Shown here: positions 1 to 64,000 of the stretch, in pieces
Layout of the letters: every line of letters begins with the position of its first letter
Numbering within the stretch: position 1 is the stretch's first letter
From: an uncultured Candidatus Saccharibacteria bacterium
Lineage (GTDB): Bacteria; Patescibacteriota; Minisyncoccia; Phycocordibacterales; UBA9973
Direction of reading: 5' to 3'
Length of the DNA stretch: 64,000 nt
Assembly: GCA_964639185.1 (NCBI GenBank)
Contig: CAZXCN010000004.1
Location: 174-64,173, forward strand
Notes under the pieces: generated by a model
What the model was told of the DNA's origin: nothing
Seen by the model: the letters and a program-made list of their open reading frames with translations, nothing else
Databases searched by the model: none
Position numbers and translations under genes: made by a program

Positions 1-479
1 CCTTTGTATTTAAATATATAAAATACCAAATAAAAAAACTTTTAGGAAAAGTTCCACTCAGTGAATTCGCACAAAAAATATATGGTTCATACCCCTTGTA
101 TAGATTTAAGACATTGGACTTTTTTGACCAAGTCATGTTTGATATGATACGAAATGGGGCTAGGATTTATCATTTATCAGAAAATGAAGTCGGTGGTTGT
201 GATAAATACGGCAAAAGAGACAATAAATTTACAAATATCAACAACTTCCCTACCCCTTATAAAATAGACTTTGGTAACAAGCTCGTACACTTTTCCTGCG
301 TAGGGTCAGGTATGAACTTTTACAATAATCGTGAAGCTGTAAAAAATGTCAGTGAATCTTATGTGCATTGCGCACTCGATAGATATGCTTTGTTTTGCAA
401 GATATTCTACAATAAGGATATCCCGGGTATACCACTGGATAAATATCAAGATATTATAAATATAAAAAATTGGTACTAA
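1..479 (+). CDS. Hypothetical protein, 5'-partial (reading frame open to window start; track ORF 96..479 begins at an internal TTG)
   Basis: Frame of ORF 96..479 has no stop codon back to nt 3, so the gene probably starts upstream of the window. No recognisable motif. Confidence 0.3.
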   Translation, partial: FVFKYIKYQIKKLLGKVPLSEFAQKIYGSYPLYRFKTLDFFDQVMFDMIRNGARIYHLSENEVGGCDKYGKRDNKFTNINNFPTPYKIDFGNKLVHFSCVGSGMNFYNNREAVKNVSESYVHCALDRYALFCKIFYNKDIPGIPLDKYQDIINIKNWY

Positions 480-480
480 T

Positions 481-1236
481 ATGATAGATGTAATAATCCC
501 AACATACAATAATGGTAAATACCTAAAAGAAGCTTTAGAGTCAGTAAGTAAACAAACTTTAGCTGTAAATAAAGTATTTGTTGTTGATGACGGATCAACA
601 GATAACACGGCCCAGGTTATTGCCTCTTGCAAAGAACTACTTAACATAGATATTGTATATATAAAACAAAACAATGCTGGCCCAAACAGTGCTCGTAATA
701 ATGGCCTTAGTCATTCAGAAGCAGATTATATAGCATTCTTGGACGCAGATGACGTATGGGTAAGTAATAAGCTAGCAAAACAAATGGCGGTATTTAATAA
801 TAGCCCATTTGATAACTTGGGGCTTGTATATGGTAGATATGACACTATTGATGAGAACGGTGGACCTAGTACAGAAAAAGTTTTAAATATTGATAACAAT
901 TACAGAGGGAACGCCTACTCAGCATTACTGAAAGCAAACAAAATACTAGGTAGTGCTAGTTGTGTTTTAATCAAAAAGGATGTGTTTGATCATGTGGGAA
1001 CTTTTGATGAAAGTTTACGCTATGCTGAAGACTGGGAAATGTGGCTCAGAATATCAAAGAAGTACAATATAGACTATGCAGATGAAGTACTAGTTCATAT
1101 ACGAAGACACCCTCTAAATAATAGCAAGAGCCGGACGAAGCAAATTGTAGGGCTTTTTAAATTTTATAAAAAATTATTATACCAGACAAAGAATCCTATA
1201 CTAGTAAGCAGTTTAATAATAAAAAGATTTTTTTAA
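481..1236 (+). CDS. Family 2 glycosyltransferase
   Basis: N-terminal 'IIPTYNNGKYL...VVDDGSTDNT' and 'DADD' motifs are typical of the GT2 GT-A fold. Confidence 0.8.
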   Translation: MIDVIIPTYNNGKYLKEALESVSKQTLAVNKVFVVDDGSTDNTAQVIASCKELLNIDIVYIKQNNAGPNSARNNGLSHSEADYIAFLDADDVWVSNKLAKQMAVFNNSPFDNLGLVYGRYDTIDENGGPSTEKVLNIDNNYRGNAYSALLKANKILGSASCVLIKKDVFDHVGTFDESLRYAEDWEMWLRISKKYNIDYADEVLVHIRRHPLNNSKSRTKQIVGLFKFYKKLLYQTKNPILVSSLIIKRFF

Positions 1237-1242
1237 TTATTT

Positions 1243-2166
1243 ATGACGAAAGAAAAAGTAAGTATAATAATGCCAGTTTATAATGCGAGTTTGTATTTAG
1301 ATGAAACTATACAAAGTATACTGAATCAAACATATACAAATTTTGAATTGATAATCATCAACGATAGCTCTACAGATAATTCGGTGGATATTATAAATAC
1401 TTGGATTAAAAAAGATAAAAGAATTACACTGATCAATAATAAATATAATAAAGGTATCCATGGAGCATCAAACACTGGTCTAGATATAGCTCAGGGTGCG
1501 TACATAGCCAAAGCAGATTCAGATGATATTCAAAGGCCATATAGGCTTGAAACTCAAGTTAATTTCTTAACAAAGAATAAGAACATAGGCATAGTGGGGG
1601 GAGGTTACGAACTTTTTGGCAATAATTATGATGGTATCAAAATATTTCACCCAAGTAATAGCTTGCGCCTAGCTTGGAGGTTTATTAGTGACATATATTT
1701 CTGTAACCCGAGTGTCATGTTTAGGAAAGAAATATTAAATACTGTCCCCCACTACCCAGAAGTGCCTTGTGAAGATTTTGCTTTCTTGGCAAAAGCTATT
1801 AAAAAACATGCTGGCTTCAATATACACAAAATACTTTTAGATTATAGACAGCATGGATCGAATTATTCAAACACAGCAAAAGAAAACATAGATAAAAGTG
1901 TTTATACTATATTCGAAGATAATTACAAATACTATACGGGCTCACTTAATGATTCCGAAATGTTTTATAAATTCCACTCAAAAAAAGAATTGGAATTGCG
2001 AAATGTTTATAAGATTGCAACTATTAGTTTAAAAATAATAAAAAAGCTAGTAAACCAATACCCATCGGGTAATACAATTACAAAATATATCTACCTATTG
2101 AGTCTTGTTAAGATAGAAATAATTAAAACATTAGCACGTACATATATAAAGAAAATTATAAATTAA
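1243..2166 (+). CDS. Family 2 glycosyltransferase
   Basis: 'IIMPVYNASLYLDETIQSILNQT...IIINDSSTDNS' and 'ADSDD' GT2 motifs. Confidence 0.8.
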   Translation: MTKEKVSIIMPVYNASLYLDETIQSILNQTYTNFELIIINDSSTDNSVDIINTWIKKDKRITLINNKYNKGIHGASNTGLDIAQGAYIAKADSDDIQRPYRLETQVNFLTKNKNIGIVGGGYELFGNNYDGIKIFHPSNSLRLAWRFISDIYFCNPSVMFRKEILNTVPHYPEVPCEDFAFLAKAIKKHAGFNIHKILLDYRQHGSNYSNTAKENIDKSVYTIFEDNYKYYTGSLNDSEMFYKFHSKKELELRNVYKIATISLKIIKKLVNQYPSGNTITKYIYLLSLVKIEIIKTLARTYIKKIIN

Positions 2167-2990
2167 TGTTCTTTATAGAATTTTATAATCTTGTTTAATG
2201 AAAATTTAATTGGAAGCTTTAAGAATATCCCATAAACTATATATCGAGCATATGCTCGAAGAAGTGCGCCATAGTACCCCTTGTAAGACTTCTTGTACTT
2301 CTTCAAATGGCCTATGATTTTATGAAAGATCTCTACCCTGTTTACTGCACTTAGACTACTATTGCGCATAGTGTACCTAACACTATAAGTAGGTAGATTA
2401 GCGAGCTTGCCTATTGTGCCCAGCTTCAACCATAGATCATAGTCTTCGAAATGCTTCTCGGCAATATTCTCGCTATACCCACCAAACTGCATAACTGAAA
2501 CTTTGCGGAACATTACACTGGAATGCACAAAACAATTCTTGCCCAATAAACGCTTTTGTATAGCTTCGTTTGTAGTTGGTACTAAATACTTAAAAAGTTC
2601 ATTATTATCCTCATCGACAATTATAACCCCTGTGCCTACTAAAACATGATCGGTATTGGTATCCAAGAATTCAACTTGCTTCTGTAATTTATCAGGGTCA
2701 AACCACATATCATCGTCATCAATACGGGCAATATATTCACCTTTGGCCACGTTTAGGCCATTATTCAATGTCTTCTGGATACCTGAATTTACATCGTTCT
2801 TTATATACCTGATCCTACTGTCATTTTGGGCCATATTAGCCACAATAAAGGCTATATTGTCGGTAGAACCATCATCTACCACGATAAGCTCCCAATCCTT
2901 GTAGGATTGGCTTATAACGCTTTCTATGGACCTATTTATCCATTGTGCGCCGTTATATGTGGGTAATATTATAGATACTAATTTATTCAT
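2163..2990 (-). CDS. Family 2 glycosyltransferase
   Basis: 'SIILPTYNGAQWI...VVDDGSTDN' and 'DDDD' GT2 signature. Overlaps the previous gene by 4 nt at convergent ends. Confidence 0.8.
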   Translation of the reverse strand: MNKLVSIILPTYNGAQWINRSIESVISQSYKDWELIVVDDGSTDNIAFIVANMAQNDSRIRYIKNDVNSGIQKTLNNGLNVAKGEYIARIDDDDMWFDPDKLQKQVEFLDTNTDHVLVGTGVIIVDEDNNELFKYLVPTTNEAIQKRLLGKNCFVHSSVMFRKVSVMQFGGYSENIAEKHFEDYDLWLKLGTIGKLANLPTYSVRYTMRNSSLSAVNRVEIFHKIIGHLKKYKKSYKGYYGALLRAYARYIVYGIFLKLPIKFSLNKIIKFYKEH

Positions 2991-2991
2991 A

Positions 2992-3882
2992 TTATATAGT
3001 TATCCAGTCTTCTAATATTAGGTCACCCATATCGGTATTAGGGTCTTTTGTCCATATCTTTGGGGCCACCACCTTCTTGTTTTTGTTTTCCGAAAGCCAA
3101 ACTCCCCACCAAGAGAAAGTACTATTGGGTATAATAAAATTCTTGCCTGCGCTCATAAGATACATATGACCCTCACCCCTTTCTCCACAATACTCTTCAG
3201 TAACAAAAAATGTTGGATAGTTGAAATTCATATTATCCTTGCACCATTGTATATCGTCAGAAAATATAAAAATTTTTCCTATATTCACTTGCTTCTCTAA
3301 TATAGATATGGCCTTATTATAATAATCCGGTGGTAATACATCGTGATCACGGTTCCCCACAAAGTCGCCTCGTCGAACATGTATACACAAAGATTCGTGA
3401 CTCATAATATCCTGATACAATTCTTGTATAGCAGGTGCGGGCTGATTACGCAAAGTAAAGTCTTGTCTAATTATATCTTCATACCCAATAAAATATTTTG
3501 GTGACTGAAAAAAACCATCTATATAAGAGTTCTTATCCAATGACAACATGTAGGGGTTAAATCTTTGAGTGTATAGTTCCTGAGCTTTGTGTTTGAACAC
3601 ACGACGCCGAACAGCATCTATCAGTACCATTAATTTACCCTTGCCGTACATTCTATACAAAAGTGGTATTTCAGATTTCTTTGCAATACGACCCTTTATA
3701 TTGAAAACTTCCAAGTCATAATCACGAATAGCAAAATTACTTTTAAACATTCGTGGACTCTTGTCTTCGTATGCTTCGATGTTGAATGCAAGCTCCGTAT
3801 TGTTCTTTATAGATAAAATGCGCCCCAATGCGTATTGGAACATCTGATTACCTAAACCACCTTTTAACCTAACTACTATCAT
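2992..3882 (-). CDS. GT11-family alpha-1,2-fucosyltransferase
   Basis: N-terminal '[16 protein letters not shown]' is the hallmark motif of bacterial alpha-1,2-fucosyltransferases (FutC/WbsJ type). Adjacent to the GDP-fucose synthesis genes. Confidence 0.75.
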
Positions 3883-4817
3883 TGCCTTAGCCCTTGGTTA
3901 TCTTTATACCATTGATATGTTAGTTGTATTCCTTTCTCAAGCGAGATTGTATGATTGAACCCCAAATCGTGCAACTTAGATACATCCATAACCTTCCTTG
4001 GAGTACCGTCGGGTTTAGATGAATCCCACACAATATCACCTGCATACCCCACAATCTTTTTTACCATTTCTGTTAATTCCCGGATAGTTACATCCTCGCC
4101 TGTACCAATATTAATAATTTCTGGATCATTATAATTATTCATTAGAAATATACATGCAGATGCCAAGTCATCTACATGAAGGAACTCGCGCATAGGGGTG
4201 CCTGTTCCCCATGCTACAACTTCTTTGGTATTATTTATTTTTGCTTCATGGAATTTACGAATAAGCGCAGGCATCACATGCGATGTTTCTAAATTAAAAT
4301 TATCATTTTCACCATACAAATTGGCTGGCATAACACTTATAGTAGACATGCCATACTGTTTAGTGTAAGACTGACACATTATAATACCTGCTATCTTTGC
4401 TATTGCGTACGGCCTACTTGTGGGCTCAAGTTCGCTTGTTAATAAACACTCTTCTTTCATTGGTTGCGGTGCAAGCTTTGGATAAATACAAGAACTGCCA
4501 AGAAACAATAACTTCTTCACATTATTTTTATAGGACTGATCTATAACATTAGTTTGTATTTGTAAGTTTTGTCTTATAAAGTCAGCGGGTTGTGTATTGT
4601 TGGCATTGATTCCACCAACCTTTGCCGCAGCTAGAAATACATATTCAGGCTTTTCAGAAATAAAAAAGTTTTTAACAGCGTCTTCGGAAGTTAAGTCCAG
4701 CTCGGCATGTGTCCTGACTACTATGTTTGTATAACCTGCGGTTTGCAAACCACGCATTATTGCAGAACCTGCAAGCCCCCTGTGCCCTGCTACATATATC
4801 TTTGAATCCTTGTTCAT
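3879..4817 (-). CDS. fcl: GDP-L-fucose synthase (GDP-4-keto-6-deoxymannose 3,5-epimerase/4-reductase)
   Basis: '[15 protein letters not shown]' Rossmann motif and SDR 'YxxxK'. Immediately downstream of gmd. Confidence 0.85.
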
Positions 4818-4818
4818 A

Positions 4819-5880
4819 TTATTTTATATAATCGCTACTTTTAAAACCACGTTCTTCGAACTCTTCCTTCATCATTAGGTCAACGAGGTCTTTGAATTTT
4901 ACCTTTGTATTCCAGTTCAATTTATTTTTAGCTTTACTTGGGTCACCCAATAACAAGTCAACTTCGCTTGGTCTGTAATACTGCTCGTCGATATTTATAA
5001 TATCTTTACCTGTTGCCTCGTCTGTACCCACTTCAGCAAGCCCAAATCCACTCCAGTTTATCTTGTACCCAATAAGTGATGAAGCATACTCGACGAATTC
5101 GCGTACAGAGTGTGTCTCGCCTGTGGCTATTACATAGTCATCCGGAGTATCCTGCTGAAGCATGAGCCACATCGCCTCTACATAATCATGGGCATAACCC
5201 CAGTCGCGCTTTGCATCGAGATTACCTAGAAATATCTTATCCTTCTTGCCGAGCTTTATATCGACTAAGCCCTCTACTATCTTCTTTGTAACAAATGTCC
5301 TACCACGGCGAGGTGACTCGTGGTTGAAAAGTATGCCGTTGCAGACAAACATATCATATGATTCGCGGTAGTTTACACAAATATGATGCGAGAAGACTTT
5401 CGCACATCCGTAGGGACTTGCTGGGTTAAAAGGAGTTGTTTCTTTCTGGGGAGTTTCCAGGACTTTGCCAAACATCTCAGAAGACCCTGCTTGGTAAAAG
5501 CGTATTGGCAAGCCACTTTCCTTCACTGCATCAAGCAACCGCAAGGTTCCCAGTGCATCTATATCGGCTGTGTATTCGGGTATATCAAAGCTGACACGCA
5601 CATGACTCTGCGCACCCAGATTGTAGACTTCATCGGGCTGAGCCTTCTTTATTATATTGTGTAGACTATATGAATCAGAAAGATCACCATAGTGGAGTAT
5701 TAGATTGCGATTGTCTACATGTGGATCCTGATATATTTTATCTAAACGTGCTGTATTAAAGCTCGATGAGCGCCTGATAACCCCGTGGACTTCATAACCT
5801 TTTGCAAGCAAAAACTCGGCTAGATATGATCCATCCTGCCCTGTGATACCTATTATTAGTGCTTTCTTTTTATTTTCCAT
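4819..5880 (-). CDS. gmd: GDP-mannose 4,6-dehydratase
   Basis: '[35 protein letters not shown]' is near-canonical for the Gmd N-terminus. Confidence 0.9.
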
Positions 5881-5883
5881 ATA

Positions 5884-6789
5884 TTATGTAATGTTATTAT
5901 ATATTTTCAATTCTTTTAAACCTTGTTCAATATTTATCTTTGGCTCCCAATTCAATAAATCTTTTGCTTTATTTATGTCAGCCTTCGTAACACGAGGCTC
6001 TACCCGTGGAGCGATATATTCTACCTTGCCACCGATAAGATCTGCGATTTTATTTATAGAATAAGTTTCATTGGTGCCAATATTTATCACTTCACCGTGG
6101 CCAACATTGCTACTCTCCATAGCCAATATGTTGGCACTAACCACATCGTGGACATTTATAAAGCTTCGGATCTGCTCACCGTCGCCTGTGATAGTCAGTG
6201 TCTGGCCCTTTTTATACATACCAATAAACTTGGCAATAACACTAGGGTATGCCCCACCCACACTTTGCCTTGGTCCATATACATTGAAATATCTCAAGGA
6301 AACAGTCTCTAGATTGTACACTTTTGAATACAAAGTGCAATAAACCTCACCCATGTATTTATGAGCCCCATATGGTGAAAGTGGAGAAGCTGTCATGGAC
6401 TCTACATAAGGCACCACCTCCTGATCACCATAGGCTGCAGATGAGGCAGCGAACATTAATCTGCGTACCTTGGCAAGTCGTGATGCTTCTAATACATTTA
6501 GTAGTCCTGTAACATTTATATCATGAGTTTCGATCGGATTCTCCAAAGAATATTGGACTTGTGGCATTGCCGCTTCGTGGAATACATAGGTGGCACCATT
6601 AAATATATCTTTGATATCTTGGAAGTTGCGTATATCCGCCTTGTGGAAAGTCGCCTTTGGGTTGATATTGTTCATGTCACCATATGACATATTGTCTATG
6701 ATGTGCACATCATACCCAAGCTCTACAAGGGCGTCCACAATATGTGACCCTATAAACCCTGCTCCTCCTGTAACGATTGTTTTAGTCAT
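5884..6789 (-). CDS. NAD-dependent sugar epimerase/dehydratase (UDP-glucose 4-epimerase family)
   Basis: 'VTGGAGFIGSH' Rossmann motif and 'YGAHKYMGE' (YxxxK) extended-SDR signature. Confidence 0.75.
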   Translation of the reverse strand: MTKTIVTGGAGFIGSHIVDALVELGYDVHIIDNMSYGDMNNINPKATFHKADIRNFQDIKDIFNGATYVFHEAAMPQVQYSLENPIETHDINVTGLLNVLEASRLAKVRRLMFAASSAAYGDQEVVPYVESMTASPLSPYGAHKYMGEVYCTLYSKVYNLETVSLRYFNVYGPRQSVGGAYPSVIAKFIGMYKKGQTLTITGDGEQIRSFINVHDVVSANILAMESSNVGHGEVINIGTNETYSINKIADLIGGKVEYIAPRVEPRVTKADINKAKDLLNWEPKINIEQGLKELKIYNNIT

Positions 6790-6790
6790 A

Positions 6791-8827
6791 TTAATTGTAT
6801 TTAAAATCTATTATATTCTTCTGGGCTTTGCCTGCAATCTCGTTGAATAATTTCTGATTACCTAATGCTTGAGCATACTTCATAAATAATGTATATGACC
6901 CTGGTAAATGAGGCGCAACTTCGATAGCCTTCCTATACGCCTCCTCGGTACCAATAAAGTCCCCAGACCAGACTTTAGCCTGAGCTATCCCCCAATACAC
7001 ATTTGGATTATTAGGTGCTAACTTCTGAGCTTTATCCAGAGTATCGAGCAATTTGGCTTTCAACTCTGGTGTATATGGTCTTTCAGTAAAGTAAGTCAGT
7101 GTGTTCTGTAAATATATCATTGTTATGTATAACCTATAATCTGTTTTGTTCTCTTCGGAAACCTTATCGAGATAGCTCAACAAAGCAGTAACATCATTAA
7201 TGGCATAAGGTAGAATTTGTTTATTACTTTTTATTGCTTGAGCATTGGATAAATAGTTACGATACGAATCATAAGACAAGCTACTTGCATCCCATTGTTC
7301 CCCAACACGTGGAGAACCTAAAAGCTTTGTATAGCTTTCTGATCTAGTATTTATCGGCATAGAAAATACATCGGAGAAAACACGCGCCTTACGAGCAGGT
7401 ATTATACTGAAATATATCCATACCGGAAAGAAAAATATGATTAATAAAGTTAATAAAAGATACTTATTAGAATGTTTTAACTTATCATGATCAGCTTTGC
7501 CAACAGAAAGTATAATCCCGGCAAATATAAATAGTGCCAAATATGACAAAGTGGAATCAAAAGTAAATAAATTGTTTATTATATAAGCAAAGACTAATCC
7601 TATTAGTACAGAAGCCTGTATACGATTGAACTTTTTATCTATATAAGACATATATATACCGTACAGAAGTGCCAAGATAAACAAACCGTACAACACAACA
7701 GCTGGGTAACCACCAGAAACACCTGTGTCATAATACATATTGTGCGCCTTATCCGCCCACCCTTCCATACTATTTTGGGTTAATAAAACATCTGGATTAA
7801 AATGCTTTTGAAAAGCTATTGAGTAGTTCTCAGGCCCATACCCTACCAAAGGGTGCTCATGCATAGCCTTTTGTGCTGTATCCCAGAATATAAAACGGCT
7901 TCCACGAGCTTCTTGAGCAAACTTATTGTGTAGACTTGTCCCAGGTGTGACCAATTGCATCCAAGCAACAACAAACACTACAAGGCCAATAAATACAAAA
8001 GATAGACTTAGATACTTATATTGCTTTTTGTTGGAAAGAAACATGTATCCCAAAAAGGCAACAATAGCACCTGACACAACAGCAAGTATAGTACCACGAG
8101 CACTACCTAGCAAACCATGCCCATTAAACAAACCATATATATTCAAAAACAAAGGTGACAACACAATAATAATTATAGTGATCCAGGAAAAATATTTTAT
8201 AAATTTATTATTTTTAATAAAAATAATAAATAAAGCCGCCGCTATAGAAAACAACAAGAATGTGGCTGTGAGGGTCGAGTTCCCTGCCAATCCACCACCG
8301 TTGTCATTTATAACAGAACTTAGTGAGGTTCTGAACCCATCTGTACCTAACCAGACACTTACAGCTAACACAAAAGAACTTGCCACAAGCCATTTGAAAA
8401 GATTGTTAATATAAACTAATCCATACTTGGCCGTAATAGATGCGACAACAACAGCTAGGGCGAGGCAGTGATATAAAGTGAGTAGACCAGTTCCACGACC
8501 TAATGCGCCCCAGAAAGACAAGCTAGGGTTATAGGCAGTTAGGCTCGACAATGTTAACCATGCGACAAAACCAAAAAGTGGAATAAAGTATATTAAAGTC
8601 TTCTTTGATAGCCTATATTTTGAATCAGTGCAGGCAGTATAAACCCAAACAAAAAATAATATCTCTATGAGACCATACATAAAGAAAGTCTTCGAAGTTA
8701 TATAAGCATAGAGTCTATTTTGCCAATAAAGAAGTGGTGTGAGGAAAACGAGGGCAAAAGACGCATATTGTAGTATTTTATCCTTTATATTCATAGATAT
8801 ATTATACCAGAAAAACCAAAAAGCCAC
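6791..8827 (-). CDS. O-antigen ligase/polymerase-like polytopic membrane protein with C-terminal TPR-like region
   Basis: About 10+ hydrophobic segments followed by a helical C-terminal region with TPR-like repeats ('AYRKAIEVAP', 'YWGIAQAKVW'). Confidence 0.55.
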   Translation of the reverse strand: MAFWFFWYNISMNIKDKILQYASFALVFLTPLLYWQNRLYAYITSKTFFMYGLIEILFFVWVYTACTDSKYRLSKKTLIYFIPLFGFVAWLTLSSLTAYNPSLSFWGALGRGTGLLTLYHCLALAVVVASITAKYGLVYINNLFKWLVASSFVLAVSVWLGTDGFRTSLSSVINDNGGGLAGNSTLTATFLLFSIAAALFIIFIKNNKFIKYFSWITIIIIVLSPLFLNIYGLFNGHGLLGSARGTILAVVSGAIVAFLGYMFLSNKKQYKYLSLSFVFIGLVVFVVAWMQLVTPGTSLHNKFAQEARGSRFIFWDTAQKAMHEHPLVGYGPENYSIAFQKHFNPDVLLTQNSMEGWADKAHNMYYDTGVSGGYPAVVLYGLFILALLYGIYMSYIDKKFNRIQASVLIGLVFAYIINNLFTFDSTLSYLALFIFAGIILSVGKADHDKLKHSNKYLLLTLLIIFFFPVWIYFSIIPARKARVFSDVFSMPINTRSESYTKLLGSPRVGEQWDASSLSYDSYRNYLSNAQAIKSNKQILPYAINDVTALLSYLDKVSEENKTDYRLYITMIYLQNTLTYFTERPYTPELKAKLLDTLDKAQKLAPNNPNVYWGIAQAKVWSGDFIGTEEAYRKAIEVAPHLPGSYTLFMKYAQALGNQKLFNEIAGKAQKNIIDFKYN

Positions 8828-8892
8828 CCATAAGGGTGGCTTTTTGGTTAACTTAACTTTTTACAAAGCTCAAGCTTCTTTAACTAATATTA

Positions 8893-10863
8893 TTAGTTAT
8901 CGATACGCTCGTAACCTGTTCTGAAGTCAGTTTGTGGTAGAAGATTACTGATTGCATTACCAGCACTCAAAGCAGCATTTGTCCAAGTCTGGATTTGATC
9001 CAAACGAACACGGTATGAAGCACCGTATACTGCTGGGTTTGTAGCATTAACAGTCAAAGTAAAGTTCTTTGTTGTACCATCATCTAGACGGAACCCGTTT
9101 GTCTCGATAGTAGCATTTGATGTACTAAGAGCAAGAGAGTTTGTAAATGATGTGTAAACAGCTGTAGTTGGAGCTGAAGAGTTTTCAAACACTACGTTGA
9201 ATGCATTTGTAGATGTCATTGAAGAGTTTGAAACCTGTGCAGACTGACCCAAGTATAGTGTGTTACCAAATGCAGTAACTGCAACTGGGATAGTATAAGT
9301 AACTGAAGTTACGTTACCGTTTGTGTCAGTTGTACGTGTTGTAGATGGAGTACCCATTACAACGTTAGCACCTGTTGAGCGGAAAGTAATAGCGTTACCT
9401 GTAGCAGAACCAGAACGGTCACCTGCAACAACTTGGTCATTGTTTGTATCTTCGATATCAAGAGCACCAGCTGCACTACCTGTTGTAGTTACTAGACCTG
9501 ATGTGATTGAAGCTGTAAGAGTGTCTCCTTCAGCAAAACCAGTGTCGATATCATTGATATCAGCATAGATTGTACCTGTTAAAGTAGAACCATCTGAGAT
9601 TTCAAGATTCAAGTCATTGAAACTAACTGTAGCTGTAGCTGTGTTAGATGTTGAAACTGATTCGTTGAATGTCTCACCATTTATCTTCAAAGTTACATTT
9701 GAAGTCATTTGATCTAGGTCAGAAGCTGATGTACCTGTACCTGTGAACAATACTGGGATTTGATCAACATACATCTTTGAACCTTGAGCCTTGATTGTAA
9801 ATTTCAAAAGCTCAACTTGATTTGTATCGTTTGTTGTAGAAACTTTTACTGTCTTTGAAGTAACTGTATCAGAAGCTAGGTTAACCTTTGCTTCAACATC
9901 ATTTGTACTTGAAAGAGTATCAAATATTGCTGTGTTTGAGATAGAACCTGTTGAATCTGTAAGAACTGCACCTGCAGCATCTTGGTAACGTGTACTTGAA
10001 AGAGTAACTGTCCAAATGTTGTTTGATGAACCAGTGTTACCAGAATCGATATCACCTACTGCATCAACAGCAACATAGAATTTACCAACTTTGTCAGCCT
10101 TTACTATTGCATTAGCTAAAGAAATTGACTTTGAGTAAGTACCTGAAGTTTCTGAGAAGTCATCAGTTGAAGCTGAGCCTACCTTTACATCGTTGTACCA
10201 GATTGATACAGACTCTGCATAACGGTCTAGCTTACTTGAACCTGAACCACTATTTACAAATGAAACTTTCATTAATGTAACAGCTAGGTCTGAGTTATTG
10301 TCAGCCTCTACTTCAATACCAAGAACCTTTGCATTTGTATCACCTTCACCAATCTTTGTGTTTGATGTAGGAGTTGAAAGCTTAGTAATATCTGCACTAC
10401 CTGCACCACCTGAAAGACTACCTGTTGTAGTAGTAGTTGTTGTAGTAGTTGTTGTAGTTGTTGTATTAGCCTTTGCCATTGACATTGCGCCAAAAGCACC
10501 ATCAGCTGTTAAACCGTTTGCTGACTGCCAAGCCATAACCTTTGCCTTTGTCATTGGACCAAATTTTCCATCAGCTGTTATGCCTAGGAATTTTTGAAGA
10601 TCCATAACTGCAGCACCTGTACTACCTAACTTTAGAGTTGTTGAACCGAAGTTGTAAGTTGTACCTGTTGTTGTTGAACCTGTTGTACTTGAACCACCTA
10701 CATTTGCCATGATCCACTGTGCAGTGAAGCCTTTTGCAATGTACGCATCAAGTTCTGCCATTGTAAGAGCACTAGCTGTGTTAACAGCAACTGCACCAAA
10801 CAAAGCAAGAGCAACAACAAATCCACCGATTTTTGCACTCTTTGATTGTATAAATTTTAACAT
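8893..10863 (-). CDS. Secreted/anchored surface protein with peptidoglycan-binding domain, poly-Thr linker and S/T-rich beta-rich region
   Basis: N-terminal signal/anchor 'KIGGFVVALALFGAVAV'. PG_binding_1-like repeats ('LGSTGAAVMDLQKFLGITADGKFGPMTKAKVMAWQSANGLTADGAFG'). 14 consecutive Thr, then a long Ser/Thr/Asn-rich region. Confidence 0.6.
   Translation of the reverse strand: MLKFIQSKSAKIGGFVVALALFGAVAVNTASALTMAELDAYIAKGFTAQWIMANVGGSSTTGSTTTGTTYNFGSTTLKLGSTGAAVMDLQKFLGITADGKFGPMTKAKVMAWQSANGLTADGAFGAMSMAKANTTTTTTTTTTTTTTGSLSGGAGSADITKLSTPTSNTKIGEGDTNAKVLGIEVEADNNSDLAVTLMKVSFVNSGSGSSKLDRYAESVSIWYNDVKVGSASTDDFSETSGTYSKSISLANAIVKADKVGKFYVAVDAVGDIDSGNTGSSNNIWTVTLSSTRYQDAAGAVLTDSTGSISNTAIFDTLSSTNDVEAKVNLASDTVTSKTVKVSTTNDTNQVELLKFTIKAQGSKMYVDQIPVLFTGTGTSASDLDQMTSNVTLKINGETFNESVSTSNTATATVSFNDLNLEISDGSTLTGTIYADINDIDTGFAEGDTLTASITSGLVTTTGSAAGALDIEDTNNDQVVAGDRSGSATGNAITFRSTGANVVMGTPSTTRTTDTNGNVTSVTYTIPVAVTAFGNTLYLGQSAQVSNSSMTSTNAFNVVFENSSAPTTAVYTSFTNSLALSTSNATIETNGFRLDDGTTKNFTLTVNATNPAVYGASYRVRLDQIQTWTNAALSAGNAISNLLPQTDFRTGYERIDN
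10423..10464 (-). repeat. Simple-sequence repeat encoding the Thr14 linker (ACA/ACT codon triplets)
   Basis: Plus strand reads tgt/agt triplets in tandem ('tgttgtagtagtagttgttgtagtagttgttgtagttgttgt'). Confidence 0.8.
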
Positions 10864-11607
10864 AATTGTTTAACTAAATATTTATAAAGTTACGCTAGCT
10901 TCGACGAGGGTCGGATAATTCCAGACTCCTACACTAGCACCGTATAAACATTTTCTTCGATACACCTTATAAGGATGTATCGTTTGCCCGAACTTTTTCA
11001 TCTTTCATACTTCTCTATCAAAGTAGTATTAACATGATCAAGACGAGCGTGACTAAATCAGAATATTTATATATTTTATTACATCGAGCTCTATCACAAG
11101 ATGAGATAAAAGATTTAAATAAACTGAGTAAGTTTCGAAAAAAGGCCTTGTTCCGACGCTATGTCGGTAACGCCATATATACTATATATAGTACACATGA
11201 CAGACCAATTGAAACGAATAATAATTGTAAACATTGATTACTGCTTACCGTTGAGACGGCGCATGTAATACTTTTGGAAACAATTTGGCTGTATTTTGAT
11301 TCGGTATCAATAAAATACAGTATTCTATTTTCAATGATCCCCCGCGCCTGTAAACAGTGCGAGTACCTATCTGAAATTCCTTATAAATAAGTAATACAGA
11401 CAGATGTTACATGATAGCATAATATACAAAAATATACCAGTGCTAGCACGTTTAAACATTATACACTACAAACATAAATAAATCATATATTCAATAGTGT
11501 GGATATCTTTAAATTAATACAGTTCTCCAAAGATTTTGAATCTAAGGAAACAACTAATACATAACACAACGATATCTATTTACTATGACGGAGGAATAGG
11601 GCTTTTA

Positions 11608-12510
11608 TTACAAAACGTGATATCTAGACCAACGCTTTTCACCTGATTTACGTATTTGTCCTTTTTGGACTAAATCATTGAGTTCTCTTTGAATTGTCTT
11701 TTCAGAGCAATCTATAAAAGACGAAGATATGTCTTTTATACTAACCCCTGTTTGTCCGTTTGGTGAATTTTTTTTAGAGTTTATTAATTCAATTATTTTA
11801 GATTTTCTATCAGACTTTTCTTCTTTACTAAAAGACTTTTGCAAGAATGAATTCGTTACTTCTGTTTTATTTTTATGAGACAAAATCTCATGTTTTTTTG
11901 TAAAAGACATTATTTGCTTATTGTCCTTTACTTGTCCTTTACTATCAGAAGCTTCTAATTCTTTGTACCAAAAAGGTTTTGCTAATGATGCTGATTCAGC
12001 ATACACAGGAAGTGGTGTGGAAAGCGATTCTTTGTTGATTGTAAATTGTGGAACAGAGCTATTTATAAATGCTGAATTCTCTGATATTGAAGCTTGATTT
12101 TTGTCCTGATATTTAAGTAGTTCTTTACTCAATATATCGAACTCAGATTTAAGAATATTAGTATTCATCTCTGACACAAAACCGATAATAGATGCTATCT
12201 CAACAAAGGATATAATTTCATTAATTTTAAACACACAAGATGATACAGAAAAATGTTTATCAGTAGCTCGCATGCTAGTAAATTTGTGTATGTCTGATAG
12301 TAGGTCTACTCCCAATGATCGCATTTTTAATTTTAGCGCTTCATCGGATTCCATACAGTCAGTAACCATATACAAAGCAGTAACCAACTTTTGTGTCTTT
12401 TTAGTAGCAAACTCTGAAAAAGCATTATTTAATAAGGGTTCTTTATTAATGTCCGTTTGGTTAAAGGTCTTATTGTCTGTTTGATTTTGTATGTCTTTTT
12501 CGTAATTCAT
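11608..12510 (-). CDS. Hypothetical protein with C-terminal winged-helix DNA-binding-like segment
   Basis: C-terminal 'SEKTIQRELNDLVQKGQIRKSGEKRWSRYHV' resembles a DeoR/wHTH recognition helix. Remainder is low complexity. Confidence 0.4.
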   Translation of the reverse strand: MNYEKDIQNQTDNKTFNQTDINKEPLLNNAFSEFATKKTQKLVTALYMVTDCMESDEALKLKMRSLGVDLLSDIHKFTSMRATDKHFSVSSCVFKINEIISFVEIASIIGFVSEMNTNILKSEFDILSKELLKYQDKNQASISENSAFINSSVPQFTINKESLSTPLPVYAESASLAKPFWYKELEASDSKGQVKDNKQIMSFTKKHEILSHKNKTEVTNSFLQKSFSKEEKSDRKSKIIELINSKKNSPNGQTGVSIKDISSSFIDCSEKTIQRELNDLVQKGQIRKSGEKRWSRYHVL

Positions 12511-12688
12511 AATTTGTCTTTTAGTAGATTTTATTAAATTGCTTGACCATTATATAACGGACATGAGACATAATGCAAGGGTTTTCTTGTAAAGAAATTA
12601 TTGTGTCAGCCATGTGAAATTATTTCATTTTGAGCATGATAAATTCTTACTACTTTCTAATTAATTCATGATATAATTAACAAATATT

Positions 12689-14905
12689 ATGACAAAAAAA
12701 GTTGTTGAAGATGATGAAGATTTTGACGAAGAGGAACCACGCAAATCCACTCGTAAAAATAAAAAATCAGTTAATAAAAAAAGCAAAAAAAAGGTAGAGC
12801 TAAAGGAAGAAACAAGGCATAGTATTATCGGTGTCAGCTTCTTTGTTTTGGGTGTGTTTATTGTTATGTCTTTCTTCCAATCTGCAGGTGTAGCTGGTAG
12901 CTTTTTTTCCAAAATATTTAATTCATTTTTTGGTGTTGGGTACTACTTCTTGCCTATATTGCTCGGTGTTGTAGGGATATCATTTATGCGTACAGGTCGC
13001 CCACAAGTAGCCCGCTTGCATGCAATAACCGGAGCATTAGTACTATTATCTTCCCTCGCTATTATGGACCTAGCAATGAATGGAACAGGTGCTTCTGAAA
13101 ATATATCTATGGGTGGATATCTAGGTAGCTTGTTTGCATATCCATTTGTAAAACTTTTTGGAATTTACGCCAGCTTTTTATTCCTCGGTGCAATACTTAT
13201 AGTTTCATTAATCGTATTATTTGATAACAAGCCAAATCTACTAGGATTCTGGAATAGTATAAAAAATGTACTTTCTAGTAAATTAAATTTCTCTCTATTT
13301 AAATCTAATAAAAATGATGACACTTATGAGGAATACAATTACGAAGAAGAATCAATAGAATCAGAACCTGTAAAAGTTCCTGAAGTACAGACAATGAATA
13401 ATGATGTGGTAGAAGAAAACGAAGAAGAAGAATTTATTCCAAAAAAGAGAAAAATATCCGGCGCTTATGTCCCTCCCCCATTATCATTACTAGAACGCGA
13501 CAAAGGTAAACCAAATGTAGGTGACATTAAATCTAACATGAATATCATTCAGCGGACTCTTGCGAACTTTGGTATTCAAGTCGAGATGGATGAAGTAACC
13601 ATAGGCCCTACAGTTACTCGATACGCATTGAAACCTGCACAAGGTATGAAATTATCACGTATTGTTGGTTTACAAAATGACCTAGCCTTGGCTCTTGCTG
13701 CACACCCTATCCGTATCGAAGCTCCTATTCCTGGTAAATCACTAGTAGGTATCGAGATCCCAAACAAAGTAAAATCAACAGTGGGTCTTGCAACATTGCT
13801 TGCTGATGAGAAATTCCAACAAGCTTCCAAGCCTCTAACAGTAGCTCTCGGTAAAGGGTTGTCTGGACGTGCATACTTTGGCAACTTGGCGAAAATGCCT
13901 CATGCACTAATAGCAGGAGCAACAGGATCAGGTAAATCAGTAACTATCCACTCAGTTATCACCTCACTCCTTTATCGAAATGGCCCCGAAGAAATGCGCA
14001 TGATCATGGTGGATCCAAAACGTGTAGAACTTACCCTTTATAATAAAATTCCACACCTATTAACACCTGTTATAACAGATGCCAAAAAATGTATCTTGGC
14101 GCTTAAATGGGCAGCAAAAGAAATGGATCGTCGTTATGACATGCTAGAGAGCGAAGCTGTGCGCGATATTGAGAGTTATCACAATACAATTCTTCCAAAG
14201 AAAAAGAATATAGAAGAGAGCGACAAGATGCCTTATATAGTTATTATCATTGATGAATTAGCTGATATTATGCAATCTTACCCAAGGGAATTAGAGAGTG
14301 CTATCGTTCGCCTAGCCCAGATGTCACGTGCTGTGGGTATTCACCTTATTCTTTCTACTCAACGCCCATCGGTCAATGTCATCACAGGGCTTATCAAAGC
14401 CAATGTTCCTACTCGTGTAGCTTTACAGGTTTCCTCACAGATCGATTCACGTACAATATTAGATGCTGCTGGTGCTGAGAAGCTCCTAGGTGCAGGAGAT
14501 ATGTTGTATGCTTCAGGTGAGATGAGCCAACCAGAACGCCTACAAAGTGCATTTATATCTGAAGACGAAGTAAAGAAAGTGGTACAATACTTAAAGAGAG
14601 CTTATCAAGACGAACTTCCTGATGAAATAGATCTTTCTGGTACTGTAGATAGTGGTAGTGGATTGTTCAATGCAAGCATGGATGACAATAACGATGATGA
14701 CCTATACGAAGATGCTCGTATAACAGTTATCGAATCAGGAAAAGCGAGTACTTCATACTTGCAACGCAAGCTTGGTGTTGGATACGCTCGTGCTGCAAAA
14801 TTAATAGACATGCTCGAAGATCGTGGAATAGTAGGTCCAGGAAATGGATCCAAGCCTCGTGACGTATTAGAAAAACCAATAAATAACCCAGCTTCAATGG
14901 AATAA
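12689..14905 (+). CDS. ftsK: DNA translocase FtsK/SpoIIIE
   Basis: N-terminal TM segments, Walker A 'GATGSGKS', 'RPSVNVITGLIKANVPTRVALQVSS', and C-terminal gamma winged helix 'SYLQRKLGVGYARAAKLIDMLEDRGIVGP'. Confidence 0.9.
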   Translation: MTKKVVEDDEDFDEEEPRKSTRKNKKSVNKKSKKKVELKEETRHSIIGVSFFVLGVFIVMSFFQSAGVAGSFFSKIFNSFFGVGYYFLPILLGVVGISFMRTGRPQVARLHAITGALVLLSSLAIMDLAMNGTGASENISMGGYLGSLFAYPFVKLFGIYASFLFLGAILIVSLIVLFDNKPNLLGFWNSIKNVLSSKLNFSLFKSNKNDDTYEEYNYEEESIESEPVKVPEVQTMNNDVVEENEEEEFIPKKRKISGAYVPPPLSLLERDKGKPNVGDIKSNMNIIQRTLANFGIQVEMDEVTIGPTVTRYALKPAQGMKLSRIVGLQNDLALALAAHPIRIEAPIPGKSLVGIEIPNKVKSTVGLATLLADEKFQQASKPLTVALGKGLSGRAYFGNLAKMPHALIAGATGSGKSVTIHSVITSLLYRNGPEEMRMIMVDPKRVELTLYNKIPHLLTPVITDAKKCILALKWAAKEMDRRYDMLESEAVRDIESYHNTILPKKKNIEESDKMPYIVIIIDELADIMQSYPRELESAIVRLAQMSRAVGIHLILSTQRPSVNVITGLIKANVPTRVALQVSSQIDSRTILDAAGAEKLLGAGDMLYASGEMSQPERLQSAFISEDEVKKVVQYLKRAYQDELPDEIDLSGTVDSGSGLFNASMDDNNDDDLYEDARITVIESGKASTSYLQRKLGVGYARAAKLIDMLEDRGIVGPGNGSKPRDVLEKPINNPASME

Positions 14906-14909
14906 TATT

Positions 14910-15308
14910 ATGAAAAAGTGGCTAAATACAAAAAGTATAGCATTCTGGACACGAGCTTCTTTATCTGTATTGTTATTTACATTTATTAGCACATATACAT
15001 TTGTACAGATGCGTGAAATATTCTATGGTGTCGATATCAAAGCAAATATTAGTGACTATATAGAGAGTACTCACATATCACAAATATCTGGGCAAGCCAA
15101 GAATGCTATATATCTAACAATCAACGGCAGAGAGATCTCGGTAGATAAAAATGGTTCATTTACAGAGAACATGGCTCTCCCCTACGGATTCTCGATTATT
15201 ACCCTAGTAGCAAAAGATCAATTTGGAAAAATAATAGAAAAAACCATGGAAGTATATACAACGAAAGAAAGATCTGTTGCTTATCAAGTAAAGAACAAAG
15301 ATTTATAA
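14910..15308 (+). CDS. Hypothetical membrane-anchored protein
   Basis: Single N-terminal hydrophobic segment. Gene sits 4 nt after ftsK and upstream of recA. Confidence 0.4.
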   Translation: MKKWLNTKSIAFWTRASLSVLLFTFISTYTFVQMREIFYGVDIKANISDYIESTHISQISGQAKNAIYLTINGREISVDKNGSFTENMALPYGFSIITLVAKDQFGKIIEKTMEVYTTKERSVAYQVKNKDL

Positions 15309-15345
15309 TTTATTATTAATAATATAGACATAGTCTAAAATTTAT

Positions 15346-16395
15346 ATGCAGAAAAAAGCAAAAAAAGGGACAAAAGAAATAGGAGCTGGGATCGAAGATA
15401 CAATCCGCTCTATTCAAACAAAATTTGGTGAGGGTGCAATCATGAAGCTCGGAGATTCACCAAAAGTAGATATTGATGTTATTCCTACTGGATCGATCGG
15501 TCTTGATATGGCTCTTGGTGTCGGTGGAGTACCACGTGGACGTATCCTTGAAATATTTGGACCAGAATCAAGTGGTAAGACTACCCTTGCCCTTCACATA
15601 GTAGCTGAAGCTCAAAAGAAAGGTGGGGTTTGTGCTTATATCGACGCAGAACATGCTATGGATCCAGAATACGCAAAGAAGTTAGGTGTAAATATAAAAG
15701 AATTATTAATATCACAGCCAGATACAGGTGAACAAGGTTTAGAAATCACAGAATCACTAGTTCGCTCTGGTAAAATAGACGTTGTTGTTATCGACTCTGT
15801 TGCTGCCCTTACTCCAAAAGATGAAATAGAGGGTGATATGGGTCAAAGTCATATGGGTAAACAAGCTAGATTAATGTCCCAAGCTCTTCGCAAATTGACA
15901 GCTATTGTGGCACGATCCAACACAGTAGTTATATTTATAAACCAGATTCGCATGCAAATAGGTGTCATGTTTGGTAATCCTGAGACTACTCCAGGTGGTA
16001 AGGCTCTTAAATTCTATACATCTGTTCGCCTAGACATACGCCGTATTGCCCAGATAAAAAAGGGTGAAGAAATAGTAGGTAGCCGTACACGAGTAAAAGT
16101 TGTAAAAAACAAAGTAGCAGCCCCATTCAAGCAAACAGAGTTCGATATATTATACGGCGAAGGTATTTCCCGCGAAGGTGAAATCATGGCTCTTGGTGAA
16201 AAGCTCGGCATTATAGACAAGTCTGGTGCCTCATATTCAATGAAAGACAAAGAAGGTAACAAAGTGCCTATGGGACGTGGATATGATGCAACACGCACAT
16301 GGCTAAAGGAAAACAAAAAGGTTGCTGATGCAATACTAAAAGAAGTCCGTTCCCGCTTTGGTGAAATACAGACAGTTGCCGCTAGTGAGGAATAA
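15346..16395 (+). CDS. recA: Recombinase RecA
   Basis: '[13 protein letters not shown]' Walker A, '[10 protein letters not shown]' and '[28 protein letters not shown]' are canonical RecA motifs. Confidence 0.95.
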
Positions 16396-16473
16396 ATATT
16401 TAAAAAAGTATTTCAATACTATGAAATACTTTTTGTGCTTGCCTATAAATTATAAATTTGTTATAAAAAGCTT

Positions 16474-17052
16474 ATGTTAGAATATTCAGAAATAAAGGAA
16501 AAGAAGGTAATAATATACGAGGATGAGCCTTGTGAGGTACTTGAGAGTCATGTAGCCCGTACACAACAGCGTAAACCTCAGAATCAGGTGAAATTAAAGA
16601 GCCTTATTACTGGACGCACTGTAAATACGACTTTCCATGCTTCAGACAAAGCTCATGAAGCTGATGTAAACAAGAAGGAGGTCAAGTTTTTATTTGCAAA
16701 CAAAGGCGAATACTGGTTCTGCGACCCTACCAATCCAAAGGACCGATTCCAGCTTTCCGATATTGTACTAGGTAGTTCTACTAAATTTCTAAAGCCAAAT
16801 GAATTAGTTACTGCTCTTGTTTGGGACAATGATGGCGAGGATCAGATCATAAGTATTAAACTTCCAGTAAAAATGGAATTTATAATCAAAGAGGCACCTC
16901 CCTCAATCAAAGGCAACACTGCAAATGGTGGGGGTAAAGTTGTAGTATTGGAAAATGGAATTAATTTAAATGTCCCCTTCTTCCTAAATACTGGAGACAA
17001 GATTCGTATAAATACAGAAACCGGCGACTACGTAGAAAGAGTAACTGAATAA
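16474..17052 (+). CDS. efp: Translation elongation factor P
   Basis: Three-domain EF-P pattern: '...VKLKSLITGRTVNTTF...', 'EYWFCDPTN', 'VPFFLNTGDKIRINTETGDYVERV'. Confidence 0.9.
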   Translation: MLEYSEIKEKKVIIYEDEPCEVLESHVARTQQRKPQNQVKLKSLITGRTVNTTFHASDKAHEADVNKKEVKFLFANKGEYWFCDPTNPKDRFQLSDIVLGSSTKFLKPNELVTALVWDNDGEDQIISIKLPVKMEFIIKEAPPSIKGNTANGGGKVVVLENGINLNVPFFLNTGDKIRINTETGDYVERVTE

Positions 17053-17061
17053 AATATAAAT

Positions 17062-17098
17062 TAAAAATTCCCTAGGCCTTGCCTAGGGAATTTTTAAT
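17062..17098. terminator. Bidirectional rho-independent terminator; copy A of the palindromic element ttaaaaattccctagg-N-cctagggaatttttaa
   Basis: 16-bp perfect stem flanked by A/T runs between convergent efp (+) and the M20 peptidase gene (-). Confidence 0.7.
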
Positions 17099-17100
17099 AT

Positions 17101-18195
17101 CTAATCTTGATTTTTAATAAACTCTTTTAATATCTTGTAAAATGTTTCCAAACTTTTTATATCAACCCATTCTTTATCACTTCCTATACCTCCGCCAATA
17201 GGACCAAATTCGATTCCAGCACAACCCACCTTAGAAAAGTGGTTTACATCAGATGTCCCGTGAGCACCACGCACAACCACATTACTCCCTGTAATATTTT
17301 TAGTGATTTTCTGTAAATCAATTAAATATTTATCACTTTTATCCGTAAAAACAGCTGGCTCATTTACTAAAACTTCTAGCTTGAAACCCCTAGGAAGTAT
17401 ATCTTTAATATTTTTAAGGATAGTCTTACTATCTTCTGAAATATATCTTATATCTAAGGACACTTTACAATCATCAGGAATTTTATTAAAAGCTAAATTA
17501 CTTGTTTCTATTTTACTTAAATTTATTGTTGTTACCCATTTTTCAGATATAGGTATCGGAAAATTATTTTTTAAAACAGAAAGAAATTCATTCATTTTCC
17601 AAATTGCATTTTCCCCTTTCCATGGATATGCTCCGTGTGCTGTTAGACCTTTTGTGGAAATGTTTAATTTTAATACTCCTTTTGCTTTATGAACGATATC
17701 AAAATTAGTAGGCTCACCCGCAAGTACAAAATCCGCACGGATACCTTTTTCTACTTGATATTTTGTACCATTAAATCCTCCTATTTCTTCATCTGTAACC
17801 AATTGTAAACCCAAAGGATAATCTACTTTAGTCGCCATATCTTTAAAAGCAAATATCATACATGCAGTATTTGCTTTCATATCCATAGAACCAGCACCAT
17901 ATAGCTTGTTGCCAATTATCCTTGGTGTATATTGTGTATCTTTTGCTGGTATAACATCCAAGTGAGCATTTAATAAAATTTTAAACTTCTTTGGTCTCTT
18001 TTCAGATTTATAAACTAATGCACTTTTAACACCATCTCTTTCAAATCTTTCTATTGTAAAATCTTTTAATTCAAGAAGTGCCAACTCTAAAACATCCCCC
18101 AAAGCTTTTGGGTTTCCTTCAACAGACTTTATAAAAATAAACTTTTTTGATAAAGATAAAATATTTTTTAACATAAATTTTAAATAAAAAACCAT
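17101..18195 (-). CDS. M20-family metallopeptidase/deacylase (ArgE/DapE-like)
   Basis: 'NAHLDVIP', 'GAGSMDMKA' (GxxDxK) and 'LVTDEEIGG' metal-ligand motifs are typical of M20 amidohydrolases. Confidence 0.75.
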   Translation of the reverse strand: MVFYLKFMLKNILSLSKKFIFIKSVEGNPKALGDVLELALLELKDFTIERFERDGVKSALVYKSEKRPKKFKILLNAHLDVIPAKDTQYTPRIIGNKLYGAGSMDMKANTACMIFAFKDMATKVDYPLGLQLVTDEEIGGFNGTKYQVEKGIRADFVLAGEPTNFDIVHKAKGVLKLNISTKGLTAHGAYPWKGENAIWKMNEFLSVLKNNFPIPISEKWVTTINLSKIETSNLAFNKIPDDCKVSLDIRYISEDSKTILKNIKDILPRGFKLEVLVNEPAVFTDKSDKYLIDLQKITKNITGSNVVVRGAHGTSDVNHFSKVGCAGIEFGPIGGGIGSDKEWVDIKSLETFYKILKEFIKNQD

Positions 18196-18242
18196 ATATA
18201 TTACTAAAAAATAACATATATGGTTTTGATTGTATCATACTT

Positions 18243-19568
18243 TTAAACTATCTCTCCAAAAACTGCTTGCCAATTCCCGTGCAGACGGCCTGATTTTACC
18301 TCATTGGAATCATATGGCAAAAACTCTCTGTGTCCACCCATCCAAACAGATATTCCATCAATATTTCCAAAGAATACCCTATCAATATATGCATACCTCA
18401 AACTGTCTTGTGCAATATTGTAAACAGTGGGTGGCTCACGTTCAATTTGAACAATATGTGGTCCACGATTTTTCAAACCATTCTTAACTTTCTTGCGAAA
18501 ATCTCCATCTGTTAAACGTCCTCTAACATGCCCGTAACATCCGTATGTACCTTGTGCTGGCTTTACTCGAATTGATATCTTACCAGACAATACATCTTGA
18601 AAACAAATTTTATGATTTTCTAAATAAAGAACAAATTCTTTTGCATTAAAATCATCAAATGTTTGTAGCAGGAAACCCATAGACATACTAGGCATATACC
18701 ATTTTGCGTCATTTATACGACGCAAATCATGTGAATGCCACTCTGGATTATCAATATTAAGAGTAATACTATTCTCTTTAATAATTTTCCGAAGATGCGG
18801 GATTGATAAAAGAGGATGTTCTACCGTGATACCTGGGTGCTTCAGCTTTTCTACAGGATCAGACGCTCGAACATACAATAAATAACCGCATTCGCCATTA
18901 TTTGATGATAAATAATCAACAAATTCATTCGGTCCAAAGAAGTTATCAAATCCCGAAAGTTCAAAAATTTCTTTCTCACACAATAGCTCATCAATATTTT
19001 TACCAAATTCTGAAGCTTTCATTGAGTCATACTTGTCTTGGGTAACTGCCAAAAGAGCAATGGGCATTCCAAATTTATTACGTAAAGAATTTAGCATGGA
19101 TTCAGTTTGTTCCCCATAAAAGGACTTAACCCCATTATTCTCATACACAGAACGTAATATTTGGTACAAAGCCCAACTATTCTCCATCTCAAAAATTCTT
19201 CCTCGAAGAATTCTCTTCACTTCCCCCACTTGCATGTTCTGCAATTCAAATATCAAGATATCTGTTAAGCCACACATGTCTATTTGAACAATCTGATTAA
19301 CAGGATTACCGTCTATAAAACAGTATCGATAATCTGTTGACCATTCACGATTTGCTTCTACAAGATTAGTAAAAGCTTTATTAGATTCATCGTATAGATC
19401 ACGAAGAGCTTCTACTACAACTTTAGGATACCTGATTTGAAAATCAGGAAATACTTGTGACGGTGATAAAGAAGACTTTGTTTCTTTAAGTACCACATTT
19501 GAATTTACTTTTTGCATTTTATTTTTATTTAATTGGTTGGTCGGGGCTTCTAGAATTACCCCGTACAA
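18243..19568 (-). CDS. Hypothetical protein, possible ATP-grasp-like amide ligase
   Basis: C-terminal third carries 'RVKPAQGTYGCYGHV', 'HIVQIE' and 'GISVWMGGHREF...LHGN', resembling the ATP-grasp phosphate-binding loop and downstream motifs. Weak call, by eye only. Confidence 0.35.
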   Translation of the reverse strand: MYGVILEAPTNQLNKNKMQKVNSNVVLKETKSSLSPSQVFPDFQIRYPKVVVEALRDLYDESNKAFTNLVEANREWSTDYRYCFIDGNPVNQIVQIDMCGLTDILIFELQNMQVGEVKRILRGRIFEMENSWALYQILRSVYENNGVKSFYGEQTESMLNSLRNKFGMPIALLAVTQDKYDSMKASEFGKNIDELLCEKEIFELSGFDNFFGPNEFVDYLSSNNGECGYLLYVRASDPVEKLKHPGITVEHPLLSIPHLRKIIKENSITLNIDNPEWHSHDLRRINDAKWYMPSMSMGFLLQTFDDFNAKEFVLYLENHKICFQDVLSGKISIRVKPAQGTYGCYGHVRGRLTDGDFRKKVKNGLKNRGPHIVQIEREPPTVYNIAQDSLRYAYIDRVFFGNIDGISVWMGGHREFLPYDSNEVKSGRLHGNWQAVFGEIV

Positions 19569-19608
19569 CCAATCAAATATTTTATAAAGAACAATTATTT
19601 TGCATAAA

Positions 19609-19641
19609 ACAAAACCCCTCCAATAATTTGGAGGGGTTTAT
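19609..19641 (-). terminator. Hairpin aaacccctcc-N8-ggaggggttt
   Basis: 10-bp GC-rich stem with flanking A/T. Lies between the rpsR terminator and the start of the 441-aa gene. Similar in sequence to the hairpin at 49664..49689. Confidence 0.5.
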
Positions 19642-19774
19642 AATCGAGAAATTTTTACAATAAATCAACGACAAGCCTCTCCAAACTATTTATGTTTGAA
19701 TGCCAGAAACTATATCGTGTAAATTTATTACTCATAAATCCATCATATAATACTCATTTTAAAAGTCAAGCAAT

Positions 19775-19815
19775 ACACAAAATTCCCTAGGCAAGACCTA
19801 GGGAATTTTGTGTAT
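19775..19815 (-). terminator. rho-independent terminator of the rpsF-ssb-rpsR operon; copy B of the palindromic element acacaaaattccctagg-N-cctagggaattttgtgt
   Basis: 17-bp perfect stem immediately after the rpsR stop. Stem arms nearly identical to the hairpin at 17062..17098. Confidence 0.7.
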
Positions 19816-19820
19816 TTAGC

Positions 19821-20021
19821 TTATTTTGCTACGAATGGTAGAAGGCCCATGAAGCGAGCGCGCTTGATAGCTTCAGATAGCTTGCGCTGGTTCTTTGCTG
19901 TCACGTTTGTACGACGGCGTGCCATCATACGAGCGTTTGGAGCAAGGAAACGACGAAGTAATTCTATGTCCTTGTAGTCAATATGCTTTATATTGTTTGA
20001 AGAAAAATAATCTTGTTTCAT
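19821..20021 (-). CDS. rpsR: 30S ribosomal protein S18
   Basis: 'RRFLAPNARMMARRRTNVTAKNQRKLSEAIKRARFMGLLPF' matches the conserved S18 core. Confidence 0.85.
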   Translation of the reverse strand: MKQDYFSSNNIKHIDYKDIELLRRFLAPNARMMARRRTNVTAKNQRKLSEAIKRARFMGLLPFVAK

Positions 20022-20048
20022 AATTTTATAATTTAAACTGTTAATTGT

Positions 20049-20498
20049 TTAGAACGGGATATCCTCAGAAGTTATGTCATCTTGTGGGTAGTCGATAGTA
20101 TCCAAACCACTGTCATCAGATTGTGGAGCTGTCTGCTTTGGGGTAGAACCTTGTGAACCACCTGAGCCACCTGCATTACCGAACTGTACACGATCTGCAA
20201 CTACTTCTGTACGGTACTTCTTTGTACCTGTAGCCTGATCATCCCAACTACGTGTCTGCATACGGCCTTCTACCAATAGGTTGCTACCCTTCTTCATATA
20301 CTGGGCAACTGTTTCAGCTTGGCGACCAAATACAACAACATTATGATAATCAGCAGCTTCCTGTTTTACACCATTCTGGTCCTTCCAGACACGGTTAGTA
20401 GCAACTGAAAAACTGCACACTTTGATACCTGAAGGGAGAGTTTTCAACTCTGGATCGCGAGTTAGGTTCCCTATTATTAATGCTTTATTTAGATACAT
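20049..20498 (-). CDS. ssb: Single-stranded DNA-binding protein
   Basis: OB-fold 'MYLNKALIIGNLTRDPELK', Gly-rich tail and acidic C-terminal 'DIPF'. Confidence 0.9.
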   Translation of the reverse strand: MYLNKALIIGNLTRDPELKTLPSGIKVCSFSVATNRVWKDQNGVKQEAADYHNVVVFGRQAETVAQYMKKGSNLLVEGRMQTRSWDDQATGTKKYRTEVVADRVQFGNAGGSGGSQGSTPKQTAPQSDDSGLDTIDYPQDDITSEDIPF

Positions 20499-20529
20499 AT
20501 AGGTTTATTAGATTAAACTACTAATAACT

Positions 20530-20997
20530 TTATTCTAACACAAGAGCGTCAATATCCTTATCGATAGTCTCCTCATCGATAGGCTCTGCTAGCTTTGCTT
20601 CAGCTGCTGCAGAAGGACGACGCTTTGAAGCATCTTTTGTGTAAGTACGCTTTGTAGACATTGTACTTTCGCGAACAGTCTTGATCATAAGATATCTTAT
20701 TACAGATTCGTTCTTATCAAGATTTGCTTTTACTGTCAAAGCATTCTCAGTTGGAAGTTCAAATTTTACCCAGCCAAAATAGCCTGTAGTAAATTTATTC
20801 TTCTTGTTTGCAATGTTACGTGACATCTCATATGCAAGTTCCATCATCTTTGGATACTCATCTGAAATGAATTGTGCACCATTAAGAGATAGCATATCCT
20901 TTAAAGATGTAACTTCACCCCCAACATTTTCTTCCGCAATAGTAGGTACCAATAGGTAGCCGACTTCATATACGGTCATTTTTGATTCTTTTTCCAT
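20530..20997 (-). CDS. rpsF: 30S ribosomal protein S6
   Basis: 'YEVGYLLVP...' S6 N-terminus with an acidic C-terminal tail. Canonical rpsF-ssb-rpsR order. Confidence 0.85.
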   Translation of the reverse strand: MEKESKMTVYEVGYLLVPTIAEENVGGEVTSLKDMLSLNGAQFISDEYPKMMELAYEMSRNIANKKNKFTTGYFGWVKFELPTENALTVKANLDKNESVIRYLMIKTVRESTMSTKRTYTKDASKRRPSAAAEAKLAEPIDEETIDKDIDALVLE

Positions 20998-21111
20998 AAA
21001 AATACGTTAATTTTAATTTTAATAATACTTCTCGCTACGGACCTAAGTGATACGCTTTCAGTAGCGCATCAAACGAGACTTGGTTATATTAGCAGAAATA
21101 AGCCATTTTGT
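20998..21111 (-). promoter_or_regulatory. Possible structured rpsF 5' leader (S6:S18 autoregulatory-type)
   Basis: Inverted repeat cgctac...gtagcg within 'ctcgtttgatgcgctactgaaagcgtatcacttaggtccgtagcgagaag', about 30 nt upstream of the rpsF ATG. Confidence 0.25.
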
Positions 21112-21942
21112 CTACATGTTAAAAGTCTTTATAATTTTGCTTTTTATTTGATCTATATCATCTTCTTGCTTTTGGGCACTATTACTTTTGTATAAATCAG
21201 AATGATAAACTTTCAAAGCTTCATCTAAAGTTTCTGGAATCTTTATCGTTTTATTTACGTCACTCCTATTCTCAAAAGTTTTTAAGTCAAAGTGTACAGA
21301 TTTCCATATTTTTTCTGCCATATTTTTGTCGGGCAAGGCATTAATTTTTTCTAAAAATAAATGCCTATATTTTTCAATACCAGTCCCAACACGTGCATGG
21401 AACATACCAGCAATCGCAGGACCAATATGAGCGATTTTAGGTTCTTTCTTTATTAAAGAATTTTTTTCCTCATCAGACATTTCAGAATTATATTTTGACT
21501 CAACCATCTTTTTATACTCTTCATGCATTTTCTCAAACTCAATAAAATAGTCAATTGAATTTTCCAAAATCTCATCACTTAAAACCTTCGTTCGTAAATC
21601 ATGATAATATTTTTCAAAATCATCCTCAGAAAGATTTAGCTTATTTTTAAACTTAGATAAATATAGTGATTCTAGTAGTTGCGAGTTGTCTATCCATATA
21701 TCTTTTGGTATTTTTTCTTCGTCAATATAAATAAATGCATCTATGTCACTATCAATATTAGCTTGTTCCCCTTTTATCATTGACCCATACACAGTAGCAC
21801 CAAGAGCTTCAGGGTGTTCTTTTTGAAATCCCTTAACTGTATTACGAAAGTTATCTAGCCTTGCATGAGCAATACTTTCAGTAGCAGGTAAAAATCTTGG
21901 TTCTTGCCCTTTATTTATTTTATCTATAATTTGCTCGTTCAT
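21112..21942 (-). CDS. Pol-beta-superfamily nucleotidyltransferase with helical C-terminal domain
   Basis: 'YGSMIKGEQANIDSDIDAFIY' fits the GSx9-11[DE]h[DE]h nucleotidyltransferase motif. Start overlaps the tatD stop region. Confidence 0.5.
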   Translation of the reverse strand: MNEQIIDKINKGQEPRFLPATESIAHARLDNFRNTVKGFQKEHPEALGATVYGSMIKGEQANIDSDIDAFIYIDEEKIPKDIWIDNSQLLESLYLSKFKNKLNLSEDDFEKYYHDLRTKVLSDEILENSIDYFIEFEKMHEEYKKMVESKYNSEMSDEEKNSLIKKEPKIAHIGPAIAGMFHARVGTGIEKYRHLFLEKINALPDKNMAEKIWKSVHFDLKTFENRSDVNKTIKIPETLDEALKVYHSDLYKSNSAQKQEDDIDQIKSKIIKTFNM

Positions 21943-21944
21943 AT

Positions 21945-22784
21945 TTATATATTAAACACCCTTTTGGCATTTACTACAAGCTGGCTCGCTACTTCTTCAA
22001 CTAGCAGACCTTTGATTTCAGCGATTTTTTTGACTACTTCTATCACGTATACCGGCTCATTGCGCTTGCCCCTGTATGGCACTGGTGTGATGTATGGCGA
22101 ATCAGTTTCCGACATTATCATATCAAGTGGTGTGGCGCGAACAACCTCATCATAATCATGAGTAAATGTAATCACACCTGTAAAAGAAAGGGTAAAACCA
22201 AAATCAACAAACCCTTTTGCATCCTCAAGTGTACCAGCAAAGAAGTGCACGTCCCCCTTCACCTTTGCATGTTCTTTTAATATTTCCAATGCATCACTAT
22301 AAGCATTCAATTCTTTACTTTCAGGATTATTTCTAATGTGTAGCATCAAAGGCTTGTTAAATTCATTTGCGAGATTTATCTGCTCAATAAATGCTTCTTT
22401 CTGTTTTGCAATTGTCTCCTCGGTGCATCGATAATAATCAAGTCCGCATTCCCCTATTGCTACAACTTTTGGATCTACAATTAATTTTTTGTATTCTTCA
22501 TAATCAAAAACTTCACCACGACTTGTAAATGCTTTGCCTTCTTCGCCTAGCTCTTTTGTATCATGAAATGAAGCGCCTGTATGTATCGGGTGTAATCCGA
22601 TAATTGCATATACCCCGTCATATTTATTTGCCATCTCTACTGCAAAGCGTGATGTATCTATCTGTGTACCAACATTGATCACGGCAACACCTGCATCAAG
22701 AGCTCGCTCAATAACGGCATCCCGATCTTCATCAAATGCCTTGAAATTCACATGTGAATGTATGTCTATATATTTAAAGTCCAT
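21945..22784 (-). CDS. tatD: TatD-family metal-dependent hydrolase/DNase
   Basis: 'IDIHSHVNF', 'AIGECGLDY', 'HIRN', 'VHFFAG' TatD motifs. Confidence 0.85.
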   Translation of the reverse strand: MDFKYIDIHSHVNFKAFDEDRDAVIERALDAGVAVINVGTQIDTSRFAVEMANKYDGVYAIIGLHPIHTGASFHDTKELGEEGKAFTSRGEVFDYEEYKKLIVDPKVVAIGECGLDYYRCTEETIAKQKEAFIEQINLANEFNKPLMLHIRNNPESKELNAYSDALEILKEHAKVKGDVHFFAGTLEDAKGFVDFGFTLSFTGVITFTHDYDEVVRATPLDMIMSETDSPYITPVPYRGKRNEPVYVIEVVKKIAEIKGLLVEEVASQLVVNAKRVFNI

Positions 22785-22785
22785 G

Positions 22786-23253
22786 TTAATTTTTAATCAC
22801 GAAATCAACATATTTATAAAATTGGGCTTCTGGGTTTATTTCTTTTAATTTTTCTGATGTTATATAACATACAGGGCTCTCATGAGCATACTTATGACTA
22901 AAACCATGATACTTCCCATTTATATCATAAACACCATTAGGACTAACGTATTTTCCATCAACTTGTTTACAAATAATAGGACCATTTATATAGTCAAGAA
23001 GAATAATTATAGCGTACATGCTGAAAAAAAGAATAAAGCACATTTTAATCCAGACCTTTCTGGGAAATAATCGACGAATAAGAAAAATAATAAGTGTTAT
23101 TCCTAAAAATGAAAAAAGCAGCCAGTAACCATAATCTATGCGAGATGGAGCTCCAAATACTGACTCATGCACAAGAATATATATACCTGTTGGAAGAATT
23201 GCAATAAAAGCACTATATAAAAAATCTTTTATTATTGGAATTATCTTTTGCAT
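22786..23253 (-). CDS. Hypothetical membrane protein
   Basis: Three or four hydrophobic helices. Located between metG and tatD. Confidence 0.4.
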   Translation of the reverse strand: MQKIIPIIKDFLYSAFIAILPTGIYILVHESVFGAPSRIDYGYWLLFSFLGITLIIFLIRRLFPRKVWIKMCFILFFSMYAIIILLDYINGPIICKQVDGKYVSPNGVYDINGKYHGFSHKYAHESPVCYITSEKLKEINPEAQFYKYVDFVIKN

Positions 23254-23270
23254 ACTTTTTATATTAATAA

Positions 23271-24755
23271 TTAATCTTTCCTCAAAAATAACGGTTGCTC
23301 GGGTTTTTTGTTTTCTTTTATTAACTGTTTTAGTTTTGCATTAGTCTCGGGCATTATTGGGTTGAGCATTCTTGCTATGGTATACAATTCAACCATCATT
23401 TCTGATATTAATTCTTTCCCCTTTTCTAAATCTACCTTTACCACTTTGAATGGCTCTGTTGTTTGGATTTTTTTATCCAAATCTTGGATTTTATCCCAAA
23501 TAAAATCTGTAGCTTTTTTAATATCAAAACTTTCTAAATAAGTAAAAAATTCTTGAGGGATTGAATTCTCTGGAACCTCAGGACAGCCATCTAAATATTT
23601 TTCGGAAAGTGTAAGCAATCGTGAAGAAAGGTTTCCAAGCCCATTTGCAAGACCCGAATTATAAGCATCTTTGAATCTGTCTATTGTGAATGGGCTATCT
23701 TCAAAATTACTGATCTCGCGCAGTAGGAAGTAACGCAATGCATCAGTGCCATATTCGGCCACCACATCACGAGGGTCTACAACATTACCCAGAGTCTTAC
23801 TCATCTTCAGGCCTCCATCGGCCGTAATAAAGCCGTTTACCACTATCTGGTGACTGTTTGGTACATCTGCTGCCATGAGCATAGCTTGCCACATAGCGCT
23901 CTGAAATCGAGTATTATCCTTGCCACAATATTGTGTAGGGTTACCATTGGCCCAGTATTTATCAAAATCTCCTTCTGTTTTAGGCCATCCTAAAGTCGAT
24001 ATATAGTTGGTCAGTGCGTCGAACCATACATACATCACCTGCTCCTCATCGCCCGGCACGGGTATTCCCCAAGGCATTTTTGATTTGAGGCGTGATATAG
24101 AGAAATCTTGCAAGCCATTCGTTACAAAAGTTTTTATTTCATTGAATCTAAATTCAGGGATGACAAAATCAGGATTCTTTTCATAAAATTGCAAAAGCTT
24201 TTCACTAAATGCAGAATATTTAAAAAAGTAATTTTCTTCATTTATCACCTCGAGCTTCCTACCAATATGATCTGGGCATTCACTATTCTCATCTAACTCA
24301 GAATCAGTCTTCTCGCTCTCACACCCTACACAATATTTAGTTTCGTAATTCTTCTTATATATATAGCCATTGTCTTGAACCCGCTTCCACAATTCCTGCG
24401 CAGCCTCTTCATGATTTTTATCAGTAGTACGAATAAAATGAACTTCATCAGTAACTCCAAACATTGCTAATTGTTGCTTAAATACTTCAAAGCCACGGTC
24501 CACGAAATCTTGGGCACTTATACCCTGCTCTTGCGCTTTTTCGTATATTTTTACTCCATGCTCGTCGGTACCTGTATTGAAATACACATCAAAACCTACC
24601 AGCTTTTTATAGCGAGCAATAGTATCAGCACGTACAAATTCAAGAGCATGCCCCATATGAAGTGGTGCATTTACATAAGGAAGCGTTGTTGTAATATAAA
24701 ATGTCTTATTCATGTTATCCTGCTCTGGAAAGAATTTTCTTTTTTTCCAGATCAT
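23271..24755 (-). CDS. metG: Methionyl-tRNA synthetase
   Basis: 'TTTLPYVNAPLHMGHALE' (HIGH) and 'KMSKTLGNVVDP' (KMSKS). An alternative start at Met15 (nt 24713) would remove the 41-nt overlap with the upstream gene. Confidence 0.9.
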   Translation of the reverse strand: MIWKKRKFFPEQDNMNKTFYITTTLPYVNAPLHMGHALEFVRADTIARYKKLVGFDVYFNTGTDEHGVKIYEKAQEQGISAQDFVDRGFEVFKQQLAMFGVTDEVHFIRTTDKNHEEAAQELWKRVQDNGYIYKKNYETKYCVGCESEKTDSELDENSECPDHIGRKLEVINEENYFFKYSAFSEKLLQFYEKNPDFVIPEFRFNEIKTFVTNGLQDFSISRLKSKMPWGIPVPGDEEQVMYVWFDALTNYISTLGWPKTEGDFDKYWANGNPTQYCGKDNTRFQSAMWQAMLMAADVPNSHQIVVNGFITADGGLKMSKTLGNVVDPRDVVAEYGTDALRYFLLREISNFEDSPFTIDRFKDAYNSGLANGLGNLSSRLLTLSEKYLDGCPEVPENSIPQEFFTYLESFDIKKATDFIWDKIQDLDKKIQTTEPFKVVKVDLEKGKELISEMMVELYTIARMLNPIMPETNAKLKQLIKENKKPEQPLFLRKD

Positions 24756-25800
24756 CAGTAAATTCCAAAATCAATACAGCTATAGGTATAGAAAGTATTA
24801 CCCCCCAGAATCCCCCTAATTCAAAACCAATAATAACTGACAAAATAACGATCAACGGTGATATGCCTATTACTTTTTTTACTATTAATGGATATATCAA
24901 ATATGTTTCGAATTGGTGAAGTATTACATACAACCCAAAAGTCATCAATGATAAAGTTACTCCACCATCAATGTAGCTAAATAATACAGCTGGTATTATT
25001 GCAATCAATATTCCAAAAGGTATCAATTCAGTAAAGGCTGTAATTAATGCCAAAACAAAAGCATATTTTACCCCCAGTATTGTTAGCCCGAGATATGTAA
25101 GTGTACCTATTATCAACCCTAGCAACATTTGCCCCTGAATCCATAGACCAATCTTGCGTTCAGTTCTCTGCCACAGACCTATAATATAATCTTCGTGTAC
25201 AGCCGGAGTAATTATTTTAAGAAAATTTTCTATACCTTTTTCTTTTATAGAAAGATAAAAAGAGATTATAATTATCAAAACCATATTAAATACTCCACCA
25301 AAAGCCGTACCAAATATATCAAAAAATCCTCCTGACAAGCTTCCCATTAAATTTTGTGTACTTCGAATCACATCTGTTAGTGAGCCCTTACCAGACAGAC
25401 TCTTTACAACATCTTTTGCAGCATTAGTTGTGTCTGGTTCAAATGTAGAAAAAACACTTGTATTTGGAATATAATTACCAAGCTGGGAAACAAGTGCTGC
25501 CATTTCTTCAATAAAAACTGGTACAAAAACAGAAAATAATCCTATTATAATTCCAAATGATGCAAAATATATTATAAAGACAGAGAGAGTTCGATTTTTT
25601 ATGTATTTCTTGAATTTACTAACAGCAGATGTCACAAATGAAGCAGCAACAATAGACGTAAGTATCACGAGAATCAGGTTTGTAAGCTTAATTAAAGCTA
25701 TTACCAAAAACCCAAAAACTATAACCTTTATAATAGACCCTGTAGAAATATTTACTGATATATTTTTATTATTTTCTGACATATATCTAAATAATAGCAC
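24715..25800 (-). CDS. AI-2E/PerM-family (UPF0118) membrane transporter
   Basis: About 8 TM helices and the size and topology of AI-2E permeases. Call by overall architecture. Confidence 0.5.
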   Translation of the reverse strand: MLLFRYMSENNKNISVNISTGSIIKVIVFGFLVIALIKLTNLILVILTSIVAASFVTSAVSKFKKYIKNRTLSVFIIYFASFGIIIGLFSVFVPVFIEEMAALVSQLGNYIPNTSVFSTFEPDTTNAAKDVVKSLSGKGSLTDVIRSTQNLMGSLSGGFFDIFGTAFGGVFNMVLIIIISFYLSIKEKGIENFLKIITPAVHEDYIIGLWQRTERKIGLWIQGQMLLGLIIGTLTYLGLTILGVKYAFVLALITAFTELIPFGILIAIIPAVLFSYIDGGVTLSLMTFGLYVILHQFETYLIYPLIVKKVIGISPLIVILSVIIGFELGGFWGVILSIPIAVLILEFTDDLEKKKILSRAG

Positions 25801-25806
25801 AATATA

Positions 25807-27078
25807 TTAAAATTTCAGCAATTTTATAAATTTGGCCTTATCTTGAAATGGGCCTATTAGACTCAAGTTTAAATGCTTTTCTTTAAAGATTATTTGGGCT
25901 AATTTCTTTATATCAGAAGATTTTATAGCATTTATTATCTTTGCTCTCTCTTGTATTGTCTTCATCTCGCCTTTCAATATCTCCTGACGGCCAAAATATG
26001 TGGCGATATCATCAGTAGCCTCTAGAGCCAATTTAGTATTGCCGATTATTAGCGACTTTACTTTATCGAGCTCTTTCTTTGGCACATCCTCGGTACACAG
26101 CCTGCTACACTCCTTTAATATTTCTTTTAACACTTCTTCAACTCTATCGTTAGAAACTCCGGCCGATATCTTGAACACTCCATGATCAAGGCTTGCGTCA
26201 TTGTAAGCATTTACATAATATGCCACACCCATCTCTTCACGAAGCTTGATAAAAAGTCGTGAACTCATTCCAGCACCCAATACAGCACCCAATACAGCAA
26301 GAGTTGTATTACGTTTATCAAAAATATCGAAACTCCTTACCCCAAGCACAAAGTGTGTCTGATCAGTAACTTTATGCTTGATCATAACTTCGGGCTTTAA
26401 CTGAATATCTTTTGTTTTAACTTTCTTTGATTGCTTCTTTGTTGGTATATCACGGAAATACTTTTTGGCTTCACCTAATACATCTTTACTATTCACATTA
26501 CCAACTACAACTATAGTCGTAGATCCAGACACATAATGTGCATTCTTGTACTTTACAAAGTCTTCCCTATTTAGACTCTTTACTATCTCGTGAGTACCAG
26601 CAATATTGCGCCCTGCTGGCTGGTCAGCGTACAGAAGCTCGTCGAACAAGTCATGCACATGGCGGTGTGGCATATCCTCGTACATATTGATCTCTTCCAC
26701 TATTACACCCTTCTCCTTATCAATTTCTGTTTGTGGAAATGTCGAGTTAAGATAAATATCGGAAATTATTTCAAAAATCTTTTTGAAATGTTTACTATCG
26801 CTTTTGGCATAGTATCCTGTCATCTCATGGTCAGTAAATGCATTGTATACAGAACCAAGTGAATCTAACTCGTGCGATATACTCTGTGGTGTAGGCCTCT
26901 TGCTAGTTCCTTTGAAGCACATATGCTCTAGGAAGTGTGATATACCATTTACATTCTTGTCCTCATAGTCGCTACCAGTACCTACCAATACAAGTACTGT
27001 CACTGTTGGGTTATCCTTCATAGGCACAGTCACTACCCGTAACCCATTATTAAATGTTGTCTTCTTTGGCTTTTGCAT
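25807..27078 (-). CDS. M16-family (pitrilysin/insulinase-like) zinc peptidase
   Basis: Inverted zincin motif 'HFLEHM' plus 'GTSKRPT' near the N-terminus. Confidence 0.75.
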   Translation of the reverse strand: MQKPKKTTFNNGLRVVTVPMKDNPTVTVLVLVGTGSDYEDKNVNGISHFLEHMCFKGTSKRPTPQSISHELDSLGSVYNAFTDHEMTGYYAKSDSKHFKKIFEIISDIYLNSTFPQTEIDKEKGVIVEEINMYEDMPHRHVHDLFDELLYADQPAGRNIAGTHEIVKSLNREDFVKYKNAHYVSGSTTIVVVGNVNSKDVLGEAKKYFRDIPTKKQSKKVKTKDIQLKPEVMIKHKVTDQTHFVLGVRSFDIFDKRNTTLAVLGAVLGAGMSSRLFIKLREEMGVAYYVNAYNDASLDHGVFKISAGVSNDRVEEVLKEILKECSRLCTEDVPKKELDKVKSLIIGNTKLALEATDDIATYFGRQEILKGEMKTIQERAKIINAIKSSDIKKLAQIIFKEKHLNLSLIGPFQDKAKFIKLLKF

Positions 27079-27080
27079 AA

Positions 27081-27539
27081 TTAATTTACTTTACAATTTA
27101 TAACTTTTTGACCCTCTTCAACAAAACTAATCTCTCCATTAAAAAGCTTATTCTCTATTACATATTTTATCCATTGGTCGTCCCCTGCCCACATTTCTGT
27201 ATAAGGTATCTTATCATAATCAAACCATTCGGGCTTCATCTCCTCTGTTTCTTCTGGTTCACCATTAAATTCATCTATTCTATAGACTACAACCCTTTGA
27301 TCCCATTCCTTTTTATCAGTAAAAAAGAAAACCATATCCCCCAACTTTTTTAATGAATCTTTTTTTATATCCAACCCACTTTCTTCTTTTATTTCTCTTA
27401 TCAATCCATCTTCTGTATTTTCCCCTTCCAATAATTTACCCCCATATCCGTTCCACTTACCTATACCAAAACCTCGCTTCTTCATAGCAAGAAGAATTTT
27501 GTCATTTCTAAACAAAAATCCAAGAGTAAGTGTTGGCAT
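27081..27539 (-). CDS. NUDIX hydrolase
   Basis: Nudix box 'GGKLLEGENTEDGLIREIKEESGL'. Confidence 0.75.
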   Translation of the reverse strand: MPTLTLGFLFRNDKILLAMKKRGFGIGKWNGYGGKLLEGENTEDGLIREIKEESGLDIKKDSLKKLGDMVFFFTDKKEWDQRVVVYRIDEFNGEPEETEEMKPEWFDYDKIPYTEMWAGDDQWIKYVIENKLFNGEISFVEEGQKVINCKVN

Positions 27540-27547
27540 AAAATATT

Positions 27548-27964
27548 TTAAATTACTTCTACAAAAACAATTTTTGCAACGGTGTCGCCTGCTTTTAGTG
27601 TAATAGGTTGAGTATTGTGATTCACTATTTCAAGAGTTATTTCATTATCAGTTTTTGGATGACAAAACGAGGAACTCTGGGCTACATCTAAACCTTTTCT
27701 TGCTAAAGAACTTGTAGTAAAGACAAGAGCGGCAATATCAGGAGATAGTGTTATCTTTTCTTGTGTTCTTCCTAGTAAAAAACTCCCAGATGGAATAACT
27801 TTACCAAAAGAAGAAACTGGCTCCCATTTCTGACTTACCTCATCAAAAATAGAACCTATTTTTAAATCATAACTAGCTTCTTCTAACAAATTCAAGTCAA
27901 AAGGATTAATTAAAATTAGTTTTTCTTCAATCTTTTTTAAAATTGTTTGTTTTGAAAAAATCAT
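27548..27964 (-). CDS. dCTP deaminase/dUTPase-family protein (short paralog, possible dUTPase)
   Basis: 'ASYDLKIG', 'TSSLARKGL', 'EITLEIVNH' align with Dcd/Dut-family motifs. Only 138 aa. Confidence 0.55.
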   Translation of the reverse strand: MIFSKQTILKKIEEKLILINPFDLNLLEEASYDLKIGSIFDEVSQKWEPVSSFGKVIPSGSFLLGRTQEKITLSPDIAALVFTTSSLARKGLDVAQSSSFCHPKTDNEITLEIVNHNTQPITLKAGDTVAKIVFVEVI

Positions 27965-29295
27965 TATGAAAGTTTTTCTTTTATATGTTCTACAAGTTCA
28001 GATATAGCGATGCGTTCTTGGGTGCCAGTATCTCGGTCGCGGATTGTAACAGTATCAATCAAGTCTGGGTTCTCGCCCAATGTGTCAAAGTCTATAACTA
28101 TACAGAATGGTGTACCTATCTCGTCTTGTCTGCGATACCTCTTACCTATGTTACCATTGTCATCCCACATTACACGGCCAAATTCGTCTTTCAAAGTTCG
28201 GTATACCTTGTGTGCATAATCACGCAACTCTTGCTTGTTCTTCAATAGTGGTGATACTGCGCATATAACAGGAGCCATGTTTGGCGCAAATGCTAAATAT
28301 GGTCGAACTTCGCCACCTTTTGTATCCTCTTTATATGCACTAGTAAGGAGAGCCAGAACTGTACGCTCGAGTCCAAATGAAGGCTCGATAACATGCGGGG
28401 TAAACCTCTCGCCGCTCTCTTCGTCGAAATATGTTAAGTCCTGTCCACTACCCTTTGCATGGCGAGATAGGTCAAAGGAAGCTCGATAAGCCAAACCATA
28501 CAATTCCTTCCTACCAAATGGAAATTCAAACTCAAAGTCGATAGTGCGGTCTGAATAATGAGCACGGTCACCATCAGCCACCTCGAGCTCATGAACATGG
28601 TTCATGTCTATACCAATAGACTCCATCCAAGACAACATCTCGGCGCGGAAATATTCGAAATATTTCTTCCACTCTTCCGGCTTTAGGAAATACTCGATCT
28701 CCATCTGCTCAAATTCACGAACACGAAATATAAAATCGCGAGGAGTTATTTCATTACGAAAAGCTTTACCTGTTTGGGCTAATCCAAATGGTAATTTTGG
28801 ATGTATAGAATCCATAACATTCTTGAAATTTACAAACATACCTTGGGCTGTTTCTGGGCGCAAATATACTGTAGAAGCCGAGTCAGCCACCGCACCTATT
28901 TGAGTAGCAAACATCATATTGAAATTCTTCTCTTCCCCTAATTTCCCTCCACATTCAGGACAGCCAGCTGTTGTATCTATCTGGTCTGCGCGGAAACGCT
29001 TCTTGCATTCAGTACACTCCACCATCGGGTCGGAAAAATTGTCGACATGTCCTGTTGACTGCCACACCTTTGCATTCATAAGTATTGCAGCATCTACCCC
29101 ATACATATCGTCACGAGATTCCACGAACTTCTTCCACCAAGAGTTCTTTATATTATTCTTCAGTGCTACACCTAGTGGGCCATAATCAAATGTACCTGCG
29201 AGTCCACCATATATTTCAGAACCTTGATATATAAATCCGCGACGCTTTGCAAGCGATGTTAACTTCTCCATTAAATTATTGTCTTTGTCTTCCAT
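27964..29295 (-). CDS. glyQS: Glycyl-tRNA synthetase, dimeric eukaryote/archaeal-like type
   Basis: Single-chain class II GlyRS pattern ('FRNEITPRDFIFRVREFEQMEIEYF', 'GLERTVLALL'). Confidence 0.85.
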   Translation of the reverse strand: MEDKDNNLMEKLTSLAKRRGFIYQGSEIYGGLAGTFDYGPLGVALKNNIKNSWWKKFVESRDDMYGVDAAILMNAKVWQSTGHVDNFSDPMVECTECKKRFRADQIDTTAGCPECGGKLGEEKNFNMMFATQIGAVADSASTVYLRPETAQGMFVNFKNVMDSIHPKLPFGLAQTGKAFRNEITPRDFIFRVREFEQMEIEYFLKPEEWKKYFEYFRAEMLSWMESIGIDMNHVHELEVADGDRAHYSDRTIDFEFEFPFGRKELYGLAYRASFDLSRHAKGSGQDLTYFDEESGERFTPHVIEPSFGLERTVLALLTSAYKEDTKGGEVRPYLAFAPNMAPVICAVSPLLKNKQELRDYAHKVYRTLKDEFGRVMWDDNGNIGKRYRRQDEIGTPFCIVIDFDTLGENPDLIDTVTIRDRDTGTQERIAISELVEHIKEKLS

Positions 29296-29320
29296 TTGTT
29301 TTAAAAATTATTTATCATAA

Positions 29321-31222
29321 TTACCTTACTACCTTCTCATCGTCAATCTTGAAAAAGGGGTCATTTTCCAAACGTGTACTAAGTGACTGTTTGACCGAAC
29401 GTAAACCGCTATTAGAAAATGAATCAATACCCGTTAGATTAACTTCCTTTATAATATTTGGCACAGTACCTACTTGAGAAACTGAGGGCTTTATTTTTAT
29501 ATTAAATGCCGCCTCTCTATTATTTGAGCCAAATCCTGTATTTGATCTTACTGTACCAATATTCCACACCACTTGTCGAGTCAAAGAGTCATATGTTACA
29601 ACTTCCTTGTTACCATTCGCTAAACCTACCCATTCAACATATACAGGTAATTCTGCACGAGCCTCAGCTTGAGTTACTGGATTTATAGAATTCGAAAGTG
29701 TCCAATATATTGTATAAGTTGTATCTTTTTCTGCTTTTGGAGGCAACTCACCTGAAGCATAATTTGCACGAGCAACAAGTTGGAAATCTGAAGCAATTCG
29801 AACTATCTTCTTTGCAAAATTATTTATTTCAGATACAGCTGAGCCTGATGTAGATTCACGTCCTTTTATACTAACTTCCAATATTATTTGCGGGTCACGA
29901 ATTGTTTGGTTAGAACCAATAACAGTCATTGGGGTGAATTCAAAATTTAGATACCCAGTAGAACCCGGTGCTAGATTTGCAAATTCTGAATTTGTATTTC
30001 TGTTCCATATGATTCGATTATTTGCAGAATCATAAAAGCCTTGCTCAGGAACCACTGTTTCTTTATCAAAAATATTACCACTAAATTGCATGCTAACTTC
30101 AGCATCCAAGATTGATGAAGGTAGATTATTGGCCCATACTATTTGCCCTCGAATCATCTTGCCTCCAGATGTAGAATAACTATCTAGATCTGCTCCATCG
30201 AGCAATATTGTAGCTTGCAAGAATGGCTTGTGTAATTCAACAGTATGCAACAATGAATTATATATAACATCAACAATTGATTTATTCATTCCTTTTGTTG
30301 TTCCTACATATACATGGAAAGCTTTTTCATCACCATCTTGGCCATTCAATGTGCCTTTGATTATTATTGATACTGGCTTACCTACTGCTAAATTATTTAA
30401 ATTCCAAACAGAATTACCAAATACAGGCTTCGGCAATGTCTCACTAGGCTTAAAACCATTTGGGTAACTCACTGACAGCATTGTATCGCCCTCAGGTAAT
30501 GTTGTGTTGAGAGTGGTGGTAATATTTAAAGTTATTTCCTGACCAGAACTTGTTTGTATTGGACCATCTATAGCCAAAGTTATCGGTGATGAACTGATTG
30601 TAACAGGATAAGATTTTTCTTTTGTAAAAATAGCATTTGAACCTTCAGGGTGATATTCAAGCTTCACTTTTACATTACGTATAGTATTCTGATCACCATA
30701 AAGTGTAACCTTTTGGGACTTTTCCACTCGGCCACCTGCTGGTATAGTACCTATTTCCTCCTTTGGCAAACGAATAATACTATCAGGTGAATCGACTTCT
30801 GAAGTAGATGCACCTTTTGGATATTCAATAACCATATTTGATAATTCAAGGGCTGCATTATTGTGATTTACTATTTCTATTTGTAGCGACAATTCTTCAC
30901 CACCCTGAGTAAATGCATTTCCTAAAATATTTATTTCTATATTGTCGCTGGACACTGTGCGAGTACCATTCATATACATATAGACTCCAAAAAATATTGC
31001 TCCAATGAAAAACAAAATAGCTCCAATGAAAAATTTCTTTGCTATTGATATATGAGTGTTTTTTAATACAGTATCTTCAGACTCCTTCCATGCATTTGGA
31101 ACATTGTGTGGTACAGCATGCAGGACCCCTTCTTTATGATGAGCCTCCGAAGAAAAACCTCTTTCGTATAATTTACGTTTAATATCTTCTATTCTGTGCA
31201 GTGGGTTCTTAGATTCTGCCAT
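29321..31222 (-). CDS. Membrane-anchored protein with repeated beta-sandwich (CARDB/DUF11-like) extracellular domains
   Basis: Cytoplasmic N-terminus, one TM segment ('FFIGAILFFIGAIFFGVYMY'), then about 5 repeats with an 'x(I/V)xVxNxG...PG' pattern. Confidence 0.45.
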   Translation of the reverse strand: MAESKNPLHRIEDIKRKLYERGFSSEAHHKEGVLHAVPHNVPNAWKESEDTVLKNTHISIAKKFFIGAILFFIGAIFFGVYMYMNGTRTVSSDNIEINILGNAFTQGGEELSLQIEIVNHNNAALELSNMVIEYPKGASTSEVDSPDSIIRLPKEEIGTIPAGGRVEKSQKVTLYGDQNTIRNVKVKLEYHPEGSNAIFTKEKSYPVTISSSPITLAIDGPIQTSSGQEITLNITTTLNTTLPEGDTMLSVSYPNGFKPSETLPKPVFGNSVWNLNNLAVGKPVSIIIKGTLNGQDGDEKAFHVYVGTTKGMNKSIVDVIYNSLLHTVELHKPFLQATILLDGADLDSYSTSGGKMIRGQIVWANNLPSSILDAEVSMQFSGNIFDKETVVPEQGFYDSANNRIIWNRNTNSEFANLAPGSTGYLNFEFTPMTVIGSNQTIRDPQIILEVSIKGRESTSGSAVSEINNFAKKIVRIASDFQLVARANYASGELPPKAEKDTTYTIYWTLSNSINPVTQAEARAELPVYVEWVGLANGNKEVVTYDSLTRQVVWNIGTVRSNTGFGSNNREAAFNIKIKPSVSQVGTVPNIIKEVNLTGIDSFSNSGLRSVKQSLSTRLENDPFFKIDDEKVVR

Positions 31223-31254
31223 AGGCTATATTATAACATATAAGGTCGCTTATT

Positions 31255-31845
31255 TTACAGCTGACTTTCGCGCAAAGCCTTATTTATAGCTAATATTATT
31301 GGCTTCTTATTATCAAGAACTTTCATAACATCTTCTGGGACAGAGCTCTCTCCCAAACAATGATCGATATCGGCACTATCTCCTATATAACCCAGCTGGT
31401 GCAATATACGCAACACTAATTGTAATTCCAGAGCATCACACATTTGTGAATCTGTATTTTCAGTATCGAGTGTAGTAAAAGCCTGCACAACATCGTAGAA
31501 TATCTCCCTATTACCCTCTTCACCAGCGCAGAGCCTCTCTAACAATTTACAAACACGCATCATAAGTGCAATGGACTTTATATCCTTGCGCGCGTATGGA
31601 AAAGAGTTCTCGTGCGTGGCTGATGTCACTCTCCAAATATCACGTCCACGCACCAAGTCTAAACTGACATATGACAATTCCTGCATTGAGTAACGAAGTT
31701 TGGATTTATGAAGTCGTATCCCCTGTGCCATGGCATAGACTAACCCATGGTCGAGTGTATAGATAATAAATAATTTATTCGCCTCGCCCCTGTTGCGCGA
31801 GCCGATAACTATCCCCTCTGTGTGATGTATATGATGTTGCGCCAT
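31255..31845 (-). CDS. recO: DNA repair protein RecO-like (short form)
   Basis: N-terminal OB-fold 'TEGIVIGSRNRGEANKLFIIYTLDHGLVYAMAQGIR' resembles the RecO N-terminus. Lacks the usual C-terminal Cys4 zinc-binding segment. Confidence 0.55.
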   Translation of the reverse strand: MAQHHIHHTEGIVIGSRNRGEANKLFIIYTLDHGLVYAMAQGIRLHKSKLRYSMQELSYVSLDLVRGRDIWRVTSATHENSFPYARKDIKSIALMMRVCKLLERLCAGEEGNREIFYDVVQAFTTLDTENTDSQMCDALELQLVLRILHQLGYIGDSADIDHCLGESSVPEDVMKVLDNKKPIILAINKALRESQL

Positions 31846-31846
31846 T

Positions 31847-32491
31847 TTATATTAATGTTTTTATTTTATCAGAAAGAGCATTACCTAAAGATAAATTATT
31901 ACTTTCATCTAGGTGAATTCCCTCATCGTCTGCTGTTATACAAAACTCATTAGAATCAAAGAATATTACATTTTCATTTTCACAAAAATCTTTATATATT
32001 TCTCTTATTTTTATTATTTTTTGTTGAGACTGAATATCAAATATATTATTCATAACCTCATCTTTTAGAACCTGATCTGCACGAATTTCTGGTGGGGCGA
32101 TAATGCCTATTTTAGGTATTTGATCTATAGAGAGGTTTTTACACCATTCGATAATTTCATTTTTATAATTTAATAAACTTTGATATATTTCTTTTTCAGT
32201 TTTTAAATCTTTCTTATTACAATCATTGGTGCCTAAAAATATCCATACTAAGTCTAAAGGTAAATGACTACCAATAATAGGACCAAATTGATTCAACCCA
32301 TTTCTGTTTGGAAAAAATTTATTTTCTCCCGAAAGGGTTCTGGCTCTCAATCCTTCATCAATTATTTTGTAGTCTTTTCCTAAGTCTTTTTCAATAACAC
32401 CAATAAAGTTTAATGAGCGATTATACCTTTTTGTAAATTTAGGTATTTTACCATATACAAGAGAGTCACCATAAAATAATACTGTTTTCAT
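31847..32491 (-). CDS. SGNH/GDSL-family hydrolase
   Basis: 'VLFYGDSLVYG' (catalytic Ser block) and 'FLGTNDC' (block III). Confidence 0.65.
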   Translation of the reverse strand: MKTVLFYGDSLVYGKIPKFTKRYNRSLNFIGVIEKDLGKDYKIIDEGLRARTLSGENKFFPNRNGLNQFGPIIGSHLPLDLVWIFLGTNDCNKKDLKTEKEIYQSLLNYKNEIIEWCKNLSIDQIPKIGIIAPPEIRADQVLKDEVMNNIFDIQSQQKIIKIREIYKDFCENENVIFFDSNEFCITADDEGIHLDESNNLSLGNALSDKIKTLI

Positions 32492-32748
32492 ACTTCAATT
32501 ATATCACAACTATCAAAACCCTTATTTGACAAGGGTTAGTGGGATTGCTATATTGAATGGGTAATGAAAATTTACGCAAAACAGATCAATAGTTCTCCGG
32601 TACCGCAAGCTGACAATTTGATGGCTGGTTTTTGCGTTTAAATATACTCTCTATAATTTAACTTAAATATAAACACCAGCCCTCAAATGGCTGGTGTTTA
32701 TATTTACAAAAAAAACAATTTGCACATTCACAACTTAATTTAAAAAAC

Positions 32749-32988
32749 ATGAAAAACATCATCCAAAACATTGCGGGTTTACTTGGGCTATTTCTATTTG
32801 CCCTTCTTTTACTAATTTTATTAATCTTGTGGTATATAACTGGTATACCGAACAAGATTCTTTGCTTTTTATCTCCAAAGTATAAATTACACTATGAACA
32901 AAAATGTAAAGAGAAAGAAGAGATGGAAAGAAAAAAGTTCAATGAATCCACTATGAATCGTGGTTGGGCCTTTCAAAACCTAAGGTAA
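32749..32988 (+). CDS. Small hypothetical membrane protein
   Basis: N-terminal hydrophobic helix 'LLGLFLFALLLLILLILWYITG' followed by a charged tail. Followed by a terminator. Confidence 0.3.
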   Translation: MKNIIQNIAGLLGLFLFALLLLILLILWYITGIPNKILCFLSPKYKLHYEQKCKEKEEMERKKFNESTMNRGWAFQNLR

Positions 32989-33006
32989 TTCTCATCCTAA
33001 AAATTC

Positions 33007-33042
33007 AAAATGCTTCCGTAATATTACGGAAGCATTTTTTTA
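33007..33042 (+). terminator. rho-independent terminator
   Basis: Stem 'aaaatgcttccgta' / 'tacggaagcatttt' with a 4-nt loop and a T-run. Confidence 0.7.
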
Positions 33043-33107
33043 TTAATAAATTTTTATATAAAACCACTTAGCCACGGCCGTGGCTATTATGGTGTTTATG
33101 TTAATTT

Positions 33108-33542
33108 TTATTTTCTATTATCATATTCAATCAAAAACTCAATAGCTTTATCTAATACATCCTTGCGTGTTTCCTGACTAAACATAAATGTTTCTACAGC
33201 TTCGTTGTATGTTACCCATTTATACTCGTCAATCTCTTCCTTTTGTATAACTACTGTTTTATTTTTCGCAATACCAATAAAATATTGATTAGTCTTTAAT
33301 ACTCCATTTTTTATAAAATATTCTTCACGAATTAATGGAGTATCTAGAATTTCAATGTCTTCTATTTGTGTTTCCTCTTGTAATTCACGCATAGCGGTTT
33401 GTAGTGGTGTTTCCCCCTCTTCACAATGACCTTTTGGGAAACTCCAATTTACACCATAATCAATCTCTTTATGTCGTAAAATTAAAAATTTATTTTCATC
33501 TCCTAGTAAAACTACAACTACTCCGTATGCATTTTCTTTCAT
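33108..33542 (-). CDS. NUDIX hydrolase
   Basis: Nudix box 'GHCEEGETPLQTAMRELQEETQI'. Start overlaps the ileS stop by 4 nt. Confidence 0.75.
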   Translation of the reverse strand: MKENAYGVVVVLLGDENKFLILRHKEIDYGVNWSFPKGHCEEGETPLQTAMRELQEETQIEDIEILDTPLIREEYFIKNGVLKTNQYFIGIAKNKTVVIQKEEIDEYKWVTYNEAVETFMFSQETRKDVLDKAIEFLIEYDNRK

Positions 33543-36500
33543 TTGGATATCTGAATTCTAATTTCTAATGTATCTACAACTACAGTTTCGCCATCATTAT
33601 CGGCAAAGTTTACAACACCAGCACCTACTGTCTTCTTGAATTCATTCATAAATTCTTCTACTAAATGTTGCGCATTTATAGATATGGTCACAGTCACCAC
33701 ATCAGCTGGTACAAGTCCCATGTTCTTCCTACCATCTTGGACAGCACGAACAAGCTCGCGATAGTCACCCTCGCGCTTTAGATCAGGAGTTATCTCTGTA
33801 TCCAAACCTAGCTCAGCACCGACGACTACATCTTTTACGTTCAATTCATCTTTCAATATTTCTTTGTATTCAGAAGTAATATTTGATTTTGTAACAATTA
33901 TTTTTGAAAGTGGCTGACGAACTTTGATACCAGCTTTCTGCCTCATCTGCAAACCTACTGTTACAATGTTGCGTACTTCTTGCATCTCCTCCAATACAAC
34001 CTTATCAGCTTCACCATCCACCTCAGGCCAGTCTGCTAGGTGCACACTCTCCACATCATTATTCAGCTTCAACCTCTGCCAGATATCCTCGGCTATAAAT
34101 GGTGTAAATGGCGCTATAAGCGTAACTGTGTTTTTTAGTACATAATACAGAGTAGACAGAGCTTCTGTGTCACCATCCTTCAACCTGTCACGTGATCGGC
34201 GTAGGTACCATGTAGACAAATCTTCAATAAACAATTCAAACGGTCGTGTAGATAGAACCATATCATAAGCCTCCATACCATCGGTAACTTCCACCACCAA
34301 TTCAGCAAGGCGTGACAATATCCATTTATCTAAAACATTTTCACTTACCACATTTTTATTATTCTCCAATTCTTTATTGCGATACAACTCATAAAATGTT
34401 GTAACATTTTCCAACCTGCCTACTATCTTGCTAGATATCTCTTGCACAGTCTTCTCGGTAAATGCTACATCCTCCCCCTTCATTACAGGGCAAGACATAA
34501 GGTAGAATCGCAATGCATCTACACCGTATTTATCAAAAAGTATTTGTGGGTCAGGGTAATTATTTTTTGACTTACTCATCTTGCTACCATCTTCAGCAAG
34601 TATAGTTCCTGTTGTTACAACATTTCGGAATGGTGCATGACCAAACAAAGTGCTTGATATTATATGTGTGTAGTAGAACCATGTACGAGTCTGGGCAATA
34701 TATTCAGCCACGAACCCTGCTGGGAAGTTCTCCTTCTCCCAATTTGGTCTTTCAAATGGATAATGATCTTGAGCAAAAGGCATCGAACCAGATTCGAACC
34801 AACAGTCGATAACTTCAGGAACACGAGTATACTCAGTACCCTCGTGGTCCACCAACTTTATCGCGTCGATATATGGCCTGTGTAGATCAAGCTCGTAGTG
34901 TGCATTGTGTGGTAGTGGAACAAAATCAAGGTCGATCAATGTACATGGGTTATGTGGATTATCTCTATATATATTGAATGATGTTACTTCATCGGCAGCC
35001 AGTGCCACTGCTGGCAAAACCTCAAGTCCTATACCATGTGTAACGATCAATATATTTTCGTTCTGATATTTACTTTCCAATTCGTAGATAAAATCTCCAA
35101 ACCTATTCTTTGCATTTTGATGACTCTCACCACCTTCGGGTGCCGCATGGTAGTAACTTGATTGATCATAAGCCCAATCATTGCGTACCTGCCAAGTCTG
35201 ACCATCATAAACACCTGGATTCAATTCTATAAGTCTTTCATCGTGATCGATACTGTCTTTTGCTACACCAATACTATCAACTATTATCTCAGCTGTTTGA
35301 TTTGTACGTGCGAATCGTGATGCAAAAACTTTTGTAATATTTGCATGTTTTAATTTATCGGCTACTTCTTTTGCCTGATCAATACCCTTGTCTGTAAGCG
35401 AGTCGCCTGCCTCATCCTTGTAACTAATCCTATTTTCCACATTATGTTGTGCCTCACCATGACGCACTACAAAGTACCTGTTACCACTCCTCTTTACCTT
35501 GCTCTTCAGATCATCGAGCGAATTTACTATCATCAATTTACCACTCTCGGATTTCCAGAATGGCAAGGGGCTAGCCCAGAAGCGATTGCGAGATATTGTC
35601 CAATCCGGCGCACCCTCCATGATATGCTTGAACCTACCCTCTTTCAAATGAGATGGGACCCAATTCATAACCTCGGCATTCTTCAATGCCTCGGCTTTTA
35701 CCTTCTGCACATTTATAAACCATGAAGGTAGTGCGTAGTATAGAAGTGGTGTATCACAGCGATAGCAGTGTGGGTATGAGTGCACGATCTTTTCCTTTGC
35801 AAATAATGAACCTTTGTGTGCCAAATACTTTATCACCAATACATCGGTTGATTGTGGATCCTCCTTTGGCTTGGCTTTTACATCAGGAAAATCTACTACT
35901 TCTTTAGTAAAGAATCCGTTTGGTTCAACATGACGAATAAAAGGAATATTATTCTCTTTTGCAAGATTCATATCATCCTCACCAAAAGCTGGAGCCTCGT
36001 GTGCAATACCTGTACCTGCATCATCGGTTACAAAGTCGGCATGCCATACACGCCAAATATTTTCTTTGTTTGGCATATCAACATCTTTATAATAATCAAA
36101 CACCGGTTCGTATTGCATACCTACCAATTCACTCCCCTTCACTTCCTTCAATATTTCAGGTTCTACAAATTTATCTTTCAACTTTTCAAAAAGATTCTTT
36201 GCCACTATAAGGTGGTCGTGTCCGCCACCAGCATTAGTAGTCTTCACATAAACATAATCAATATCTTTATTTACAGCTATCGCAGTGTTGCCCGGCAAAG
36301 TCCAAGGGGTTGTAGTCCAAGCAAGTAAATATGTATGTGAAGCAGAATCAGGAAAATTCTCGTCGTGTCGGAGCCCCCGGAGAGAGGGTAAAGCGACAGA
36401 ATTTTCCTGATTCTGCGAAACACGAAATTTCACATAAACAGAAATATCAGTTATGTCTTTATAACTATTATCCATAGCAATTTCTGAATTGGCTATTGGA

Positions 36501-37051
36501 GTCTCGCAACGTGGGCAGTATGCCAATACGCGCACACCCTCGTAAAGTAACTCTTTGTCATTCATCTGCCCCAGTGCCCACCATACACTCTCGATAAAGC
36601 TATTGTCCATAGTCTTATACGAGTTATCGAAGTCTACCCAGCGACCCATACGGTCCACTGTCTTCTTCCATTCACCTACATATTTCAACACAGCACTACG
36701 TGCATGCTCGGCGAATTTATCTACACCGAATTCCTCGATAGCTTTACGCCCTGATATACCTAGCTCTTTCTCGACAATATTCTCAATAGGTAGACCGTGG
36801 CAATCCCAACCCCAGCGCCTCGGTACATGGAACCCTCGCATGGTTTTATATCTTCCAATCACATCTTTTGCTGTCGATCCTAATATATGCCCATAATGTG
36901 GTAAACCTGTAGCAAATGGTGGCCCATCGTAGAAAACGTAAGTTCCCTTTGGAGCCTCCTTTGTTAGTGACTTATTGAAAGTGTCATTCTCTTTCCAGAA
37001 TCCTAAAACACTCTCTTCCCTTTTTGAATTATTACTTTTTTCGTTTTCCAT
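33539..37051 (-). CDS. ileS: Isoleucyl-tRNA synthetase (type 2) with an inserted histidine-phosphatase-superfamily domain
   Basis: 'PPFATGLPHYGHIL' (HIGH), 'WTISRNRFWASPLPFW', 'DLHRPYID', 'KMSKSKNN' (KMSKS). An approximately 190-aa segment (residues about 523-715) carrying 'VVRHGEAQHN', 'SRFARTNQTAE', 'PEGGES' and 'IVTHGIG' sits between the WxISRxR and DLHRP motifs. Confidence 0.9.
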   Translation of the reverse strand: MENEKSNNSKREESVLGFWKENDTFNKSLTKEAPKGTYVFYDGPPFATGLPHYGHILGSTAKDVIGRYKTMRGFHVPRRWGWDCHGLPIENIVEKELGISGRKAIEEFGVDKFAEHARSAVLKYVGEWKKTVDRMGRWVDFDNSYKTMDNSFIESVWWALGQMNDKELLYEGVRVLAYCPRCETPIANSEIAMDNSYKDITDISVYVKFRVSQNQENSVALPSLRGLRHDENFPDSASHTYLLAWTTTPWTLPGNTAIAVNKDIDYVYVKTTNAGGGHDHLIVAKNLFEKLKDKFVEPEILKEVKGSELVGMQYEPVFDYYKDVDMPNKENIWRVWHADFVTDDAGTGIAHEAPAFGEDDMNLAKENNIPFIRHVEPNGFFTKEVVDFPDVKAKPKEDPQSTDVLVIKYLAHKGSLFAKEKIVHSYPHCYRCDTPLLYYALPSWFINVQKVKAEALKNAEVMNWVPSHLKEGRFKHIMEGAPDWTISRNRFWASPLPFWKSESGKLMIVNSLDDLKSKVKRSGNRYFVVRHGEAQHNVENRISYKDEAGDSLTDKGIDQAKEVADKLKHANITKVFASRFARTNQTAEIIVDSIGVAKDSIDHDERLIELNPGVYDGQTWQVRNDWAYDQSSYYHAAPEGGESHQNAKNRFGDFIYELESKYQNENILIVTHGIGLEVLPAVALAADEVTSFNIYRDNPHNPCTLIDLDFVPLPHNAHYELDLHRPYIDAIKLVDHEGTEYTRVPEVIDCWFESGSMPFAQDHYPFERPNWEKENFPAGFVAEYIAQTRTWFYYTHIISSTLFGHAPFRNVVTTGTILAEDGSKMSKSKNNYPDPQILFDKYGVDALRFYLMSCPVMKGEDVAFTEKTVQEISSKIVGRLENVTTFYELYRNKELENNKNVVSENVLDKWILSRLAELVVEVTDGMEAYDMVLSTRPFELFIEDLSTWYLRRSRDRLKDGDTEALSTLYYVLKNTVTLIAPFTPFIAEDIWQRLKLNNDVESVHLADWPEVDGEADKVVLEEMQEVRNIVTVGLQMRQKAGIKVRQPLSKIIVTKSNITSEYKEILKDELNVKDVVVGAELGLDTEITPDLKREGDYRELVRAVQDGRKNMGLVPADVVTVTISINAQHLVEEFMNEFKKTVGAGVVNFADNDGETVVVDTLEIRIQISK

Positions 37052-37270
37052 AATATTTTGAAATTAAAAATAAAAAAACTCGTCCACGTACAACAATATA
37101 AATTGTTATACAAGGACGAGCTTCTCGCGGTACCACCTTGTTTCCCTTTCGGGCTCTCATTTTTGTGGGTTCTACGGTCTTACGACTTTCTTCCCAAAGC
37201 CTGCCTGCCGGCAGGCAGGCTCTAGAGGTGATAGCCTCTAATGACTTATACCCAAATCATACTCTAAAAC
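37052..37270 (-). promoter_or_regulatory. T-box riboswitch-like leader of ileS
   Basis: Minus strand reads '...AGAGCCCGAAAGGGAAACAAGGUGGUACCGCGAGAAGCUCGUCC-N28-GGACGAGUUUUUUU'. T-box core GGUGGUACCGCG plus an intrinsic terminator. The upstream hairpin UAGAGG-CUAUCA-CCUCUA puts AUC (Ile) followed by A in its loop. Confidence 0.55.
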
Positions 37271-37283
37271 CCAAATTTTGCAA

Positions 37284-37312
37284 GAAAAAAGGCTTGCCAC
37301 ACGGACAAGCCT
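37284..37312 (-). terminator. rho-independent terminator of the DUF62-like gene
   Basis: Stem ggcttg-ccacacggac-caagcc preceded on the plus strand by a7 (a T-run on the minus strand). Confidence 0.65.
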
Positions 37313-37333
37313 TTTATAACATTTAAATAAAAC

Positions 37334-38122
37334 TCAAACCTGATCACCAACTTTATATTTAAATATTTTACTAGCTGATCTACCTTGTAGAACAATTTCA
37401 AGAAATCGCTTACTCTTGTATCCAGAACTACCTTTTACAAAAGCTGGAGAATGGTCTTCTTTGGGAACGTCCGCCAACTTTTCATAATATTTAGGGTCAA
37501 GTAATGATCTGTTTTCCAGAACATTTACCCATTTATTAGTTGAGGTGGTCTTGCAATTTCCAAAGCAGTCTACTGACCATACAAAATTCTGATAGCCAAA
37601 ATTTTGTATTTGAATTTTGCTTGATGGGACATCTTCCTCATCTACAATCCATTTGGCTAAATAAGGCAAATATTCGTAACTCCTGAATTGTGATTCAGAA
37701 ATACGAATTGCCTCCTCTTCTGGTAAAAATTTACTACACACATTTAAAACATTTGTTTCAAATGTATACTTAAACATTCCAAGCTTTTTAGCTAAAGAAA
37801 AACAATTTGGTGTTCCAATGATCAGCAAATTTTTAAACCAGTGGAAACAGAATGGAATTCCATTTGGATATTGCTCTTTGTTACCACGAGGGGCAACATT
37901 TACAACAATAATACCCTTTGAATCCTTATGCGCATCAATAGCATCAATGAGGTTACCTGAGGCTTCTAGATCGGTGGTAACACCAACAAAAGTAGTGTTC
38001 ACATTACCAAGCAATGCTTGATAGCGGAGAATTTGCCTAGCACGAGCATTGTCGTCACAGCAGTCGGAGATGATTGTTAGTTGCATATTTTTATATTTAT
38101 TTGGTTTTATTTTAAAGAACAA
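37334..38122 (-). CDS. DUF62 / SAM hydroxide adenosyltransferase (fluorinase/chlorinase-like) family protein
   Basis: N-terminal 'LTIISDCCDDNARARQ' (compare TDFGxxDxYVG) and C-terminal 'VWSVDCFGNCKTT' (compare IDxFGNLxTN). Confidence 0.45.
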   Translation of the reverse strand: MFFKIKPNKYKNMQLTIISDCCDDNARARQILRYQALLGNVNTTFVGVTTDLEASGNLIDAIDAHKDSKGIIVVNVAPRGNKEQYPNGIPFCFHWFKNLLIIGTPNCFSLAKKLGMFKYTFETNVLNVCSKFLPEEEAIRISESQFRSYEYLPYLAKWIVDEEDVPSSKIQIQNFGYQNFVWSVDCFGNCKTTSTNKWVNVLENRSLLDPKYYEKLADVPKEDHSPAFVKGSSGYKSKRFLEIVLQGRSASKIFKYKVGDQV

Positions 38123-38287
38123 AAAAAACAGCCCATCGGGGCTGTTTTTTGTATTTCATATTTTAGAAAATTATGCAGTACAAAAAGCAACCTCGATATT
38201 TGGGCTTCGCATCATCATAGATACTGTTGCTTTTGTAAACTTATTCATATTTTTATACTATCAAAATGATAAATAATGTCAAATACC

Positions 38288-39985
38288 CTACACCACCTCC
38301 TTTTGATAACAAGATTCACAATACACTGGTCGGGATTCTTGATTTGTAAAAAATGTTTCAAATGTATTATTACAATACCCTTCGTGTTCATGACTTTCTT
38401 GCGAGCAATCACATTGTCTGTTTACTAGATCAAAACTTCCTCGCATTGCTTCCCTCTTTGCATAACGACAGAAAAAGCAAGCCTCAGGAATAGGAATTTT
38501 TAACCTTTTATAAAATGTAAATTCATCCGGTAAAATTTTGTAATTTCTTTCACATTCTACACAAGCAAGAATTTCCGAGGTTATTGTATCTGGCACGTCT
38601 TCAATACTATCGGGTATGTCTACCTGCTTTATTGTTTCTTTGCCTCTTGTTTGTTGTAATTCATCTTGCCAATGATACCCTTTCTCTGTTGCTTCTTCTT
38701 TTAAAATATCAAGCTGCTCTATAGCCCGAGTTTCGTTTATTCCACAAAGAGCATATTTTGCTGGGAAAAATTCACCATATTCCCCCCTGTTTTTCATATC
38801 TTCGATTATCTGTTCTTTTAATTTAAAATATTCTTCTTTGCTATACCTTTTATTAAGAATCACATATTTCCCAGTCTTTACTCCCACACAGCCAAAAACT
38901 TCTTCACATGAATGACAATCTATACAGTATGAGATATTCCTATTTTTCCAAGATTTTATTGTAGCTAGTGAGTTGTAGGACTGATCGGGAGTAACACACT
39001 CATAGGCAAGCTCTGTTTCCGCTCCACCAGCACAATCATAGCAAGATTTAAAAGTAACCCCATTGTGAGAGTATCTAGAATCTTCAGAAAAAGCAGCATA
39101 TTTTGAATCATGTGTATTTTTACTTCGAACCATTTCTGCTCCTGTACAATTTACACAATTACGAAGATCTGCAAACTTCCTTGGGTGATCTTTTATAAAA
39201 TCTGCAAACTCTTCCTTGGCTTTTTTAGCCCCACTTCTGGTTTCAAGTTTATAGGATTCAATTATTTTGTTATATTCCTCTCTTGTATATTTCTTATTTT
39301 TAAAATAGTGTTGCTTGTTACGTAGGCCCACACACATAAAGCAATCTGTGCATCCTCGTAAATCATAACCAAAGAAACAATCTGTGCATGAAGCGGACCA
39401 ATATATGTATTTACTACGAGCCACCGAGTCAATAACCACCCCTTCATATGTAAATTCGCTCATTTCATTTATACAATGACAATCACAAACATCTTTGGCT
39501 ACATTTATATACATACTATATAAACAATTCTCCATTCGCCATGCCACAAAGCACATTGCAGAATTCTTAGAAAAAGCAATGTCGTTATTGTACAAACAAT
39601 TAACGCTCCCGATACCTTCATCATTTACTATTCCAAGTTTTGGTATAGATTTTAAAAGATTATTAAATTGTTCAAAGAAAGATTTTGTGGGGTCATATTC
39701 TATACCATAATCTTCTGGATTAAATTTGTCTCCAAAGAAGCACTTCGGGCACATTACCTCACTTGCATTATTTTGTGCATATATAGAAATAAACTTTTTA
39801 CTACACATAAAACACTCTCTGTTATACAGAACAAAATCATTGAGCCATGCTAACCTTCTTGTTCTTCTGCATTTTGGGCAGAAAGTTGGTGCAGGCACAC
39901 CCATCTTTTCATAAAAGCCAAAATCATCCGGCTCGATGGCGAAGTCGTTCTTACAGTTCTGGCAATTATGTGTTTCAGGATTCAT
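38288..39985 (-). CDS. Cysteine-rich multi-zinc-ribbon protein with internal repeats, unknown function (paralog 1)
   Basis: About 40 Cys in CxxC/CxDC pairs. Similar N- and C-terminal ribbons ('CQNC...FY.K.GVPAPTFCPKCRR' and 'CVEC...FYKRLKIPIPEACFFCR'). Internal repeats of the form 'C.DC...GC.G...NKxYxxEEY'. Start lies 5 nt after the argS stop. Confidence 0.5.
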   Translation of the reverse strand: MNPETHNCQNCKNDFAIEPDDFGFYEKMGVPAPTFCPKCRRTRRLAWLNDFVLYNRECFMCSKKFISIYAQNNASEVMCPKCFFGDKFNPEDYGIEYDPTKSFFEQFNNLLKSIPKLGIVNDEGIGSVNCLYNNDIAFSKNSAMCFVAWRMENCLYSMYINVAKDVCDCHCINEMSEFTYEGVVIDSVARSKYIYWSASCTDCFFGYDLRGCTDCFMCVGLRNKQHYFKNKKYTREEYNKIIESYKLETRSGAKKAKEEFADFIKDHPRKFADLRNCVNCTGAEMVRSKNTHDSKYAAFSEDSRYSHNGVTFKSCYDCAGGAETELAYECVTPDQSYNSLATIKSWKNRNISYCIDCHSCEEVFGCVGVKTGKYVILNKRYSKEEYFKLKEQIIEDMKNRGEYGEFFPAKYALCGINETRAIEQLDILKEEATEKGYHWQDELQQTRGKETIKQVDIPDSIEDVPDTITSEILACVECERNYKILPDEFTFYKRLKIPIPEACFFCRYAKREAMRGSFDLVNRQCDCSQESHEHEGYCNNTFETFFTNQESRPVYCESCYQKEVV

Positions 39986-39990
39986 AAAAT

Positions 39991-41703
39991 TTACATTTTA
40001 TTTGGGGTTTGGATACCTAGGAGGTATAAGGCGTTTTGCATTGTTGTGTGGAATGCGGAAACAAGGGCTAGGTGGTAAGCTTTGTATTCATTTTCATCAT
40101 TTAGTATATGAGTATTACCGTAGAAACTATTAAAGCTACTTGCAAGCTCGGTAGCATATGTGGCTATATGGTGTGGTTCAAGTTCTGTATACGCGCGGAC
40201 AACCACTTCAGGGAATTGGTACAACATCTTTTCCAAAACTGTTACTTCTGCTGGGGAGTTGTGTGTATCGAAATTGTTTAAGCCAGCTTTTCCAAGTATC
40301 GCATTTGCACGCACCGCTGTGTATTGTAAATACGGACCAGAATCCCCTTCGAAAGATATAGACTTTTCAGAATCATAAATAATATCTGATCCCAGCGATG
40401 AACGTAGTATGGAATATTTTAGTGCGGACACACCTACTACTTCTGCAATATTCTTCTTTTCCTCATCACTCAGTTCCCTCTCAGTCATCTTCTCATAAAC
40501 AGTATCAATAGAGTCGTGTAATAGTGACTCACCAGTAATAATATTACCCTTGCGTGAACTCATCTTGCCACTTGTTAGGCGCATCATGCCGTGAGTAATA
40601 TGCTTCATGCGTGCCTCGTACTCCGGATGGATAAGTGATATAGCTTTTGCTACTACTTTCATATACTCGCCTTGTTCAATGGCAGTCACTACTATAGATA
40701 GGTCTAGGTCCTGTTCCTTTTCAAACTTTGTTATAGTTAGGCCTATTTCCTTTGTCTCGTACAATGGGATGCCTAGTGATGTAATAAATACACGAGTGTG
40801 TAACTTTGGATCATAATTCTCTGCTTTGAAAACTATTGCTCCGTCAGACTCTTCGAAAACATTTGGAATATTGTCCCTCACTATCTTCTCACCAATTGGG
40901 GCCATGACGCTTTCGAAAAAGTAGTGAACAAATTTTGTCCCAAGGATTTTATAAATTTCTTCAAAAGCTTCCAGTGTTACCTCGCGGCCCCAGTCATATA
41001 TTTTGTTTACTTCAACATCACTCCTATCATAAACTTTTTTATTTAGAGCTTCGATTTCCTTCTTTGCATTTTCATCATTATCATAAGCATCGCTACCTTG
41101 TGCATAACAATCCCCTATGTATTGGGCTAGAACTGAAGCAGATGCAGATTCATTTGCTGGAGAGCCAGCCTTGTACATACCATATATTGCTTTTGCTACA
41201 TGCATTCCTACGTCACCTTGATAATTTGCGCGTACAGTTGTAGCCCCTGAGAATTCGACAATGCGTGCCACCGACTCACCTATAGCATTGGTCATGAGGT
41301 GTCCGATATGAAATGGCTTGAAAGGGTTTGGGTCAGTATACTCTACCATTATCTTTTTACCTTTTGATATTTCACTCTTACCCCACTCGCTACCTTTATT
41401 TAATATCTCACCAATTGCATTAGTAAAAAATTCACGAGATAGATAAAAATTAATGAACCCTGCACCAGCTACTTGAATTTCACGTACATGAAATTCACCC
41501 TGATCTTGTCGAAGAATTTCAACAATTTTTTCTGCCAATTCTCTCGGGTTCATCCCTGCCTGCTTTGCATATGCCATAGCCACATTCGTTGAATAATCAC
41601 CATTATTCAAATCAGCTGGGTGTTCAAGTACAATAGCCCCTGCCTGTATACCCAGGTTCTGCAAGGCTTTATTTATACTAGCTTTGATCTCGTCTTGTAT
41701 CAT
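39991..41703 (-). CDS. argS: Arginyl-tRNA synthetase
   Basis: 'PNPFKPFHIGHLMTNAIGESVARI' (HIGH region) and the C-terminal DALR anticodon-binding domain. Confidence 0.9.
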   Translation of the reverse strand: MIQDEIKASINKALQNLGIQAGAIVLEHPADLNNGDYSTNVAMAYAKQAGMNPRELAEKIVEILRQDQGEFHVREIQVAGAGFINFYLSREFFTNAIGEILNKGSEWGKSEISKGKKIMVEYTDPNPFKPFHIGHLMTNAIGESVARIVEFSGATTVRANYQGDVGMHVAKAIYGMYKAGSPANESASASVLAQYIGDCYAQGSDAYDNDENAKKEIEALNKKVYDRSDVEVNKIYDWGREVTLEAFEEIYKILGTKFVHYFFESVMAPIGEKIVRDNIPNVFEESDGAIVFKAENYDPKLHTRVFITSLGIPLYETKEIGLTITKFEKEQDLDLSIVVTAIEQGEYMKVVAKAISLIHPEYEARMKHITHGMMRLTSGKMSSRKGNIITGESLLHDSIDTVYEKMTERELSDEEKKNIAEVVGVSALKYSILRSSLGSDIIYDSEKSISFEGDSGPYLQYTAVRANAILGKAGLNNFDTHNSPAEVTVLEKMLYQFPEVVVRAYTELEPHHIATYATELASSFNSFYGNTHILNDENEYKAYHLALVSAFHTTMQNALYLLGIQTPNKM

Positions 41704-41774
41704 AAAGCCACTTTAACATATTTTGTCTAATATATAAATAAAAAGCTTGAGGTTTTACCTCAAGCTTTTTATTT

Positions 41775-42104
41775 TTACCTTACATCTCCATCGCCTTGTA
41801 TTGTACCCCTCTCTTTTCTGGATTGAAGTTTATCTACATTTGACTTTGCAACATCATCAAGTTCTATACCCAAGTCATTGGCCAATACTGCCAAGTACCA
41901 TAATACGTCACCTAGCTCGCCTTTCAATGCATCCTTTCTTTCATCACTCATCTGTTCACCATCATCACCTCGAAGCCATTTCTTTATCTTACCCATGACC
42001 TCCCCCGCTTCATTACCCAAACCAAGTGCAGGATAAATAATATTATATTTCGCTGGGTGCATAGCAGTAGTTAATGCTTTCTTTTGATATTCATTTAATT
42101 CCAT
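41775..42104 (-). CDS. mazG: MazG-like nucleoside triphosphate pyrophosphohydrolase
   Basis: 'LGNEAGEVMGKIKK' and 'ELGDVLWYLAVLANDLGI' are typical of the all-alpha MazG/HisE fold. Confidence 0.7.
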   Translation of the reverse strand: MELNEYQKKALTTAMHPAKYNIIYPALGLGNEAGEVMGKIKKWLRGDDGEQMSDERKDALKGELGDVLWYLAVLANDLGIELDDVAKSNVDKLQSRKERGTIQGDGDVR

Positions 42105-42130
42105 ATATTTTTAAAAATTAATTTATAATT

Positions 42131-42823
42131 TTACTTTTTTAAAACCTTAAACACATTTTTATAAACTTCTTCGTGGATATCCTCGCGTGTACGCAATACA
42201 TTCTTCGGAGCGCAATCTACTTGCAAATAATTCTTCTGAGTTTTGGCAAGCCATATTGCACTCTTGCGGGAATTTTCCAAAAATCCTACGTCCTTCTCAT
42301 GTACATCTTGTTTCTTACCTAAATATGCACGGCCATCCTTCTTATCCCTTTCCTTTATTAGTTTCTTTGAGATACTAATAGGTAATCCAAGATAGAACAC
42401 AACATCTGGCCGTGGAATCTTGAAAACTTTGTATTCCATCTCGTCGAGCCATTCGATAAATGCTTGTCTCTTTATCATATTCTTTATCTTGCCACCTTGG
42501 TGGATTTGGTTTGAACTAACATATCGGTTCGCAAGGATTATATAACCTTTGTCTATCCACTTCTTTACCTCTTCTGAAGATTCCCATCTATCGGCCGCAT
42601 AAGCGATCGATGCAATCTTTGGATGAATATTTACCCAATTATAATATTGTTCACTCAAACAGTGGCCGATAAATTTACCAAAGAAGTTTTTATAATATTC
42701 TGGAAAATCGACATTCTTTACCTTGTACCCTTCCTTCTTTAATCGCTTTTCTAACAAAGCGACTTGTGTCGCCTTACCACTTCCATCTGTACCGTCTATT
42801 ACTATTAATTTTCCTTTTTTCAT
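42131..42823 (-). CDS. tmk: Thymidylate kinase
   Basis: P-loop 'IVIDGTDGSGKATQ', 'FPE' and 'ANRYVSS' (DR[YH] motif). Confidence 0.65.
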   Translation of the reverse strand: MKKGKLIVIDGTDGSGKATQVALLEKRLKKEGYKVKNVDFPEYYKNFFGKFIGHCLSEQYYNWVNIHPKIASIAYAADRWESSEEVKKWIDKGYIILANRYVSSNQIHQGGKIKNMIKRQAFIEWLDEMEYKVFKIPRPDVVFYLGLPISISKKLIKERDKKDGRAYLGKKQDVHEKDVGFLENSRKSAIWLAKTQKNYLQVDCAPKNVLRTREDIHEEVYKNVFKVLKK

Positions 42824-42825
42824 AA

Positions 42826-43110
42826 TTATTCTTTTAATTTATTTATATTTTTCTCGTTGCCCCATTGCCATCTTGGACTCTCCCCCTTTTTATAACAAAT
42901 AAAAATAAGTATAGATGTAAATATAATGAATGGAAATACAAAACCAATAAACAAATTTCCATCTGGAAATTGTGTTTGGTTAAGATATGAAGCACCAAGC
43001 ATAAATAAAATATAAACCAATACTACCACCCACCCCTGCCATGACACAGGTACCCAGCCCCACCCATAAGGCTTCCTCTTGAACCAAAGTTTTTTATCTG
43101 TCTGTTCCAT
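42826..43110 (-). CDS. Small hypothetical membrane protein
   Basis: Two hydrophobic helices. Adjoins the tmk start. Confidence 0.35.
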   Translation of the reverse strand: MEQTDKKLWFKRKPYGWGWVPVSWQGWVVVLVYILFMLGASYLNQTQFPDGNLFIGFVFPFIIFTSILIFICYKKGESPRWQWGNEKNINKLKE

Positions 43111-43216
43111 TTTTTAATCTATTCTCTTTATACCACCCATTTAGCACAGGGTCACAAATAACCCCAAAACAGTCAAAGATAAAAGTTGTAATTTGTGGCT
43201 TCATAGATCAAATTTT

Positions 43217-43705
43217 TTATTCTTTAACTTCTATAGCCTGATCAAATGGTTTTATAAATATTTTTTCGGCATAAGCATTCAATGCTGTCGTAACTTCGGG
43301 GGTTAAAATTTGACCGAGAGTTTCAAAGATAGTTTTAATTGAGTCTGGATTCATGTTAACCCCATCAAGACTATTGTTATCCTTAGGAAAAATATCCAAA
43401 AAAGCAGATTCTAGTATCATTTTTTCCTGTTGAGGGAAACGAGGGTCTTTTATTAATGAGTATAAAGATTGAGAAAAAATCATGAGAGCCCTACTTCTTT
43501 CTATATCTTCATCAGGGACAGTCCCCTCGATTAAACCAATATACTCAGCAACGGCTTTTTTCCTTTCTTTTAAAAGCTCCATAAAACGCTGAGACAAGTA
43601 TTCTCTGTCTTCTTTGGAAAAGTGTGTCACACTGTCTGGACTTTTCTGATCCAGAATAGTATTTTCAACTTTTTTTATTCCATTATTCCTCAATCCTTCA
43701 TCCAT
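43217..43705 (-). CDS. Hypothetical protein
   Basis: Predicted helical. No recognisable motif. Confidence 0.4.
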   Translation of the reverse strand: MDEGLRNNGIKKVENTILDQKSPDSVTHFSKEDREYLSQRFMELLKERKKAVAEYIGLIEGTVPDEDIERSRALMIFSQSLYSLIKDPRFPQQEKMILESAFLDIFPKDNNSLDGVNMNPDSIKTIFETLGQILTPEVTTALNAYAEKIFIKPFDQAIEVKE

Positions 43706-43728
43706 AAATTTATTTCAATTAATATTAA

Positions 43729-44985
43729 TTACACAAACTTCTCTGGGATTGGGTGAGAGTGGGCGAGAGTTTTTATTTTTGCTTTTATTTCGGCCTTCAT
43801 TTCTGCGTTGTCTTTGTTCTTCAAAGTCTGAATCAACAACCTTGCCACTTCTTTACAATCCTCTTCTTTGAATCCACGAGTAGTAATAGCTGGTGTTCCA
43901 AATCGGATACCAGATGGATCCAAAGGCTTGCGAGTGTCCCCTGCTATAGAGTTCATGTTAAGTGTAATACCCACTTCGTCTAGTACTGTTTGTGCCTCTT
44001 TGCCTGTTACGCCAAGTGAACCATAAACGTCTGCAAGGATAAGGTGGTTATCTGTTCCACCACCGATCATGCGTACACCTTCCGCCTTGAAAACTTCTTC
44101 CATTGCTTTTGCGTTCTTCAGTACTTGCTGTGCGTACTCTTGATATTCAGGTGTAAGCGCTTCACCGAATGCCACAGCCTTGGCTGCGATAGTGTGCATG
44201 TGTGGGCCACCCTGTATACCTGGAAAGATACTTTTATCGATCTTCTTTGCTATCTCTTCGTCTTCGCGAACAAGGATCATACCTCCACGTGGACCACGAA
44301 GTGTCTTGTGAGTTGTTGTTGTAATAATATCAAAGCCATCATCAAAAGGGTTGCGCAAAGCTTTTGCAGCAATGAGTCCTGCGATGTGCGCCATGTCTGC
44401 CATTGTTATAGCACCCACTTCGTGTGCTATGTCTACGAACTTTTTATAATCAAGTGTACGTGGGTATGCAGAGAATCCAGCAATAATTAATTTTGGCTTC
44501 TCCTCCTTTGCAACACGAAGCATATCATCGTAATCAATCTCGCCTGTCTCTGGGTCCTTCATCTTGTAAGTTACGAATTTATAAATCTTTGCAGGTAGTG
44601 TCATCGGGTGGCCATGAGTAAGGTGCCCACCGTGTGAAAGGTCCATACCCATCACTGTATCACCTGGTGCAAGGAGTGCCGCGTATACTGCTAGATTCGC
44701 TGGTGCTCCTGAGTGTGGCTGAACATTGGCAAACTTACAATTAAAAAGTTGGCACGCACGTTCGATAGCTAGACGCTCTACAACATCGGTAAAATCCTGC
44801 CCGCCATAATATCGACGGCCTGGGTACCCTTCGGAATATTTATTGGTAAACACAGATCCATTTGCTTCGCGAACAGCAAGTGATACATAGTTCTCAGAAG
44901 GTATCAATTCCAACCCATCCTCCTCCCTCTTCTCCTCACCCTTTATTGCATCCCACACTTCTTTGTCTTGTTGATCGATATACAT
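43729..44985 (-). CDS. glyA: Serine hydroxymethyltransferase
   Basis: 'LIPSENYVS', PLP-Lys motif 'TTTTHKTLRGPRGG' and 'YYGG' are canonical SHMT. Confidence 0.95.
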   Translation of the reverse strand: MYIDQQDKEVWDAIKGEEKREEDGLELIPSENYVSLAVREANGSVFTNKYSEGYPGRRYYGGQDFTDVVERLAIERACQLFNCKFANVQPHSGAPANLAVYAALLAPGDTVMGMDLSHGGHLTHGHPMTLPAKIYKFVTYKMKDPETGEIDYDDMLRVAKEEKPKLIIAGFSAYPRTLDYKKFVDIAHEVGAITMADMAHIAGLIAAKALRNPFDDGFDIITTTTHKTLRGPRGGMILVREDEEIAKKIDKSIFPGIQGGPHMHTIAAKAVAFGEALTPEYQEYAQQVLKNAKAMEEVFKAEGVRMIGGGTDNHLILADVYGSLGVTGKEAQTVLDEVGITLNMNSIAGDTRKPLDPSGIRFGTPAITTRGFKEEDCKEVARLLIQTLKNKDNAEMKAEIKAKIKTLAHSHPIPEKFV

Positions 44986-45096
44986 AATATTGTTTGCTAG
45001 GTATTAATAGCCAAATTTTACCACACTGCAGGTAAACAAAAAAGCAGGCCAAAATAATGGTCTGCTTTCTTTTTAAAAAAAATGTGAAGTCTGCAT

Positions 45097-45354
45097 TTAA
45101 TGCCCCTTACTTCCACTGAAGGGCTTTCTACCAAACATCCAACGGATGCCGGCAAAGAGGAGAGCAAAAGCCAGGATACAACCAAGAATAAACTTGATTA
45201 TTTCCCAAAGATCATACATCCAACCATTTACGGTTGTTGTAAAACCTTCCCTGTCGACTCCACGCCAAATCAAGGCAATTACTATCGCGAGGACAATTAC
45301 GGTTCCAATGAACCAACGTAGGCTTGTCCAAAACCTGTGCCAAAATTCTCTCAT
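45097..45354 (-). CDS. Small hypothetical membrane protein
   Basis: Two TM helices. A terminator-like hairpin lies downstream at about 45040..45070. Confidence 0.35.
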   Translation of the reverse strand: MREFWHRFWTSLRWFIGTVIVLAIVIALIWRGVDREGFTTTVNGWMYDLWEIIKFILGCILAFALLFAGIRWMFGRKPFSGSKGH

Positions 45355-45435
45355 ATTTTATGTTATTTTTTATATTATATCATAAATAAATAGATAAGTC
45401 AATATATAGTAAAAAAGAAATATTATATATATAAT

Positions 45436-46314
45436 ATGTATATGAAAGCATACTTAGATATAGTTAAAAATGTTTTAGACAATGGTCAATTAGTAGAAAC
45501 TCGCCAAGGGCCAAAGGCGTACACAATTGCAGGTGCAATATTTGAACATGATATGTCCAAAGGCTTCCCTCTCCTAACTACAAAAAAGATGCCTATGCGA
45601 TTAATAGCAAGTGAATTGGAATTTTTCATAAATGGTGTTACTGACAAACAATGGCTACTTGATCGCAACAATCATATCTGGGATGAGTGGGCAAGTCCTA
45701 AAAAAGCTCCTTATGGGCATGATGCAGAAAGTAAAAAGAAAATGTTAGAAGAACGCGACCTTGGACCAATATATGGATTCCAATGGAGACACTTTAACGC
45801 TAAATACGAAAGCTACGACACAGATTACACAGGGAAAGGTTTTGATCAATTAAAAAGATTGATAGATATTTTAAAAACAAACCCACGTGATCGCAGAATG
45901 ATTGTAAATGCATGGAACCCGTTGATGCTAGAAGAAATGGGTCTGCCACCTTGTCACTACTCTTTTCAAGTTACAACAATAAACGGCAAGGTAAATTTAC
46001 TTTGGAATCAGCGTTCTGTAGATACAATGCTCGGACTTCCTTTCAACATAGCAAGTTATGCTTTACTACTTCACTTGATAGCAAAAGAAGCAGGACTTCA
46101 AGAGGGTAAATTAGTTGGATTCCTTGCAGATGTGCACTTGTTTGAAAACCATGTAGATGGTGCAAAAGAACAACTCTCTCGTGACCCAAACAAACACCCT
46201 CTGCCAACTATCCAAACAGAAAATTGGAAATCTATCTATGATTGGAAATATGAGGACACTAAAGTCAACGGCTACCAAAGCTATGACAGAATACCTTTCG
46301 AAATAGCAATCTAA
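45436..46314 (+). CDS. thyA: Thymidylate synthase
   Basis: 'RRMIVNAWNP', 'LPPCHYSFQV' (catalytic Cys) and 'NQRSVDTMLGLPFNIASYA'. Confidence 0.9.
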   Translation: MYMKAYLDIVKNVLDNGQLVETRQGPKAYTIAGAIFEHDMSKGFPLLTTKKMPMRLIASELEFFINGVTDKQWLLDRNNHIWDEWASPKKAPYGHDAESKKKMLEERDLGPIYGFQWRHFNAKYESYDTDYTGKGFDQLKRLIDILKTNPRDRRMIVNAWNPLMLEEMGLPPCHYSFQVTTINGKVNLLWNQRSVDTMLGLPFNIASYALLLHLIAKEAGLQEGKLVGFLADVHLFENHVDGAKEQLSRDPNKHPLPTIQTENWKSIYDWKYEDTKVNGYQSYDRIPFEIAI

Positions 46315-46316
46315 AT

Positions 46317-46838
46317 ATGATACTTTCACTTATATCAGCCATTGGGGAAAATAATGAAATAGGGTTGGGTAATGCCCTACTATGGGATCTGCCACGCGAT
46401 ATGCAACATTTCCGAGAAACCACTTCCGGCCACCCTGTAATAATGGGTAGGAAAACTTTCGAATCTATCGGGCGCCCACTTCCAAAAAGACGCAATATAA
46501 TAATCACTCGTGATGTTACCTATATGAAAGACGGTATTGAGGTAGCCAACTCACTCGATGAAGCATTGCGCCTAGCAAGCCTAGAACATGGTAGGAATTT
46601 CGAAGAGAATCAAGACGAAGTAGAGGTATTTGTAATCGGTGGTGCAGAAATATACAAACAAGCAATAGAAAAGGCAAACCGACTGTACATAACTCACGTA
46701 CATCAGAATTTTGAAGCTGATGCTCACTTCCCCAATATTGGACCTGAATGGAAAGAAGTATCCAAAGTAAGTCATGAGAGTGACGAGTTCAACAAATTTC
46801 CCCATTCATTTGTAGTTTACGAAAAGGTTGCAAATTAA
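46317..46838 (+). CDS. folA: Dihydrofolate reductase
   Basis: 'ISAIGENNEIG', 'LPWDLPRDMQHFRETT', 'VIMGRKTFESIGRPLPKRRNIIITR', 'VIGGAEIY'. Confidence 0.85.
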   Translation: MILSLISAIGENNEIGLGNALLWDLPRDMQHFRETTSGHPVIMGRKTFESIGRPLPKRRNIIITRDVTYMKDGIEVANSLDEALRLASLEHGRNFEENQDEVEVFVIGGAEIYKQAIEKANRLYITHVHQNFEADAHFPNIGPEWKEVSKVSHESDEFNKFPHSFVVYEKVAN

Positions 46839-46862
46839 TAATTAAAAAGTACAATTACAATT

Positions 46863-47399
46863 ATGATACTTTCAGATAAAAAGATACTAGAGTGCATAGA
46901 AAATGGTGAGATAAAAATAGAACCATTTGATGTATCCAATATGGGTGGCAATTCATACGATGTACACCTTTCCAAACACCTAGCACAATATATAGATAAA
47001 GAGCTCGATGCAAAAAAGCACAATGAAGTTAGACACTTTGAGATTCCCGAAGAAGGCTTTGTATTGCAACCAGGCCAACTATATCTAGGCTCTACATTTG
47101 AATATACCGAAAGTCACAAGCATGTTCCCTTCCTAGAAGGTAAATCATCTACTGGGCGCCTAGGTATCGATATTCATGCTACAGCCGGTAAGGGTGATGT
47201 AGGGTTCTGCGGATACTGGACACTCGAGATATCTACATCTATACCTGTACGAGTTTATGCAGGGATGCCAATAGGCCAAGTAATATATTATGTTGTAGAT
47301 GGTGAGGTAGACAGACTATATCACAAGAAGGATAATGCAAAATATTCACACCAAGAAGCATTACCAAAAGAATCCATGATGTGGAAAAATAAATTCTAA
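46863..47399 (+). CDS. dcd: dCTP deaminase
   Basis: 'NSYDVHL', 'GKSSTGRLGI', 'GFCGYWTLEISTS' Dcd-family motifs. Operonic with thyA-folA. Confidence 0.8.
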   Translation: MILSDKKILECIENGEIKIEPFDVSNMGGNSYDVHLSKHLAQYIDKELDAKKHNEVRHFEIPEEGFVLQPGQLYLGSTFEYTESHKHVPFLEGKSSTGRLGIDIHATAGKGDVGFCGYWTLEISTSIPVRVYAGMPIGQVIYYVVDGEVDRLYHKKDNAKYSHQEALPKESMMWKNKF

Positions 47400-47409
47400 A
47401 TACAAAATA

Positions 47410-47452
47410 AAAAAAACCTGTTGCATTTCCATGCGACAGGTTTTTGGTAATG
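47410..47452. terminator. Bidirectional terminator hairpin
   Basis: 'aaaaaaaacctgttgcatttccatgcgacaggtttttgg' between convergent dcd (+) and the next gene (-). Confidence 0.6.
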
Positions 47453-47464
47453 TCTATAATTCAA

Positions 47465-48211
47465 TTAGATTTCTATTATTTTAAAAAAATCTGCAATATC
47501 TTTGGCTATCTTTTCACCATTTTCCTTAGAATTTAGAACCTTTTTTCCTCTAAAGAATGGGGATATTTCTACCAATATTGATTCTACATTTTTAAATTTC
47601 TTAAAATAATGAAGATTAGTAGTGTCTCCTTTGTACATACATTCGGAAGGCAAACCATCTACATTTGCACAAAAAACATTGTAGTTTTTATTTTTCAAAA
47701 AATAATAAAATTTTTTATCCAGACCCTTAGGGGATGATTCCCCATTTGTACCAAGAATAACGTCAAAATCTATTTTCTCTAATGGTTGCTTTGCAAAACC
47801 ATGCAGATCAAATAAATATACACATTTGTGTTTTTTTAGCAGATTATTGATAATTCTTTTAATCCCATTATGATATGCATTATAAAAAGGTTTAATTTTT
47901 TCATCAGTATATGCAACTTCTGGAACAAAACGATTATAATCGACAAAAGCCCGAGGCAAGAGTCCAATAACAGCATTAACATTACAAGATTTCAAAATAT
48001 CAGAAGCAACATGGAGAATCTGACCATCACCTCCTGTCACAACTTTCTCTCCTTTAATATAGTTGTCTGATAGATTTTCTGATTTGATACGCTTTTGGAA
48101 AAAAGTTTCGAGCCAAGATCCATACATGTTACTCATTCCACCATGAGGCACAGTAATCAGTACTGGGGATTCATCATTTTCCAATACAACAGTAAAGTTT
48201 TTTTCTTTCAT
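47465..48211 (-). CDS. Hypothetical hydrolase, possibly N-formylglutamate amidohydrolase-like
   Basis: 'VLITVPHGG' resembles the N-terminal motif of the FGase family. Weak call. Confidence 0.3.
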   Translation of the reverse strand: MKEKNFTVVLENDESPVLITVPHGGMSNMYGSWLETFFQKRIKSENLSDNYIKGEKVVTGGDGQILHVASDILKSCNVNAVIGLLPRAFVDYNRFVPEVAYTDEKIKPFYNAYHNGIKRIINNLLKKHKCVYLFDLHGFAKQPLEKIDFDVILGTNGESSPKGLDKKFYYFLKNKNYNVFCANVDGLPSECMYKGDTTNLHYFKKFKNVESILVEISPFFRGKKVLNSKENGEKIAKDIADFFKIIEI

Positions 48212-48304
48212 GTTTTTATTCTAACCTATTCTAAAATCAACAAAAAGTCAATACACAATAAAAAAACCTCGAACAAAAGTCGAGGTTTTTTTATTGTGTA
48301 ACTA

Positions 48305-48730
48305 CTATTCTACTACTGTGATACCTGCTGAACGTGCTGAACCTTCGATGATCTTCATTGCGCCTTCGATATCCTTTGCGTTCAAGTCTGGCATCTTCTT
48401 CTCGGCTATTGCGCGAACTTGTGCTTTTGTAATCTTACCTGCCTTTGAAGTGTTTGGTTTACCTGAACCCTTCTCGATACCTGCAGCTTTGAATATCAAT
48501 CCTGCTACTGGTGGAGTCTTTACCACGAAGTCATAAGTGCGGTCCTCGTAAACGAATATCTGTACACCTACTTTATCACCTGCCATATCTGCTGTCGCTG
48601 CGTTGAACTTCTGACAGAATTCTGCAATGTTCACACCGGCCTGACCAAGCGCAGGACCTAGTGGTGGCGCAGGAGTTGCCTTTGCGGCCTGAATCTGAAG
48701 TTTAACTTTCTTTATTATTTTCTTTGCCAT
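48305..48730 (-). CDS. rplK: 50S ribosomal protein L11
   Basis: '[28 protein letters not shown]' L11 N-terminal domain consensus. Confidence 0.9.
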
Positions 48731-48812
48731 ATATTTTTAAAAATTTAAATTATAATTACTATTTATCAATTCATCTACTTAATGAGAAGCTTATAAGTAA
48801 ATGATTTCCGAA

Positions 48813-49358
48813 TTACATCTTGCGTACCTGAAGGAAATCAAGCTCGACTGGTGTTTCGCGTCCGAACATTGATACCAATACTTTCACCTTACCACGATCT
48901 TGATCTATCTCGCTAACCTTACCTTCCAAATCCTTGAATGGTCCATCATTGATACTAACGATCTCTTCGATAGCTAAATCTATTTGGTGCTTAGCATCAC
49001 CACCTTCCATACGTCCAAACAAATCATCTACTTCTTTTTTATCAAGAGGTACTGGATTCACACCTGCTCCAACGAACCCTGTAACACGAGGTGTGTTACG
49101 AACTACGTACCAAGAGTTGTCGTCCACTATCATATCTACCAAGATATAACCTGGATAAATCTTTTCCTCTACTTCTACCCTCTTGCTACCTTTGATCTTT
49201 ATCTTTTTTTCTGTAGGAACTATAACACTAAAAATTTTATCATTCATACCAAGTGAGTCGATACGCTGACGAAGATTTCTTAGAACTGCATTTTCATAAC
49301 CTGCATATGTATGTATTGCGTACCAATTTCTCTCACCTCTTAATTCTTGTTTTGCCAT
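48813..49358 (-). CDS. nusG: Transcription termination/antitermination factor NusG
   Basis: 'WYAIHTYAGYENAV' NGN domain and C-terminal KOW 'GDAKHQ...GPFKDLEGKV'. Confidence 0.9.
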   Translation of the reverse strand: MAKQELRGERNWYAIHTYAGYENAVLRNLRQRIDSLGMNDKIFSVIVPTEKKIKIKGSKRVEVEEKIYPGYILVDMIVDDNSWYVVRNTPRVTGFVGAGVNPVPLDKKEVDDLFGRMEGGDAKHQIDLAIEEIVSINDGPFKDLEGKVSEIDQDRGKVKVLVSMFGRETPVELDFLQVRKM

Positions 49359-49395
49359 ATAATTAATTTTAAATTCCCGCCTATTGGCAGGTAGG

Positions 49396-49605
49396 TTATT
49401 TAGTAAGCAGACTCTCTAAACCCTTCTTAAAGATAAAGTCCATAAGACCCAAGTAATAAGCGACAAAAACAGACACAATAATAACAGCCACAGTAAAGGC
49501 TATAGATTGTTTCCTTGTTGGCCACTTCACGTGTGCCATTTCAGCTTTTGTTTCCTTCAAAAATTCAATAATTTTGTTCATATATTTGTTTATATTAAAA
49601 AACAC
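49396..49605 (-). CDS. secE: Preprotein translocase subunit SecE
   Basis: 'VKWPTRKQSIAFTVAVIIVSVFVAYYLGLMDFIF' with a single C-terminal TM. Conserved secE-nusG-rplK order. Confidence 0.7.
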   Translation of the reverse strand: MFFNINKYMNKIIEFLKETKAEMAHVKWPTRKQSIAFTVAVIIVSVFVAYYLGLMDFIFKKGLESLLTK

Positions 49606-49663
49606 CCTGCGGGCGTATATAAATACATACTACCCCTAATACATCGAAAAGTCAATAAACATA

Positions 49664-49689
49664 AAACCCCTCTAAAATAGAGGGGTTTT
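49664..49689 (-). terminator. rho-independent terminator (aaaacccctct-N5-agaggggtttt)
   Basis: 11-bp stem directly after the stop of the DUF305 gene. Same stem family as 19609..19641. Confidence 0.65.
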
Positions 49690-49693
49690 ATGT

Positions 49694-50083
49694 TTATTTA
49701 AACCACTGTTTTTGCCATTCTCGCATCAAAGTAATTTCTTTTGTTTGAGCAGTTATGATTTCGTTAGCAAGTTTAGTTAATTCAGGACGCTTTGAAGTAA
49801 CAAGGACCATTTGTGCCATTTCTACAGCACCTTGGTGATGAACAATCATTTCAGATAGAAATGCTTTATCAAATTCTTCTCCTGTTTTTCCTTCAAGACC
49901 CATATTGTCCATCATAGTCCCATCTGGCATCTTGTGCATCATCATTTTATGAGAGTAATCTTTCTTATCTCCACCTCGGTGATGATTCATCATAAAAAAA
50001 CCACTTGTAATAATTACCCCAACAAATAAACCAATAATTCCATAAAGTACACTCTTGTTTATATTTATGTTTATGTTTTTCAT
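49694..50083 (-). CDS. DUF305-family secreted four-helix-bundle protein
   Basis: N-terminal TM/signal and 'AFLSEMIVHHQGAVEMAQ' (DUF305 signature HHxxA). Confidence 0.55.
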   Translation of the reverse strand: MKNINININKSVLYGIIGLFVGVIITSGFFMMNHHRGGDKKDYSHKMMMHKMPDGTMMDNMGLEGKTGEEFDKAFLSEMIVHHQGAVEMAQMVLVTSKRPELTKLANEIITAQTKEITLMREWQKQWFK

Positions 50084-50090
50084 AAAAAAT

Positions 50091-50885
50091 TTATCTTATT
50101 TCGTATGTAATAGTTACACTTGAAGTTATCTTGTTTTCGCCTTTTGGTAATTCTGGAGCCCTTTCTGGCATAGCAGATCCTGCTGTCATATCCATAGCCT
50201 TGGATGCATACATCATAGGGTATCCATTTGAATTTTCAGAAAAGTTTACAATGTCCCCAATATTTACACCCAATTGCTTTGCCAATATTTCTGCTTTTTC
50301 TTTTGCAAGATCTATTGCTTTTTCTCGAGCTTGATCCTTCAGCACATCTTCATCATCAATACTAAAATTCGGTCCAGAAATATTTGTAATACCGATGTTT
50401 GTTAATCCTGTACGAATCTCATTTGCATTATCAGCCATACGTACTTTGATTGTTATAGATTGAGTAGCTGTGTAGCCAACGATAGTTGGAGATTTTGTTG
50501 GACAGGGATAAGTTATACAAACCACTTGGCCATAATCATATTTTGGGTTTACTCCACCGTATTCGCTCTTTATATCTTTTTCATCTATATTTTGTGATTT
50601 TAGATAATCTAAAGTCTTTGTAAGCATCGCATTCAAATCTGCACTTGCCTCTTTTGAAGTCTTACCTTCATTTTCTAAATTTACATTCAAAACAGCAATA
50701 TCTGGTACAGCCATTACATCTGCATCAGCACTTACTGTAATAGTACTAACTCCGCCATCAGCATGACCTATATAACGCCCCTCCTTTAGACTATTTATTA
50801 TTAATACAATCACAAATAAAGCGAGTAACCCGCCTAGTACTGTGCAAACCTGTATAAACCTCTTGTTTGTTGTAAGTGTTTCCAT
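50091..50885 (-). CDS. SIMPL-domain (DUF541) secreted protein
   Basis: N-terminal anchor, 'VGYTATQSITIKV' and C-terminal 'ITSSVTITYEI' are typical of the SIMPL/26-kDa periplasmic immunogenic protein family. Confidence 0.55.
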   Translation of the reverse strand: METLTTNKRFIQVCTVLGGLLALFVIVLIINSLKEGRYIGHADGGVSTITVSADADVMAVPDIAVLNVNLENEGKTSKEASADLNAMLTKTLDYLKSQNIDEKDIKSEYGGVNPKYDYGQVVCITYPCPTKSPTIVGYTATQSITIKVRMADNANEIRTGLTNIGITNISGPNFSIDDEDVLKDQAREKAIDLAKEKAEILAKQLGVNIGDIVNFSENSNGYPMMYASKAMDMTAGSAMPERAPELPKGENKITSSVTITYEIR

Positions 50886-51006
50886 ATAATTATTGACGAA
50901 TGAATCGCCTATTTATTACTAATAATGTTGTCTTGTGTCCCTATTATACCATAAATAAAAGGCTTAGTTTCCTAAGCCTTTTTTAAGTTAGTATTTCTAA
51001 TACAAA

Positions 51007-52023
51007 TTAATGACCATTACGAAATAAAAATTTTGCAGTTAAAGTAACAAGTAACAAATTCCATGGTCTTAAAAAAGTTATAGACCCTGGACTAATTGCA
51101 GTAGCTCCAGCTTTTTTAAACTGCCACACATTGTATGGATTTAAAATACCACCCCCACCAATAATAGGCTTATTTATCCCATTAGCACGAGCTCCACTAA
51201 TCCATTTCAATGCGTATTTACGAATTGGCTTTCCAGACACTCCACCACGCCCTTTGAATTTAAAAATCTCTTGATATTTATCTAAAGGTGAAATGTATCT
51301 TTTAGAATAGAAAAATCTTTCATATTTGAAATATTTACCCTTATCCTCATAAGGTAATGAATCGAAAGGTATTGTGTTTATTGCATCAAAGCCATAAATA
51401 CATTCCATATCATCCAACTTTTTTGCAACATTGTATGGAAAATCCCAAGCAACTTTAAGAATGATAGGCCAACCTATTTGTGAAAGTATATTATACTCAT
51501 CCACAAAATTTTCAATGAATGAATTCTGTGCATCATGACCCGTGTTGGGGCAAGAAATATTCCAATGGAGGAAAATCTTCTTGGCTTCAAATTGAGATTT
51601 GTAAAGAATAAATACATCACGAATTGCTATGGCTTCCTCGGTTCTTTCTTTTGATGTTACACCGAGCAACATCACAGACAGATGTATTTCTTTTGTCATT
51701 TCCTGCCAAATACCTTTTTGTAAAAGTTTAAATATTCCCATATTAGAAAGGGATACATTATTAACCCCTACCCCTTTTACAAGATTTGCACTAATACATT
51801 TAGGGTTAAATTCTACGGGTGTAACTCCATCAGATTTTAACTCCATGTTACCTACCCTCTCATCAGCAGTAGCTGTTTTCGATTGGAAAGTTATCCAACG
51901 AAATGAAAATAGGAATGGAAAGAGAAATTTAAAGATTTTATGATAAGGGTACCCCTCACCATAGAAACCCATCATGCCAGATGATGCTATCACCGGCGAA
52001 TCAAAGTGGTTTTGCTTTTTCAT
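51007..52023 (-). CDS. Dihydroorotate dehydrogenase-family (class 1-like) flavoprotein
   Basis: 'VIASSGMMGF', 'HWNISCPNTG' (compare NLSCPN), 'GGVSGKPI', 'IIGGGGI' TIM-barrel FMN motifs. Confidence 0.55.
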   Translation of the reverse strand: MKKQNHFDSPVIASSGMMGFYGEGYPYHKIFKFLFPFLFSFRWITFQSKTATADERVGNMELKSDGVTPVEFNPKCISANLVKGVGVNNVSLSNMGIFKLLQKGIWQEMTKEIHLSVMLLGVTSKERTEEAIAIRDVFILYKSQFEAKKIFLHWNISCPNTGHDAQNSFIENFVDEYNILSQIGWPIILKVAWDFPYNVAKKLDDMECIYGFDAINTIPFDSLPYEDKGKYFKYERFFYSKRYISPLDKYQEIFKFKGRGGVSGKPIRKYALKWISGARANGINKPIIGGGGILNPYNVWQFKKAGATAISPGSITFLRPWNLLLVTLTAKFLFRNGH

Positions 52024-52130
52024 ATTTTAAAACTATTTTTCTGCAGTCTAGCAAGGATTTGACAAAACAACAACCCCCTTGCATTTTAAACAAGAAAGTC
52101 CTAGTATAAGCATAAACAAAATTAAAAACC

Positions 52131-53222
52131 ATGGAAAAAGAATTATTAAAAATCCGTATGCCTTTTGATAGGCATGTACATTTTCGCCAACCAGATGGCT
52201 TAATGCCATCTATTATGCCTTTTACTCTTCGTAGTAACTGGGGTGCCGTAGTAATGCCTAATACAAATCCAATAATTGGTGACTGGCAGAGTGCATTAAA
52301 ATATGCAGAACAAATCAAAAAAATAGCAACAGACCTAGAGTACCCTAATTTCAAAGCAGTACTCACATGCTATCTTACAGATGTGACTAATGTCGATACC
52401 CTATCAAAATGTTTCGAACTTGATGTATGGAAAGCTGCAAAATTGTATCCATTAGGAGCCACAACTAATTCTGAAAGTGGTGTGAGTGATATAAAAAAAA
52501 TCTATCCAATTTTGGAAAGAATGCAAAAAATCAAAATGCCATTATTAATTCACCCAGAAACAGAAGCATCGCGTTTTGAAATTCCTTTTACAGATCGTGA
52601 ACGTGTTTTCACAGATGAAACTCTGGTACAAATACATAAAGATTTACCCGAGTTAATAATTTCGGTTGAACACATTACAACCAAAGAGGCCTGCCAATTT
52701 GTAGAAAGCTGTCCAGATAATGTTGTTGGAACAATAACCCCACAACATATTATGTACAATCATGATGCATTGTTCCATAATGGCGTTCCACCATATAAGC
52801 CTGGGATGTATGCGGAAAACATGTGCTTACCAATTCTAAAACATCAAAGTGATGTAAATTATATTTGCAAAGCAATTATGAGCGGATCAAAACACTACAA
52901 ATTTGGGGCTGGTACTGACAGTGCCCCACATGATGAGACCTCAAAACACGATCATTGTAGTCGTTGTGGTTGCTATAATTCATACGCAAGCACAGAATTG
53001 TATGCCATGGCTTTTGATAAACACGGAATGCTTAGTTCTTATGATGAAATCCTTAAATTTTCTGATTTTATGTCTGTGAATAATCTTTGGATTTATGGGT
53101 TAGAACCATCCGAAGAAATGATTACAATCAAAAGAGAGGATCAAGTAATACCAGAGATTCTTCCTGGCAATGTTCGTCCTTTCAAAGCAGGACAAATAAT
53201 ACCATTTAGTATGGTACATTAA
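52131..53222 (+). CDS. pyrC: Dihydroorotase, type II (E. coli PyrC-like)
   Basis: 'KIRMPFDRHVHFRQP', 'VMPNTNP', 'VLTCYLTD', 'AAKLYPLGATTNSESGV', 'PLLIHPE' follow the E. coli PyrC pattern. Confidence 0.8.
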   Translation: MEKELLKIRMPFDRHVHFRQPDGLMPSIMPFTLRSNWGAVVMPNTNPIIGDWQSALKYAEQIKKIATDLEYPNFKAVLTCYLTDVTNVDTLSKCFELDVWKAAKLYPLGATTNSESGVSDIKKIYPILERMQKIKMPLLIHPETEASRFEIPFTDRERVFTDETLVQIHKDLPELIISVEHITTKEACQFVESCPDNVVGTITPQHIMYNHDALFHNGVPPYKPGMYAENMCLPILKHQSDVNYICKAIMSGSKHYKFGAGTDSAPHDETSKHDHCSRCGCYNSYASTELYAMAFDKHGMLSSYDEILKFSDFMSVNNLWIYGLEPSEEMITIKREDQVIPEILPGNVRPFKAGQIIPFSMVH

Positions 53223-53242
53223 AAAGTAAAATTTTATTTAAA

Positions 53243-53270
53243 TGCCCTCTGCAAACAGAGGGCATTTTAT
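53243..53270. terminator. Bidirectional terminator hairpin
   Basis: 'aaatgccctctgcaaacagagggcatttt' between convergent pyrC and the ABC ATPase gene. Confidence 0.65.
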
Positions 53271-53298
53271 TTATTCTAAACAATAAATATTAAAATAA

Positions 53299-53979
53299 TT
53301 ATTGTTTATTCATTACATCACTAGTGATAACACCATCGGTCATGAATATTGTGCGGTGGGCCATCTTTGCATATTCAGGTTCATGAGTAACCATTATTAT
53401 GGTCTGCCCTTCTTTATTGAGTGCTAAGAATGCTTGGATTACTTGCTCAGAAGTTTCAGAATCCAAGTTAGCTGTTGGTTCGTCGGCAAATATTATCTTT
53501 GGATTATGAGCTATAGCACGAGCAATAGATACACGCTGTTGTTGTCCACCAGACAATTGACTAGGTAAGTTATTCATACGATCTGAAATACCCAGCTTTA
53601 CAAGAGCATTCTTTGCTTTTTCCTCAGCCTCTTTTGCATCATAACCCTGCATAAGAAGTGGCAACATTGTATTTTCAAGTGCTGTTAAAGATGGCAATAT
53701 AGCATAATCTTGAAATATATAACCCAAGTCATTGAGTCGTGTTAGGGTTCTATCGTTTTCTGGCATTTTAACAAAATCAGTATCATCGATTAAAACTTCT
53801 CCACTTGTAGGAAGATCAAGTAAACCCATTTGATAAAGAAGTGTTGATTTACCAGAACCAGATTTACCAGAAACTGTAAGAAATTGACCTTCTGGTACAG
53901 AAAAACTAACATCGCTTAGTGCAACAATCACTTGGTCACCGTTTTGAAACTTTTTAGTTAAATTTTTTACTTGTATCAT
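53299..53979 (-). CDS. ABC transporter ATP-binding protein (MacB/LolD-like)
   Basis: Walker A 'GKSGSGKSTL', signature 'LSGGQQQRVSIARA', Walker B 'IIFADEPT'. Confidence 0.85.
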   Translation of the reverse strand: MIQVKNLTKKFQNGDQVIVALSDVSFSVPEGQFLTVSGKSGSGKSTLLYQMGLLDLPTSGEVLIDDTDFVKMPENDRTLTRLNDLGYIFQDYAILPSLTALENTMLPLLMQGYDAKEAEEKAKNALVKLGISDRMNNLPSQLSGGQQQRVSIARAIAHNPKIIFADEPTANLDSETSEQVIQAFLALNKEGQTIIMVTHEPEYAKMAHRTIFMTDGVITSDVMNKQ

Positions 53980-53986
53980 AAATATT

Positions 53987-55261
53987 TTATCTTCCTAAGA
54001 TAGCGCTTAATGTATTTTGCTTTATAACAATATTTGCAGGAATAAACCCAGCTATCATTGTTGTAATTAATAATATTACTCCGCGCCATATAGTACCAGA
54101 TAGTGTTGCAACAAGAATACCATCAGAAAATGGGAAGTCGATTGGGTTCGCCACAAAATATGGCTTTATAAAACCAAAAGTAAGTATCATTCCAAAGGTA
54201 ACACCAAATAATGCATATATAACAGCCTGATATACGTATGAATACAGTATGGCTTTTCTGTTTATACCTATCCCCTTCAATATTCCAATATAACGACGTC
54301 GAGTAATAGCATTTACGAATATGACAATAAATATTGTTATTGATGCAACGACAAGCCCGATACCTGAAATAGCATTACCTAAGATTCCAAAAGTTTGTTT
54401 TATATCTTTTAGGAATTTAGGGAATGCTTCTTCGGCAGTTTGCACACGAGCATATTTATCAACATCATTATCAATCAAAAAGTTCTTTGCAAAAGCCAAA
54501 TCTGTACCTGGTAATAACTGTATAGCTATTGTTCCGGCATTTAGATCACCGCGACCTGTAAGCTTGCGCACCTCAGAATCAAGCGCTACTATCGAGGTAT
54601 CAAAAACATCTACCTTACTCGAAAGTATCCCTTTTACAAAATATTCCTTTGATACATCACCAACAGATATTTTAATACGAGACCCCACTTCTACATTCTT
54701 TAATGTTTGAAATCCTGGGGCTTCGATAGGAGTAAATTCATATAACAAATTCTTACCTATCAATATACTGTCCTGATCCTCCTTGTTTAAATATTCTCCA
54801 CGAATCACAAATTTAGAAACACTAGAGAATTTCTCTTCTTGAACTGGATCAATACCGAGAAGTGACCCACTGGCACCGTTACGTGTCTCGCCAGGCTTGA
54901 TCGTACTACGATAGTCACTTTGTACAAATGCTGAACCTCCATAACGAACAGTATGATTTTTGTATCCTGGAATTGTTTTTACAATATCCACAACCTGAGG
55001 TGTCTGTTCTATATATGAACGATTCAAAAATGAAGAAATAACAATATCACCGATAGCATACTTTTTTTGAGCATCCTCAGAACCCTGAATAAGACCAATA
55101 AGAATACCCGAGACAACAACTAAATTCAAAAATGTAAAAGTCATTACTGCAACAATAAGTGCAGTGGTCCATGTATTTGCTCGACGAATATCACGCTTGG
55201 CCAAAAACCAACCAACGCTTATATTACGTGAGAAAGAATTTTCTTTCAAAACTTTATTCAT
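53987..55261 (-). CDS. ABC transporter permease, FtsX/MacB-like
   Basis: N-terminal TM, large extracytoplasmic domain, then a 3-TM FtsX-like C-terminus. Confidence 0.7.
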   Translation of the reverse strand: MNKVLKENSFSRNISVGWFLAKRDIRRANTWTTALIVAVMTFTFLNLVVVSGILIGLIQGSEDAQKKYAIGDIVISSFLNRSYIEQTPQVVDIVKTIPGYKNHTVRYGGSAFVQSDYRSTIKPGETRNGASGSLLGIDPVQEEKFSSVSKFVIRGEYLNKEDQDSILIGKNLLYEFTPIEAPGFQTLKNVEVGSRIKISVGDVSKEYFVKGILSSKVDVFDTSIVALDSEVRKLTGRGDLNAGTIAIQLLPGTDLAFAKNFLIDNDVDKYARVQTAEEAFPKFLKDIKQTFGILGNAISGIGLVVASITIFIVIFVNAITRRRYIGILKGIGINRKAILYSYVYQAVIYALFGVTFGMILTFGFIKPYFVANPIDFPFSDGILVATLSGTIWRGVILLITTMIAGFIPANIVIKQNTLSAILGR

Positions 55262-55267
55262 AAAATA

Positions 55268-56554
55268 TTATTTTGTATATGTTACACGATCCCCCTCTGA
55301 CAATCCACTAACAATTTCGAGCATATTTCCATCACCCAGAAAACCTGTAACCACCTCTGTATCCTCGAATTTTTTCTTATTTTCATTTATCACTTTCTTT
55401 ACGATACTCTTACCATCAACAATATTTACAGCTTGTTTTGGTAATGCTAGTACACCAGGCATCTCCCCTCCTATAATCACGACATTGGCGTTCATACCGA
55501 CGCGGATGTCGACATCGCTCTTTGGGATAGATGACTTAATCTTGTAGTTCACTACACCATCTGATGTTGTAGCAGATGGATCAATATGCACAACCTTACC
55601 AATAAAATCTTTGCCTGGCATAGCATCAAAATTGAATTTTACAACTTGATCCAGCTTTACATTGGCAATGTTAGCTTCGTTAATATCAGATTCAATATAT
55701 AAGTTAGATATATCTTGTAGAACTATTACCTCGTGATTTACTTGTGACAGTTCACCGATCTTTGTGTCTACTTTTGTTATAGTTCCAGAAGACGGAGCAC
55801 GTATGATCGTGTCTTCCAACTTTGCGAGTGCTGACTGCAATTTACCTTGAGCTTGAGTTATTTCAGCATTTGCAAGTTCAATATCGGCACTGTTGGCAGA
55901 TGCCAATTTTACATTTAGTTCTGCTTGGCGTTGGTCAACTAATGCCTGCGCGGCTGATATAGCAGAATCGCGAGCTTTCTCTGCATTCATAAGGTCATCG
56001 TGTGAACCGACATAACGTATGTCTATATTCTGTTTCCAAAATATATTAAAAACTTTTTCAACAATGGAGTTTTGCTCTGCCACAGTTGTATCATAAGCTT
56101 TCTTTGCATTCTCAAGCAGAACTTTAGTTAAAGCTATGTCTTCGTTTGTATAAGCACTAATAGTCTTGTTGTATTTCGCCCGAGCAGAAGCAAGTGTTCC
56201 CCGAGCGACTGTTACATCGGCAGCCTCTGTGCCTTGATCAAGAGTTGCCAGTATCTGACCCTGATACACCTTGTCCCCCACTTCAATACGGACAGATTTC
56301 ACCACCCCAGCTGAATTGAATGACAAAGATAAGTCGGTCTTTGAAGTTACCTTGCCTGTTGCCTTTACACTCTGCAAAAGATCATTTCTAACAACTGTTT
56401 CAAATACAAAATTTTTATCTGAATTATTCCCTAAAAATTTTAACCCTAAAAGTATTATTAAAAATAAAAGTATTCCATAAAATACTTTTCTACGTAATGA
56501 CCATTTTTTTGCTTTATTTTTTGTTTCTTCTAATAAATTTTTTACTTTATCCAT
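55268..56554 (-). CDS. HlyD/MacA-like periplasmic adaptor (membrane fusion protein)
   Basis: N-terminal anchor, lipoyl-like 'GKVTSKTDLSLSFNSAGVV...GDKVYQGQILATLD', a long coiled coil, then a beta-barrel. Confidence 0.75.
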   Translation of the reverse strand: MDKVKNLLEETKNKAKKWSLRRKVFYGILLFLIILLGLKFLGNNSDKNFVFETVVRNDLLQSVKATGKVTSKTDLSLSFNSAGVVKSVRIEVGDKVYQGQILATLDQGTEAADVTVARGTLASARAKYNKTISAYTNEDIALTKVLLENAKKAYDTTVAEQNSIVEKVFNIFWKQNIDIRYVGSHDDLMNAEKARDSAISAAQALVDQRQAELNVKLASANSADIELANAEITQAQGKLQSALAKLEDTIIRAPSSGTITKVDTKIGELSQVNHEVIVLQDISNLYIESDINEANIANVKLDQVVKFNFDAMPGKDFIGKVVHIDPSATTSDGVVNYKIKSSIPKSDVDIRVGMNANVVIIGGEMPGVLALPKQAVNIVDGKSIVKKVINENKKKFEDTEVVTGFLGDGNMLEIVSGLSEGDRVTYTK

Positions 56555-56563
56555 AAATTTTAA

Positions 56564-57214
56564 TTATCCTATTTTAATGTCTTTTAATTTTTGAATTCGT
56601 GACTCGACAAGTTCGTCTGTGATAAATTCTGGTGTAATATCTGTATGTTTAAATATTTCAGCCTCTATTTCATGTAAAGCTTTTTCTATAACAGCACGCC
56701 TCTCTTCTGTGATGGATGTAGGGTGAGTTTTATATCGAACATGCAAGTCATCTAGTCTTTCCTGCATAGTTGTAACACCATGTATCCCAACACGCATATC
56801 TGCATACAAAACTATCATCTTTTCATATTCATTCGATTCTTTGACTGTTATAGTTTCTAAAAATGAAGCAATATGTAATATCTCTAAGACCCCAAAATTG
56901 ACTCCCAAGTCAGTAGCAATAGCGAGCGTTGCATCATGCTCATTTACAGTATGGTATTTATCAATAAAAGATTTCTTAATATTTTCCCAATGTGCCATAC
57001 CTTCTGGTTCAGAAAATTCAGGAAATTTTTTTAAATCAATATCTACAATTTTACCTATATCGTGCAATAAACATGCATCTATAATAGTCTTCTTGTCTAT
57101 TAAAGGTTTAAAGTGTTCATTTATGATATCAGCAACTGCAGCTACCTTGTACATATGAGTAGCTATATTAGGCATGATCTGACACTCTATATATATGTCT
57201 TGGATATTTCTCAT
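56564..57214 (-). CDS. HD-domain phosphohydrolase
   Basis: 'CLLHDIGK' HD motif. Confidence 0.6.
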   Translation of the reverse strand: MRNIQDIYIECQIMPNIATHMYKVAAVADIINEHFKPLIDKKTIIDACLLHDIGKIVDIDLKKFPEFSEPEGMAHWENIKKSFIDKYHTVNEHDATLAIATDLGVNFGVLEILHIASFLETITVKESNEYEKMIVLYADMRVGIHGVTTMQERLDDLHVRYKTHPTSITEERRAVIEKALHEIEAEIFKHTDITPEFITDELVESRIQKLKDIKIG

Positions 57215-57252
57215 ATAAAATAGTATACCAGAAATAAGCTATCTGGTCTAAG

Positions 57253-57657
57253 TTACTTCAACCTGCCTGGTTCATAGTTAGGATTTATAGCAGGTGGAAC
57301 AGTATCGAGATATGGACCTTTCTCATTTAAAGTTTTCTGTGTCCAAAAACGATAATCTGAATTCATTTTTGAAATATCAACAGTTGATATCATGGGAGTA
57401 GTGTATGAGTGCAATGATAATATAAAGGGAGCTAATTTCTCTGCTAAAGAAGACTGTGTAGTCAGAACAAGCATATACTGCTCTACGTTCTCAACAACAC
57501 CTTGCCATGGGTATATTGATTCAATAGGCCAGAAATCAGCACAGACAGCCAAATGTTCATTTATACACGCTAGACCTATATAACGGGCTTCCTCTTTTGA
57601 ACCACATGTTGTGTAAACAAACACTATTTTATCAGGAGAAACTTTATTTATAAGCAT
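57253..57657 (-). CDS. cutA: Divalent-cation tolerance protein CutA
   Basis: 'IVFVYTTCGSKEEARYIG...HLAVCADFWPIESIYPWQGVVE...HSYTTP' matches the CutA1 fold consensus. Confidence 0.7.
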   Translation of the reverse strand: MLINKVSPDKIVFVYTTCGSKEEARYIGLACINEHLAVCADFWPIESIYPWQGVVENVEQYMLVLTTQSSLAEKLAPFILSLHSYTTPMISTVDISKMNSDYRFWTQKTLNEKGPYLDTVPPAINPNYEPGRLK

Positions 57658-57674
57658 AAATTTTTAAATTATTA

Positions 57675-58232
57675 TTAACTACTACGAGATATGCTACGGT
57701 GTATGACCAAAAGAATAAGTATTGTTACAGAAGTTGTTAACGCCATCATAGGCATACTAACGTAACCAAATTCATATACATACCGAGCTGAACATGAGAC
57801 AGTAGTAGAATTTGGTATTACACATGGTAGAGGTGATGAACCACCATTTTCTATATATATATGATACAAAGATACAAGTGTACCGAACCCTGCTAACACA
57901 ACACTGCCTTTCATTATCCTATCCTTGTCGATACGTCTGCGCCACATCATCATGCCAAATAATATAACTTGTGGATATATCAAAACTCTTTGTATCCAGC
58001 ACAGTTCACAAGGAGGAAAGCCTATTACTTCGGAATAAAACAAACTTGCTATCATGGCTACAAATGCAATAGTAAAAGATGCTTCAATAGCGTATTTGTC
58101 TATAAATATCATAAATTTATTCGAGCGACGCGGATTCCAAGCAAAAGAAAATAATAATAAACCCAAAAAAATATGCATCAATATGGTACCAATAGCAAGT
58201 GCTTGATTAAATGTTGTTACGTATGTTGGCAT
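57675..58232 (-). CDS. dsbB: Disulfide bond formation protein B (DsbB/BdbC family)
   Basis: 'GFPPCELCWIQRVLIYP' closely resembles the BdbC-type CxxC-YQR motif. 4 TM helices. Second Cys pair 'CVIPNSTTVSC'. Confidence 0.7.
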   Translation of the reverse strand: MPTYVTTFNQALAIGTILMHIFLGLLLFSFAWNPRRSNKFMIFIDKYAIEASFTIAFVAMIASLFYSEVIGFPPCELCWIQRVLIYPQVILFGMMMWRRRIDKDRIMKGSVVLAGFGTLVSLYHIYIENGGSSPLPCVIPNSTTVSCSARYVYEFGYVSMPMMALTTSVTILILLVIHRSISRSS

Positions 58233-58237
58233 ATATT

Positions 58238-58630
58238 TTATTCAGCAACTTCAACAGGAAGTACGCATTGAGATTTCTCGGATAAAGTTTCAAAAGTTAC
58301 TTCCCCTGTTAAAATTGAGGCGTCAGGGAAAACCCAAGTTGGATACGCTTCGATTTTATTATCGATACACACTTGCGTTTGACTTTTATCAGGATTGGAA
58401 CATTCGATATAATTTAAATATTTTGCAGAGGAACCGAAAGCTTTCTTTTGAGCTTGGCAATGAGGACACCAAAAAGCTCCAAAAAACTTTGTCCCAGAAT
58501 CACGTAAACATTGAGCAAATTGATCATATTTACCAGGACCCGATGGCTTATTAGCCAATACACCCATACCTATTACAAGAACAATTAAAATTAATACAAA
58601 TAATCCAAATTTTGCAGCTTTATTTTTCAT
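58238..58630 (-). CDS. Membrane-anchored thioredoxin-fold thiol-disulfide oxidoreductase (CPHC)
   Basis: N-terminal TM anchor and 'FGAFWCPHCQAQKKAFG' Trx/DsbA-type active site. Immediately upstream of dsbB in the same operon. Confidence 0.6.
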   Translation of the reverse strand: MKNKAAKFGLFVLILIVLVIGMGVLANKPSGPGKYDQFAQCLRDSGTKFFGAFWCPHCQAQKKAFGSSAKYLNYIECSNPDKSQTQVCIDNKIEAYPTWVFPDASILTGEVTFETLSEKSQCVLPVEVAE

Positions 58631-58652
58631 TTGTACATTATAACATATAAAT

Positions 58653-58676
58653 AAAACACCCTATAGGGTGTTTTAT
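58653..58676 (-). terminator. rho-independent terminator of nrdAB
   Basis: 'aaaacaccctatagggtgtttt' right after the nrdB stop. Confidence 0.65.
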
Positions 58677-58696
58677 TTATAGTATTTAGATGCTGA

Positions 58697-59704
58697 CTAT
58701 TTATCCTCTTCCCCTTTTTCCTCATCAGTGTGACCATGAGCATCTACCTCATAAGCAGTATTTTGTGCTTCAAAGAAATTGACCAATTCATATACATCAG
58801 TAGATGTAGCCATCCATTTTGCAGGATTAGATACGTTGTATTGTGGAGGCATACCGAGCTCTTCGAGTCTACGGTCGGCAACGTATTTTACATATTGATT
58901 CACGTATTCAGCGTTCAACCCTAGAATTCCATTTGGGAAAAGATCTTTGTTATAAGCTGTTTCCAACTCTACCCCCTCTATTACAATATTTCGCAATTCA
59001 TCAGCAAATTCAGGAGTTAGTAATTCAGGATTCTCTTCAAGGATATTTAAAATTAGATTAATTCCAAATTTTAAATGCAAAGATTCATCACGCAAAACCC
59101 AGTTTAACATTGATCCGAAATTACGAAGCTTGTTACGTTGACGGAATGAAAATATAACCATGAATCCAGAATAGAACCAAACACCTTCCATAACTATATT
59201 TGTTGCTACTAGGTTACGAATAAATTCTTTTTTACCTTCAGCTGTTTCCACGTCTAGAGTAACTTCAGTCATACGCTTTAAGTATTTATTTATATAGTCC
59301 TCTTTTGCAATCATTGATGGTGTTACTGTATGGACTTTATATACCTCTTCACGATCCATGGGAAATGTTTCTAATACGTACTCAAAAGCTACGCAATGAT
59401 TGGCTTCTTCCCACATTTGTTTTGCTATATACAAATGACACTCTGGTGATTTCAGGTACGGGTACACACCCAAAGCAAGTGAACGGTTCACAATTAATTC
59501 GGCTGGATTAAAGAATGCCATTAAAAATTTTACAGCATGGCGTTCATCCTCAGTCATTTCATTCCAATCCTTTATATCTTCCCCTAGTGGTATTTCATGA
59601 GGGAACCAAGTATTGCGTACTGCTTGGTTATACAATTCATAAGCCCATTTGTATTTCATTGGGTGGAGTGATGTGTCTTTTGGTTCTGGTTTTCCTAATA
59701 ACAT
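58697..59704 (-). CDS. nrdB: Ribonucleotide reductase class I small subunit (R2)
   Basis: Diiron ligand motifs 'EANHCVAFE' (ExxH) and 'RDESLHLKFG' (ExxH), plus an acidic C-terminal tail. Confidence 0.9.
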   Translation of the reverse strand: MLLGKPEPKDTSLHPMKYKWAYELYNQAVRNTWFPHEIPLGEDIKDWNEMTEDERHAVKFLMAFFNPAELIVNRSLALGVYPYLKSPECHLYIAKQMWEEANHCVAFEYVLETFPMDREEVYKVHTVTPSMIAKEDYINKYLKRMTEVTLDVETAEGKKEFIRNLVATNIVMEGVWFYSGFMVIFSFRQRNKLRNFGSMLNWVLRDESLHLKFGINLILNILEENPELLTPEFADELRNIVIEGVELETAYNKDLFPNGILGLNAEYVNQYVKYVADRRLEELGMPPQYNVSNPAKWMATSTDVYELVNFFEAQNTAYEVDAHGHTDEEKGEEDK

Positions 59705-59738
59705 ATATAATTCTTGTTTTTTAATTCTTAATTAATTT

Positions 59739-62381
59739 CTACTGGCACCCTTCACAAATCAATGCATCTTGTGGATCTACTGGCCCATGAACTACGAGGC
59801 TCTCTTGCATTCTTCTCGGGGGATTTTGTGTTTGAGGGTTATTCGTCTGAGTTGCTGGCTTTACTTGATTTAAATTCTTTTTTTCTTCAACTTTTACTTC
59901 ATTTTTCTCAACAACATTTTCAATTTTAACCTCAGGAATAATTACTTTTTCAACTTTCTTTACCTCTGGTATTGGTTGAGTATTTACTGTTGGTTGTTTA
60001 TTAAAAACAGAAGCGAAACCTACCTTGCCCAAAGCTGTGCTCTTATTTACTTTTGTTGTAGACTGTTCAGCAGAATGTTTTGGCTTTACATGCAAATAGT
60101 AAGTAGTCTTCAAACCTTTCTCCCAAGCATTACTATAGATATCAATAACTTGATTTACATTTTGCACATCTAAATACATATTACGAGATATTGCTTGGTC
60201 AACCCATTTCTGAGCACGTGCTGCTACCTCAATGAAAGCATACGGTGATGTTATGAATGATGTTTTATAGATCTTCTTTATATTTTCTGGAATATTATCC
60301 ATATGTTCCAAACTACCATGACTCATCAATAGTTCCTCTCTATTCCCTTCCCAAAGACCTAAAGCTTTCAGATCATGAACTAGGTTTGGATTTACTTCGA
60401 GGTATTTACCAGAAATCTTGTTACGAGAAAACATTTGCGCGAATCTAGGGTCAATACCAGGTGAAGTTCCTGCTACTAATCCAATATTTGCATTCGGTGC
60501 AATAGCCATAACTGTTGCATTACGCACACCTTTGCGAACCTTTTTACGAAGCTCATCCCAATCAAGCTCAGGAATCATCTTTATACTGCCAGTCATTACT
60601 GACAATTTTTCCTCACGAGAATCTTCAAGAATTTTTAATGTATCTATTGGCACCATACCCTTTGACCATCCTGAGCCTTGGAAATTTTTATAAGCACCAC
60701 GCTCGGATGCTAATTTTGCGCTTTCATCTATTGCCATATATGAAATAAATTCAAAAACTTTATCAGTTAAGTCATAAGCCTCTTGATCCTCATATGAATA
60801 ACCCATCTTTTCAAATGTATCTGCCAATCCCATAAGACCCAAGCCTACAGCACGATTCTCGGCATCAGCTTTGATTGCTTCGGCAATTGGTAATTTATTC
60901 ACATCAATAAGGTTATCGAGCTGGCGAATAGATAGGCGTGCTGATTCTTCGAGCCTTGCCCAATCTATCTGCTTGCCTACTACGTGTTGAGGAAGGTTGA
61001 TAGATACCAAGTTACAAACAGCTATATTTTCTTTGTTTTGAGGAAGAGTAACTTCAGTACATAGATTCGAAGCATGTATAGTACCAGTGTTATTATTGAG
61101 CGCACGCACATTGATAGTATCCTTCCATGTTAGCCATGGGTGTGATGTTGTTTGCAATGACACGAGGATATTTTTATATTGCTGACGAGCTGGTAGCTTC
61201 CTCCACATTTTCAATTCACCCTTCTCTGCCATATCTACATATTCCTTGTAACGCTTGGAAAATTCATGCCCATATAACTCAACTAGGTCAGAAACTTCAT
61301 TCGGATCAAATAAGTACCAATCCATATCCATCTTTACACGCATCATGAATTCATCAGATATATACACAGCAGTGTTTGCTGTACGAGTACGACGATAATC
61401 ATCTCCGGCATTTTGCTTCAAATCGATGAAATCTTGAAAATCTAAGTGCCAATTCTCCATATAGAAACATAGGGCACCCTTCTTCTTTCCACCACGCTGA
61501 ACAGCACGTACTGCTGAGTCAATAATGTGCATAAATGGAACTGGTCCTGAAGATACAGTATTGTTAGACTTTAATACTGAACCATTAGCACGAAGCTTTG
61601 TAACTGATAGCCCAATACCTCCTGTTGCCTTTGAAAGCATTAAGACATCTGAAACTGTTTTACCAATATGAGCCATATCATCCTCTATTTGCATCAAATA
61701 ACAGTTAGAGAGTGATGGGCGTGTAGTACCTGCACCAATATTTGTAGATCCAGCAGAAAGGTATTCAAGACGTGACATTTTGTCGTAGAATTTCATAGCC
61801 CATTCTGTTGGATTCTTTTCCTTTAGTGACATGCCCATAGCAACACGCATCCAGAAGTATTGAGGTGTCTCAAGTGGCTTTTGATTTTTGTCCTTTATAA
61901 GATAACGGTCACGCATAGTAGATACACCAGAATATTTATATAATTCATCGCGCTCTACTTTTAAATATTTACCTAGGTCATCAAGATCAAATAGTGAATC
62001 TAAACGCTTGTCCAAAAGGCCAAGCTCTACACCAAGACGAATATAATGCTTGAAATGTCCTTTATGCATTGTTGCCAATTCTTCTTTTGTCTCAAAGTCA
62101 CCCAATACTGCCTTGTAGATTGTTTTCATGAACAGACGTGTAGCTATTTTGTCGAATTCTAGGTCCTCTTGGGCGTTCTGTAATGATGCATTTATAGTAG
62201 CCTGATCCAATTCTTCAGTAGTAATGCCATCATATAGTGTTAGACGAGTTTCTGAAGCGATTTGAGTCACTTTTGAAACAGGATCCGTCAATCCGTAACA
62301 AGCTCTTTCGATAGACTTGTTAATACGGTCGGCATTAAAAGATTCGCGTGATCCATTACGTTTTGTGATTGTTATACTCAT
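59739..62381 (-). CDS. nrdA: Ribonucleotide reductase class Ia large subunit (R1) with N-terminal ATP-cone
   Basis: ATP-cone 'ITKRNGSRESFNADRINKSIERAC', 'NLCTEV' active-site Cys region, and C-terminal 'CEGCQ' redox pair after a low-complexity tail. Confidence 0.9.
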   Translation of the reverse strand: MSITITKRNGSRESFNADRINKSIERACYGLTDPVSKVTQIASETRLTLYDGITTEELDQATINASLQNAQEDLEFDKIATRLFMKTIYKAVLGDFETKEELATMHKGHFKHYIRLGVELGLLDKRLDSLFDLDDLGKYLKVERDELYKYSGVSTMRDRYLIKDKNQKPLETPQYFWMRVAMGMSLKEKNPTEWAMKFYDKMSRLEYLSAGSTNIGAGTTRPSLSNCYLMQIEDDMAHIGKTVSDVLMLSKATGGIGLSVTKLRANGSVLKSNNTVSSGPVPFMHIIDSAVRAVQRGGKKKGALCFYMENWHLDFQDFIDLKQNAGDDYRRTRTANTAVYISDEFMMRVKMDMDWYLFDPNEVSDLVELYGHEFSKRYKEYVDMAEKGELKMWRKLPARQQYKNILVSLQTTSHPWLTWKDTINVRALNNNTGTIHASNLCTEVTLPQNKENIAVCNLVSINLPQHVVGKQIDWARLEESARLSIRQLDNLIDVNKLPIAEAIKADAENRAVGLGLMGLADTFEKMGYSYEDQEAYDLTDKVFEFISYMAIDESAKLASERGAYKNFQGSGWSKGMVPIDTLKILEDSREEKLSVMTGSIKMIPELDWDELRKKVRKGVRNATVMAIAPNANIGLVAGTSPGIDPRFAQMFSRNKISGKYLEVNPNLVHDLKALGLWEGNREELLMSHGSLEHMDNIPENIKKIYKTSFITSPYAFIEVAARAQKWVDQAISRNMYLDVQNVNQVIDIYSNAWEKGLKTTYYLHVKPKHSAEQSTTKVNKSTALGKVGFASVFNKQPTVNTQPIPEVKKVEKVIIPEVKIENVVEKNEVKVEEKKNLNQVKPATQTNNPQTQNPPRRMQESLVVHGPVDPQDALICEGCQ

Positions 62382-62582
62382 GGCAAAAATTGGTTAAGTT
62401 AGGCTAATAAATTTGAAAAATTTTTATTCGGGAGTACATTATACCCCCGAGCACGAACCCCCAGCAAGTGCAAAAACTATAAACACAACACTATGAAAAT
62501 TAAGTGTTAACTCGTCAACACTTACAGAAATTTTCCTAAAAAAAACCTTGCCTACTAGCGTATTTCTAATACAAGAAAACAT

Positions 62583-62622
62583 AAAAAATCCCCACCCAAA
62601 AAATGTAATTTTTTGGGTGGGG
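62583..62622 (-). terminator. rho-independent terminator of Cys-rich paralog 2
   Basis: 'ccccacccaaaaaat-gta-attttttgggtgggg', a 15-bp stem with an A-run on the plus strand (T-run on the minus strand). Confidence 0.7.
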
Positions 62623-62675
62623 ATAACCTCTCTTTTGCATTTCCCTACTACTTCCTACCTACTACTTTCTACTTG

Positions 62676-64000
62676 CTAGAGTACTTCTTGCTGATAACAT
62701 TTTTCGCAATACACCAACTCTTGCCTATCTGGCGTATATGATGTTTCAAATTCTGTACCACAATTATTGGAACATTTTCTTTTATACAACTTGGGCATAC
62801 GAACATAAGAAAGTCTTTCATAATGCCTACAATTTGGGCATGAATTTGGTAAAGATATATTATGATTTTTATAAAATTCTAATTCTTCTTTCGTGATTTT
62901 AAAAACACCAACACACCTATGACTTTTACATATATTATTATGTGCACATTCTAAAACTTCATCAATAATTGAATCTGAGGTTTTATCTGGAATTCCATCT
63001 TTTGTTAAAGTAGGATTATATTTATTAACTACAGGCTCTCTATATAGGTATCCTGATTCTATAATTTCTTCTCTTATCAAAGGAAAAAATTCTTGAGCCG
63101 CAGATTCATTATAGGCAAAAGCCATACAAATTTGTGGAAAATATTCACCGTATCTATAGATTATTCCTTTTTCATCTACATAAGGCATATCCATCATATG
63201 ATGTCTTATTTTTTTTACTATTTCAAAATATTCTTCTTTTGTATGCTGTTTATTTAAAATACAATACTTATTGCTTTGTAAACTAACACAACCAAAAGTA
63301 TCTTGTACGTTTAAGCAAAAATCAGTATATTCACTATTTACAGTTCCATTACCAATAGAAACAAAATGTGAATTAGTTGATCCTTTTGCCCCACCATGAA
63401 CTTCATACAAAAGTTCTCCTGACAAACTTCCAAATACATCATAAGAATCTTTTAGACCAACTGTCCGCATAACAAATTTACAATTTTCACTTTCTGTTGA
63501 ATGAAAAGACTTATTTACATTATTTGATCTAACAACATTATCCCCTGTTGAATTATTAGACCCCGTTAAATTAGCAAATTTATGAATCGAATTTTTAAAT
63601 AAATCTGAAAATTCATTTTTTAAATTAAAAACACTAGATAATGAGCTAAAGTCAATTTTATTAATCTCATTTTTATATTCTTCTTTTGTTAATTGTTTGT
63701 TTCTGAAAAAATATTGCTTATTCCTTACATTTGAAGACATAAAACAATCTACACAATTAACGCAATCATATAGAAAATTTGAACTAACACAATCTCTACA
63801 ATCTATCAAATAAGATGAATTTGAGCTTTTACTTGTTTGAATACAAGAATAACAATACTGGCAATCAATTATATTATAACAATCCATACAATCATTACAT
63901 CGATCAGCGCTACGAGTATAATAAATCCAATTAGAATCAGTAGTTGTAAAAGATAGATAAATATCTTTTGAATTTAATATATAGTTACCATAATCACAAT
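62676..64000 (-). CDS. Cysteine-rich multi-zinc-ribbon protein (paralog 2), 5'-partial at window edge
   Basis: Reading frame stays open upstream of the listed Met (63887) to nt 64000. Alignable with paralog 1 ('CFMSSNVRNKQYFFRNKQLTKEEYK' versus 'CFMCVGLRNKQHYFKNKKYTREEYN'; C-termini 'YCEKCYQQEVL' versus 'YCESCYQKEVV'). Confidence 0.5.
   Translation of the reverse strand, partial: CDYGNYILNSKDIYLSFTTTDSNWIYYTRSADRCNDCMDCYNIIDCQYCYSCIQTSKSSNSSYLIDCRDCVSSNFLYDCVNCVDCFMSSNVRNKQYFFRNKQLTKEEYKNEINKIDFSSLSSVFNLKNEFSDLFKNSIHKFANLTGSNNSTGDNVVRSNNVNKSFHSTESENCKFVMRTVGLKDSYDVFGSLSGELLYEVHGGAKGSTNSHFVSIGNGTVNSEYTDFCLNVQDTFGCVSLQSNKYCILNKQHTKEEYFEIVKKIRHHMMDMPYVDEKGIIYRYGEYFPQICMAFAYNESAAQEFFPLIREEIIESGYLYREPVVNKYNPTLTKDGIPDKTSDSIIDEVLECAHNNICKSHRCVGVFKITKEELEFYKNHNISLPNSCPNCRHYERLSYVRMPKLYKRKCSNNCGTEFETSYTPDRQELVYCEKCYQQEVL

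Follow-up and report, generated by a model that had tools for sequence, protein, structure and literature searches.

The CPR (Patescibacteria) account for much of bacterial diversity and are for the most part uncultured, and their genomes generally show little synteny. To our knowledge, the acquisition of costly amino acids by these bacteria is poorly understood. ArgE/DapE-type M20 enzymes act on L-amino acids whose alpha-amino group is held in an N-acyl or peptide bond and set that group free, and in the LysW pathway the M20 enzyme LysK and the ATP-grasp enzyme LysX form a protect/deprotect pair. The CP_ATPgrasp_1/2 families associate with alpha-E and transglutaminase-like genes. Genes for aromatic amino acids are controlled by leader-peptide attenuators, with trpL, pheL, pheM and aroR of C. 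glutamicum as precedents (PMC11802643).

We analysed a locus in a 64,000-nt stretch of DNA (the window) from an uncultured Candidatus Saccharibacteria bacterium. Between efp and rpsR lie two co-directional genes, both on the minus strand, as a first, sequence-only reading had said. The first gene of the operon encodes a predicted circularly permuted ATP-grasp-type ligase, assigned from a structure model and motifs. In its annotated form it is a 441-aa ORF with a TTG start at 19568 (18243-19568, minus strand), but an ATG at 19517 agrees better with the N-termini of homologues and gives a protein of 424 aa (18243-19517). The second gene (17101-18195, minus strand, 364 aa) encodes an ArgE/DapE-like M20 metallohydrolase. 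The gene for elongation factor P (efp, 16474-17052, plus strand; Pfam EFP_N and Elong-fact-P_C) is a convergent neighbour outside the operon. The gene for ribosomal protein S18 (rpsR, 19821-20021, minus strand), assigned from its ORF and from S18-family proteins at the same position in a relative (L093) and in L094, is the upstream neighbour and has its own transcription unit. L094, which comes from a separate assembly of this species, has the same gene order with an identical leader and identical flanking hairpins, which shows that the locus is not an artefact. The stretch 17060-19816 is best explained as one minus-strand transcription unit consisting of promoter, leader ORF, attenuator, ligase gene, M20 gene and a terminator, H1. 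Taking all the evidence below together, we consider it rather probable that this ligase-M20 operon is under attenuation by aromatic amino-acid starvation.

Sequence and profile searches with the 424-aa protein gave no Pfam, NCBIfam or PDB sequence match, and exact matching with the 441-aa form retrieved no contig. Neither this protein nor its 58 relatives matched a Pfam family at E <= 1, including CP_ATPgrasp_1, CP_ATPgrasp_2, GSP_synth and any ATP-grasp profile, and the family profile found no match among PDB sequences. An AF2 model of the ligase (pLDDT 94, pTM 0.92) was similar in three dimensions to solved ATP-grasp enzymes. The best solved structures found by Foldseek were 3n6x (E 3e-6, probability 1.0, TM 0.46) and 3k1t, followed by D-Ala-D-Ala ligases, biotin carboxylase, PurK and RimK. 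Across 58 sequences, residues K319, P320, G326, G329, H330, Q357, Q78, D80, E110, E112 and N113 were invariant and E359 nearly so. The motifs KPxxGxYGCYGH, QxE, QxD and ExEN are invariant and occur in permuted order, and the conserved residues sit on the predicted strands 316-320, 354-358, 76-82 and 108-112. We infer that they provide a phosphate-binding Lys with a Gly-rich loop, the Q/E of the adenine hinge, and Mg-binding acidic and Asn residues on two strands. The model and the motifs both speak for an ATP-grasp enzyme of the circularly permuted kind, in an unclassified family. The suggestion of an ATP-grasp-like protein had been made from the strings RVKPAQGTYGCYGHV, HIVQIE and LHGN, all of which we found in the translation; it holds by fold and motif, and the kind is the circularly permuted, glutathionylspermidine-synthase-like one that had been named. 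By analogy, the ligase would use ATP to activate a carboxylate, which it would then couple to an amine. The family is small and restricted to CPR bacteria, with 189 representatives among 1.84 billion proteins. The N-terminal extensions of its long members contained no Pfam domain, and literature searches returned nothing on the family.

The product of the second gene matched Peptidase_M20 (PF01546; 9.5e-24, 84.9 bits, cut-off 24.6) and M20_dimer (PF07687; 1.7e-15, 57.3 bits, cut-off 21). It has a catalytic domain with an inserted dimerisation domain, and the earlier assignment of this gene to the ArgE/DapE-like M20 enzymes agrees with these Pfam matches. Its best NCBIfam and PDB sequence matches are DapE and ArgE, the closest solved relative being 2rb7. 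Nonetheless it falls below all NCBIfam equivalog cut-offs (DapE, ArgE, LysK and YgeY), with best scores of 165 bits against 381 for DapE and 156 against 217.6 for the DapE-ArgE subfamily model. These matches, and the established LysX and LysK pair, would be expected if the two enzymes carried out diaminopimelate-, lysine- or arginine-type reactions, that is, non-aromatic LysX/LysK or DapE-like steps on a carrier protein or an N-acyl intermediate. We give this very little credence: the DapE, ArgE and LysK scores are far under their cut-offs, we saw no LysW-, LysZ-, LysY- or LysJ-like neighbours, the ligase is not RimK/LysX-like in sequence, and the regulation described below points to aromatic amino acids. 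Among 36 members of the M20 subfamily, H78, D80, D105 and E136 were invariant and E161 was conserved, E137 was replaced by Gln in six, and the equivalent of DapE His349, the last metal-binding His, was Gly in 31, with an invariant residue, D340, nearby. The alignment points to a one-metal or altered second metal site. That this subfamily is without one metal ligand sits uneasily with an aromatic role of the operon.

Comparison across genomes showed that in 41 of 43 non-redundant loci the M20 gene is the next gene downstream of the ligase gene, at a distance of -16 to +256 nt, and that no other neighbour of the ligase recurs at this level. The pairing that had been noticed in a single locus is therefore a true functional pair. 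The genomic contexts of the pair differ among genomes; such differences need not mean mobility, because synteny among CPR bacteria is low generally. The pair is an old, self-contained and widely conserved operon of CPR bacteria and no recent cassette.

Four loci (L001, L002, L003 and L089) have arginine/ornithine decarboxylase, arginase-family and deoxyhypusine-synthase-like genes around the pair. These neighbours, together with the annotation of the top structural match, 3n6x, as a putative glutathionylspermidine synthase, raise the question whether the pair makes and cleaves glutathionylspermidine-like or other amide-linked polyamine conjugates. This is quite improbable, as the neighbourhood occurs in one clade only and is effectively one evolutionary event, the leaders of L001 and L089 are still aromatic (..NSYHWAAFFRNE..), there is no sequence match to GSP_synth, and the name of 3n6x is an unverified structural-genomics label. 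A role in EF-P modification or polyamine metabolism, suggested by the deoxyhypusine-synthase-like neighbours and the adjacency to efp, was rejected on the same ground of a single clade and because efp is convergent and separately terminated. It is the closest clade that has the pair among polyamine genes, which is an observation at odds with the aromatic model.

The operon is bounded by two palindromes. H1 (17060-17098) is an 18-pair hairpin with T runs between the convergent stop codons of efp and the M20 gene, and H2 (19772-19816) is a 20-pair hairpin 5 nt past the rpsR stop codon. Both had been seen before, at 17062-17098 and 19775-19815, and our scan extends them slightly. They are indeed near-identical, having in common a 31-nt core with one mismatch and in inverted orientation, and a further motif, TTAAAAxTCAAG, about 10 nt from the core on the module side. 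About 17 independent identical positions are too many for chance, so that H1 and H2 must have a common origin. Exact matches to AATTCCCTAGG occurred only in the four arms of H1 and H2 in the 64 kb window.

We then asked how these palindromes should be read. The sequence-only reading had taken them as the limits of a two-gene module inserted between efp and rpsR, in which case they would be inverted terminal repeats or a duplicated target. Their near identity and the inverted similarity further on would fit an insertion, as would the state of this slot in relatives. In L093 the ftsK-recA-efp…rpsR-ssb-rpsF backbone is the same, yet the slot is taken by a gene for a class IV aminotransferase, which lies between two dissimilar terminators, and in other relatives efp adjoins rplK-nusG. 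The differing contexts of the pair in other genomes and a slightly lower GC content across the M20 gene (0.30 versus 0.34-0.40) could be taken in the same way. However, the ORFs of the window include no transposase, integrase or recombinase gene near the pair, the slot of the relative is occupied rather than empty, and, as said above, low synteny accounts for different contexts without mobility. The further copies that an element would leave were not found: there are two copies in the window, and exact matches among 185,579 species genomes, a collection without the window's own genome and so with any copies there outside the window uncounted, were six unrelated single hairpins, which is chance level and no repeat family. 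Moreover, both hairpins lie exactly where terminators are needed, H1 between the convergent efp and M20 genes and H2 directly past the rpsR stop codon, and long perfect A/T-flanked hairpins are the usual terminator type in the window, where many similar ones end other genes. We therefore regard an insertion as rather unlikely. H1 and H2 are ordinary transcription terminators bounding the ligase-M20 unit, H1 as a bidirectional intrinsic terminator for efp (plus strand) and the ligase-M20 operon (minus strand), H2 as the terminator of the rpsF-ssb-rpsR operon. What stands of the insertion claim is that the slot is variable; a recent cassette is unsupported, the pair being an old CPR operon found in many contexts. 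Since L093 has the same backbone with a different gene in the slot, the position of the pair between efp and rpsR is lineage-specific, which by itself does not show the module to be mobile. Paired terminators are tempting to misread as the ends of a mobile element, a misreading that is corrected here.

The most informative feature of the locus is the 300-nt leader, whose promoter, aromatic ORF and attenuator the description of a two-gene module had passed over. A sigma-70-like promoter (TTGACT-16-TATGAT, 19742-19769, minus strand) ends 6 nt before the ATG of a leader ORF of 26 codons (19655-19735, minus strand), which reads MSNKFTRYSFWHSNINSLERLVVDLL and contains MSNKFTRYSFWHSN…; both lie within the 300 nt upstream of the ligase gene. 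Region 1 (19694-19718, minus strand) covers the leader codons R-Y-S-F-W-H-S-N and pairs with region 2 in the MFE structure. Region 2 (19668-19686, minus strand) pairs either with region 1 or, as an antiterminator, with the 5' arm of the terminator (duplex dG -11.4 versus -6.0 for shuffles). The attenuator terminator itself, regions 3:4 (19603-19639, minus strand), which was found by hairpin scan and folding, has a 12-bp stem (19639-19612) followed by UUUUGUUUU. Another strong hairpin (19534-19575, minus strand) lies between the attenuator and the start codon, and L001 and L089 have a comparable one in the same position. The leader has an MFE of -40 kcal/mol (z -4.6) with a clear antiterminator alternative. 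The leader thus combines an ORF with a codon cluster, Y-S-F-W-H, a terminator before the first gene and mutually exclusive pairings. No Shine-Dalgarno sequence was found at the window leader, so that its translation would need leaderless initiation.

With the ribosome geometry inferred from coordinates, the attenuator would work as follows. A shortage of Phe-, Tyr-, Trp- or His-tRNA would make the ribosome stall at codons 8-12 (Y-S-F-W-H), where it would cover region 1. This would leave region 2 available for pairing with the terminator 5' arm, so that RNA polymerase would read through. When the tRNAs are charged, regions 1:2 and 3:4 would form and transcription would stop at 19612.

Homologous aromatic leaders precede the ligase gene in many loci. 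An aromatic sORF with Trp was found in 22 of 44 upstream regions in sense and in three of 44 in antisense (p = 1e-5). In 18 loci a terminator follows 15-48 nt past the sORF stop codon, and in 13 of these 18 a segment within the sORF pairs with the terminator 5' arm better than shuffles do (mean z -3.4). The terminator sequence varies by locus, and the pairing segment covaries with it. In most loci the leader ATG lies 6-11 nt past the -10 box of a sigma-70-like promoter, as in the window. By the criteria used, about half of the 44 upstream regions had no clear aromatic leader, and some loci had instead short intergenic regions or ligases with long N-terminal extensions. The leaders are also enriched in His and Asn, and the signal that they sense may be broader than Phe, Tyr and Trp. 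Rfam gave no match in the window at gathering thresholds; in permissive mode the matches were sub-threshold and terminator-driven, with Phe_leader at 24-29 bits against a cut-off of 55 bits. tRNA genes were ruled out as the cause of the conserved upstream DNA. A second aromatic sORF match in the window (33007-33075) was discarded as the terminator of an IleRS-Nudix operon and no leader.

The same leader and terminator pattern occurred about 10 times outside ligase-upstream regions in the 875 kb of loci compared. Two such leaders precede genes of aromatic biosynthesis, one a DAHP synthase gene (L008) and one a DAHPS-PDH/PDT-chorismate mutase gene set (L044). Five distinct loci have Trp_repressor-family genes next to the pair, and L068 shows the gene order ligase-M20-prephenate dehydratase, with a gap of 6 nt. 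The 64 kb window itself contains no DAHP synthase, prephenate enzyme, TrpR-like, decarboxylase, agmatinase-family or deoxyhypusine-synthase-like gene. Because the leaders also precede DAHP synthase and prephenate genes, and TrpR-family and prephenate dehydratase genes adjoin the pair, the operon is most likely induced by aromatic amino-acid starvation.

These data bear also on another interpretation of the small upstream ORF, as the precursor of a RiPP that is modified by the ATP-grasp enzyme, as in graspetides and pheganomycin, and trimmed by the M20 enzyme. The order of small ORF, hairpin and ATP-grasp gene is also that of many RiPP clusters, and the peptide family is recognisable across lineages. 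Yet the same kind of peptide and hairpin precedes the DAHP synthase and prephenate-enzyme genes where there is no ATP-grasp gene, and a part of the ORF is under constraint at the RNA level, tracking the terminator sequence; on these two grounds we rejected a precursor. In addition, composition rather than sequence is conserved, with no conserved cross-link motifs of Asp/Glu with Ser/Thr/Lys, and many family members are without such an ORF. A RiPP cluster is thus very improbable.

The attenuation model places the operon in an aromatic starvation response with DAHP synthase and prephenate enzymes. We tentatively propose, as one possible role, that the pair is an unrecognised ATP-dependent step of aromatic amino acid supply in CPR bacteria, either salvage of N-acylated, peptide-bound or conjugated Phe, Tyr and Trp, or a protect/deprotect sequence that replaces a missing enzyme. 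The step would belong to a shikimate/prephenate starvation regulon controlled by mixed Trp/Phe/Tyr/His attenuators, probably on leaderless mRNAs, and elsewhere by TrpR-family repressors. The most likely function of the operon would be to supply free aromatic L-amino acids in two steps, a ligation that consumes ATP and then the release of an amide-linked intermediate by hydrolysis. A ligase and a hydrolase acting on one bond would be futile, and in this respect the chemistry of the proposed role is unexplained.

Taken together, an enzyme family without matches gains a fold, a fixed partner and a candidate signal, aromatic limitation, which turns a hypothetical protein into a testable hypothesis. 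Classical leader-peptide attenuation is documented in CPR bacteria, apparently on leaderless transcripts; our literature searches found no paper on attenuators in these bacteria. Further members of the regulon can be sought by means of the leader and terminator pattern.

How, then, does this operon compare with the described systems? The CP_ATPgrasp_1/2 proteins (3n6x, Mfla_0391) are the best structural match of the ligase, and in 3n6x, too, the Mg-site strands (QxD, ExEN) precede the phosphate-binding Lys, the Gly-rich loop and the QxE hinge in the chain. In contrast to this likeness, no sequence-profile relationship is detectable, the TM is 0.46, and the partner here is an M20 hydrolase. With LysX/ArgX and LysK/ArgE the operon has in common that an ATP-grasp ligase and an ArgE/DapE-type M20 enzyme are encoded together, and with the LysW pathways that an amide would be formed and a free L-amino acid released later. 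Unlike those pathways, the pair has no carrier protein, kinase, reductase or aminotransferase genes beside it, the ligase belongs to a distinct permuted family, the M20 enzyme scores under the LysK/ArgE cut-offs, and the signals are aromatic rather than Lys/Arg. The M20 enzyme resembles the dimeric M20A enzymes DapE, ArgE and carboxypeptidase G2 in its catalytic and dimerisation domains and keeps the His-x-Asp motif, the bridging Asp, the catalytic Glu and the His of the dimer domain. It differs in the Gly at the last metal-binding His (31 of 36), followed by an invariant Asp, and in the Gln at the neighbouring Glu (six of 36), and is an equivalog of no named enzyme. The leader differs from trpL, pheL and pheM of E. 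coli and from aroR in that its regulatory codons mix Trp, Phe, Tyr and His, its ORF starts 6-11 nt past the -10 box and is probably leaderless, its host is a CPR bacterium, its operon is not a recognised aromatic-pathway gene, and it belongs to no Rfam family at threshold. In architecture it is like them, with a short ORF, clustered regulatory codons and overlapping 1:2, 2:3 and 3:4 helices that end in a terminator.

The efp (16474-17052, plus strand) and rpsR (19821-20021, minus strand) genes of this low-GC DNA, whose genes have their relatives in Patescibacteria (CPR) metagenome bins, are separated by two minus-strand genes, an M20 metallohydrolase gene (17101-18195) and a putative ligase ORF (18243-19568). 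The ORF counts 441 aa from the annotated TTG at 19568; the ATG at 19517 (424 aa) agrees with the N-termini of homologues. L094, assembled independently from the same species, agrees in gene order and is identical in the leader and in both palindromes, H1 and H2, so the locus is no assembly artefact. The EF-P loop, the site of modified Lys or Arg in other bacteria, reads ..HVARTQQRKPQNQVKLK.. and differs from the usual KPGKG motif. A Pol-beta-type nucleotidyltransferase gene (276 aa, 21112-21942, minus strand) between rpsF and the TatD gene is present in L094 and absent from the same position in a related locus, L093, a second lineage-specific neighbourhood difference. In some 600 nt at 32492-33107, between a GDSL-like gene and a Nudix/IleRS operon, no ORF reaches 80 aa.

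Upstream of the ligase gene is a predicted leader attenuator, which the sequence-only reading had missed. On the minus strand, the 300 nt that separate H2 from the ligase gene carry a promoter-like site (TTGACT-16-TATGAT, 19769-19742), a small ORF of 26 codons that starts six nt past it (MSNKFTRYSFWHSNINSLERLVVDLL in translation) and, sixteen nt past the leader stop, a 12-bp hairpin with UUUUGUUUU after it (19639-19612). The folding energy of the leader RNA is -40 kcal/mol (z -4.6). In its minimum fold, region 1 (19718-19694; codons R-Y-S-F-W-H-S-N) pairs with region 2 (19686-19668), and the terminator hairpin is present; when region 1 or the 3' arm was withheld from folding, region 2 paired with the terminator 5' arm. 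Judging by these coordinates, a ribosome whose A site holds the Trp codon (19705-19703) would mask region 1 but not region 2. Past the attenuator terminator and ahead of the ligase start codon comes a strong hairpin, ATTGGTTGTACGGGG...CCCCGACCAACCAAT (19534-19575, minus strand), with neither a T-run after it nor a visible Shine-Dalgarno sequence; a comparable one stands in this position in the related loci L001 and L089.

The attenuator is conserved across loci. We found a small ORF with at least four W, F, Y or H, Trp included, among eight consecutive residues in 22 of 44 non-redundant upstream regions on the sense strand, against 3 of 44 on the antisense (p = 1e-5); by this criterion, roughly half of the loci have no leader. 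The leaders include ..HSFWFSN.., ..NSYHWAAFF.., ..NYWHWYNHN.., ..NWYHYHNLP.., ..NYWFYFHPL.., ..AWYFYFSHSN.. and ..LFFWFYFFN.., and that of the closest relative is ..KRWYHFLQN... A terminator follows 15-48 nt past the leader stop in 18 loci, and an intra-ORF segment pairs with its 5' arm significantly better than do shuffles that kept mononucleotide content only (13 of the 18, mean z -3.4). The terminator sequence varies between loci, and region 2 changes along with it. Because the leader ATG usually lies 6-11 nt past a good -10 box, translation of the leader is suggested to be leaderless or near-leaderless. One related locus (L021) has tandem aromatic leader ORFs upstream of one ligase gene (..AYHWFNY.., ..NYWHWYNHN..; 6647-6781 and about 6870-6960), which may be a double attenuator.

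A leader-plus-terminator scan of 875 kb of loci gave about 20 non-redundant hits upstream of the ligase and about 10 elsewhere. Two of the latter stand before genes of aromatic biosynthesis: in L008 such a leader-plus-terminator (MKILTNNWFYFYSFTF..) precedes DAHP synthase, and in L044 a ..NRAFYFWFYFTPS.. leader precedes DAHP synthase, prephenate dehydrogenase/dehydratase and chorismate mutase. Prephenate dehydratase lies 6 nt after the M20 gene in L068, and Trp_repressor-family genes adjoin the ligase-M20 pair in five distinct loci. Reading the leader ORF as a RiPP precursor peptide modified by the ATP-grasp protein fails, because these leaders also stand ahead of genes with no ATP-grasp among them, and because the ORF is in part under constraint at the RNA level. 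Most likely, starvation for aromatic amino acids turns the ligase-M20 operon on, and the operon in turn serves to supply them.

The pair is an old operon and not a cassette. Of the 43 non-redundant loci whose downstream sequence is long enough, 41 have the M20 gene 3' of the ligase gene on the same strand (gaps of -16 to +256 nt); among the compared loci no other neighbour is as frequent, and the flanking genes vary between genomes. M20 is the better-conserved partner, at 52-66% identity versus 40-50% for the ligase. The sequence-only reading had proposed a module inserted between efp and rpsR and bracketed by palindromes. The palindromes are indeed there, but they stand at terminator positions, and the pair is an operon found in varying contexts. 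H1 (17060-17098) lies between the stops of the convergent efp and M20 genes, H2 (19772-19816) starts 5 nt past the rpsR stop, and both score as terminators. In inverted orientation they have in common a 31-nt core with one mismatch, which probably reflects a local duplication tied to rearrangement, and a short motif further in; within the window, exact copies of AATTCCCTAGG are confined to their four arms. Many further long perfect A/T-flanked hairpins stand at gene ends within the window, and the genome apparently depends on intrinsic terminators that work in both directions. Long perfect or near-perfect palindromes with A-tract and T-tract ends lie at gene boundaries at 8814-8849, 33007-33038, 41728-41782, 49654-49698, 58646-58681 and 62588-62624. 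A palindrome search in a collection of one genome per species, which excludes the window's own genome, gave six unrelated single hairpins, about the chance expectation. Nothing in the window or in that collection, where other copies were sought, indicates a mobile element. L093 (EF-P 81% identical) has the backbone ftsK-x-recA-efp ... rpsR-ssb-rpsF-TatD-MetRS in common with the window, and its efp-rpsR slot (5741-6760) holds a class IV aminotransferase between two unlike terminators; in two further relatives efp is followed by rplK-nusG. What fills the slot thus varies. The L093 aminotransferase (branched-chain / D-amino-acid / ADC-lyase family) is served by a promoter of its own and lacks a leader peptide.

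Searches of Pfam, NCBIfam and PDB sequences with the 424-aa protein, as a single query or as a 58-sequence profile, gave no match. By sequence the protein is a member of a well-conserved family, and 216 relatives, none of them named, are 40-64% identical to it; an exhaustive HMM search among 1.84 billion proteins returned only 189 family representatives. Its alignment-based AlphaFold model, of very high confidence (pLDDT 94, pTM 0.92), matched best to 3n6x (E 3e-6), a circularly permuted ATP-grasp protein, and to 3k1t, and more weakly to D-Ala-D-Ala ligases, biotin carboxylase, PurK and RimK. Invariant residues on predicted strands lie near the N-terminus (Q78-x-D80 and E110-x-E112-N113) and near the C-terminus (K319-P-x-x-G-x-Y-G-C-Y-G-H and Q357-x-E), whereas canonical ATP-grasp enzymes have these motifs in the reverse order. 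Given these residues and their order, the earlier guess of an ATP-grasp protein, the permuted kind included, stands at the level of fold but not of sequence family; the predicted model, with moderate TM-scores, fits a circularly permuted ATP-grasp fold. About one sixth of family members (proteins P0123-P0128, P0154 and P0183; loci L032, L037, L058, L064 and L075) have N-terminal extensions of 380-760 aa, of at least three unrelated types and without any Pfam domain. L058 and L075 have one type in common, and TrpR-family genes adjoin both.

The partner clearly belongs to the M20 family and has a dimerisation domain; it scores under every named equivalog cut-off. Orthology to DapE or LysK fails, as the curated cut-offs are not reached. 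Among 36 M20s (the window's and 35 operon-linked relatives), the equivalent of DapE His349 is Gly in 31, with an invariant Asp after it, and a neighbouring metal-binding Glu is Gln in 6. These changes point to an altered second metal site, and the sequences suggest a single-metal or rebuilt active site for the operon-linked subfamily.

Arginine/ornithine decarboxylase, arginase-family and deoxyhypusine-synthase-like genes lie around the pair in the closest clade (L001 5112-11800; L003 9431-13734; L089 2750-4129) and look like a putative arginine-to-homospermidine (or hypusine-like) set in CPR bacteria. A polyamine role for the pair rests on this one clade's neighbourhood and on the label, itself unverified, of the top PDB match; the same clade, however, keeps the aromatic leader.

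Well-established attenuators of the same type control trp, pheA and pheST in E. coli as well as aroF in C. glutamicum (PMC11802643). By analogy only, the first enzyme would be an acyl-phosphate-forming ligase, after which an ArgE/DapE-type hydrolase would free an L-amino acid. Since making and breaking one bond would be a futile cycle, the scheme requires either a step in between or action on different bonds. The proposed sequence from ligase to M20 would resemble the protect/deprotect logic of LysX/LysK.

What the first reader, a model, noticed from the sequence alone, without database searches (positions are those of the whole stretch)
34907..35485. Complete histidine-phosphatase (PGAM-like) domain inserted in-frame inside isoleucyl-tRNA synthetase
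The 1170-aa ileS ORF is continuous and carries all the IleRS landmarks: HIGH, CP1, 'WTISRNRFWASPLPFW', 'DLHRPYID' and KMSKS. Between the WxISRxR and DLHRP blocks, type-2 IleRS normally has a few dozen residues. Here there are about 215. That segment contains the full motif set of the histidine phosphatase (branch 1, phosphoglycerate mutase/CobC-like) superfamily: 'VVRHGEAQHN' (catalytic His), 'SRFARTNQTAE', 'PEGGES' and 'IVTHGIG'. I am not aware of an aaRS with an embedded phosphatase domain. Possible roles include a catalytic or regulatory activity on nucleotides or alarmones (Ap4A, (p)ppGpp), on tRNA 3'-phosphates, or a moonlighting metabolic activity. This is seen directly in the sequence; the functional reading is inference.
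Basis: partly seen in the sequence, partly recalled or inferred. Interest (0 to 1): 0.85.

Follow-up and report, generated by a model that had tools for sequence, protein, structure and literature searches.

The report
Phosphatase domain inside isoleucyl-tRNA synthetase
The enzyme that loads isoleucine onto tRNA in this small Patescibacteria genome has a complete, apparently active phosphatase spliced into its middle; many related species share this, and in sister lineages the same phosphatase is a separate gene right next to the synthetase gene, which points to an unstudied partnership between the two.

Summary

It is not an assembly artefact. All 120 best homologues and all 80 species-level genome loci examined carry it, all from Parcubacteria/Paceibacteria-type MAGs.

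The catalytic set R530/H531/R582/E609/H672 is essentially invariant in 255 embedded copies. dN/dS of the insert is 0.05.

The new result concerns the insert's closest stand-alone relatives, a 189-198 aa Patescibacteria family. In 8 of 8 contigs examined, the gene lies next to an insert-less ileS. In 6 of these it sits 1-25 nt upstream and co-directional.

So this is gene-neighbour plus domain-fusion evidence for an IleRS-associated phosphomonoesterase. The substrate is unknown, and the pocket-forming loops are the most variable part of the protein.

No paper was found in 10 searches. Database entries exist since 2015, unremarked. I class it as a new variant of a known kind, with moderately high interest.

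The parts
33539..37051 (-). ileS: 1170-aa type-2 isoleucyl-tRNA synthetase carrying the insert (stop codon included)
   Evidence: ORF. TIGR00392 scores 863 bits against a 621 cut-off. Best solved relatives are IleRS2 8c8u (E 6e-207) and eukaryote-type IleRS.
35492..37051 (-). IleRS N-terminal part, aa 1-520: first half of the Rossmann fold, CP1 editing domain, CP2, and the first strand-helix of CP3
   Evidence: Aligns to 8c8u residues 6-465. HYGH 52-55, WTTTPW 245-250 and WTISRNR 484-490 verified.
34922..35491 (-). Inserted histidine phosphatase (His_Phos_1, branch 1) domain, aa 521-710, equal in extent to a whole stand-alone 189-198 aa homologue
35456..35464 (-). R530-H531-G532: the RHG motif, with the predicted phospho-accepting histidine
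   Evidence: Aligned to RHG of PhoE 1h2e. R and H are 255/255 in embedded copies.
35306..35308 (-). R582: second phosphate-binding arginine
   Evidence: 255/255 conserved. Aligned to the PhoE arginine in 'SGRALETAE'.
35225..35227 (-). E609: predicted general acid
   Evidence: 251 E plus 3 D of 255. Aligned to the PhoE 'RLREIHLG' glutamate.
35036..35038 (-). H672: second catalytic histidine (T-H-G)
   Evidence: 254/255 conserved. Aligned to 'VTHG' of PhoE.
33539..34921 (-). IleRS C-terminal part, aa 711-1170: rest of CP3 (beta-hairpin, D-L-HRPYID), second half of the Rossmann fold with KMSKS, anticodon-binding and C-terminal domains
   Evidence: Aligns to 8c8u 477-851. Anticodon_1 and DUF5915.
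36887..36898 (-). HIGH signature (H-Y-G-H, aa 52-55)
   Evidence: H52, Y53, G54 and H55 are invariant in 69 sequences.
34568..34582 (-). KMSKS signature (aa 824-828)
   Evidence: K824, M825, K827 and S828 are invariant.

Best explanation
The gene encodes the housekeeping type-2 IleRS of a Parcubacteria/Paceibacteria-type bacterium. A whole, catalytically competent PhoE/CobC/PspA-like histidine phosphatase has been grafted into a surface loop of its CP3 subdomain.

Shown here:
- The insert is a full-length homologue of a ~190-aa stand-alone phosphatase.
- In sister lineages that stand-alone gene lies next to an insert-less ileS in all 8 contigs examined, usually 1-25 nt upstream.
- The catalytic pentad is fixed across the radiation.
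- The IleRS synthetic and editing signatures are intact.

Inferred from the established chemistry of the histidine phosphatase superfamily: the module hydrolyses a phosphomonoester through a phospho-H531 intermediate. R530, R582 and H672 hold the phosphoryl group, and E609 acts as the general acid.

Inferred from gene neighbourhood plus fusion: the phosphatase works together with IleRS. It would do so as a partner protein where the genes are separate, and as a tethered third catalytic module where they are fused. The fused form probably arose by capture of the neighbouring gene into the structurally permissive CP3.

My best guess for the substrate class is a small phosphomonoester, nucleotide-like or otherwise generic, rather than a protein. 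The nearest sequence and fold relatives are all compact small-molecule phosphatases that carry a cap subdomain. Which molecule it is, and whether its hydrolysis feeds back on aminoacylation, is not known.
For: Identity and integrity:
- Pfam His_Phos_1 E 1.4e-30.
- PhoE 1h2e aligns over RHG, R, E and THG.
- AF2 pLDDT 92.5.

Selection:
- R530, H531 and R582 are 255/255. E609 is 251 E plus 3 D. H672 is 254/255.
- dN/dS against the 92%-identical L001 is 0.047 for the insert and 0.075 for the core.

Functional IleRS:
- TIGR00392 is above its cut-off.
- HIGH, KMSKS and the editing motifs are invariant.

Spread:
- 120/120 best homologues carry the insert.
- 80/80 genome loci hold the match inside ileS, from 505 candidate loci.

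Link to ileS:
- The best non-IleRS hits in 1.84 billion representatives are ~190-aa proteins.
- In 8 of 8 cases examined these lie next to an insert-less ileS: P0187, P0222, P0217, P0210, P0232, P0245, P0383 and P0358. In 6 the gene is 1-25 nt upstream and co-directional. In L085 the contig ends after the phosphatase gene, which follows argS. In L084 ileS is convergent.
- Their first and last residues match the ends of the insert.
- The pairing holds for two IleRS lineages only 34% and 44-50% identical to the query.
- Eleven further phosphatase/IleRS pairs share the same longest-contig length.

Permissive site:
- CP3 has three different topologies in solved IleRS (PMC7191050).
- Variants carry 2-4 tandem phosphatase copies or added GNAT domains at the same place.
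Against: - No biochemical data exist, and the tools do not return model coordinates. I could not measure where the phosphatase active site sits relative to the synthetic site, the editing site or the tRNA path.
- Adjacency alone is weak evidence in these genomes. argS-ileS-recO-p633-glyS is a frozen synteny block, and recO is just as adjacent without any known link to IleRS.
- A third state exists. Related IleRS in L094 (Kuenenbacteria) and L095 (Paceibacterota) have neither the insert nor a phosphatase gene within 4 kb. IleRS of this type does not need the phosphatase in cis.
- In characterised relatives the substrate pocket is shaped by the loop after beta-1, the cap and the C-terminal part. 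Here these are the most variable parts of the protein, at 2.5-2.8 bits entropy against 0.9 for the IleRS core. This argues against one precisely recognised ligand.
- No NCBIfam equivalog (CobC, dPGM, GpmB, PspA, SixA) reaches its cut-off.
- The NJ trees do not resolve whether there was one fusion event or several, or the direction of change.
Confidence: 0.6

Rival explanations
1. Passenger fusion. The phosphatase is an ordinary housekeeping or metabolic phosphomonoesterase that happened to lie in the conserved argS-ileS block. It was captured into a tolerant loop of IleRS. It keeps its own unrelated job, and the fusion brings at most co-expression.
For: - The gene order around ileS is frozen across the radiation, and unrelated genes such as recO are equally adjacent.
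- The insert evolves much faster than the core, at 30-42% against 60-70% identity. Its pocket loops are unconstrained.
- Related IleRS do without it.
- CP3 is structurally variable and tolerates other inserts.
Against: - Insertion of a neighbouring gene into the interior of an essential enzyme needs more than loss of a stop codon. Yet it is fixed over a radiation in which the IleRS matches fall to about 38-40% identity.
- The same site carries the phosphatase in at least two other, distant contexts: L092 at 57% GC and L093.
- The stand-alone gene keeps its position, usually 1-25 nt upstream of ileS, beside two deeply diverged IleRS lineages.
- Tandem amplification to 2-4 intact copies inside IleRS suggests dosage selection in that context.
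Confidence: 0.27
2. tRNA-end or macromolecule phosphatase. The module removes a blocking phosphate from tRNA-Ile held on the synthetase: a 3'-phosphate, a 2',3'-cyclic-phosphate-derived phosphate, or a 3'-pyrophosphate of the kind that toxic RelA/SpoT-type enzymes add to CCA ends. Alternatively it removes an inhibitory phosphate from IleRS itself, as HipA-type kinases place on other synthetases. The background on these toxins is from my own knowledge and was not tested here.
For: - If specificity were supplied by the IleRS scaffold, the lack of a conserved substrate pocket would be expected.
- The association is specific to IleRS in both genomic forms.
Against: - The nearest relatives by sequence and fold are small-molecule enzymes with a cap over the active site. 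Cap-less protein phosphatases such as SixA are more distant.
- The embedded domain is neutral to acidic (mean net charge -3.5; window copy pI 5.2). The basic charge of many stand-alone copies simply follows their basic proteomes.
- There is no match to any anti-phage defence model.
- I know of no branch-1 member that acts on RNA ends.
Confidence: 0.1
3. Non-catalytic module. The domain is a pseudo-enzyme that serves as a structural spacer, a docking surface or a ligand sensor.
For: Most of the domain surface is poorly conserved. The zinc knuckle of CP3 was lost in the fused clade, so the insert might substitute structurally.
Against: All five catalytic residues, plus N537, S578, T586, E642 and R650, are conserved at 91-100% in 255 copies. 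Pseudo-enzymes typically lose such residues. Every copy in the tandem arrays is intact except one truncated by a contig end.
Confidence: 0.03
4. Artefact: a chimeric assembly, a frameshifted gene pair, or an intein-like element that is removed from the mature protein.
For: None beyond the a priori possibility.
Against: - The identical protein is present in independent NCBI and Logan assemblies.
- 120/120 homologues and 80/80 loci have one continuous frame.
- G+C and skew show no break at the junctions.
- No intein or Hint domain appears in Pfam.
- The flanking residues lack the Cys/Ser/Thr at position +1 that protein splicing needs. The 'PHN' after the insert belongs to IleRS, since it aligns to 8c8u 'HASHY'.
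Confidence: 0.005

Closest known systems
PhoE (YhfR) broad-specificity phosphatase of Geobacillus stearothermophilus (PDB 1h2e/1ebb) and its compact relatives PspA (4ij5), GpgP (6s2q) and CobC (6e4b, 6nru)
   Different: Those enzymes are free-standing. This one is embedded in another enzyme, or encoded next to it. Identity is only 20-26%. None of the NCBIfam equivalog models for these enzymes reaches its cut-off, so no substrate can be transferred.
Type-2 (eukaryote-like, mupirocin-resistant type) IleRS, e.g. Priestia megaterium IleRS2 (8c8u), Thermus thermophilus IleRS (1ile), Candida albicans IleRS (6ldk)
   Same: It has the same domain order and signatures, and the full-length alignment is continuous apart from the insert. 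The insertion point lies in the CP3 subdomain defined for these structures (PMC7191050).
   Different: About 190 extra residues sit in CP3 where the solved enzymes have about 11. The four cysteines that bind zinc in Thermus CP3, which are kept in the split-form relatives, are lost here.
Isoleucine-tRNA ligase, N-acetyltransferase domain-containing (NCBIfam NF040702)
   Same: It is a precedent, recognised by database curators, for an IleRS that carries a foreign enzymatic domain. Some relatives of the present protein carry GNAT domains as well as the phosphatase (P0219, P0200).
   Different: The window protein scores 346 bits against a 1999-bit cut-off, so it is not a member. The foreign domain here is a phosphatase, not an acetyltransferase.
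Bifunctional enzymes with a branch-1 histidine phosphatase domain: RNase H/acid phosphatase (NF005567, Rv2228c type), MutT1 Nudix plus histidine phosphatase (Rv2985, PDB 9cxx), PFK-2/FBPase-2
   Different: Those are end-to-end fusions. Here the domain is nested inside the partner's catalytic domain. All scores are below the family cut-offs.
Nested accessory modules of class Ia synthetases (CP1 editing domain of IleRS/ValRS/LeuRS, leucine-specific domain of LeuRS)
   Same: [quoted passage not shown]
   Different: CP1 is universal in the family and acts on the enzyme's own product. The phosphatase is lineage-restricted, of foreign origin, and its substrate is unknown.

Membership tests
Histidine phosphatase superfamily, branch 1 (Pfam PF00300) | Profile match above the curated threshold | tested here: met
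   106.8 bits against a 21.7 cut-off, E 1.4e-30, aa 527-688 on profile positions 2-163 of 194.
Histidine phosphatase superfamily, branch 1 (Pfam PF00300) | RHG motif with the nucleophilic histidine, a second Arg, a second His and an acidic proton donor | tested here: met
   R530-H531-G532, R582, H672 and E609 align to the PhoE catalytic residues. They are conserved at 98-100% in 255 embedded copies.
Histidine phosphatase superfamily, branch 1 (Pfam PF00300) | Alpha/beta fold of the family | tested here: met
   [not shown]
Histidine phosphatase superfamily, branch 1 (Pfam PF00300) | Phosphomonoesterase or mutase activity via a phospho-histidine intermediate | not testable with these tools
   Needs an enzyme assay.
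Isoleucyl-tRNA synthetase (NCBIfam TIGR00392), type 2 | Equivalog profile above its cut-off, with closest relatives of type 2 | tested here: met
   863 bits against a 621.4 cut-off. Best solved matches are IleRS2 8c8u (E 6e-207) and eukaryotic cytoplasmic IleRS.
Isoleucyl-tRNA synthetase (NCBIfam TIGR00392), type 2 | HIGH and KMSKS signatures and the CP1 editing motifs | tested here: met
   HYGH 52-55, KMSKS 824-828, WTTTPW 245-250 and GTGIAHEAPAFGEDD 346-360. Most of these residues are invariant in 69 sequences.
Isoleucyl-tRNA synthetase (NCBIfam TIGR00392), type 2 | It is the only IleRS of the genome (the housekeeping copy) | tested here: inconclusive
   There is no second ileS in the 64-kb window. 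The rest of the genome is not available.
Cofactor-dependent phosphoglycerate mutase (dPGM, GpmA/GpmB) | Equivalog profile above its cut-off | tested here: not met
   dPGM_arch scores 73.4 against 225, GpmB 68.2 against 261 and PRK01295 42.1 against 316. From my own knowledge of the family, the ERHYG and HGN motifs are replaced here by E-L-N-P-G and H-G-I.
Alpha-ribazole phosphatase CobC | Equivalog profile above its cut-off | tested here: not met
   TIGR03162 scores 80.4 against 162.9 and PRK15004 75.8 against 250.
Phosphoserine phosphatase PspA | Equivalog profile above its cut-off | tested here: not met
   NF045917 scores 64.6 against 350, although 4ij5 is the top fold match at 20% identity.
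IleRS with N-acetyltransferase domain (NF040702) | Exception-level profile above its cut-off, with a GNAT domain present | tested here: not met
   345.8 bits against 1999. There is no GNAT domain in Pfam.
Intein or other self-excising insert | Hint/intein domain and splice-junction residues | tested here: not met
   No such Pfam domain. There is no Cys/Ser/Thr at the +1 position. The residues after the insert align to IleRS 8c8u.

The most novel reading that the evidence does not exclude
IleRS in this radiation has acquired a genuine third catalytic site that serves aminoacylation. In this reading a dedicated phosphatase is recruited first as a partner encoded beside ileS and then built into CP3. 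It clears a phosphorylated molecule that would otherwise block IleRS. Candidates are a 3'-phosphorylated or 3'-pyrophosphorylated tRNA-Ile end, a phosphorylated competitor of Ile-AMP or ATP, or an inhibitory phosphate on the enzyme. That would be a new class of synthetase accessory activity beside editing.
Probability: 0.2. Interest if true: 0.85.

Novelty: new variant of a known kind. Interest (0 to 1): 0.66.

Why it matters
Aminoacyl-tRNA synthetases are among the best-catalogued enzymes. A 2024 curated catalogue of their domain superfamilies does not mention any phosphatase, and ten full-text searches found no paper on this architecture.

Here a catalytically intact phosphatase is nested in the catalytic domain of an essential synthetase across a large group of Patescibacteria. 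The same phosphatase is encoded next to ileS in sister lineages.

- If the two activities are coupled, this reveals an unknown step in tRNA-Ile charging or its protection. The organisms have minimal genomes, where retained genes tend to matter.
- If the activities are not coupled, it is still a clean natural example of domain insertion by capture of a neighbouring gene, at a site (CP3) that could be used for engineering.
- There is also a practical consequence. NCBI names fused members only "class I tRNA ligase family protein", while insert-less relatives are named isoleucine--tRNA ligase. Pathway reconstructions may therefore wrongly score IleRS as missing.

Tried and rejected
1. **Nudix link.** The 144-aa Nudix gene overlaps the ileS stop codon by 4 nt and looked like a partner (compare MutT1). 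It is present next to ileS in only 7 of 80 related loci, so it cannot explain the conserved feature.

2. **Charge as a sign of RNA binding.** Many stand-alone homologues are extremely basic (net +20 to +28, pI >10), while embedded copies are neutral or acidic. However, ArgRS, IleRS and RecO in the same loci are equally basic. This is a proteome-wide effect, so I dropped the argument.

3. **Counting fusion events.**
   - In the NJ tree of the phosphatase domains, 62 of 70 stand-alone copies form one clade, but P0232 falls among the embedded ones.
   - In the NJ tree of the IleRS cores, split-form enzymes interleave with fused ones.
   - The trees have no support values and the sequences are saturated, so I draw no conclusion on number or direction of events.

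4. **Geometry of the insert.** The full-length AF2 model (pLDDT 77.8, pTM 0.57) is returned without coordinates or PAE. The position of the insert relative to the active sites could not be measured. The AFDB library was not available.

5. **Substrate assignment by family models.** No NCBIfam equivalog reaches its cut-off for the insert or for the stand-alone P0187. PADLOC has no match for the insert.

6. **Regulatory RNA or promoter context.** There is no Rfam family in the whole window. Promoter-like sites are not above the shuffle expectation.

7. **Literature.** Ten searches combined IleRS or tRNA synthetase with histidine phosphatase, His_Phos_1, phosphoglycerate mutase domain, GNAT, CPR, Patescibacteria or Parcubacteria. 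They returned nothing on this architecture.

8. **Intein-like element.** Rejected, as set out under the rival explanations.
Full report
**Observation.** The minus-strand ORF 33539..37051 is continuous and encodes 1170 residues.
- Pfam finds the class-I synthetase catalytic domain split into two stretches (E 6e-125), the anticodon-binding domain and DUF5915. Between the two catalytic stretches it finds His_Phos_1 at aa 527-688 (E 1.4e-30, 106.8 bits against a gathering score of 21.7).
- NCBIfam's ileS equivalog scores 863 bits against a 621 cut-off. The next-best models are the MupA/MupB type-2 enzymes.
- Against the solved type-2 IleRS 8c8u, residues 4-507 align to chain residues 6-465 and residues 715-1079 to 477-851. 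About 207 residues therefore occupy the place of about 11.
- G+C content and skew show no discontinuity at the junctions.

**Not an artefact, and not private to this genome.**
- All 120 best homologues in a 5.8-billion-protein collection carry PF00300. They are 60-90% identical and 1136-1232 aa long, and come from NCBI, JGI, ENA and Logan, with contigs up to 362 kb.
In all 80 loci kept, the match lies inside one continuous IleRS reading frame.
- The record titles name Nomura-, Zambryski-, Vogel-, Kaiser-, Campbell- and Lloydbacteria, Paceibacterota, Minisyncoccia and Parcubacteria RAAC4_OD1_1. This is the Parcubacteria/Paceibacteria part of the Patescibacteria.
- The exact window protein is itself on record in NCBI and Logan assemblies.
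- A homologue has been public since 2015 as KKP84483.1 / UniRef100_A0A0G0DUT0, named simply isoleucine-tRNA ligase.

**Anatomy of the insert.**
- By sequence, the closest solved proteins are the broad-specificity phosphatase PhoE (1h2e/1ebb, E 1.3e-13), phosphoserine phosphatase PspA and CobC. RHG, the second arginine, the glutamate and THG all align.
- Modelled alone, the insert folds with pLDDT 92.5 and pTM 0.90.
- In the full-length model the insert is the most confident region, at about 88-94.
- The insertion point lies in the CP3 subdomain as defined for Candida IleRS. The same paper notes that CP3 has three different topologies in the three solved IleRS types and binds zinc only in Thermus (PMC7191050).
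- The window protein and its fused relatives have lost the four CP3 cysteines. Insert-less relatives keep them.

**Selection.**
- In 255 embedded copies, R530, H531 and R582 are invariant. E609 is E in 251 copies and D in 3. H672 is present in 254. N537, S578, T586, E642 and R650 are 91-100% conserved.
- Against the 92%-identical orthologue in L001, dN/dS is 0.047 for the insert and 0.075 for the core.
- The insert nevertheless diverges much faster than the synthetase: 30-42% against 60-70% identity.
- The divergence is concentrated in the loop after beta-1, the cap and the C-terminal part, at 2.5-2.8 bits entropy against 0.9 for the IleRS core. The phosphate-binding core holds 13 invariant positions.
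- The chemistry is therefore conserved, but no well-defined substrate pocket is.
- The IleRS signatures HIGH, KMSKS and the editing motifs are invariant. The synthetase is functional too.

**The key new evidence.**
- I searched 1.84 billion cluster representatives with the insert. Beyond IleRS proteins and fragments of them, the best hits are ~190-aa single-domain proteins at 36-41% identity.
- I looked up the contigs of eight of them: P0187, P0222, P0217, P0210, P0232, P0245, P0383 and P0358. In all eight the phosphatase gene is next to ileS, and that ileS has no insert (931-984 aa).
- In six (L081, L083, L086, L088, L090, L091) the phosphatase gene lies 1-25 nt upstream of ileS and co-directional with it. 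Where the contig reaches far enough it lies between argS and ileS, with recO downstream. This is the same argS-ileS-recO-p633-glyS block as in the window.
- In L085 the phosphatase gene follows argS, but the contig ends before ileS could appear. In L084 ileS is convergent.
- The stand-alone proteins begin '..NNKYYILRHG' and end '..GELRKLN*'. The insert in the family consensus begins 'SGNKYFVMRHG' and ends 'NAEIKELNF'. The insert therefore corresponds to the entire stand-alone protein.
- The pairing occurs beside two IleRS lineages that are only 34% and 44-50% identical to the query.
- The stand-alone family has at least 322 members, all Patescibacteria where named, for example Staskawiczbacteria.
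- The 120 nearest relatives of a split-form IleRS all lack PF00300 (Portnoy-, Kuenen-, Pacebacteria). Eleven of them share their longest-contig length with a stand-alone phosphatase hit, which suggests further co-located pairs.
- A third state also exists. In L094 (Kuenenbacteria) and L095 (Paceibacterota), ileS has neither the insert nor a phosphatase gene within 4 kb.

**Interpretation.**
- What is shown: this is a functional type-2 IleRS carrying a full, catalytically equipped branch-1 histidine phosphatase in CP3. It is conserved under purifying selection, and it is homologous to a phosphatase that in sister lineages is encoded next to ileS.
- What follows from established knowledge of the superfamily: the module should hydrolyse a phosphomonoester through a phospho-H531 intermediate.
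- What is inferred: neighbourhood plus fusion indicates that the phosphatase acts together with IleRS, and that the fusion arose by capture of the neighbour into a permissive loop.
- A tandem duplication of the phosphatase-ileS pair followed by two in-frame deletions would do this without ever losing a functional ileS. That is speculation.
- I favour a small-molecule substrate because of the nearest relatives and the presence of a cap. The variable pocket would equally fit a broad-specificity enzyme, or one whose specificity is lent by the IleRS scaffold.
- I put about 0.95 on the structural and catalytic-competence claim, about 0.85 on common origin with the ileS-adjacent gene, and about 0.5 on real functional coupling.

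**Rivals.**
- *Passenger fusion.* This is the serious alternative. The synteny block is frozen, and recO is just as adjacent. Some relatives lack the phosphatase near ileS.
- *tRNA-end or protein phosphatase.* This is attractive but unsupported. The charge argument collapsed once neighbouring proteins were used as controls. There is no defence-system match.
- *Pseudo-enzyme, assembly artefact, intein.* These readings are contradicted by the data.

**Variants seen on the way.**
- P0137 is an IleRS with four tandem phosphatase domains. The protein is cut by the contig end.
- P0216 and P0234 have two intact copies.
- P0219 has GNAT plus phosphatase plus GNAT, in a 57% G+C lineage.
- P0200 is a truncated IleRS-like protein. 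It has an IS200-like domain in CP1, the phosphatase at the same CP3 site and a C-terminal GNAT, but no KMSKS or anticodon domain.
- P0220 has a weak AAA_18-like segment after the phosphatase.

CP3 of IleRS is evidently a hot spot for enzymatic add-ons in uncultivated lineages.

**Comparison with what is known.**
- The insert is a member of the histidine phosphatase superfamily, branch 1. All sequence and fold criteria are met.
- It belongs to none of that superfamily's named equivalog families; CobC, dPGM, GpmB and PspA are all below cut-off.
- The host is a member of IleRS type 2.
- The combination is not the NCBIfam 'IleRS with GNAT' family (346 against 1999 bits).
- End-to-end fusions of histidine phosphatase domains with RNase H, Nudix (MutT1) or PFK-2 are known. 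A nested insertion in a synthetase catalytic domain is not described in the literature I could search (ten searches).
- A 2024 catalogue of synthetase domain superfamilies does not mention any phosphatase.

**Verdict.** This is a real, conserved and previously unremarked architecture. I class it as a new variant of a known kind: a synthetase with an accessory domain, or equivalently a histidine phosphatase fusion. The added finding is that the same phosphatase is an ileS neighbour in sister lineages. Interest is moderately high, and the function remains to be determined experimentally.

Noticed in passing
[not shown]
   Followed up: partly
window 27964-41703 (-); loci L001-L080: The gene order argS - ileS - recO - 633-aa protein of unknown function - glyS is conserved across the radiation. 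Among the 80 loci, recO is found in 68, p633 in 60, argS in 53 and glyS in 48.
   Followed up: yes
P0137, P0216, P0234/P0271/P0272: These are IleRS variants with two tandem His_Phos_1 domains at the same site. One variant, cut by the contig end, has four. Every complete copy keeps the catalytic residues.
   Followed up: partly
L092 6001-10686 (P0219, 1561 aa; 13 cluster members, contigs up to 2.1 Mb): An IleRS from a 57% G+C lineage. It has a GNAT acetyltransferase domain in the CP1 region, the histidine phosphatase in CP3, and a second GNAT-like segment after it. The gene context is different (sortase, gltX, a class Ib synthetase). The phosphatase-in-IleRS architecture therefore extends beyond the window's low-G+C clade.
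   Followed up: partly
L093 6001-9201 (P0200, 1066 aa): A truncated IleRS-like protein. It has the N-terminal half with an IS200/REP-type tyrosine transposase domain inside CP1 (NF047646, 81.3 bits against an 80 cut-off). The histidine phosphatase sits at the same CP3 site with the zinc cysteines kept, followed by a C-terminal GNAT domain and a stop. There is no KMSKS and no anticodon-binding domain. It could be a non-canonical paralogue or a decaying gene.
   Followed up: partly
P0220 (1395 aa): An IleRS with the phosphatase followed by a segment weakly resembling an AAA_18 nucleotide-kinase-like domain (28.9 bits, just below the 29.4 gathering score).
   Followed up: no
window 34862-35551 (-) compared with L081, L083, L086, L088: Insert-less relatives keep two Cys pairs flanking the insertion point, which form the CP3 zinc knuckle as in Thermus IleRS. 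The window protein and its fused clade have lost all four. The fused P0200 keeps them.
   Followed up: partly
(database names): NCBI annotation calls the fused proteins only 'class I tRNA ligase family protein', while insert-less relatives are named 'isoleucine--tRNA ligase'. The insert probably defeats automatic naming, which could make IleRS look absent in metabolic reconstructions of these MAGs.
   Followed up: no
window 38288-39985 (-), 37334-38122 (-), 29321-31222 (-): Three proteins have no Pfam or NCBIfam match. One is a 565-aa cysteine-rich protein with many CxxC pairs between argS and ileS, present in only 2 of 80 related loci. One is a 262-aa protein directly upstream of ileS. One is the conserved 633-aa protein downstream of recO.
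   Followed up: no
window 32492-33107: A ~600-nt stretch has no ORF of 90 aa or more. It contains a perfect 14-bp palindromic hairpin (33007-33038) that reads as a terminator on both strands. It has no tRNA and no Rfam match.
   Followed up: no

Follow-up and report, generated by a model that had tools for sequence, protein, structure and literature searches.

A probable isoleucine-specific, terminator-coupled T-box riboswitch with an ultrashort Stem I upstream of ileS in a bacterium of the Candidate Phyla Radiation

T-boxes with an ultrashort Stem I are known upstream of ileS in the Actinobacteria Mycobacterium tuberculosis, M. smegmatis and Nocardia farcinica ('class II', PDB 6UFG/6UFM) (PMC7583486). 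T-boxes with intermediate and ultrashort Stem I's are translational and are found mostly in Actinobacteria, and transcriptional T-boxes generally require the platform of a long Stem I, which provides fast tRNA capture before RNA polymerase reaches the terminator (PMC7583486). In the ileS T-box from N. farcinica, removing the Stem IIA/B pseudoknot reduces tRNA binding about 1200-fold, and a plain hairpin restores about 200-fold (PMC7583486). The structural roles of the S-turn, of the RAG purines and of the T-box bulge have also been described (PMC7583486; PMC11297988). In TBDB, T-boxes with a short Stem I were sought only in Actinobacteria, and the origins of T-boxes were placed in Firmicutes, Actinobacteria, Chloroflexi and Deinococcus-Thermus (PMC7778990; 10.1101/2020.06.17.157016). 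Our full-text literature search found no report that links a T-box with the Candidate Phyla Radiation (CPR), Patescibacteria or Parcubacteria, an absence which is not proof of novelty. The one CPR paper found to mention riboswitches proposes synthetic ones as tools and describes regulation in these bacteria as virtually unknown (PMC11665869).

We analyzed a stretch of DNA of 64,000 nucleotides (the window), with a GC content of about 36%. It contains an Ile-specific T-box leader on the minus strand (37247..37072), directly upstream of ileS (ATG at 37051). Judged by every sequence or structure criterion that could be tested, save those tied to the parts that it has lost, the element is a T-box, and it is very probably a riboswitch which controls ileS by transcription attenuation. 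The features of the locus are the following:

33539..37051, minus strand: ileS, the putative regulated gene, 1170 aa (TIGR00392, 863 bits)
37256..37283, minus strand: promoter-like site, a putative promoter with TTGCAA (37283..37278), a 16-nt spacer and TATGAT (37261..37256), 9/12 match
37244..37247, minus strand: 5' strand AAGU of the basal helix (C-stem), paired with GCUU (37200..37197) so as to enclose Stem I and the inserted hairpin
37222..37241, minus strand: ultrashort Stem I, UUAGAGG / CCUCUAG, 7 bp, with a 6-nt terminal loop CUAUCA
37229..37232, minus strand: specifier AUC (Ile, 37232..37230) and purine A (37229) in the terminal loop of Stem I
37199..37220, minus strand: GC-rich hairpin GCCUGCCUGCCGGCAGGCAGGC, inserted after the 3' strand of Stem I and before that of the basal helix, so that a three-way junction forms
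37167..37195, minus strand: Stem II, GGGAAGAA-AGUCGUAAGACC-GUAGAACCC, with a GGG / CCC base and a distal GUC-GUAA-GAC hairpin
37155..37166, minus strand: purine-string linker ACAAAAAUGAGA, with RAG (GAG) 5' of Stem III
37144..37153, minus strand: Stem III, CCC-GAAA-GGG, 3 bp and a GNRA loop
37112..37139, minus strand: discriminator, with the T-box sequence AAGGUGGUACCGCG at 37139..37126
37072..37120, minus strand: intrinsic terminator, CUCGUCC (37120..37114) / GGACGAG (37085..37079), with an 11-bp upper stem and U7 (37078..37072)

A preliminary description of this leader had quoted several motifs from the minus strand, and all were found again: UAGAGG-CUAUCA-CCUCUA at 37240..37223, GCCUGCCUGCCGGCAGGCAGGC, AGAGCCCGAAAGGGAAACAAGGUGGUACCGCGAGAAGCUCGUCC at its place, and GGACGAG followed by U7 at 37085..37072. 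The distance of 27 nt that it gave to the start codon runs from GGACGAG to the ATG; counted from the last U of U7, 20 A/U-rich nt separate the terminator from the ATG at 37051. The predicted transcript starts at about 37250, a few nt ahead of the basal helix. A TTGCAA-16/17-TAnnnT sequence sits 0-6 nt upstream of the T-box element in 29 of 42 leaders (the window and 41 orthologous leaders, see below), and a promoter-like site immediately upstream of the element leaves no space for a long Stem I. The gene preceding ileS has its own terminator, which ends near 37290, and hairpin + U intrinsic terminators occur at gene ends in the window's genome.

Orthologous leaders were collected with the N-terminal 518 aa of IleS as query against a species-level genome collection, which gave 80 loci with 52-92% identity. 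The loci come from MAGs labelled Nomurabacteria, Paceibacteria/Paceibacterota, Parcubacteria, Patescibacteria or 'uncultured Saccharibacteria'. As all 80 IleS-matched loci belong to CPR-labelled MAGs, the host of the window is a member of the CPR/Patescibacteria, of the Paceibacteria/Nomurabacteria type, and not a reduced genome of the Mollicute type. The sequence GGTGGTACC[G/A]CG was present 70-250 nt upstream of ileS in 41 of the 80 loci, and the block GGUGGUACC[G/A]CG and the AUC hairpin, whose presence in orthologous leaders the preliminary description had proposed as a check, were retained together in 41/80 of these related CPR loci. Another 38 of the 80 are without any T-box (one locus is cut at the gene's 5' end); there, ileS is nearly leaderless and lies a few nt behind a promoter-like TTGC.A...TA...T.

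A covariance model, R1, was built from 26 of the T-box leaders (124 positions, 20 pairs). The window and each of the 41 loci contain a single match to it, in every case immediately before ileS, and 16 loci outside its seed are matched with E values from 1e-19 to 7e-5. Over the 64-kb window R1 gave no second match, for example none before argS (39991..41703). In the alignment of the 42 sequences, 96.6% of the cells are standard pairs and 13 of the 20 pairs show compensatory changes. None of 500 column shuffles reached the observed percentage of paired cells, number of compensatory pairs or covariation score, and pairing fell to 37-56% in slid controls, in which the partners were shifted by 1-3 columns. 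The covariation that the preliminary description had suggested looking for is present, and it is strong.

In the window, the basal helix has all 4 of its pairs, and 153 of 168 cells are paired over the 42 leaders (anchor-based pairing), with five covarying types (AAGC/GCUU, AGAU/GUCU, AUGC/GCAU, GUAC/GUAC and AUAC/GUAU). Ten leaders have an extra hairpin after Stem I, and in these the 3' strand of the basal helix comes after that hairpin; the covariance-model alignment misplaced this strand in such leaders, and it was anchored on Stem II instead. Stem I is present in the MFE structure of the truncated window leader, and compensatory changes were observed at all 4 modelled pairs. The loop of this first hairpin exposes AUC followed by the purine A, as first described, and the specifier ATC is invariant in 42/42 leaders, the next base being a purine in all of them (A in 39, G in 3). 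As the loop bases 5' of ATC vary while ATC does not, AUC is the specifier and not an overlapping triplet. The distal platform, already reported as not seen, is indeed missing: the AG bulge and the distal loop (interdigitated T-loops) of a long Stem I, which dock on the tRNA elbow, have no counterpart in the window copy, and in the Rfam alignment its 7-bp Stem I takes 10 nt where the RF00230 model has 80.

The window copy is likewise without the K-turn (GA motif) that most relatives have at the base of Stem I, with the consensus GC-GUU-GA...GGA-GC and the G.A/A.G pairs within UGAAG...GGA. In the window and in its closest relative, L001, the G.A pairs are replaced by Watson-Crick pairs (UUAG.../...CUAG) and a hairpin is inserted. 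In the register common to the relatives, this GC hairpin has 7 bp (37220..37214 with 37209..37203); AG comes next, and GCUU after it. A hairpin occupies this position in 10 of the 42 leaders, and the sequences in the nine relatives are unrelated; the GC hairpin is a lineage-specific insertion and not a core T-box element. Two other readings of it were rejected. It is not a dispersed repeat or mobile mini-element, as it occurs as a single copy in the window and its equivalents in the relatives are unrelated in sequence, and it is not Stem II, as the Rfam alignment suggested, since the conserved S-turn helix sits downstream of it. The three-way junction is a putative stand-in for the architectural job of the K-turn, which is to hold Stem II alongside Stem I, and perhaps for that of the pseudoknot 'hub' too.

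Stem II, with its S-turn, lies between the GC hairpin and Stem III and was not part of the preliminary description. The S-turn (GAA / AGUA) is present in the window within GGGAAGAA...GUAGAACCC (37195..37167), its strands being AAGAA (37192..37188) and GUAGAA (37175..37170), and the same GAA/AGUA motif is aligned by the Rfam model in the relatives. The G..A.GAA and UA.A of Stem II are invariant among the 26 aligned leaders, and its base pairs covary; even between the window and L001 a distal pair has changed (GUC/GAC versus GCC/GGC). The linker motif AAAUGAG(A)AG is conserved among leaders. The Stem IIA/B pseudoknot and the F-box are absent in the window, where the linker ACAAAAAUGAGA takes their place. 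At the linker position, 14 of the 42 leaders carry CGGGUAAGCCCGUUAUAGCUG (IIA/B, with the F-box CCGUUA/CCGUCA), and 28, including the window, do not. The IIB pairs of the pseudoknot-bearing relatives covary (AGC/GCU, AAC/GUU and AGA/UCU, read by eye), and in L011 and L047 the Rfam model aligned IIA/B, the F-box and other decoding elements. As read from linker lengths and sequences, Stem III is present in about 20 of the 42 leaders and absent in about 22, and 16 leaders have neither Stem III nor the pseudoknot (linker reading). The shortest leader, L033, reaches the end of its antiterminator after 112 nt.

The second half of the element is the switch. The T-box sequence AAGGUGGUACCGCG agrees at 13 of 14 positions with the T-box consensus AGGGUGGNACCGCG (consensus as quoted in PMC11297988), and GGUGGUACCGCG, within AGAGCCCGAAAGGGAAACAAGGUGGUACCGCGAGAAGCUCGUCC, lies at 37137..37126, so that the match to the T-box core noted in the preliminary description is real. 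The antiterminator is composed of helix A1 (AAGG/CCUU), a 7-nt bulge UGGUACC that is invariant in 42/42 leaders, and helix A2 (GCGAG/CUCGU); the A1 and A2 pairs are kept at 98-99%, with compensatory changes. CUCGUCC serves in both structures, as the antiterminator's 3' strand and as the terminator's 5' arm. Over one common stretch of 76 nt, the predicted energy is -5.5 kcal/mol for the antiterminator form and -32.2 kcal/mol for the terminator form. When the leader is truncated at 37109, the unconstrained fold contains Stem I, the GC hairpin, Stem II, Stem III and the bulged antiterminator, and in the full-length leader it contains the terminator in place of the antiterminator. The base helix of the terminator shows compensatory changes at 3 positions. 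Also, we observed a three-way covariation, ACC[R]CG - CG[Y]CC - GG[R]CG, in which Y tracks both the R of the antiterminator and the R of the terminator. Both alternative structures are therefore under selection, in line with the earlier proposal that the 5' arm of the terminator can alternatively pair into an antiterminator. A simple terminator scan gave no match at this terminator, with its long stem and internal mismatch, and RNAfold finds it.

The Rfam search that the preliminary description had proposed supports it. In a local scan, RF00230 matched 37109..37251 of the minus strand at exactly this spot and over its full length (model positions 1-219; E = 8.1e-6), with a score of 33.8 bits, below the gathering score of 93 bits, and the whole-window scan at the gathering score returned no match. 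The low score is due to the absence of about 70 nt of Stem I. Eight relatives scored 34-68 bits with this model (E down to 9e-13), all below 93. With one mismatch allowed, the dodecamer GGTGGNACCGCG still occurs only once in 64 kb, versus 0.11 occurrences expected. A 224-nt stretch folds with z = -7.6 versus shuffles. The MFE structure of 37052..37275 was discarded, as it pairs the leader with sequence upstream of the predicted transcription start and is not relevant to the transcript.

The mode of action has to be weighed against an alternative that we consider unlikely, in which the T-box acts on translation, alone or together with termination, and the downstream hairpin occludes ribosome loading at the start codon. 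The ultrashort Stem I T-boxes so far studied are translational (PMC7583486), and in L030, L037, L040 and L011 the hairpin ends 2-6 nt before the ATG, the GGACG arm being a possible weak Shine-Dalgarno sequence. This alternative does not account for the hairpin followed by a U-run of at least 4 U in 42/42 leaders (41 parsed by script and L047, a GACGAG variant, by eye), nor for the gap between U-run and start codon, which is AT-rich and varies from 2 to 267 nt in the 29 leaders examined. A motif resembling a Shine-Dalgarno sequence was found in only 4 of these 29 leaders, and in 3 of the 4 it is the terminator arm itself. In the window there is none between the hairpin and the ATG, where only A/U is found, the hairpin ending 27 nt and the U-run 20 nt before the start codon. 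As there is no Shine-Dalgarno sequence that could be sequestered, a transcriptional mode of regulation is most likely. At two loci, a whole ORF, encoding an 85-aa SemiSWEET protein, lies between the terminator and ileS. The constant U-run, the variable AT-rich gap, the intervening ORFs, the hairpin + U terminators of the genome and the nearly leaderless ileS of the related loci without T-box all point to transcription attenuation, which is most likely the mode of regulation, rather than sequestration of a Shine-Dalgarno sequence. At loci where the hairpin abuts the ATG, there may be an added translational component. The abstract of Sherwood 2015 on ultrashort Stem I reportedly calls 'many', not all, of these T-boxes translational.

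It is still less probable that the element is a decayed T-box, no longer sensing tRNA and serving merely as a constitutive or otherwise-regulated attenuator. Three elements deemed important for tRNA binding (PMC7583486) are missing, namely the platform, the pseudoknot and, in the window copy, the K-turn, and half of the related species are without the element. Against such decay, AUC, a purine after it, the nucleotides of the S-turn and the 7-nt bulge are kept without exception among leaders whose IleS N-terminal regions are 58-92% identical to that of the window, and the helices are kept by compensatory changes, even between the window and L001. An unpaired specifier and an unpaired bulge would not persist in a relic. 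Chance resemblance, that is, an ordinary leader with hairpins and a terminator which happens to hold a T-box-like dodecamer, is scarcely credible: it could appeal to the Rfam score below gathering and to the empty whole-window scan, but it faces the full-length match, the dodecamer that is unique in the window, and the 41 orthologous copies with covariation, which refute it.

The reading as an isoleucine-specific T-box that attenuates transcription also has points counting against it. The predicted energies favour the terminator over the antiterminator by about 27 kcal/mol; the platform, the IIA/B pseudoknot and the G.A pairs of the K-turn are lost, with the score of 33.8 versus the gathering score of 93; and 38 of the 80 related ileS loci manage without a T-box. 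We nevertheless hold it to be very probable, and infer that the leader binds tRNA, senses its charge, terminates transcription and is read through in a tRNA-dependent manner. Transcription would begin at about 37250 and the nascent RNA would fold into a minimal decoding module, in which the 7-bp Stem I would present AUC-A, kept beside Stem II by the basal helix and the three-way junction. The anticodon GAU of tRNA-Ile would then pair with AUC. If the tRNA is uncharged, its 3' ACCA would pair with the UGGU of the bulge and stabilize the weak antiterminator (-5.5 kcal/mol), so that RNA polymerase would continue into ileS. With charged tRNA, or with no tRNA, CUCGUCC would pair with GGACGAG, and the resulting hairpin of -32 kcal/mol with U7 would stop transcription at about 37072. 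Bacterial tRNA-Ile normally carries the discriminator A73, which fits UGGU. No tRNA-Ile gene was found in the window or in 116 scanned loci.

The closest described systems are the actinobacterial ileS T-boxes, to which the preliminary description had likened this leader. The likeness holds for the decoding half and fails for the terminator platform, the pseudoknot and the K-turn. In both groups, ileS is the regulated gene, a short Stem I devoid of platform carries AUC and a purine in its terminal loop, and Stem II with S-turn and purine string, the RAG purines, Stem III and the UGGN bulge are found. The spacing is also alike: about 15 nt separate the 5' end of the element from the specifier, and about 20 nt the specifier from the S-turn purines, compared with C18, A19 and A39 in the N. 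farcinica numbering (PMC7583486). The IIA/B pseudoknot with F-box is kept as well, in the 14 CPR leaders mentioned above. In contrast, the expression platform in CPR is a hairpin and U-run terminator and not a Shine-Dalgarno sequestrator, the window and 27 of its 41 relatives are without the IIA/B pseudoknot, Stem III is optional, and the host belongs to the CPR/Patescibacteria. The window and L001 have a three-way junction with an extra hairpin instead of the K-turn. The M. tuberculosis construct has 166 nt (PMC11297988), whereas the CPR element has 112-140 nt to the end of the antiterminator.

With canonical T-boxes (RF00230; Bacillus subtilis tyrS), the leader shares the T-box sequence, the 7-nt bulge, the competition between antiterminator and terminator, the S-turn of Stem II and the agreement of the specifier with the aminoacyl-tRNA synthetase gene downstream. 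It differs by the loss of about 70 nt of Stem I (internal specifier loop, AG bulge and distal loop) and of the IIA/B pseudoknot. The minimal transcriptional T-box studied so far, glyQS, is likewise reduced, transcriptional and without IIA/B pseudoknot. However, glyQS keeps the long Stem I platform and is without Stem II, the opposite of the window element, and relies on the GC-rich codon GGC whereas the window element uses AUC (PMC7583486). The element is thus best described as a minimal, terminator-coupled, ultrashort-Stem-I T-box in CPR, which combines an actinobacterial-type decoding module with a terminator. The presence of such a module in CPR agrees with a deep origin of T-boxes in the Terrabacteria.

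When metagenomes were scanned for the core from Stem II to the T-box, 80 loci were obtained, 37 of which are matched by R1 over its full length; most are AUC leaders upstream of ileS. Several loci have the same ultrashort layout and a hairpin + U-run but another specifier, in agreement with the gene downstream: GAC upstream of aspS (L094, L152 and L084) or GUC upstream of valS (L158, L109 and L132). AAC was found upstream of an AspRS-like gene (L133) and of an asnA-like gene (L153), again with a hairpin + U-run following. The occurrence of this layout with specifiers for Asp, Asn and Val indicates that the variant is not confined to ileS or to this clade. We propose, with about as much doubt as confidence in the proposal taken as a whole, that the CPR leaders form a natural class of minimal transcriptional T-boxes, which would sense tRNA by an ultrashort Stem I and the S-turn, without elbow contact and often also without pseudoknot, Stem III or K-turn; that the smallest tRNA-sensing switches in nature belong to this class (about 112 nt, antiterminator included); and that it also covers leaders of uncultivated bacteria with specifiers for Asp, Asn and Val, so that the origins of T-boxes would have to include CPR.

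If true, such a class would contradict the view that co-transcriptional T-boxes need an elbow platform for fast tRNA capture. An ultrashort module wired to a conserved terminator in dozens of species runs against the rule that links transcriptional T-boxes to the platform, and the kinetic argument for the platform becomes directly testable on a natural RNA of about 180 nt. Also, a tRNA sensor of 112-140 nt would be an attractive minimal scaffold for engineering. Since the scored copies fall below the Rfam gathering threshold, standard annotation misses the T-boxes of CPR. Finally, the IleS protein encoded in the window has a histidine-phosphatase domain inserted at aa 527-688, which splits the PF00133 match (PF00300, 106.8 bits).

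The T-box was absent altogether from 38 of the 80 related ileS loci from the species-level genome collection (for example L004, L006, L013, L019 and L024). At such loci, the ileS start lies a few nucleotides downstream of a promoter-like TTGC.A...TA...T, and the gene often follows argS immediately. This suggests that the ileS mRNAs of these loci are near-leaderless, and that the riboswitch has been lost or gained repeatedly inside the clade.

In two loci carrying the T-box, L002 and L026, an 85-aa SemiSWEET gene occupies the equivalent place, with the T-box terminator on one side and ileS on the other:
L002:1644-1901, SemiSWEET gene, 85 aa (PF03083 MtN3_slv, 37 bits)
As it lies between the terminator and ileS, the SemiSWEET gene of these species would be under tRNA-Ile control. 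Downstream of the terminator and before ileS, four other loci (L010, L012, L014, L073) share a repeat of about 100 nt, reading caaattatattctgaaaaaagtcctcggatctcct...ccagac...aaaataatttg, which looks like a miniature mobile element.

The IleS protein encoded in the window contains an inserted histidine-phosphatase domain:
ORF 33539..37051, minus strand, aa 527-688, His_Phos_1 domain (PF00300), 106.8 bits, RHGE motif
The insert is located within the class I catalytic domain, after the WxISRxR motif and before the D.WF.SG/KMSKS part. Of the 80 related IleS genes, the majority (length about 1150-1190 aa) have an RHG[EQ] motif at the equivalent position, irrespective of the presence of a T-box.

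Also, short GC-rich hairpin-like inserts, TTCGACTACGCTCACCGCGAGCG and CCGCC...N...ACGGCGAG, recur on T-box helix tips, and such inserts were located as follows in the related loci:
A2 loop of the T-box: L002, L003, L044
Stem II tip of the T-box: L003, L005, L036, L074
ileS 5′ coding region, near the 5′ end, in frame: L041, L061, L064, L079
The species with the in-frame insert differ from those with the insert on T-box helix tips.

T-boxes that combine a non-Ile specifier with an ultrashort Stem I and a hairpin plus U-run terminator were observed at metagenome loci L094, L149, L152, L084/L116, L133, L153, L158/L134, L109, L132 and L095. Wherever the downstream gene was readable, these specifiers agreed with it: GAC with aspS, GUC with valS, and AAC with one AspRS-like and one asnA-like gene. 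Contig GC was 0.56-0.58 for some of these loci, and therefore the hosts are not all members of the Candidate Phyla Radiation.

Within the 64-kb window (1..64000), neither a tRNA gene nor any Rfam family at gathering threshold was found. Two intergenic hairpins, both reading AAAAUUCCCUAGGC(AAGA/CUUG)CCUAGGGAAUUUU, were present:
17060..17100, bidirectional terminator-like hairpin
19775..19815, bidirectional terminator-like hairpin
Their UAGGCAAGACCUA cap is common to the Stem II tops of several related T-boxes (L009, L018, L035, L039, L058).

Follow-up and report, generated by a model that had tools for sequence, protein, structure and literature searches.

The families TIGR04272 and PF23477 (zf_Tbcl_2), which include Methanosarcina small zinc proteins, consist of single or tandem ribbons of about 40 to 60 residues. 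Zinc-finger domains also serve as partners of ATP-driven machines, as in the DnaJ Cys-rich domain, McsA, and the ClpX zinc-binding domain. A narrow beta-helix built of 12-residue coils is known from the Tenebrio molitor antifreeze protein, which is secreted and carries TxT ice-binding ranks and cross-coil disulfides. [quoted passage not shown] In Patescibacteria, T4SS are widespread, and each genome carries about two VirD4-type homologues, nearly all of them located far from virB4; they could not be assigned to a T4SS, and exaptation for another function was considered possible (PMC12102498).

We compared these systems with paralogs A and B, two cysteine-rich proteins encoded in the window, that is, the whole 64,000-nucleotide stretch of DNA that was analysed. 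At zinc site 2, C58/C61/C79/C82 reproduce the C-x2-C-x17-C-x2-C spacing of TIGR04272/PF23477 together with its 'YC..C' ending, and site 4 is a C-x3-C-x17-C-x2-C variant; unlike the short proteins of those families, however, the ribbon here accounts for a quarter of one terminal module, and the whole protein has 566 aa. The HMMs of the two families match both window proteins with scores below their cutoffs (PF23477, 22.9 bits for full-length paralog B against 27; TIGR04272, 17.5 bits for the window fragment of B against 36), and the PF23477.2 threshold is passed by a few homologs (P0100, P0122, and P0156). The first finger resembles zf_Tbcl (PF13451) over 41 of 48 profile positions, sharing C8-x2-C11-x24-C36-x2-C39 with F-x-I-x3-D-x2-FY and CR..RR, but residues 5 to 44 of paralog A score 16.1 bits, below the 24-bit cutoff, and 9 of 42 family members match at E<0.01. 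This match transfers no function, because the function of the domain itself is unknown. Matches of LuxS, Sol_i_2, and Lip_prot_lig_C to paralog A (E 0.006 to 0.05, all below cutoff) were attributed to chance.

The family shares with the DnaJ, McsA, and ClpX zinc domains the structural Cys4 sites and an occurrence in stress or chaperone loci; nonetheless, it has no CxxCxGxG repeats, no DnaJ_CXXCXGXG match, and no J or UVR domain, and neither sequence nor fold similarity to these proteins was detected. Likewise, the resemblance to the Tenebrio antifreeze protein is geometric only (12-residue period, inward Ser/Cys, two short strands per turn), and TxT motifs, a Pfam AFP match, a PDB fold match, and a signal peptide (judged by eye) are all missing. 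The VirD4-type T4CP homologues (PMC12102498) are recurrent neighbours of the family, and their long forms carry a CxxC-x17-CxxC ribbon; they are, however, P-loop ATPases of a different class, whose homology to the family is limited to that ribbon.

Integrity and relation of the two window copies

The frame of paralog B, 62676..63998(-), comprises 440 sense codons and is stop-free up to the window edge, with the first 126 codons falling outside (Table 1). The ORF listed at 62676..63887(-), 403 aa, begins at an internal ATG that is Met164 of the full protein. A complete ORF with its own ATG was recovered from public sequence; it encodes P0001 (566 aa, 100% identical), which is found on two Logan contigs and on a 64,678-nt contig at NCBI. 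The ORF is complete in L001 and L002, and the 3' part of the gene in L002 matches the window at every base of the overlap. The recovered N-terminus, MNPETRNCQNC, resembles the beginning of paralog A. The earlier note had taken the gene to be truncated by the window alone and had named a stop just upstream as what would refute it; the truncation claim stands, and the refutation fails because the complete ORF runs through 566 codons from its own ATG with no in-frame stop.

Table 1. Positions of the features in the window
Feature	Position	Strand	Remarks
Paralog B	62676..64000	-	last 440 codons and stop of a 566-aa gene
Core repeat domain R1	63657..63998	-	residues 127-240; begins at about residue 118, outside the window
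Linker helix R1-R2	63591..63656	-	residues 241-262
Core repeat domain R2	63222..63590	-	residues 263-385; internal duplicate of R1
Acidic domain X	62967..63221	-	residues 386-470; conserved, pLDDT ~90, mean net charge -5.4
C-terminal zinc module	62679..62966	-	residues 471-566; shares homology with the N-terminal module (beyond the window edge)
Intrinsic terminator	62588..62624	-	51 nt past the paralog B stop; 17-pair stem, T run
nrdA	59739..62381		
argS	39991..41703		
Paralog A	38288..39985	-	complete, 565 aa; architecture as paralog B
Terminator-like hairpin	38123..38150	-	downstream of paralog A; 12 pairs and T run

The window part of paralog B aligned with paralog A at 31% identity over 454 columns (BLASTP, E=2e-60), and in the full-length comparison 583 columns were aligned with 35% identity (E=2e-100), which bears out the paralogy proposed earlier. 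The motifs quoted in its support were found in both proteins: paralog B contains NVRNKQYFFRNKQLTKEEY and LQSNKYCILNKQHTKEEY and ends in YCEKCYQQEVL, and paralog A contains LRNKQHYFKNKKYTREEY and VKTGKYVILNKRYSKEEY and ends in YCESCYQKEVV. These two were the only family copies in the window in tblastn searches with both proteins as queries. An assembly duplication, which the earlier note had raised as an alternative, is excluded because the two copies are far too diverged; they belong to different, anciently separated subfamilies. The closest relative, L083, carries a tandem pair whose second family gene is 34% identical to A, at which level we rejected it as an A ortholog, and 41 to 45% identical to B; thus, at least three subfamilies exist.

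Since A and B share only 35% of their residues, their synonymous sites are saturated and the dN/dS comparison proposed in the earlier note is uninformative; we therefore used the 84%-identical ortholog of paralog B in L083, which gave dN/dS = 0.103/0.818 = 0.13. Paralog B is an intact, selectively maintained gene. The one ground for taking it to be part of a pseudogene, or an artefact that duplicates the 38288..39985 gene, is that its ORF runs off the window edge; against this stand the full ORF on independent contigs, the low identity between the copies, the ortholog dN/dS, and full-length homologs numbering in the thousands, which leave that explanation a negligible chance.

Protein architecture

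The protein is laid out pseudo-symmetrically as an N-terminal zinc module, a duplicated core (R1 and R2), the acidic domain X, and a C-terminal zinc module. AlphaFold models of the two paralogs (pTM 0.82 and 0.83; pLDDT 82.7 and pTM 0.83 for paralog A) share this layout. The N module combines a treble-clef-like Cys4 finger with the ribbon C58-x2-C61-x17-C79-x2-C82, and the C module combines a treble-clef-like finger (C477, C488, C513, C516) with the ribbon C535-x3-C539-x17-C557-x2-C560; the two modules align with each other at E=4e-12. In a 42-member alignment, C8/11/36/39, C58/61/79/82, C477/488/513/516, and C535/539/557 are invariant and C560 is at least 90% conserved, and the C-module cysteines were scored at 87 to 100% conservation. 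Paralog B aligns collinearly with family members along its whole length and shares their four terminal Cys4 sites and duplicated core, and the top matches all showed 100% query coverage.

Between the modules, R1 consists of some eight turns that repeat every 12 residues (small-residue autocorrelation of 0.50 at lag 12) and bear a Ser/Cys ladder; its model shows short strands about every 6 residues at pLDDT 72 to 76. R1 ends with C196-x8-C205-x2-C208-x2-C211 followed by NVRNKQYFFRNKQLTKEEY, and R2, which aligns with R1 at E=4e-10, ends with LQSNKYCILNKQHTKEEY and a long helix, so that each half of the core closes with 'NK.Y...NKQ.TKEEY' and a helix. R2 is the weakest region of the paralog B model (pLDDT 56 to 67), and across the two models its confidence is only 56 to 69. 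Domain X carries the signature MPYxDxKGxxYxYGEFFP...YNE[ST]xAxE..PL..EE...GYxW, in which G410, E411, and P414 are invariant and many positions are at least 90% conserved. The earlier term 'Zn-ribbon-repeat' does not fit the 'NKQ..TKEEY' cores, which are part of the duplicated 12-residue-period core and close its non-ribbon halves; zinc-finger modules occur only at the two ends, where the zinc sites lie.

No Pfam or NCBIfam model spans residues ~95 to 470, Foldseek found no PDB structural relatives of either AlphaFold model, and a profile search of PDB sequences gave nothing significant, the best hit being a LIM-like match on zinc site 2 (E=0.15). Paralog B has no TM-like hydrophobic segment, and the protein is for that reason presumably cytoplasmic.

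The cysteine content (20 or more) could also reflect metal or redox handling, with the protein buffering or storing zinc or sensing redox state through thiols or Fe-S. Besides the four Cys4 sites there is the cluster at the end of R1, which is 81 to 97% conserved; paralog B carries additional CxxCxxC triplets (160/163/166 and 172/175/178) and adjoins the Mg transporter gene mgtE, and one homolog adjoins a glutaredoxin gene. Most of the extra R1 cysteines, however, are serine in other members and are thus probably small core residues rather than ligands; the four cysteines of site 2 are missing together in about 39% of members, and strong conservation of non-Cys positions across 566 residues exceeds what metal storage would call for. 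We consider such a role improbable.

The zinc modules average a net charge of +2.5 and +3.1 beside an acidic core, and we tentatively predict mildly basic, zinc-stabilised terminal modules. Conceivably, basic modules of this kind would clamp RNA or DNA, with one target per paralog and a link to translation or nucleotide metabolism. In line with nucleic acid binding, conserved Arg-rich helices follow the second CxxC of the fingers (R40, R43, R44, R48, R517, R521), and the sole fold matches are zinc-ribbon or HNH-type proteins or DNA-binding zinc fingers; nonetheless, the charge excess is small in an otherwise acidic protein, and the fold matches are short and not significant (E>=7e-3). The neighbouring genes, considered below, bear on the same question.

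Family range and the neighbourhood of the window copies

Searches yielded 5,066 family matches at 90% clustering; at 50% identity, 5,224 representatives reached E<=1e-3 and 2,186 clusters reached E<=1e-30, with lengths of ~545 to 600 aa. All informative taxon labels point to Patescibacteria, and the family is restricted essentially entirely to this group, mainly to Parcubacteria/Paceibacteria lineages. A 'Woesearchaeota' label on one homolog was dropped, as the contig in question encodes a bacterial PCRF/RF-1 release factor, and a 'Burkholderiales' label (L012), in a locus context typical of the family, was treated, unchecked, as a binning or labelling error. Genomes of the lineage commonly carry four to eight or more paralogs, often in tandem. 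We counted 179 copies in 83 loci, with a maximum of 8 within 13.7 kb, and in none of 74 neighbouring pairs were the two proteins closer to each other than to a protein of another locus; the tandem arrays, in which copies often lie, consist of paralogs that diverged long ago. These counts uphold the earlier suggestion of a real, lineage-expanded family.

The family is currently annotated only as 'hypothetical' or 'zinc-binding domain-containing', and a literature search covering the names of the domains and zinc-finger families in Patescibacteria turned up no description of it. A phage-derived or known defence gene was rejected: the family is absent among 2.9 million viral contigs (IMG/VR), PADLOC defence models gave no match, and phrog_15341 matched only weakly (E=6e-5, residues 158 to 213).

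In the window, paralog B lies between mgtE and nrdA with hairpins on either side, and because a strong terminator intervenes, its adjacency to nrdAB is positional and not operonic. A gap of 5 nt separates the argS stop codon from the start of paralog A, which is probably cotranscribed with argS; on its other side, an unknown gene of 262 aa lies upstream of ileS. The neighbours of the window copies, named in the earlier note, carry little functional meaning. An NrdR-like role beside nrdAB was rejected, as there is no ATP-cone match, the terminator intervenes, and only a few of 80 loci show RNR adjacency. The same facts weigh on nucleic acid binding: neighbours do include argS, ileS, leuS/ileS, a ribosomal protein operon, and RNR genes, but housekeeping neighbours are expected by chance at this genome size, RNR adjacency is rare, and paralog B is separated from nrdA. 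We regard a nucleic-acid-binding function as unlikely, while granting it an appreciable chance.

Association with VirD4-like ATPase and Hsp70 genes

Genomic association was assessed in 80 species-level loci; these had been selected for matching paralog B best, so the sample is not free of bias. A VirD4-like ATPase gene was directly adjacent to a family gene in 20 of them and within the locus in 27, and an Hsp70-system gene was directly adjacent in 12 and within the locus in 22. The recurring order is grpE-F-F-(paaX-like)-dnaK-T4CPlong-F-F-T4CPshort-dnaJ-(F), where F is a family gene, and paralog A clusters with the copies directly upstream of T4CPshort-dnaJ. The adjacent ATPases are orphan, soluble, VirD4/TraD-like proteins without transmembrane segments. 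All 14 long forms carry the CxxC-x17-CxxC ribbon, which scored 48 bits against cutoffs of 27 to 36 in the one representative scanned, and none of the 20 short forms does. The association is missing in many loci; in L090, for example, the paaX-like gene comes immediately after grpE with no family copy between, and neither window copy has a VirD4-like ATPase or Hsp70 gene nearby. Some of the co-occurrence may stem not from function but from gene order inherited within a single lineage. Some of these ATPase genes have a gene for a DUF8128 membrane protein immediately upstream.

Multiple diversified copies next to a T4CP homologue could alternatively be translocated cargo, that is, effectors recognised by the adjacent VirD4-like homologues and exported, for instance via a T4SS, to a host cell. 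The frequency of direct adjacency, the DUF8128 genes, and the wide occurrence of T4SS in Patescibacteria (PMC12102498) agree with this; yet the ATPases lack transmembrane segments and such homologues lie far from virB4 (PMC12102498), the paralogs are ancient, conserved, uniform in length, and under purifying selection, unlike fast-evolving effectors, and no signal peptide (by eye), PADLOC match, or viral copy was found. Export as effectors thus has a slim chance.

Our best explanation combines an intact protein of a Patescibacteria-only family with a zinc-stabilised adaptor or scaffold mechanism; taken whole, we judge it about evenly poised, and we hold its mechanistic part with low confidence. 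As a tentative working hypothesis, the protein would be an adaptor or scaffold for VirD4-like/Hsp70 ATP-driven machines. Docking or recognition would be the task of the terminal zinc modules, carried by a rigid, acidic solenoid core. In this model, the protein would present a client, either protein or nucleic acid, to the Hsp70 system (GrpE/DnaK/DnaJ) and to the orphan soluble P-loop ATPases of the VirD4/TraD type. The ribbon common to the long ATPases and the family may be a shared docking element, and the diversity of paralogs might correspond to different clients. A stricter version, in which the family serves the orphan ATPases as their dedicated partner, whether adaptor or cargo, and forms with GrpE/DnaK/DnaJ a lineage-specific ATP-driven remodelling or translocation system, is doubtful, with a small chance of being right.

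Altogether, paralog B is a genuine gene, and A and B are a genuine ancient paralog pair and not an artefact. Patescibacteria genomes are under about 1 Mb, and family genes account for about 1% of genes in the MAGs with the most copies; the family is thus probably important to Patescibacteria biology. As family genes are repeatedly interleaved with those of orphan VirD4-like ATPases, the latter become concrete candidate partners, and interleaving with the Hsp70 operon points to a second. If true, the dedicated-partner version would explain why reduced genomes hold about two T4CP homologues far from a T4SS and why a 1.7-kb gene persists in them in four to eight or more copies.

Paralog B is an intact gene and an ancient paralog of A

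Because its correct frame stays open through position 63998, the listed ATG of paralog B, the minus-strand ORF at the right edge of the window, is internal (Met164). The earlier note had described a frame open past the annotated Met and an N-terminus cut by the window, to be recovered by extending the contig past 64000. Indeed, a protein search recovered P0001, a full-length 566-aa protein 100% identical to B, on a 64,678-nt NCBI contig and two Logan contigs; it begins MNPETRNCQNCHNDF, and paralog A begins MNPETHNCQNCKNDF. The 3' part of the gene in the Logan contig L002 is identical to the window. Compared with P0002, its 84%-identical ortholog in contig L083, B gave dN=0.103 and dS=0.818, and this dN/dS of 0.13 indicates purifying selection. 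The B gene is real and intact; it is neither a pseudogene nor an assembly artefact. Between these two genomes, pS was lower for the family gene (0.50) than for the adjacent nrdB (0.76) and nrdA (0.67); constraint on codons or RNA is one possible cause, and a later exchange of this gene is another.

BLASTP of the B fragment against A (565 aa) gave 31% identity over 454 columns (E=2e-60), with a second match of the B C-terminus to the A N-terminus (E=4e-9). Over their full lengths the two proteins share 35% identity (E=2e-100), confirming the paralogy proposed earlier, and every motif cited for it was found in the A and B sequences. Since identity is only 35%, an assembly duplication is excluded. 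A and B, the only copies found in the whole window by tblastn with both proteins, are ancient paralogs.

Coordinates of features in the window and in related loci (window positions unless a locus or residues are named)
Feature	Position	Strand	Remarks
Cys4 site 1	C8/C11/C36/C39		Invariant in A1
Cys4 site 2	C58/C61/C79/C82		Invariant in A1; exact C-x2-C-x17-C-x2-C spacing
Cys4 site 3	C477/C488/C513/C516		Invariant in A1
Cys4 site 4	C535/C539/C557/C560		Invariant in A1
mgtE, then hairpin	Upstream of B		Recovered contigs
Paralog B, correct frame	62676..63998	-	440 residues, stop-free to window edge
Paralog B, listed ORF	62676..63887	-	403 aa, ATG start
B Cys-triplet region, residues ~160-211	63460..63880	-	
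Intrinsic terminator	62624..62588	-	17 pairs; 51 nt past B stop codon
NrdA	59739..62381	-	880 aa
Paralog A	38288..39985	-	Starts 5 nt beyond argS stop codon
Terminator-like hairpin	38150..38123	-	3' of paralog A
262-aa ORF	37334..38122	-	Between paralog A and ileS
IleRS	33539..37051	-	1170 aa
633-aa ORF	29321..31222	-	
P0002 gene region used for pS	L083 10001..11698		Compared with 62676..63998
Glutaredoxin gene	L088 627..863		~440 nt upstream of family member
GIY-YIG domain gene	L085 9700..9942		80 aa; between two tandem family copies, Nomurabacteria MAG
Paceibacteria super-locus	L036, L037, L038/L077, L045, L023, L074		e.g. L036 3655..13140
Sigma70_r4/DUF8128/ATPase trio	L017, L032, L042, L049, L051, L070, L085, L090		
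RNR-adjacent family copies	L020, L072, L007, L073 (c25, ~790 aa); window, L008, L083		

Zinc-module ends flank a duplicated core

Alignment A1, comprising 42 family members, contains four terminal Cys4 sites. Residues 11-86 align with 488-564 (E=4e-12), so both protein ends are homologous zinc modules, and residues ~122-241 align with ~270-390 (E=4e-10), so the core is an internal duplication with halves R1 and R2, each closed by 'NK.Y...NKQ.TKEEY' and a helix. R1 has a 12-residue period, with an S/C/N autocorrelation of 0.50 at lag 12, sub-peaks every 3 residues, and a hydrophobic-content autocorrelation of 0.32 at the same lag; the periodicity of R2 is weaker. AlphaFold produced a layout common to B (pLDDT 80.7, pTM 0.82) and A (pLDDT 82.7, pTM 0.83), with a short strand recurring roughly every 6 residues along R1 and moderate confidence in the core of both models (R1 68-76, R2 56-69). 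These models suggest that R1 may be a narrow solenoid. No TM-like segment was found in the protein. The zinc modules are mildly basic (mean net charge +2.5 and +3.1) and the core is acidic, including a conserved domain X with mean charge -5.4. A nucleic-acid-binding role for the family is a rival reading of low confidence.

Among 155 full-length members, sites 1 and 4 are conserved at ~97-99% and site 3 at 87-100%, and site 2 is missing as a unit in ~39%. C196, C205, C208, and C211, conserved at 81-97% in the same set, may form a fifth metal site. In B, CxxCxxC triplets fall on successive 12-residue turns (C160/163/166, C172/175/178, C193/196, C205/208/211). Ser occupies these positions in most members, the last group alone being conserved across the family; thus, the other R1 cysteines of B are probably small core residues, not ligands. 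We consider a metal or redox role for the family improbable.

Pfam and NCBIfam matched the ends only below threshold (zf_Tbcl, PF13451; zf_Tbcl_2/TIGR04272) and gave no match across residues ~95-470. Single-sequence and profile searches found no sequence relatives in the PDB, Foldseek searches of the PDB with the A and B models gave no match at E<3, and BFVD returned only short zinc-ribbon or HNH-type matches. PADLOC had no match for the family, PHROGs had a single weak match of unknown function, and no relative was found in viral contigs. Zinc binding is documented for the CxxC-x17-CxxC domain type in small Methanosarcina proteins (PMC12704099). The family combines an unclassified core with zinc-module ends.

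A large, multi-copy family restricted to Patescibacteria

Matches at 90% clustering numbered 5,066, and a profile search at 50% clustering gave 5,224 representatives at E<=1e-3 and 2,186 at E<=1e-30. Members are about 545-600 aa long, are annotated as 'hypothetical protein' or 'Zinc-binding domain-containing protein', and carry the taxon labels Nomura-, Paceibacterota, Lipton-, Brenner-, Jorgensen-, Giovannoni-, Staskawicz-, Sungbacteria, Minisyncoccia, and others. One contig labelled 'Woesearchaeota' (L088), which also carries a glutaredoxin gene, contains a bacterial RF-1 gene and is misbinned. ORF clustering of 83 sequences (80 species-level-genome loci, the window, and the Logan contigs L001 and L002) identified 179 family genes, with as many as 8 copies in 13.7 kb (L029); several MAGs hold 4-8 or more copies summed over loci. 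Copies adjacent in tandem are, at the median, 40% identical, and 0 of 74 neighbouring pairs are closer to each other than to another locus's protein, so the paralogs are old and retained. The family is large, multi-copy, and Patescibacteria-restricted, in line with the real, possibly lineage-expanded family postulated beforehand. A GIY-YIG domain gene interrupts one tandem pair.

Downstream of the B terminator lie a promoter-like site and then nrdA-nrdB; together with the 5' hairpin, these features mark B as a transcription unit of its own. B lies beside the RNR genes by position only, and RNR adjacency in about 6 of 82 loci is too few for an association. The earlier note's observations and interpretation hold overall but needed correcting on the location of the zinc sites, the nature of the repeat cores, and the meaning of the neighbours. 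Two RNR types adjoin family copies: class I nrdAB and a protein of ~790 aa that combines ATP-cone and RNR_Alpha domains and is probably a class II RNR. The closest relative, L083, carries nrdA-nrdB, then the B ortholog, then a third-type family copy (45% identity to P0002, 34% to A). Paralog A groups with copies immediately 5' of a short VirD4-like ATPase gene and dnaJ, as well as with an L082 copy that lies upstream of the long ileS, as in the window.

Ahead of its terminal 'CEGCQ' cysteine pair, the window NrdA has a long, low-complexity K/E/V/Q/P-rich tail in its C-terminal ~110 codons; its ortholog in L083 (846 aa) is 34 aa shorter, and overall identity is only 66% for NrdA vs 88% for NrdB. 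The window IleRS contains an inserted histidine-phosphatase (phosphoglycerate-mutase-like) domain with the RHG motif 'VVRHGEAQHN'; its L083 ortholog has Pfam His_Phos_1 flanked by two tRNA-synt_1 segments, and the L082 homolog is 1197 aa. Neither the 633-aa nor the 262-aa window ORF had a Pfam/NCBIfam match at E<=1e-3.

VirD4-like ATPases and the Hsp70 system as neighbours

Recurrent neighbours identified with Pfam or NCBIfam were GrpE, Hsp70/DnaK, and DnaJ; a PaaX-like regulator; DUF8128, with TM segments; a Sigma70_r4 plus HARE-HTH protein; and TrwB/VirD4/TraD-like P-loop ATPases of a long (612-804 aa) and a short (~482-588 aa) form. With F denoting a family member, the recurring order, which defines the Paceibacteria super-locus, is rpsI-grpE-F-F-(paaX-like, opposite strand)-dnaK-ATPase(long)-F-F-ATPase(short)-dnaJ-(F). 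In counts inflated by shared ancestry of synteny, a VirD4-like ATPase was directly adjacent to a family gene in 20/80 loci and within the locus in 27/80, and an Hsp70-system gene in 12/80 and 22/80, respectively; by rough estimate, chance adjacency is <1%, given ~2 ATPases and 3 chaperone genes among ~800 genes. The association is not universal, being missing in L090 and at both window copies.

A CxxC-x15-19-CxxC ribbon sits at ~residue 455 in each of the 14 long ATPases (48 bits, exceeding cutoffs, in the one representative scanned) and in none of the 20 short ones; no TM-like segment was found in either form. A survey of 2,918 Patescibacteria genomes counted 5,713 VirD4-type homologues, only 148 of them near virB4, and its authors could not rule out exaptation for another function (PMC12102498). 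Translocated cargo is an unlikely identity for the family. A further recurrent trio, often with family genes after it, comprises the Sigma70_r4+HARE-HTH protein (~342 aa), the DUF8128 membrane protein (~440 aa), and mostly a VirD4-like ATPase; the soluble ATPase may have its membrane partner in DUF8128.

Very tentatively, we propose that the protein could be a zinc-stabilised adaptor or scaffold that would partner orphan VirD4-like ATPases and the Hsp70 system, with the ribbon common to the family and the long ATPases serving as a possible docking element. Paralog B itself is a further member of an existing family that has so far been neither named nor studied. The new element is the account given here of the family's architecture, its ancient tandem paralogy, and its connection with VirD4-like ATPases and the Hsp70 locus; the family's function is a proposal only, one that provides a testable lead in poorly understood organisms.
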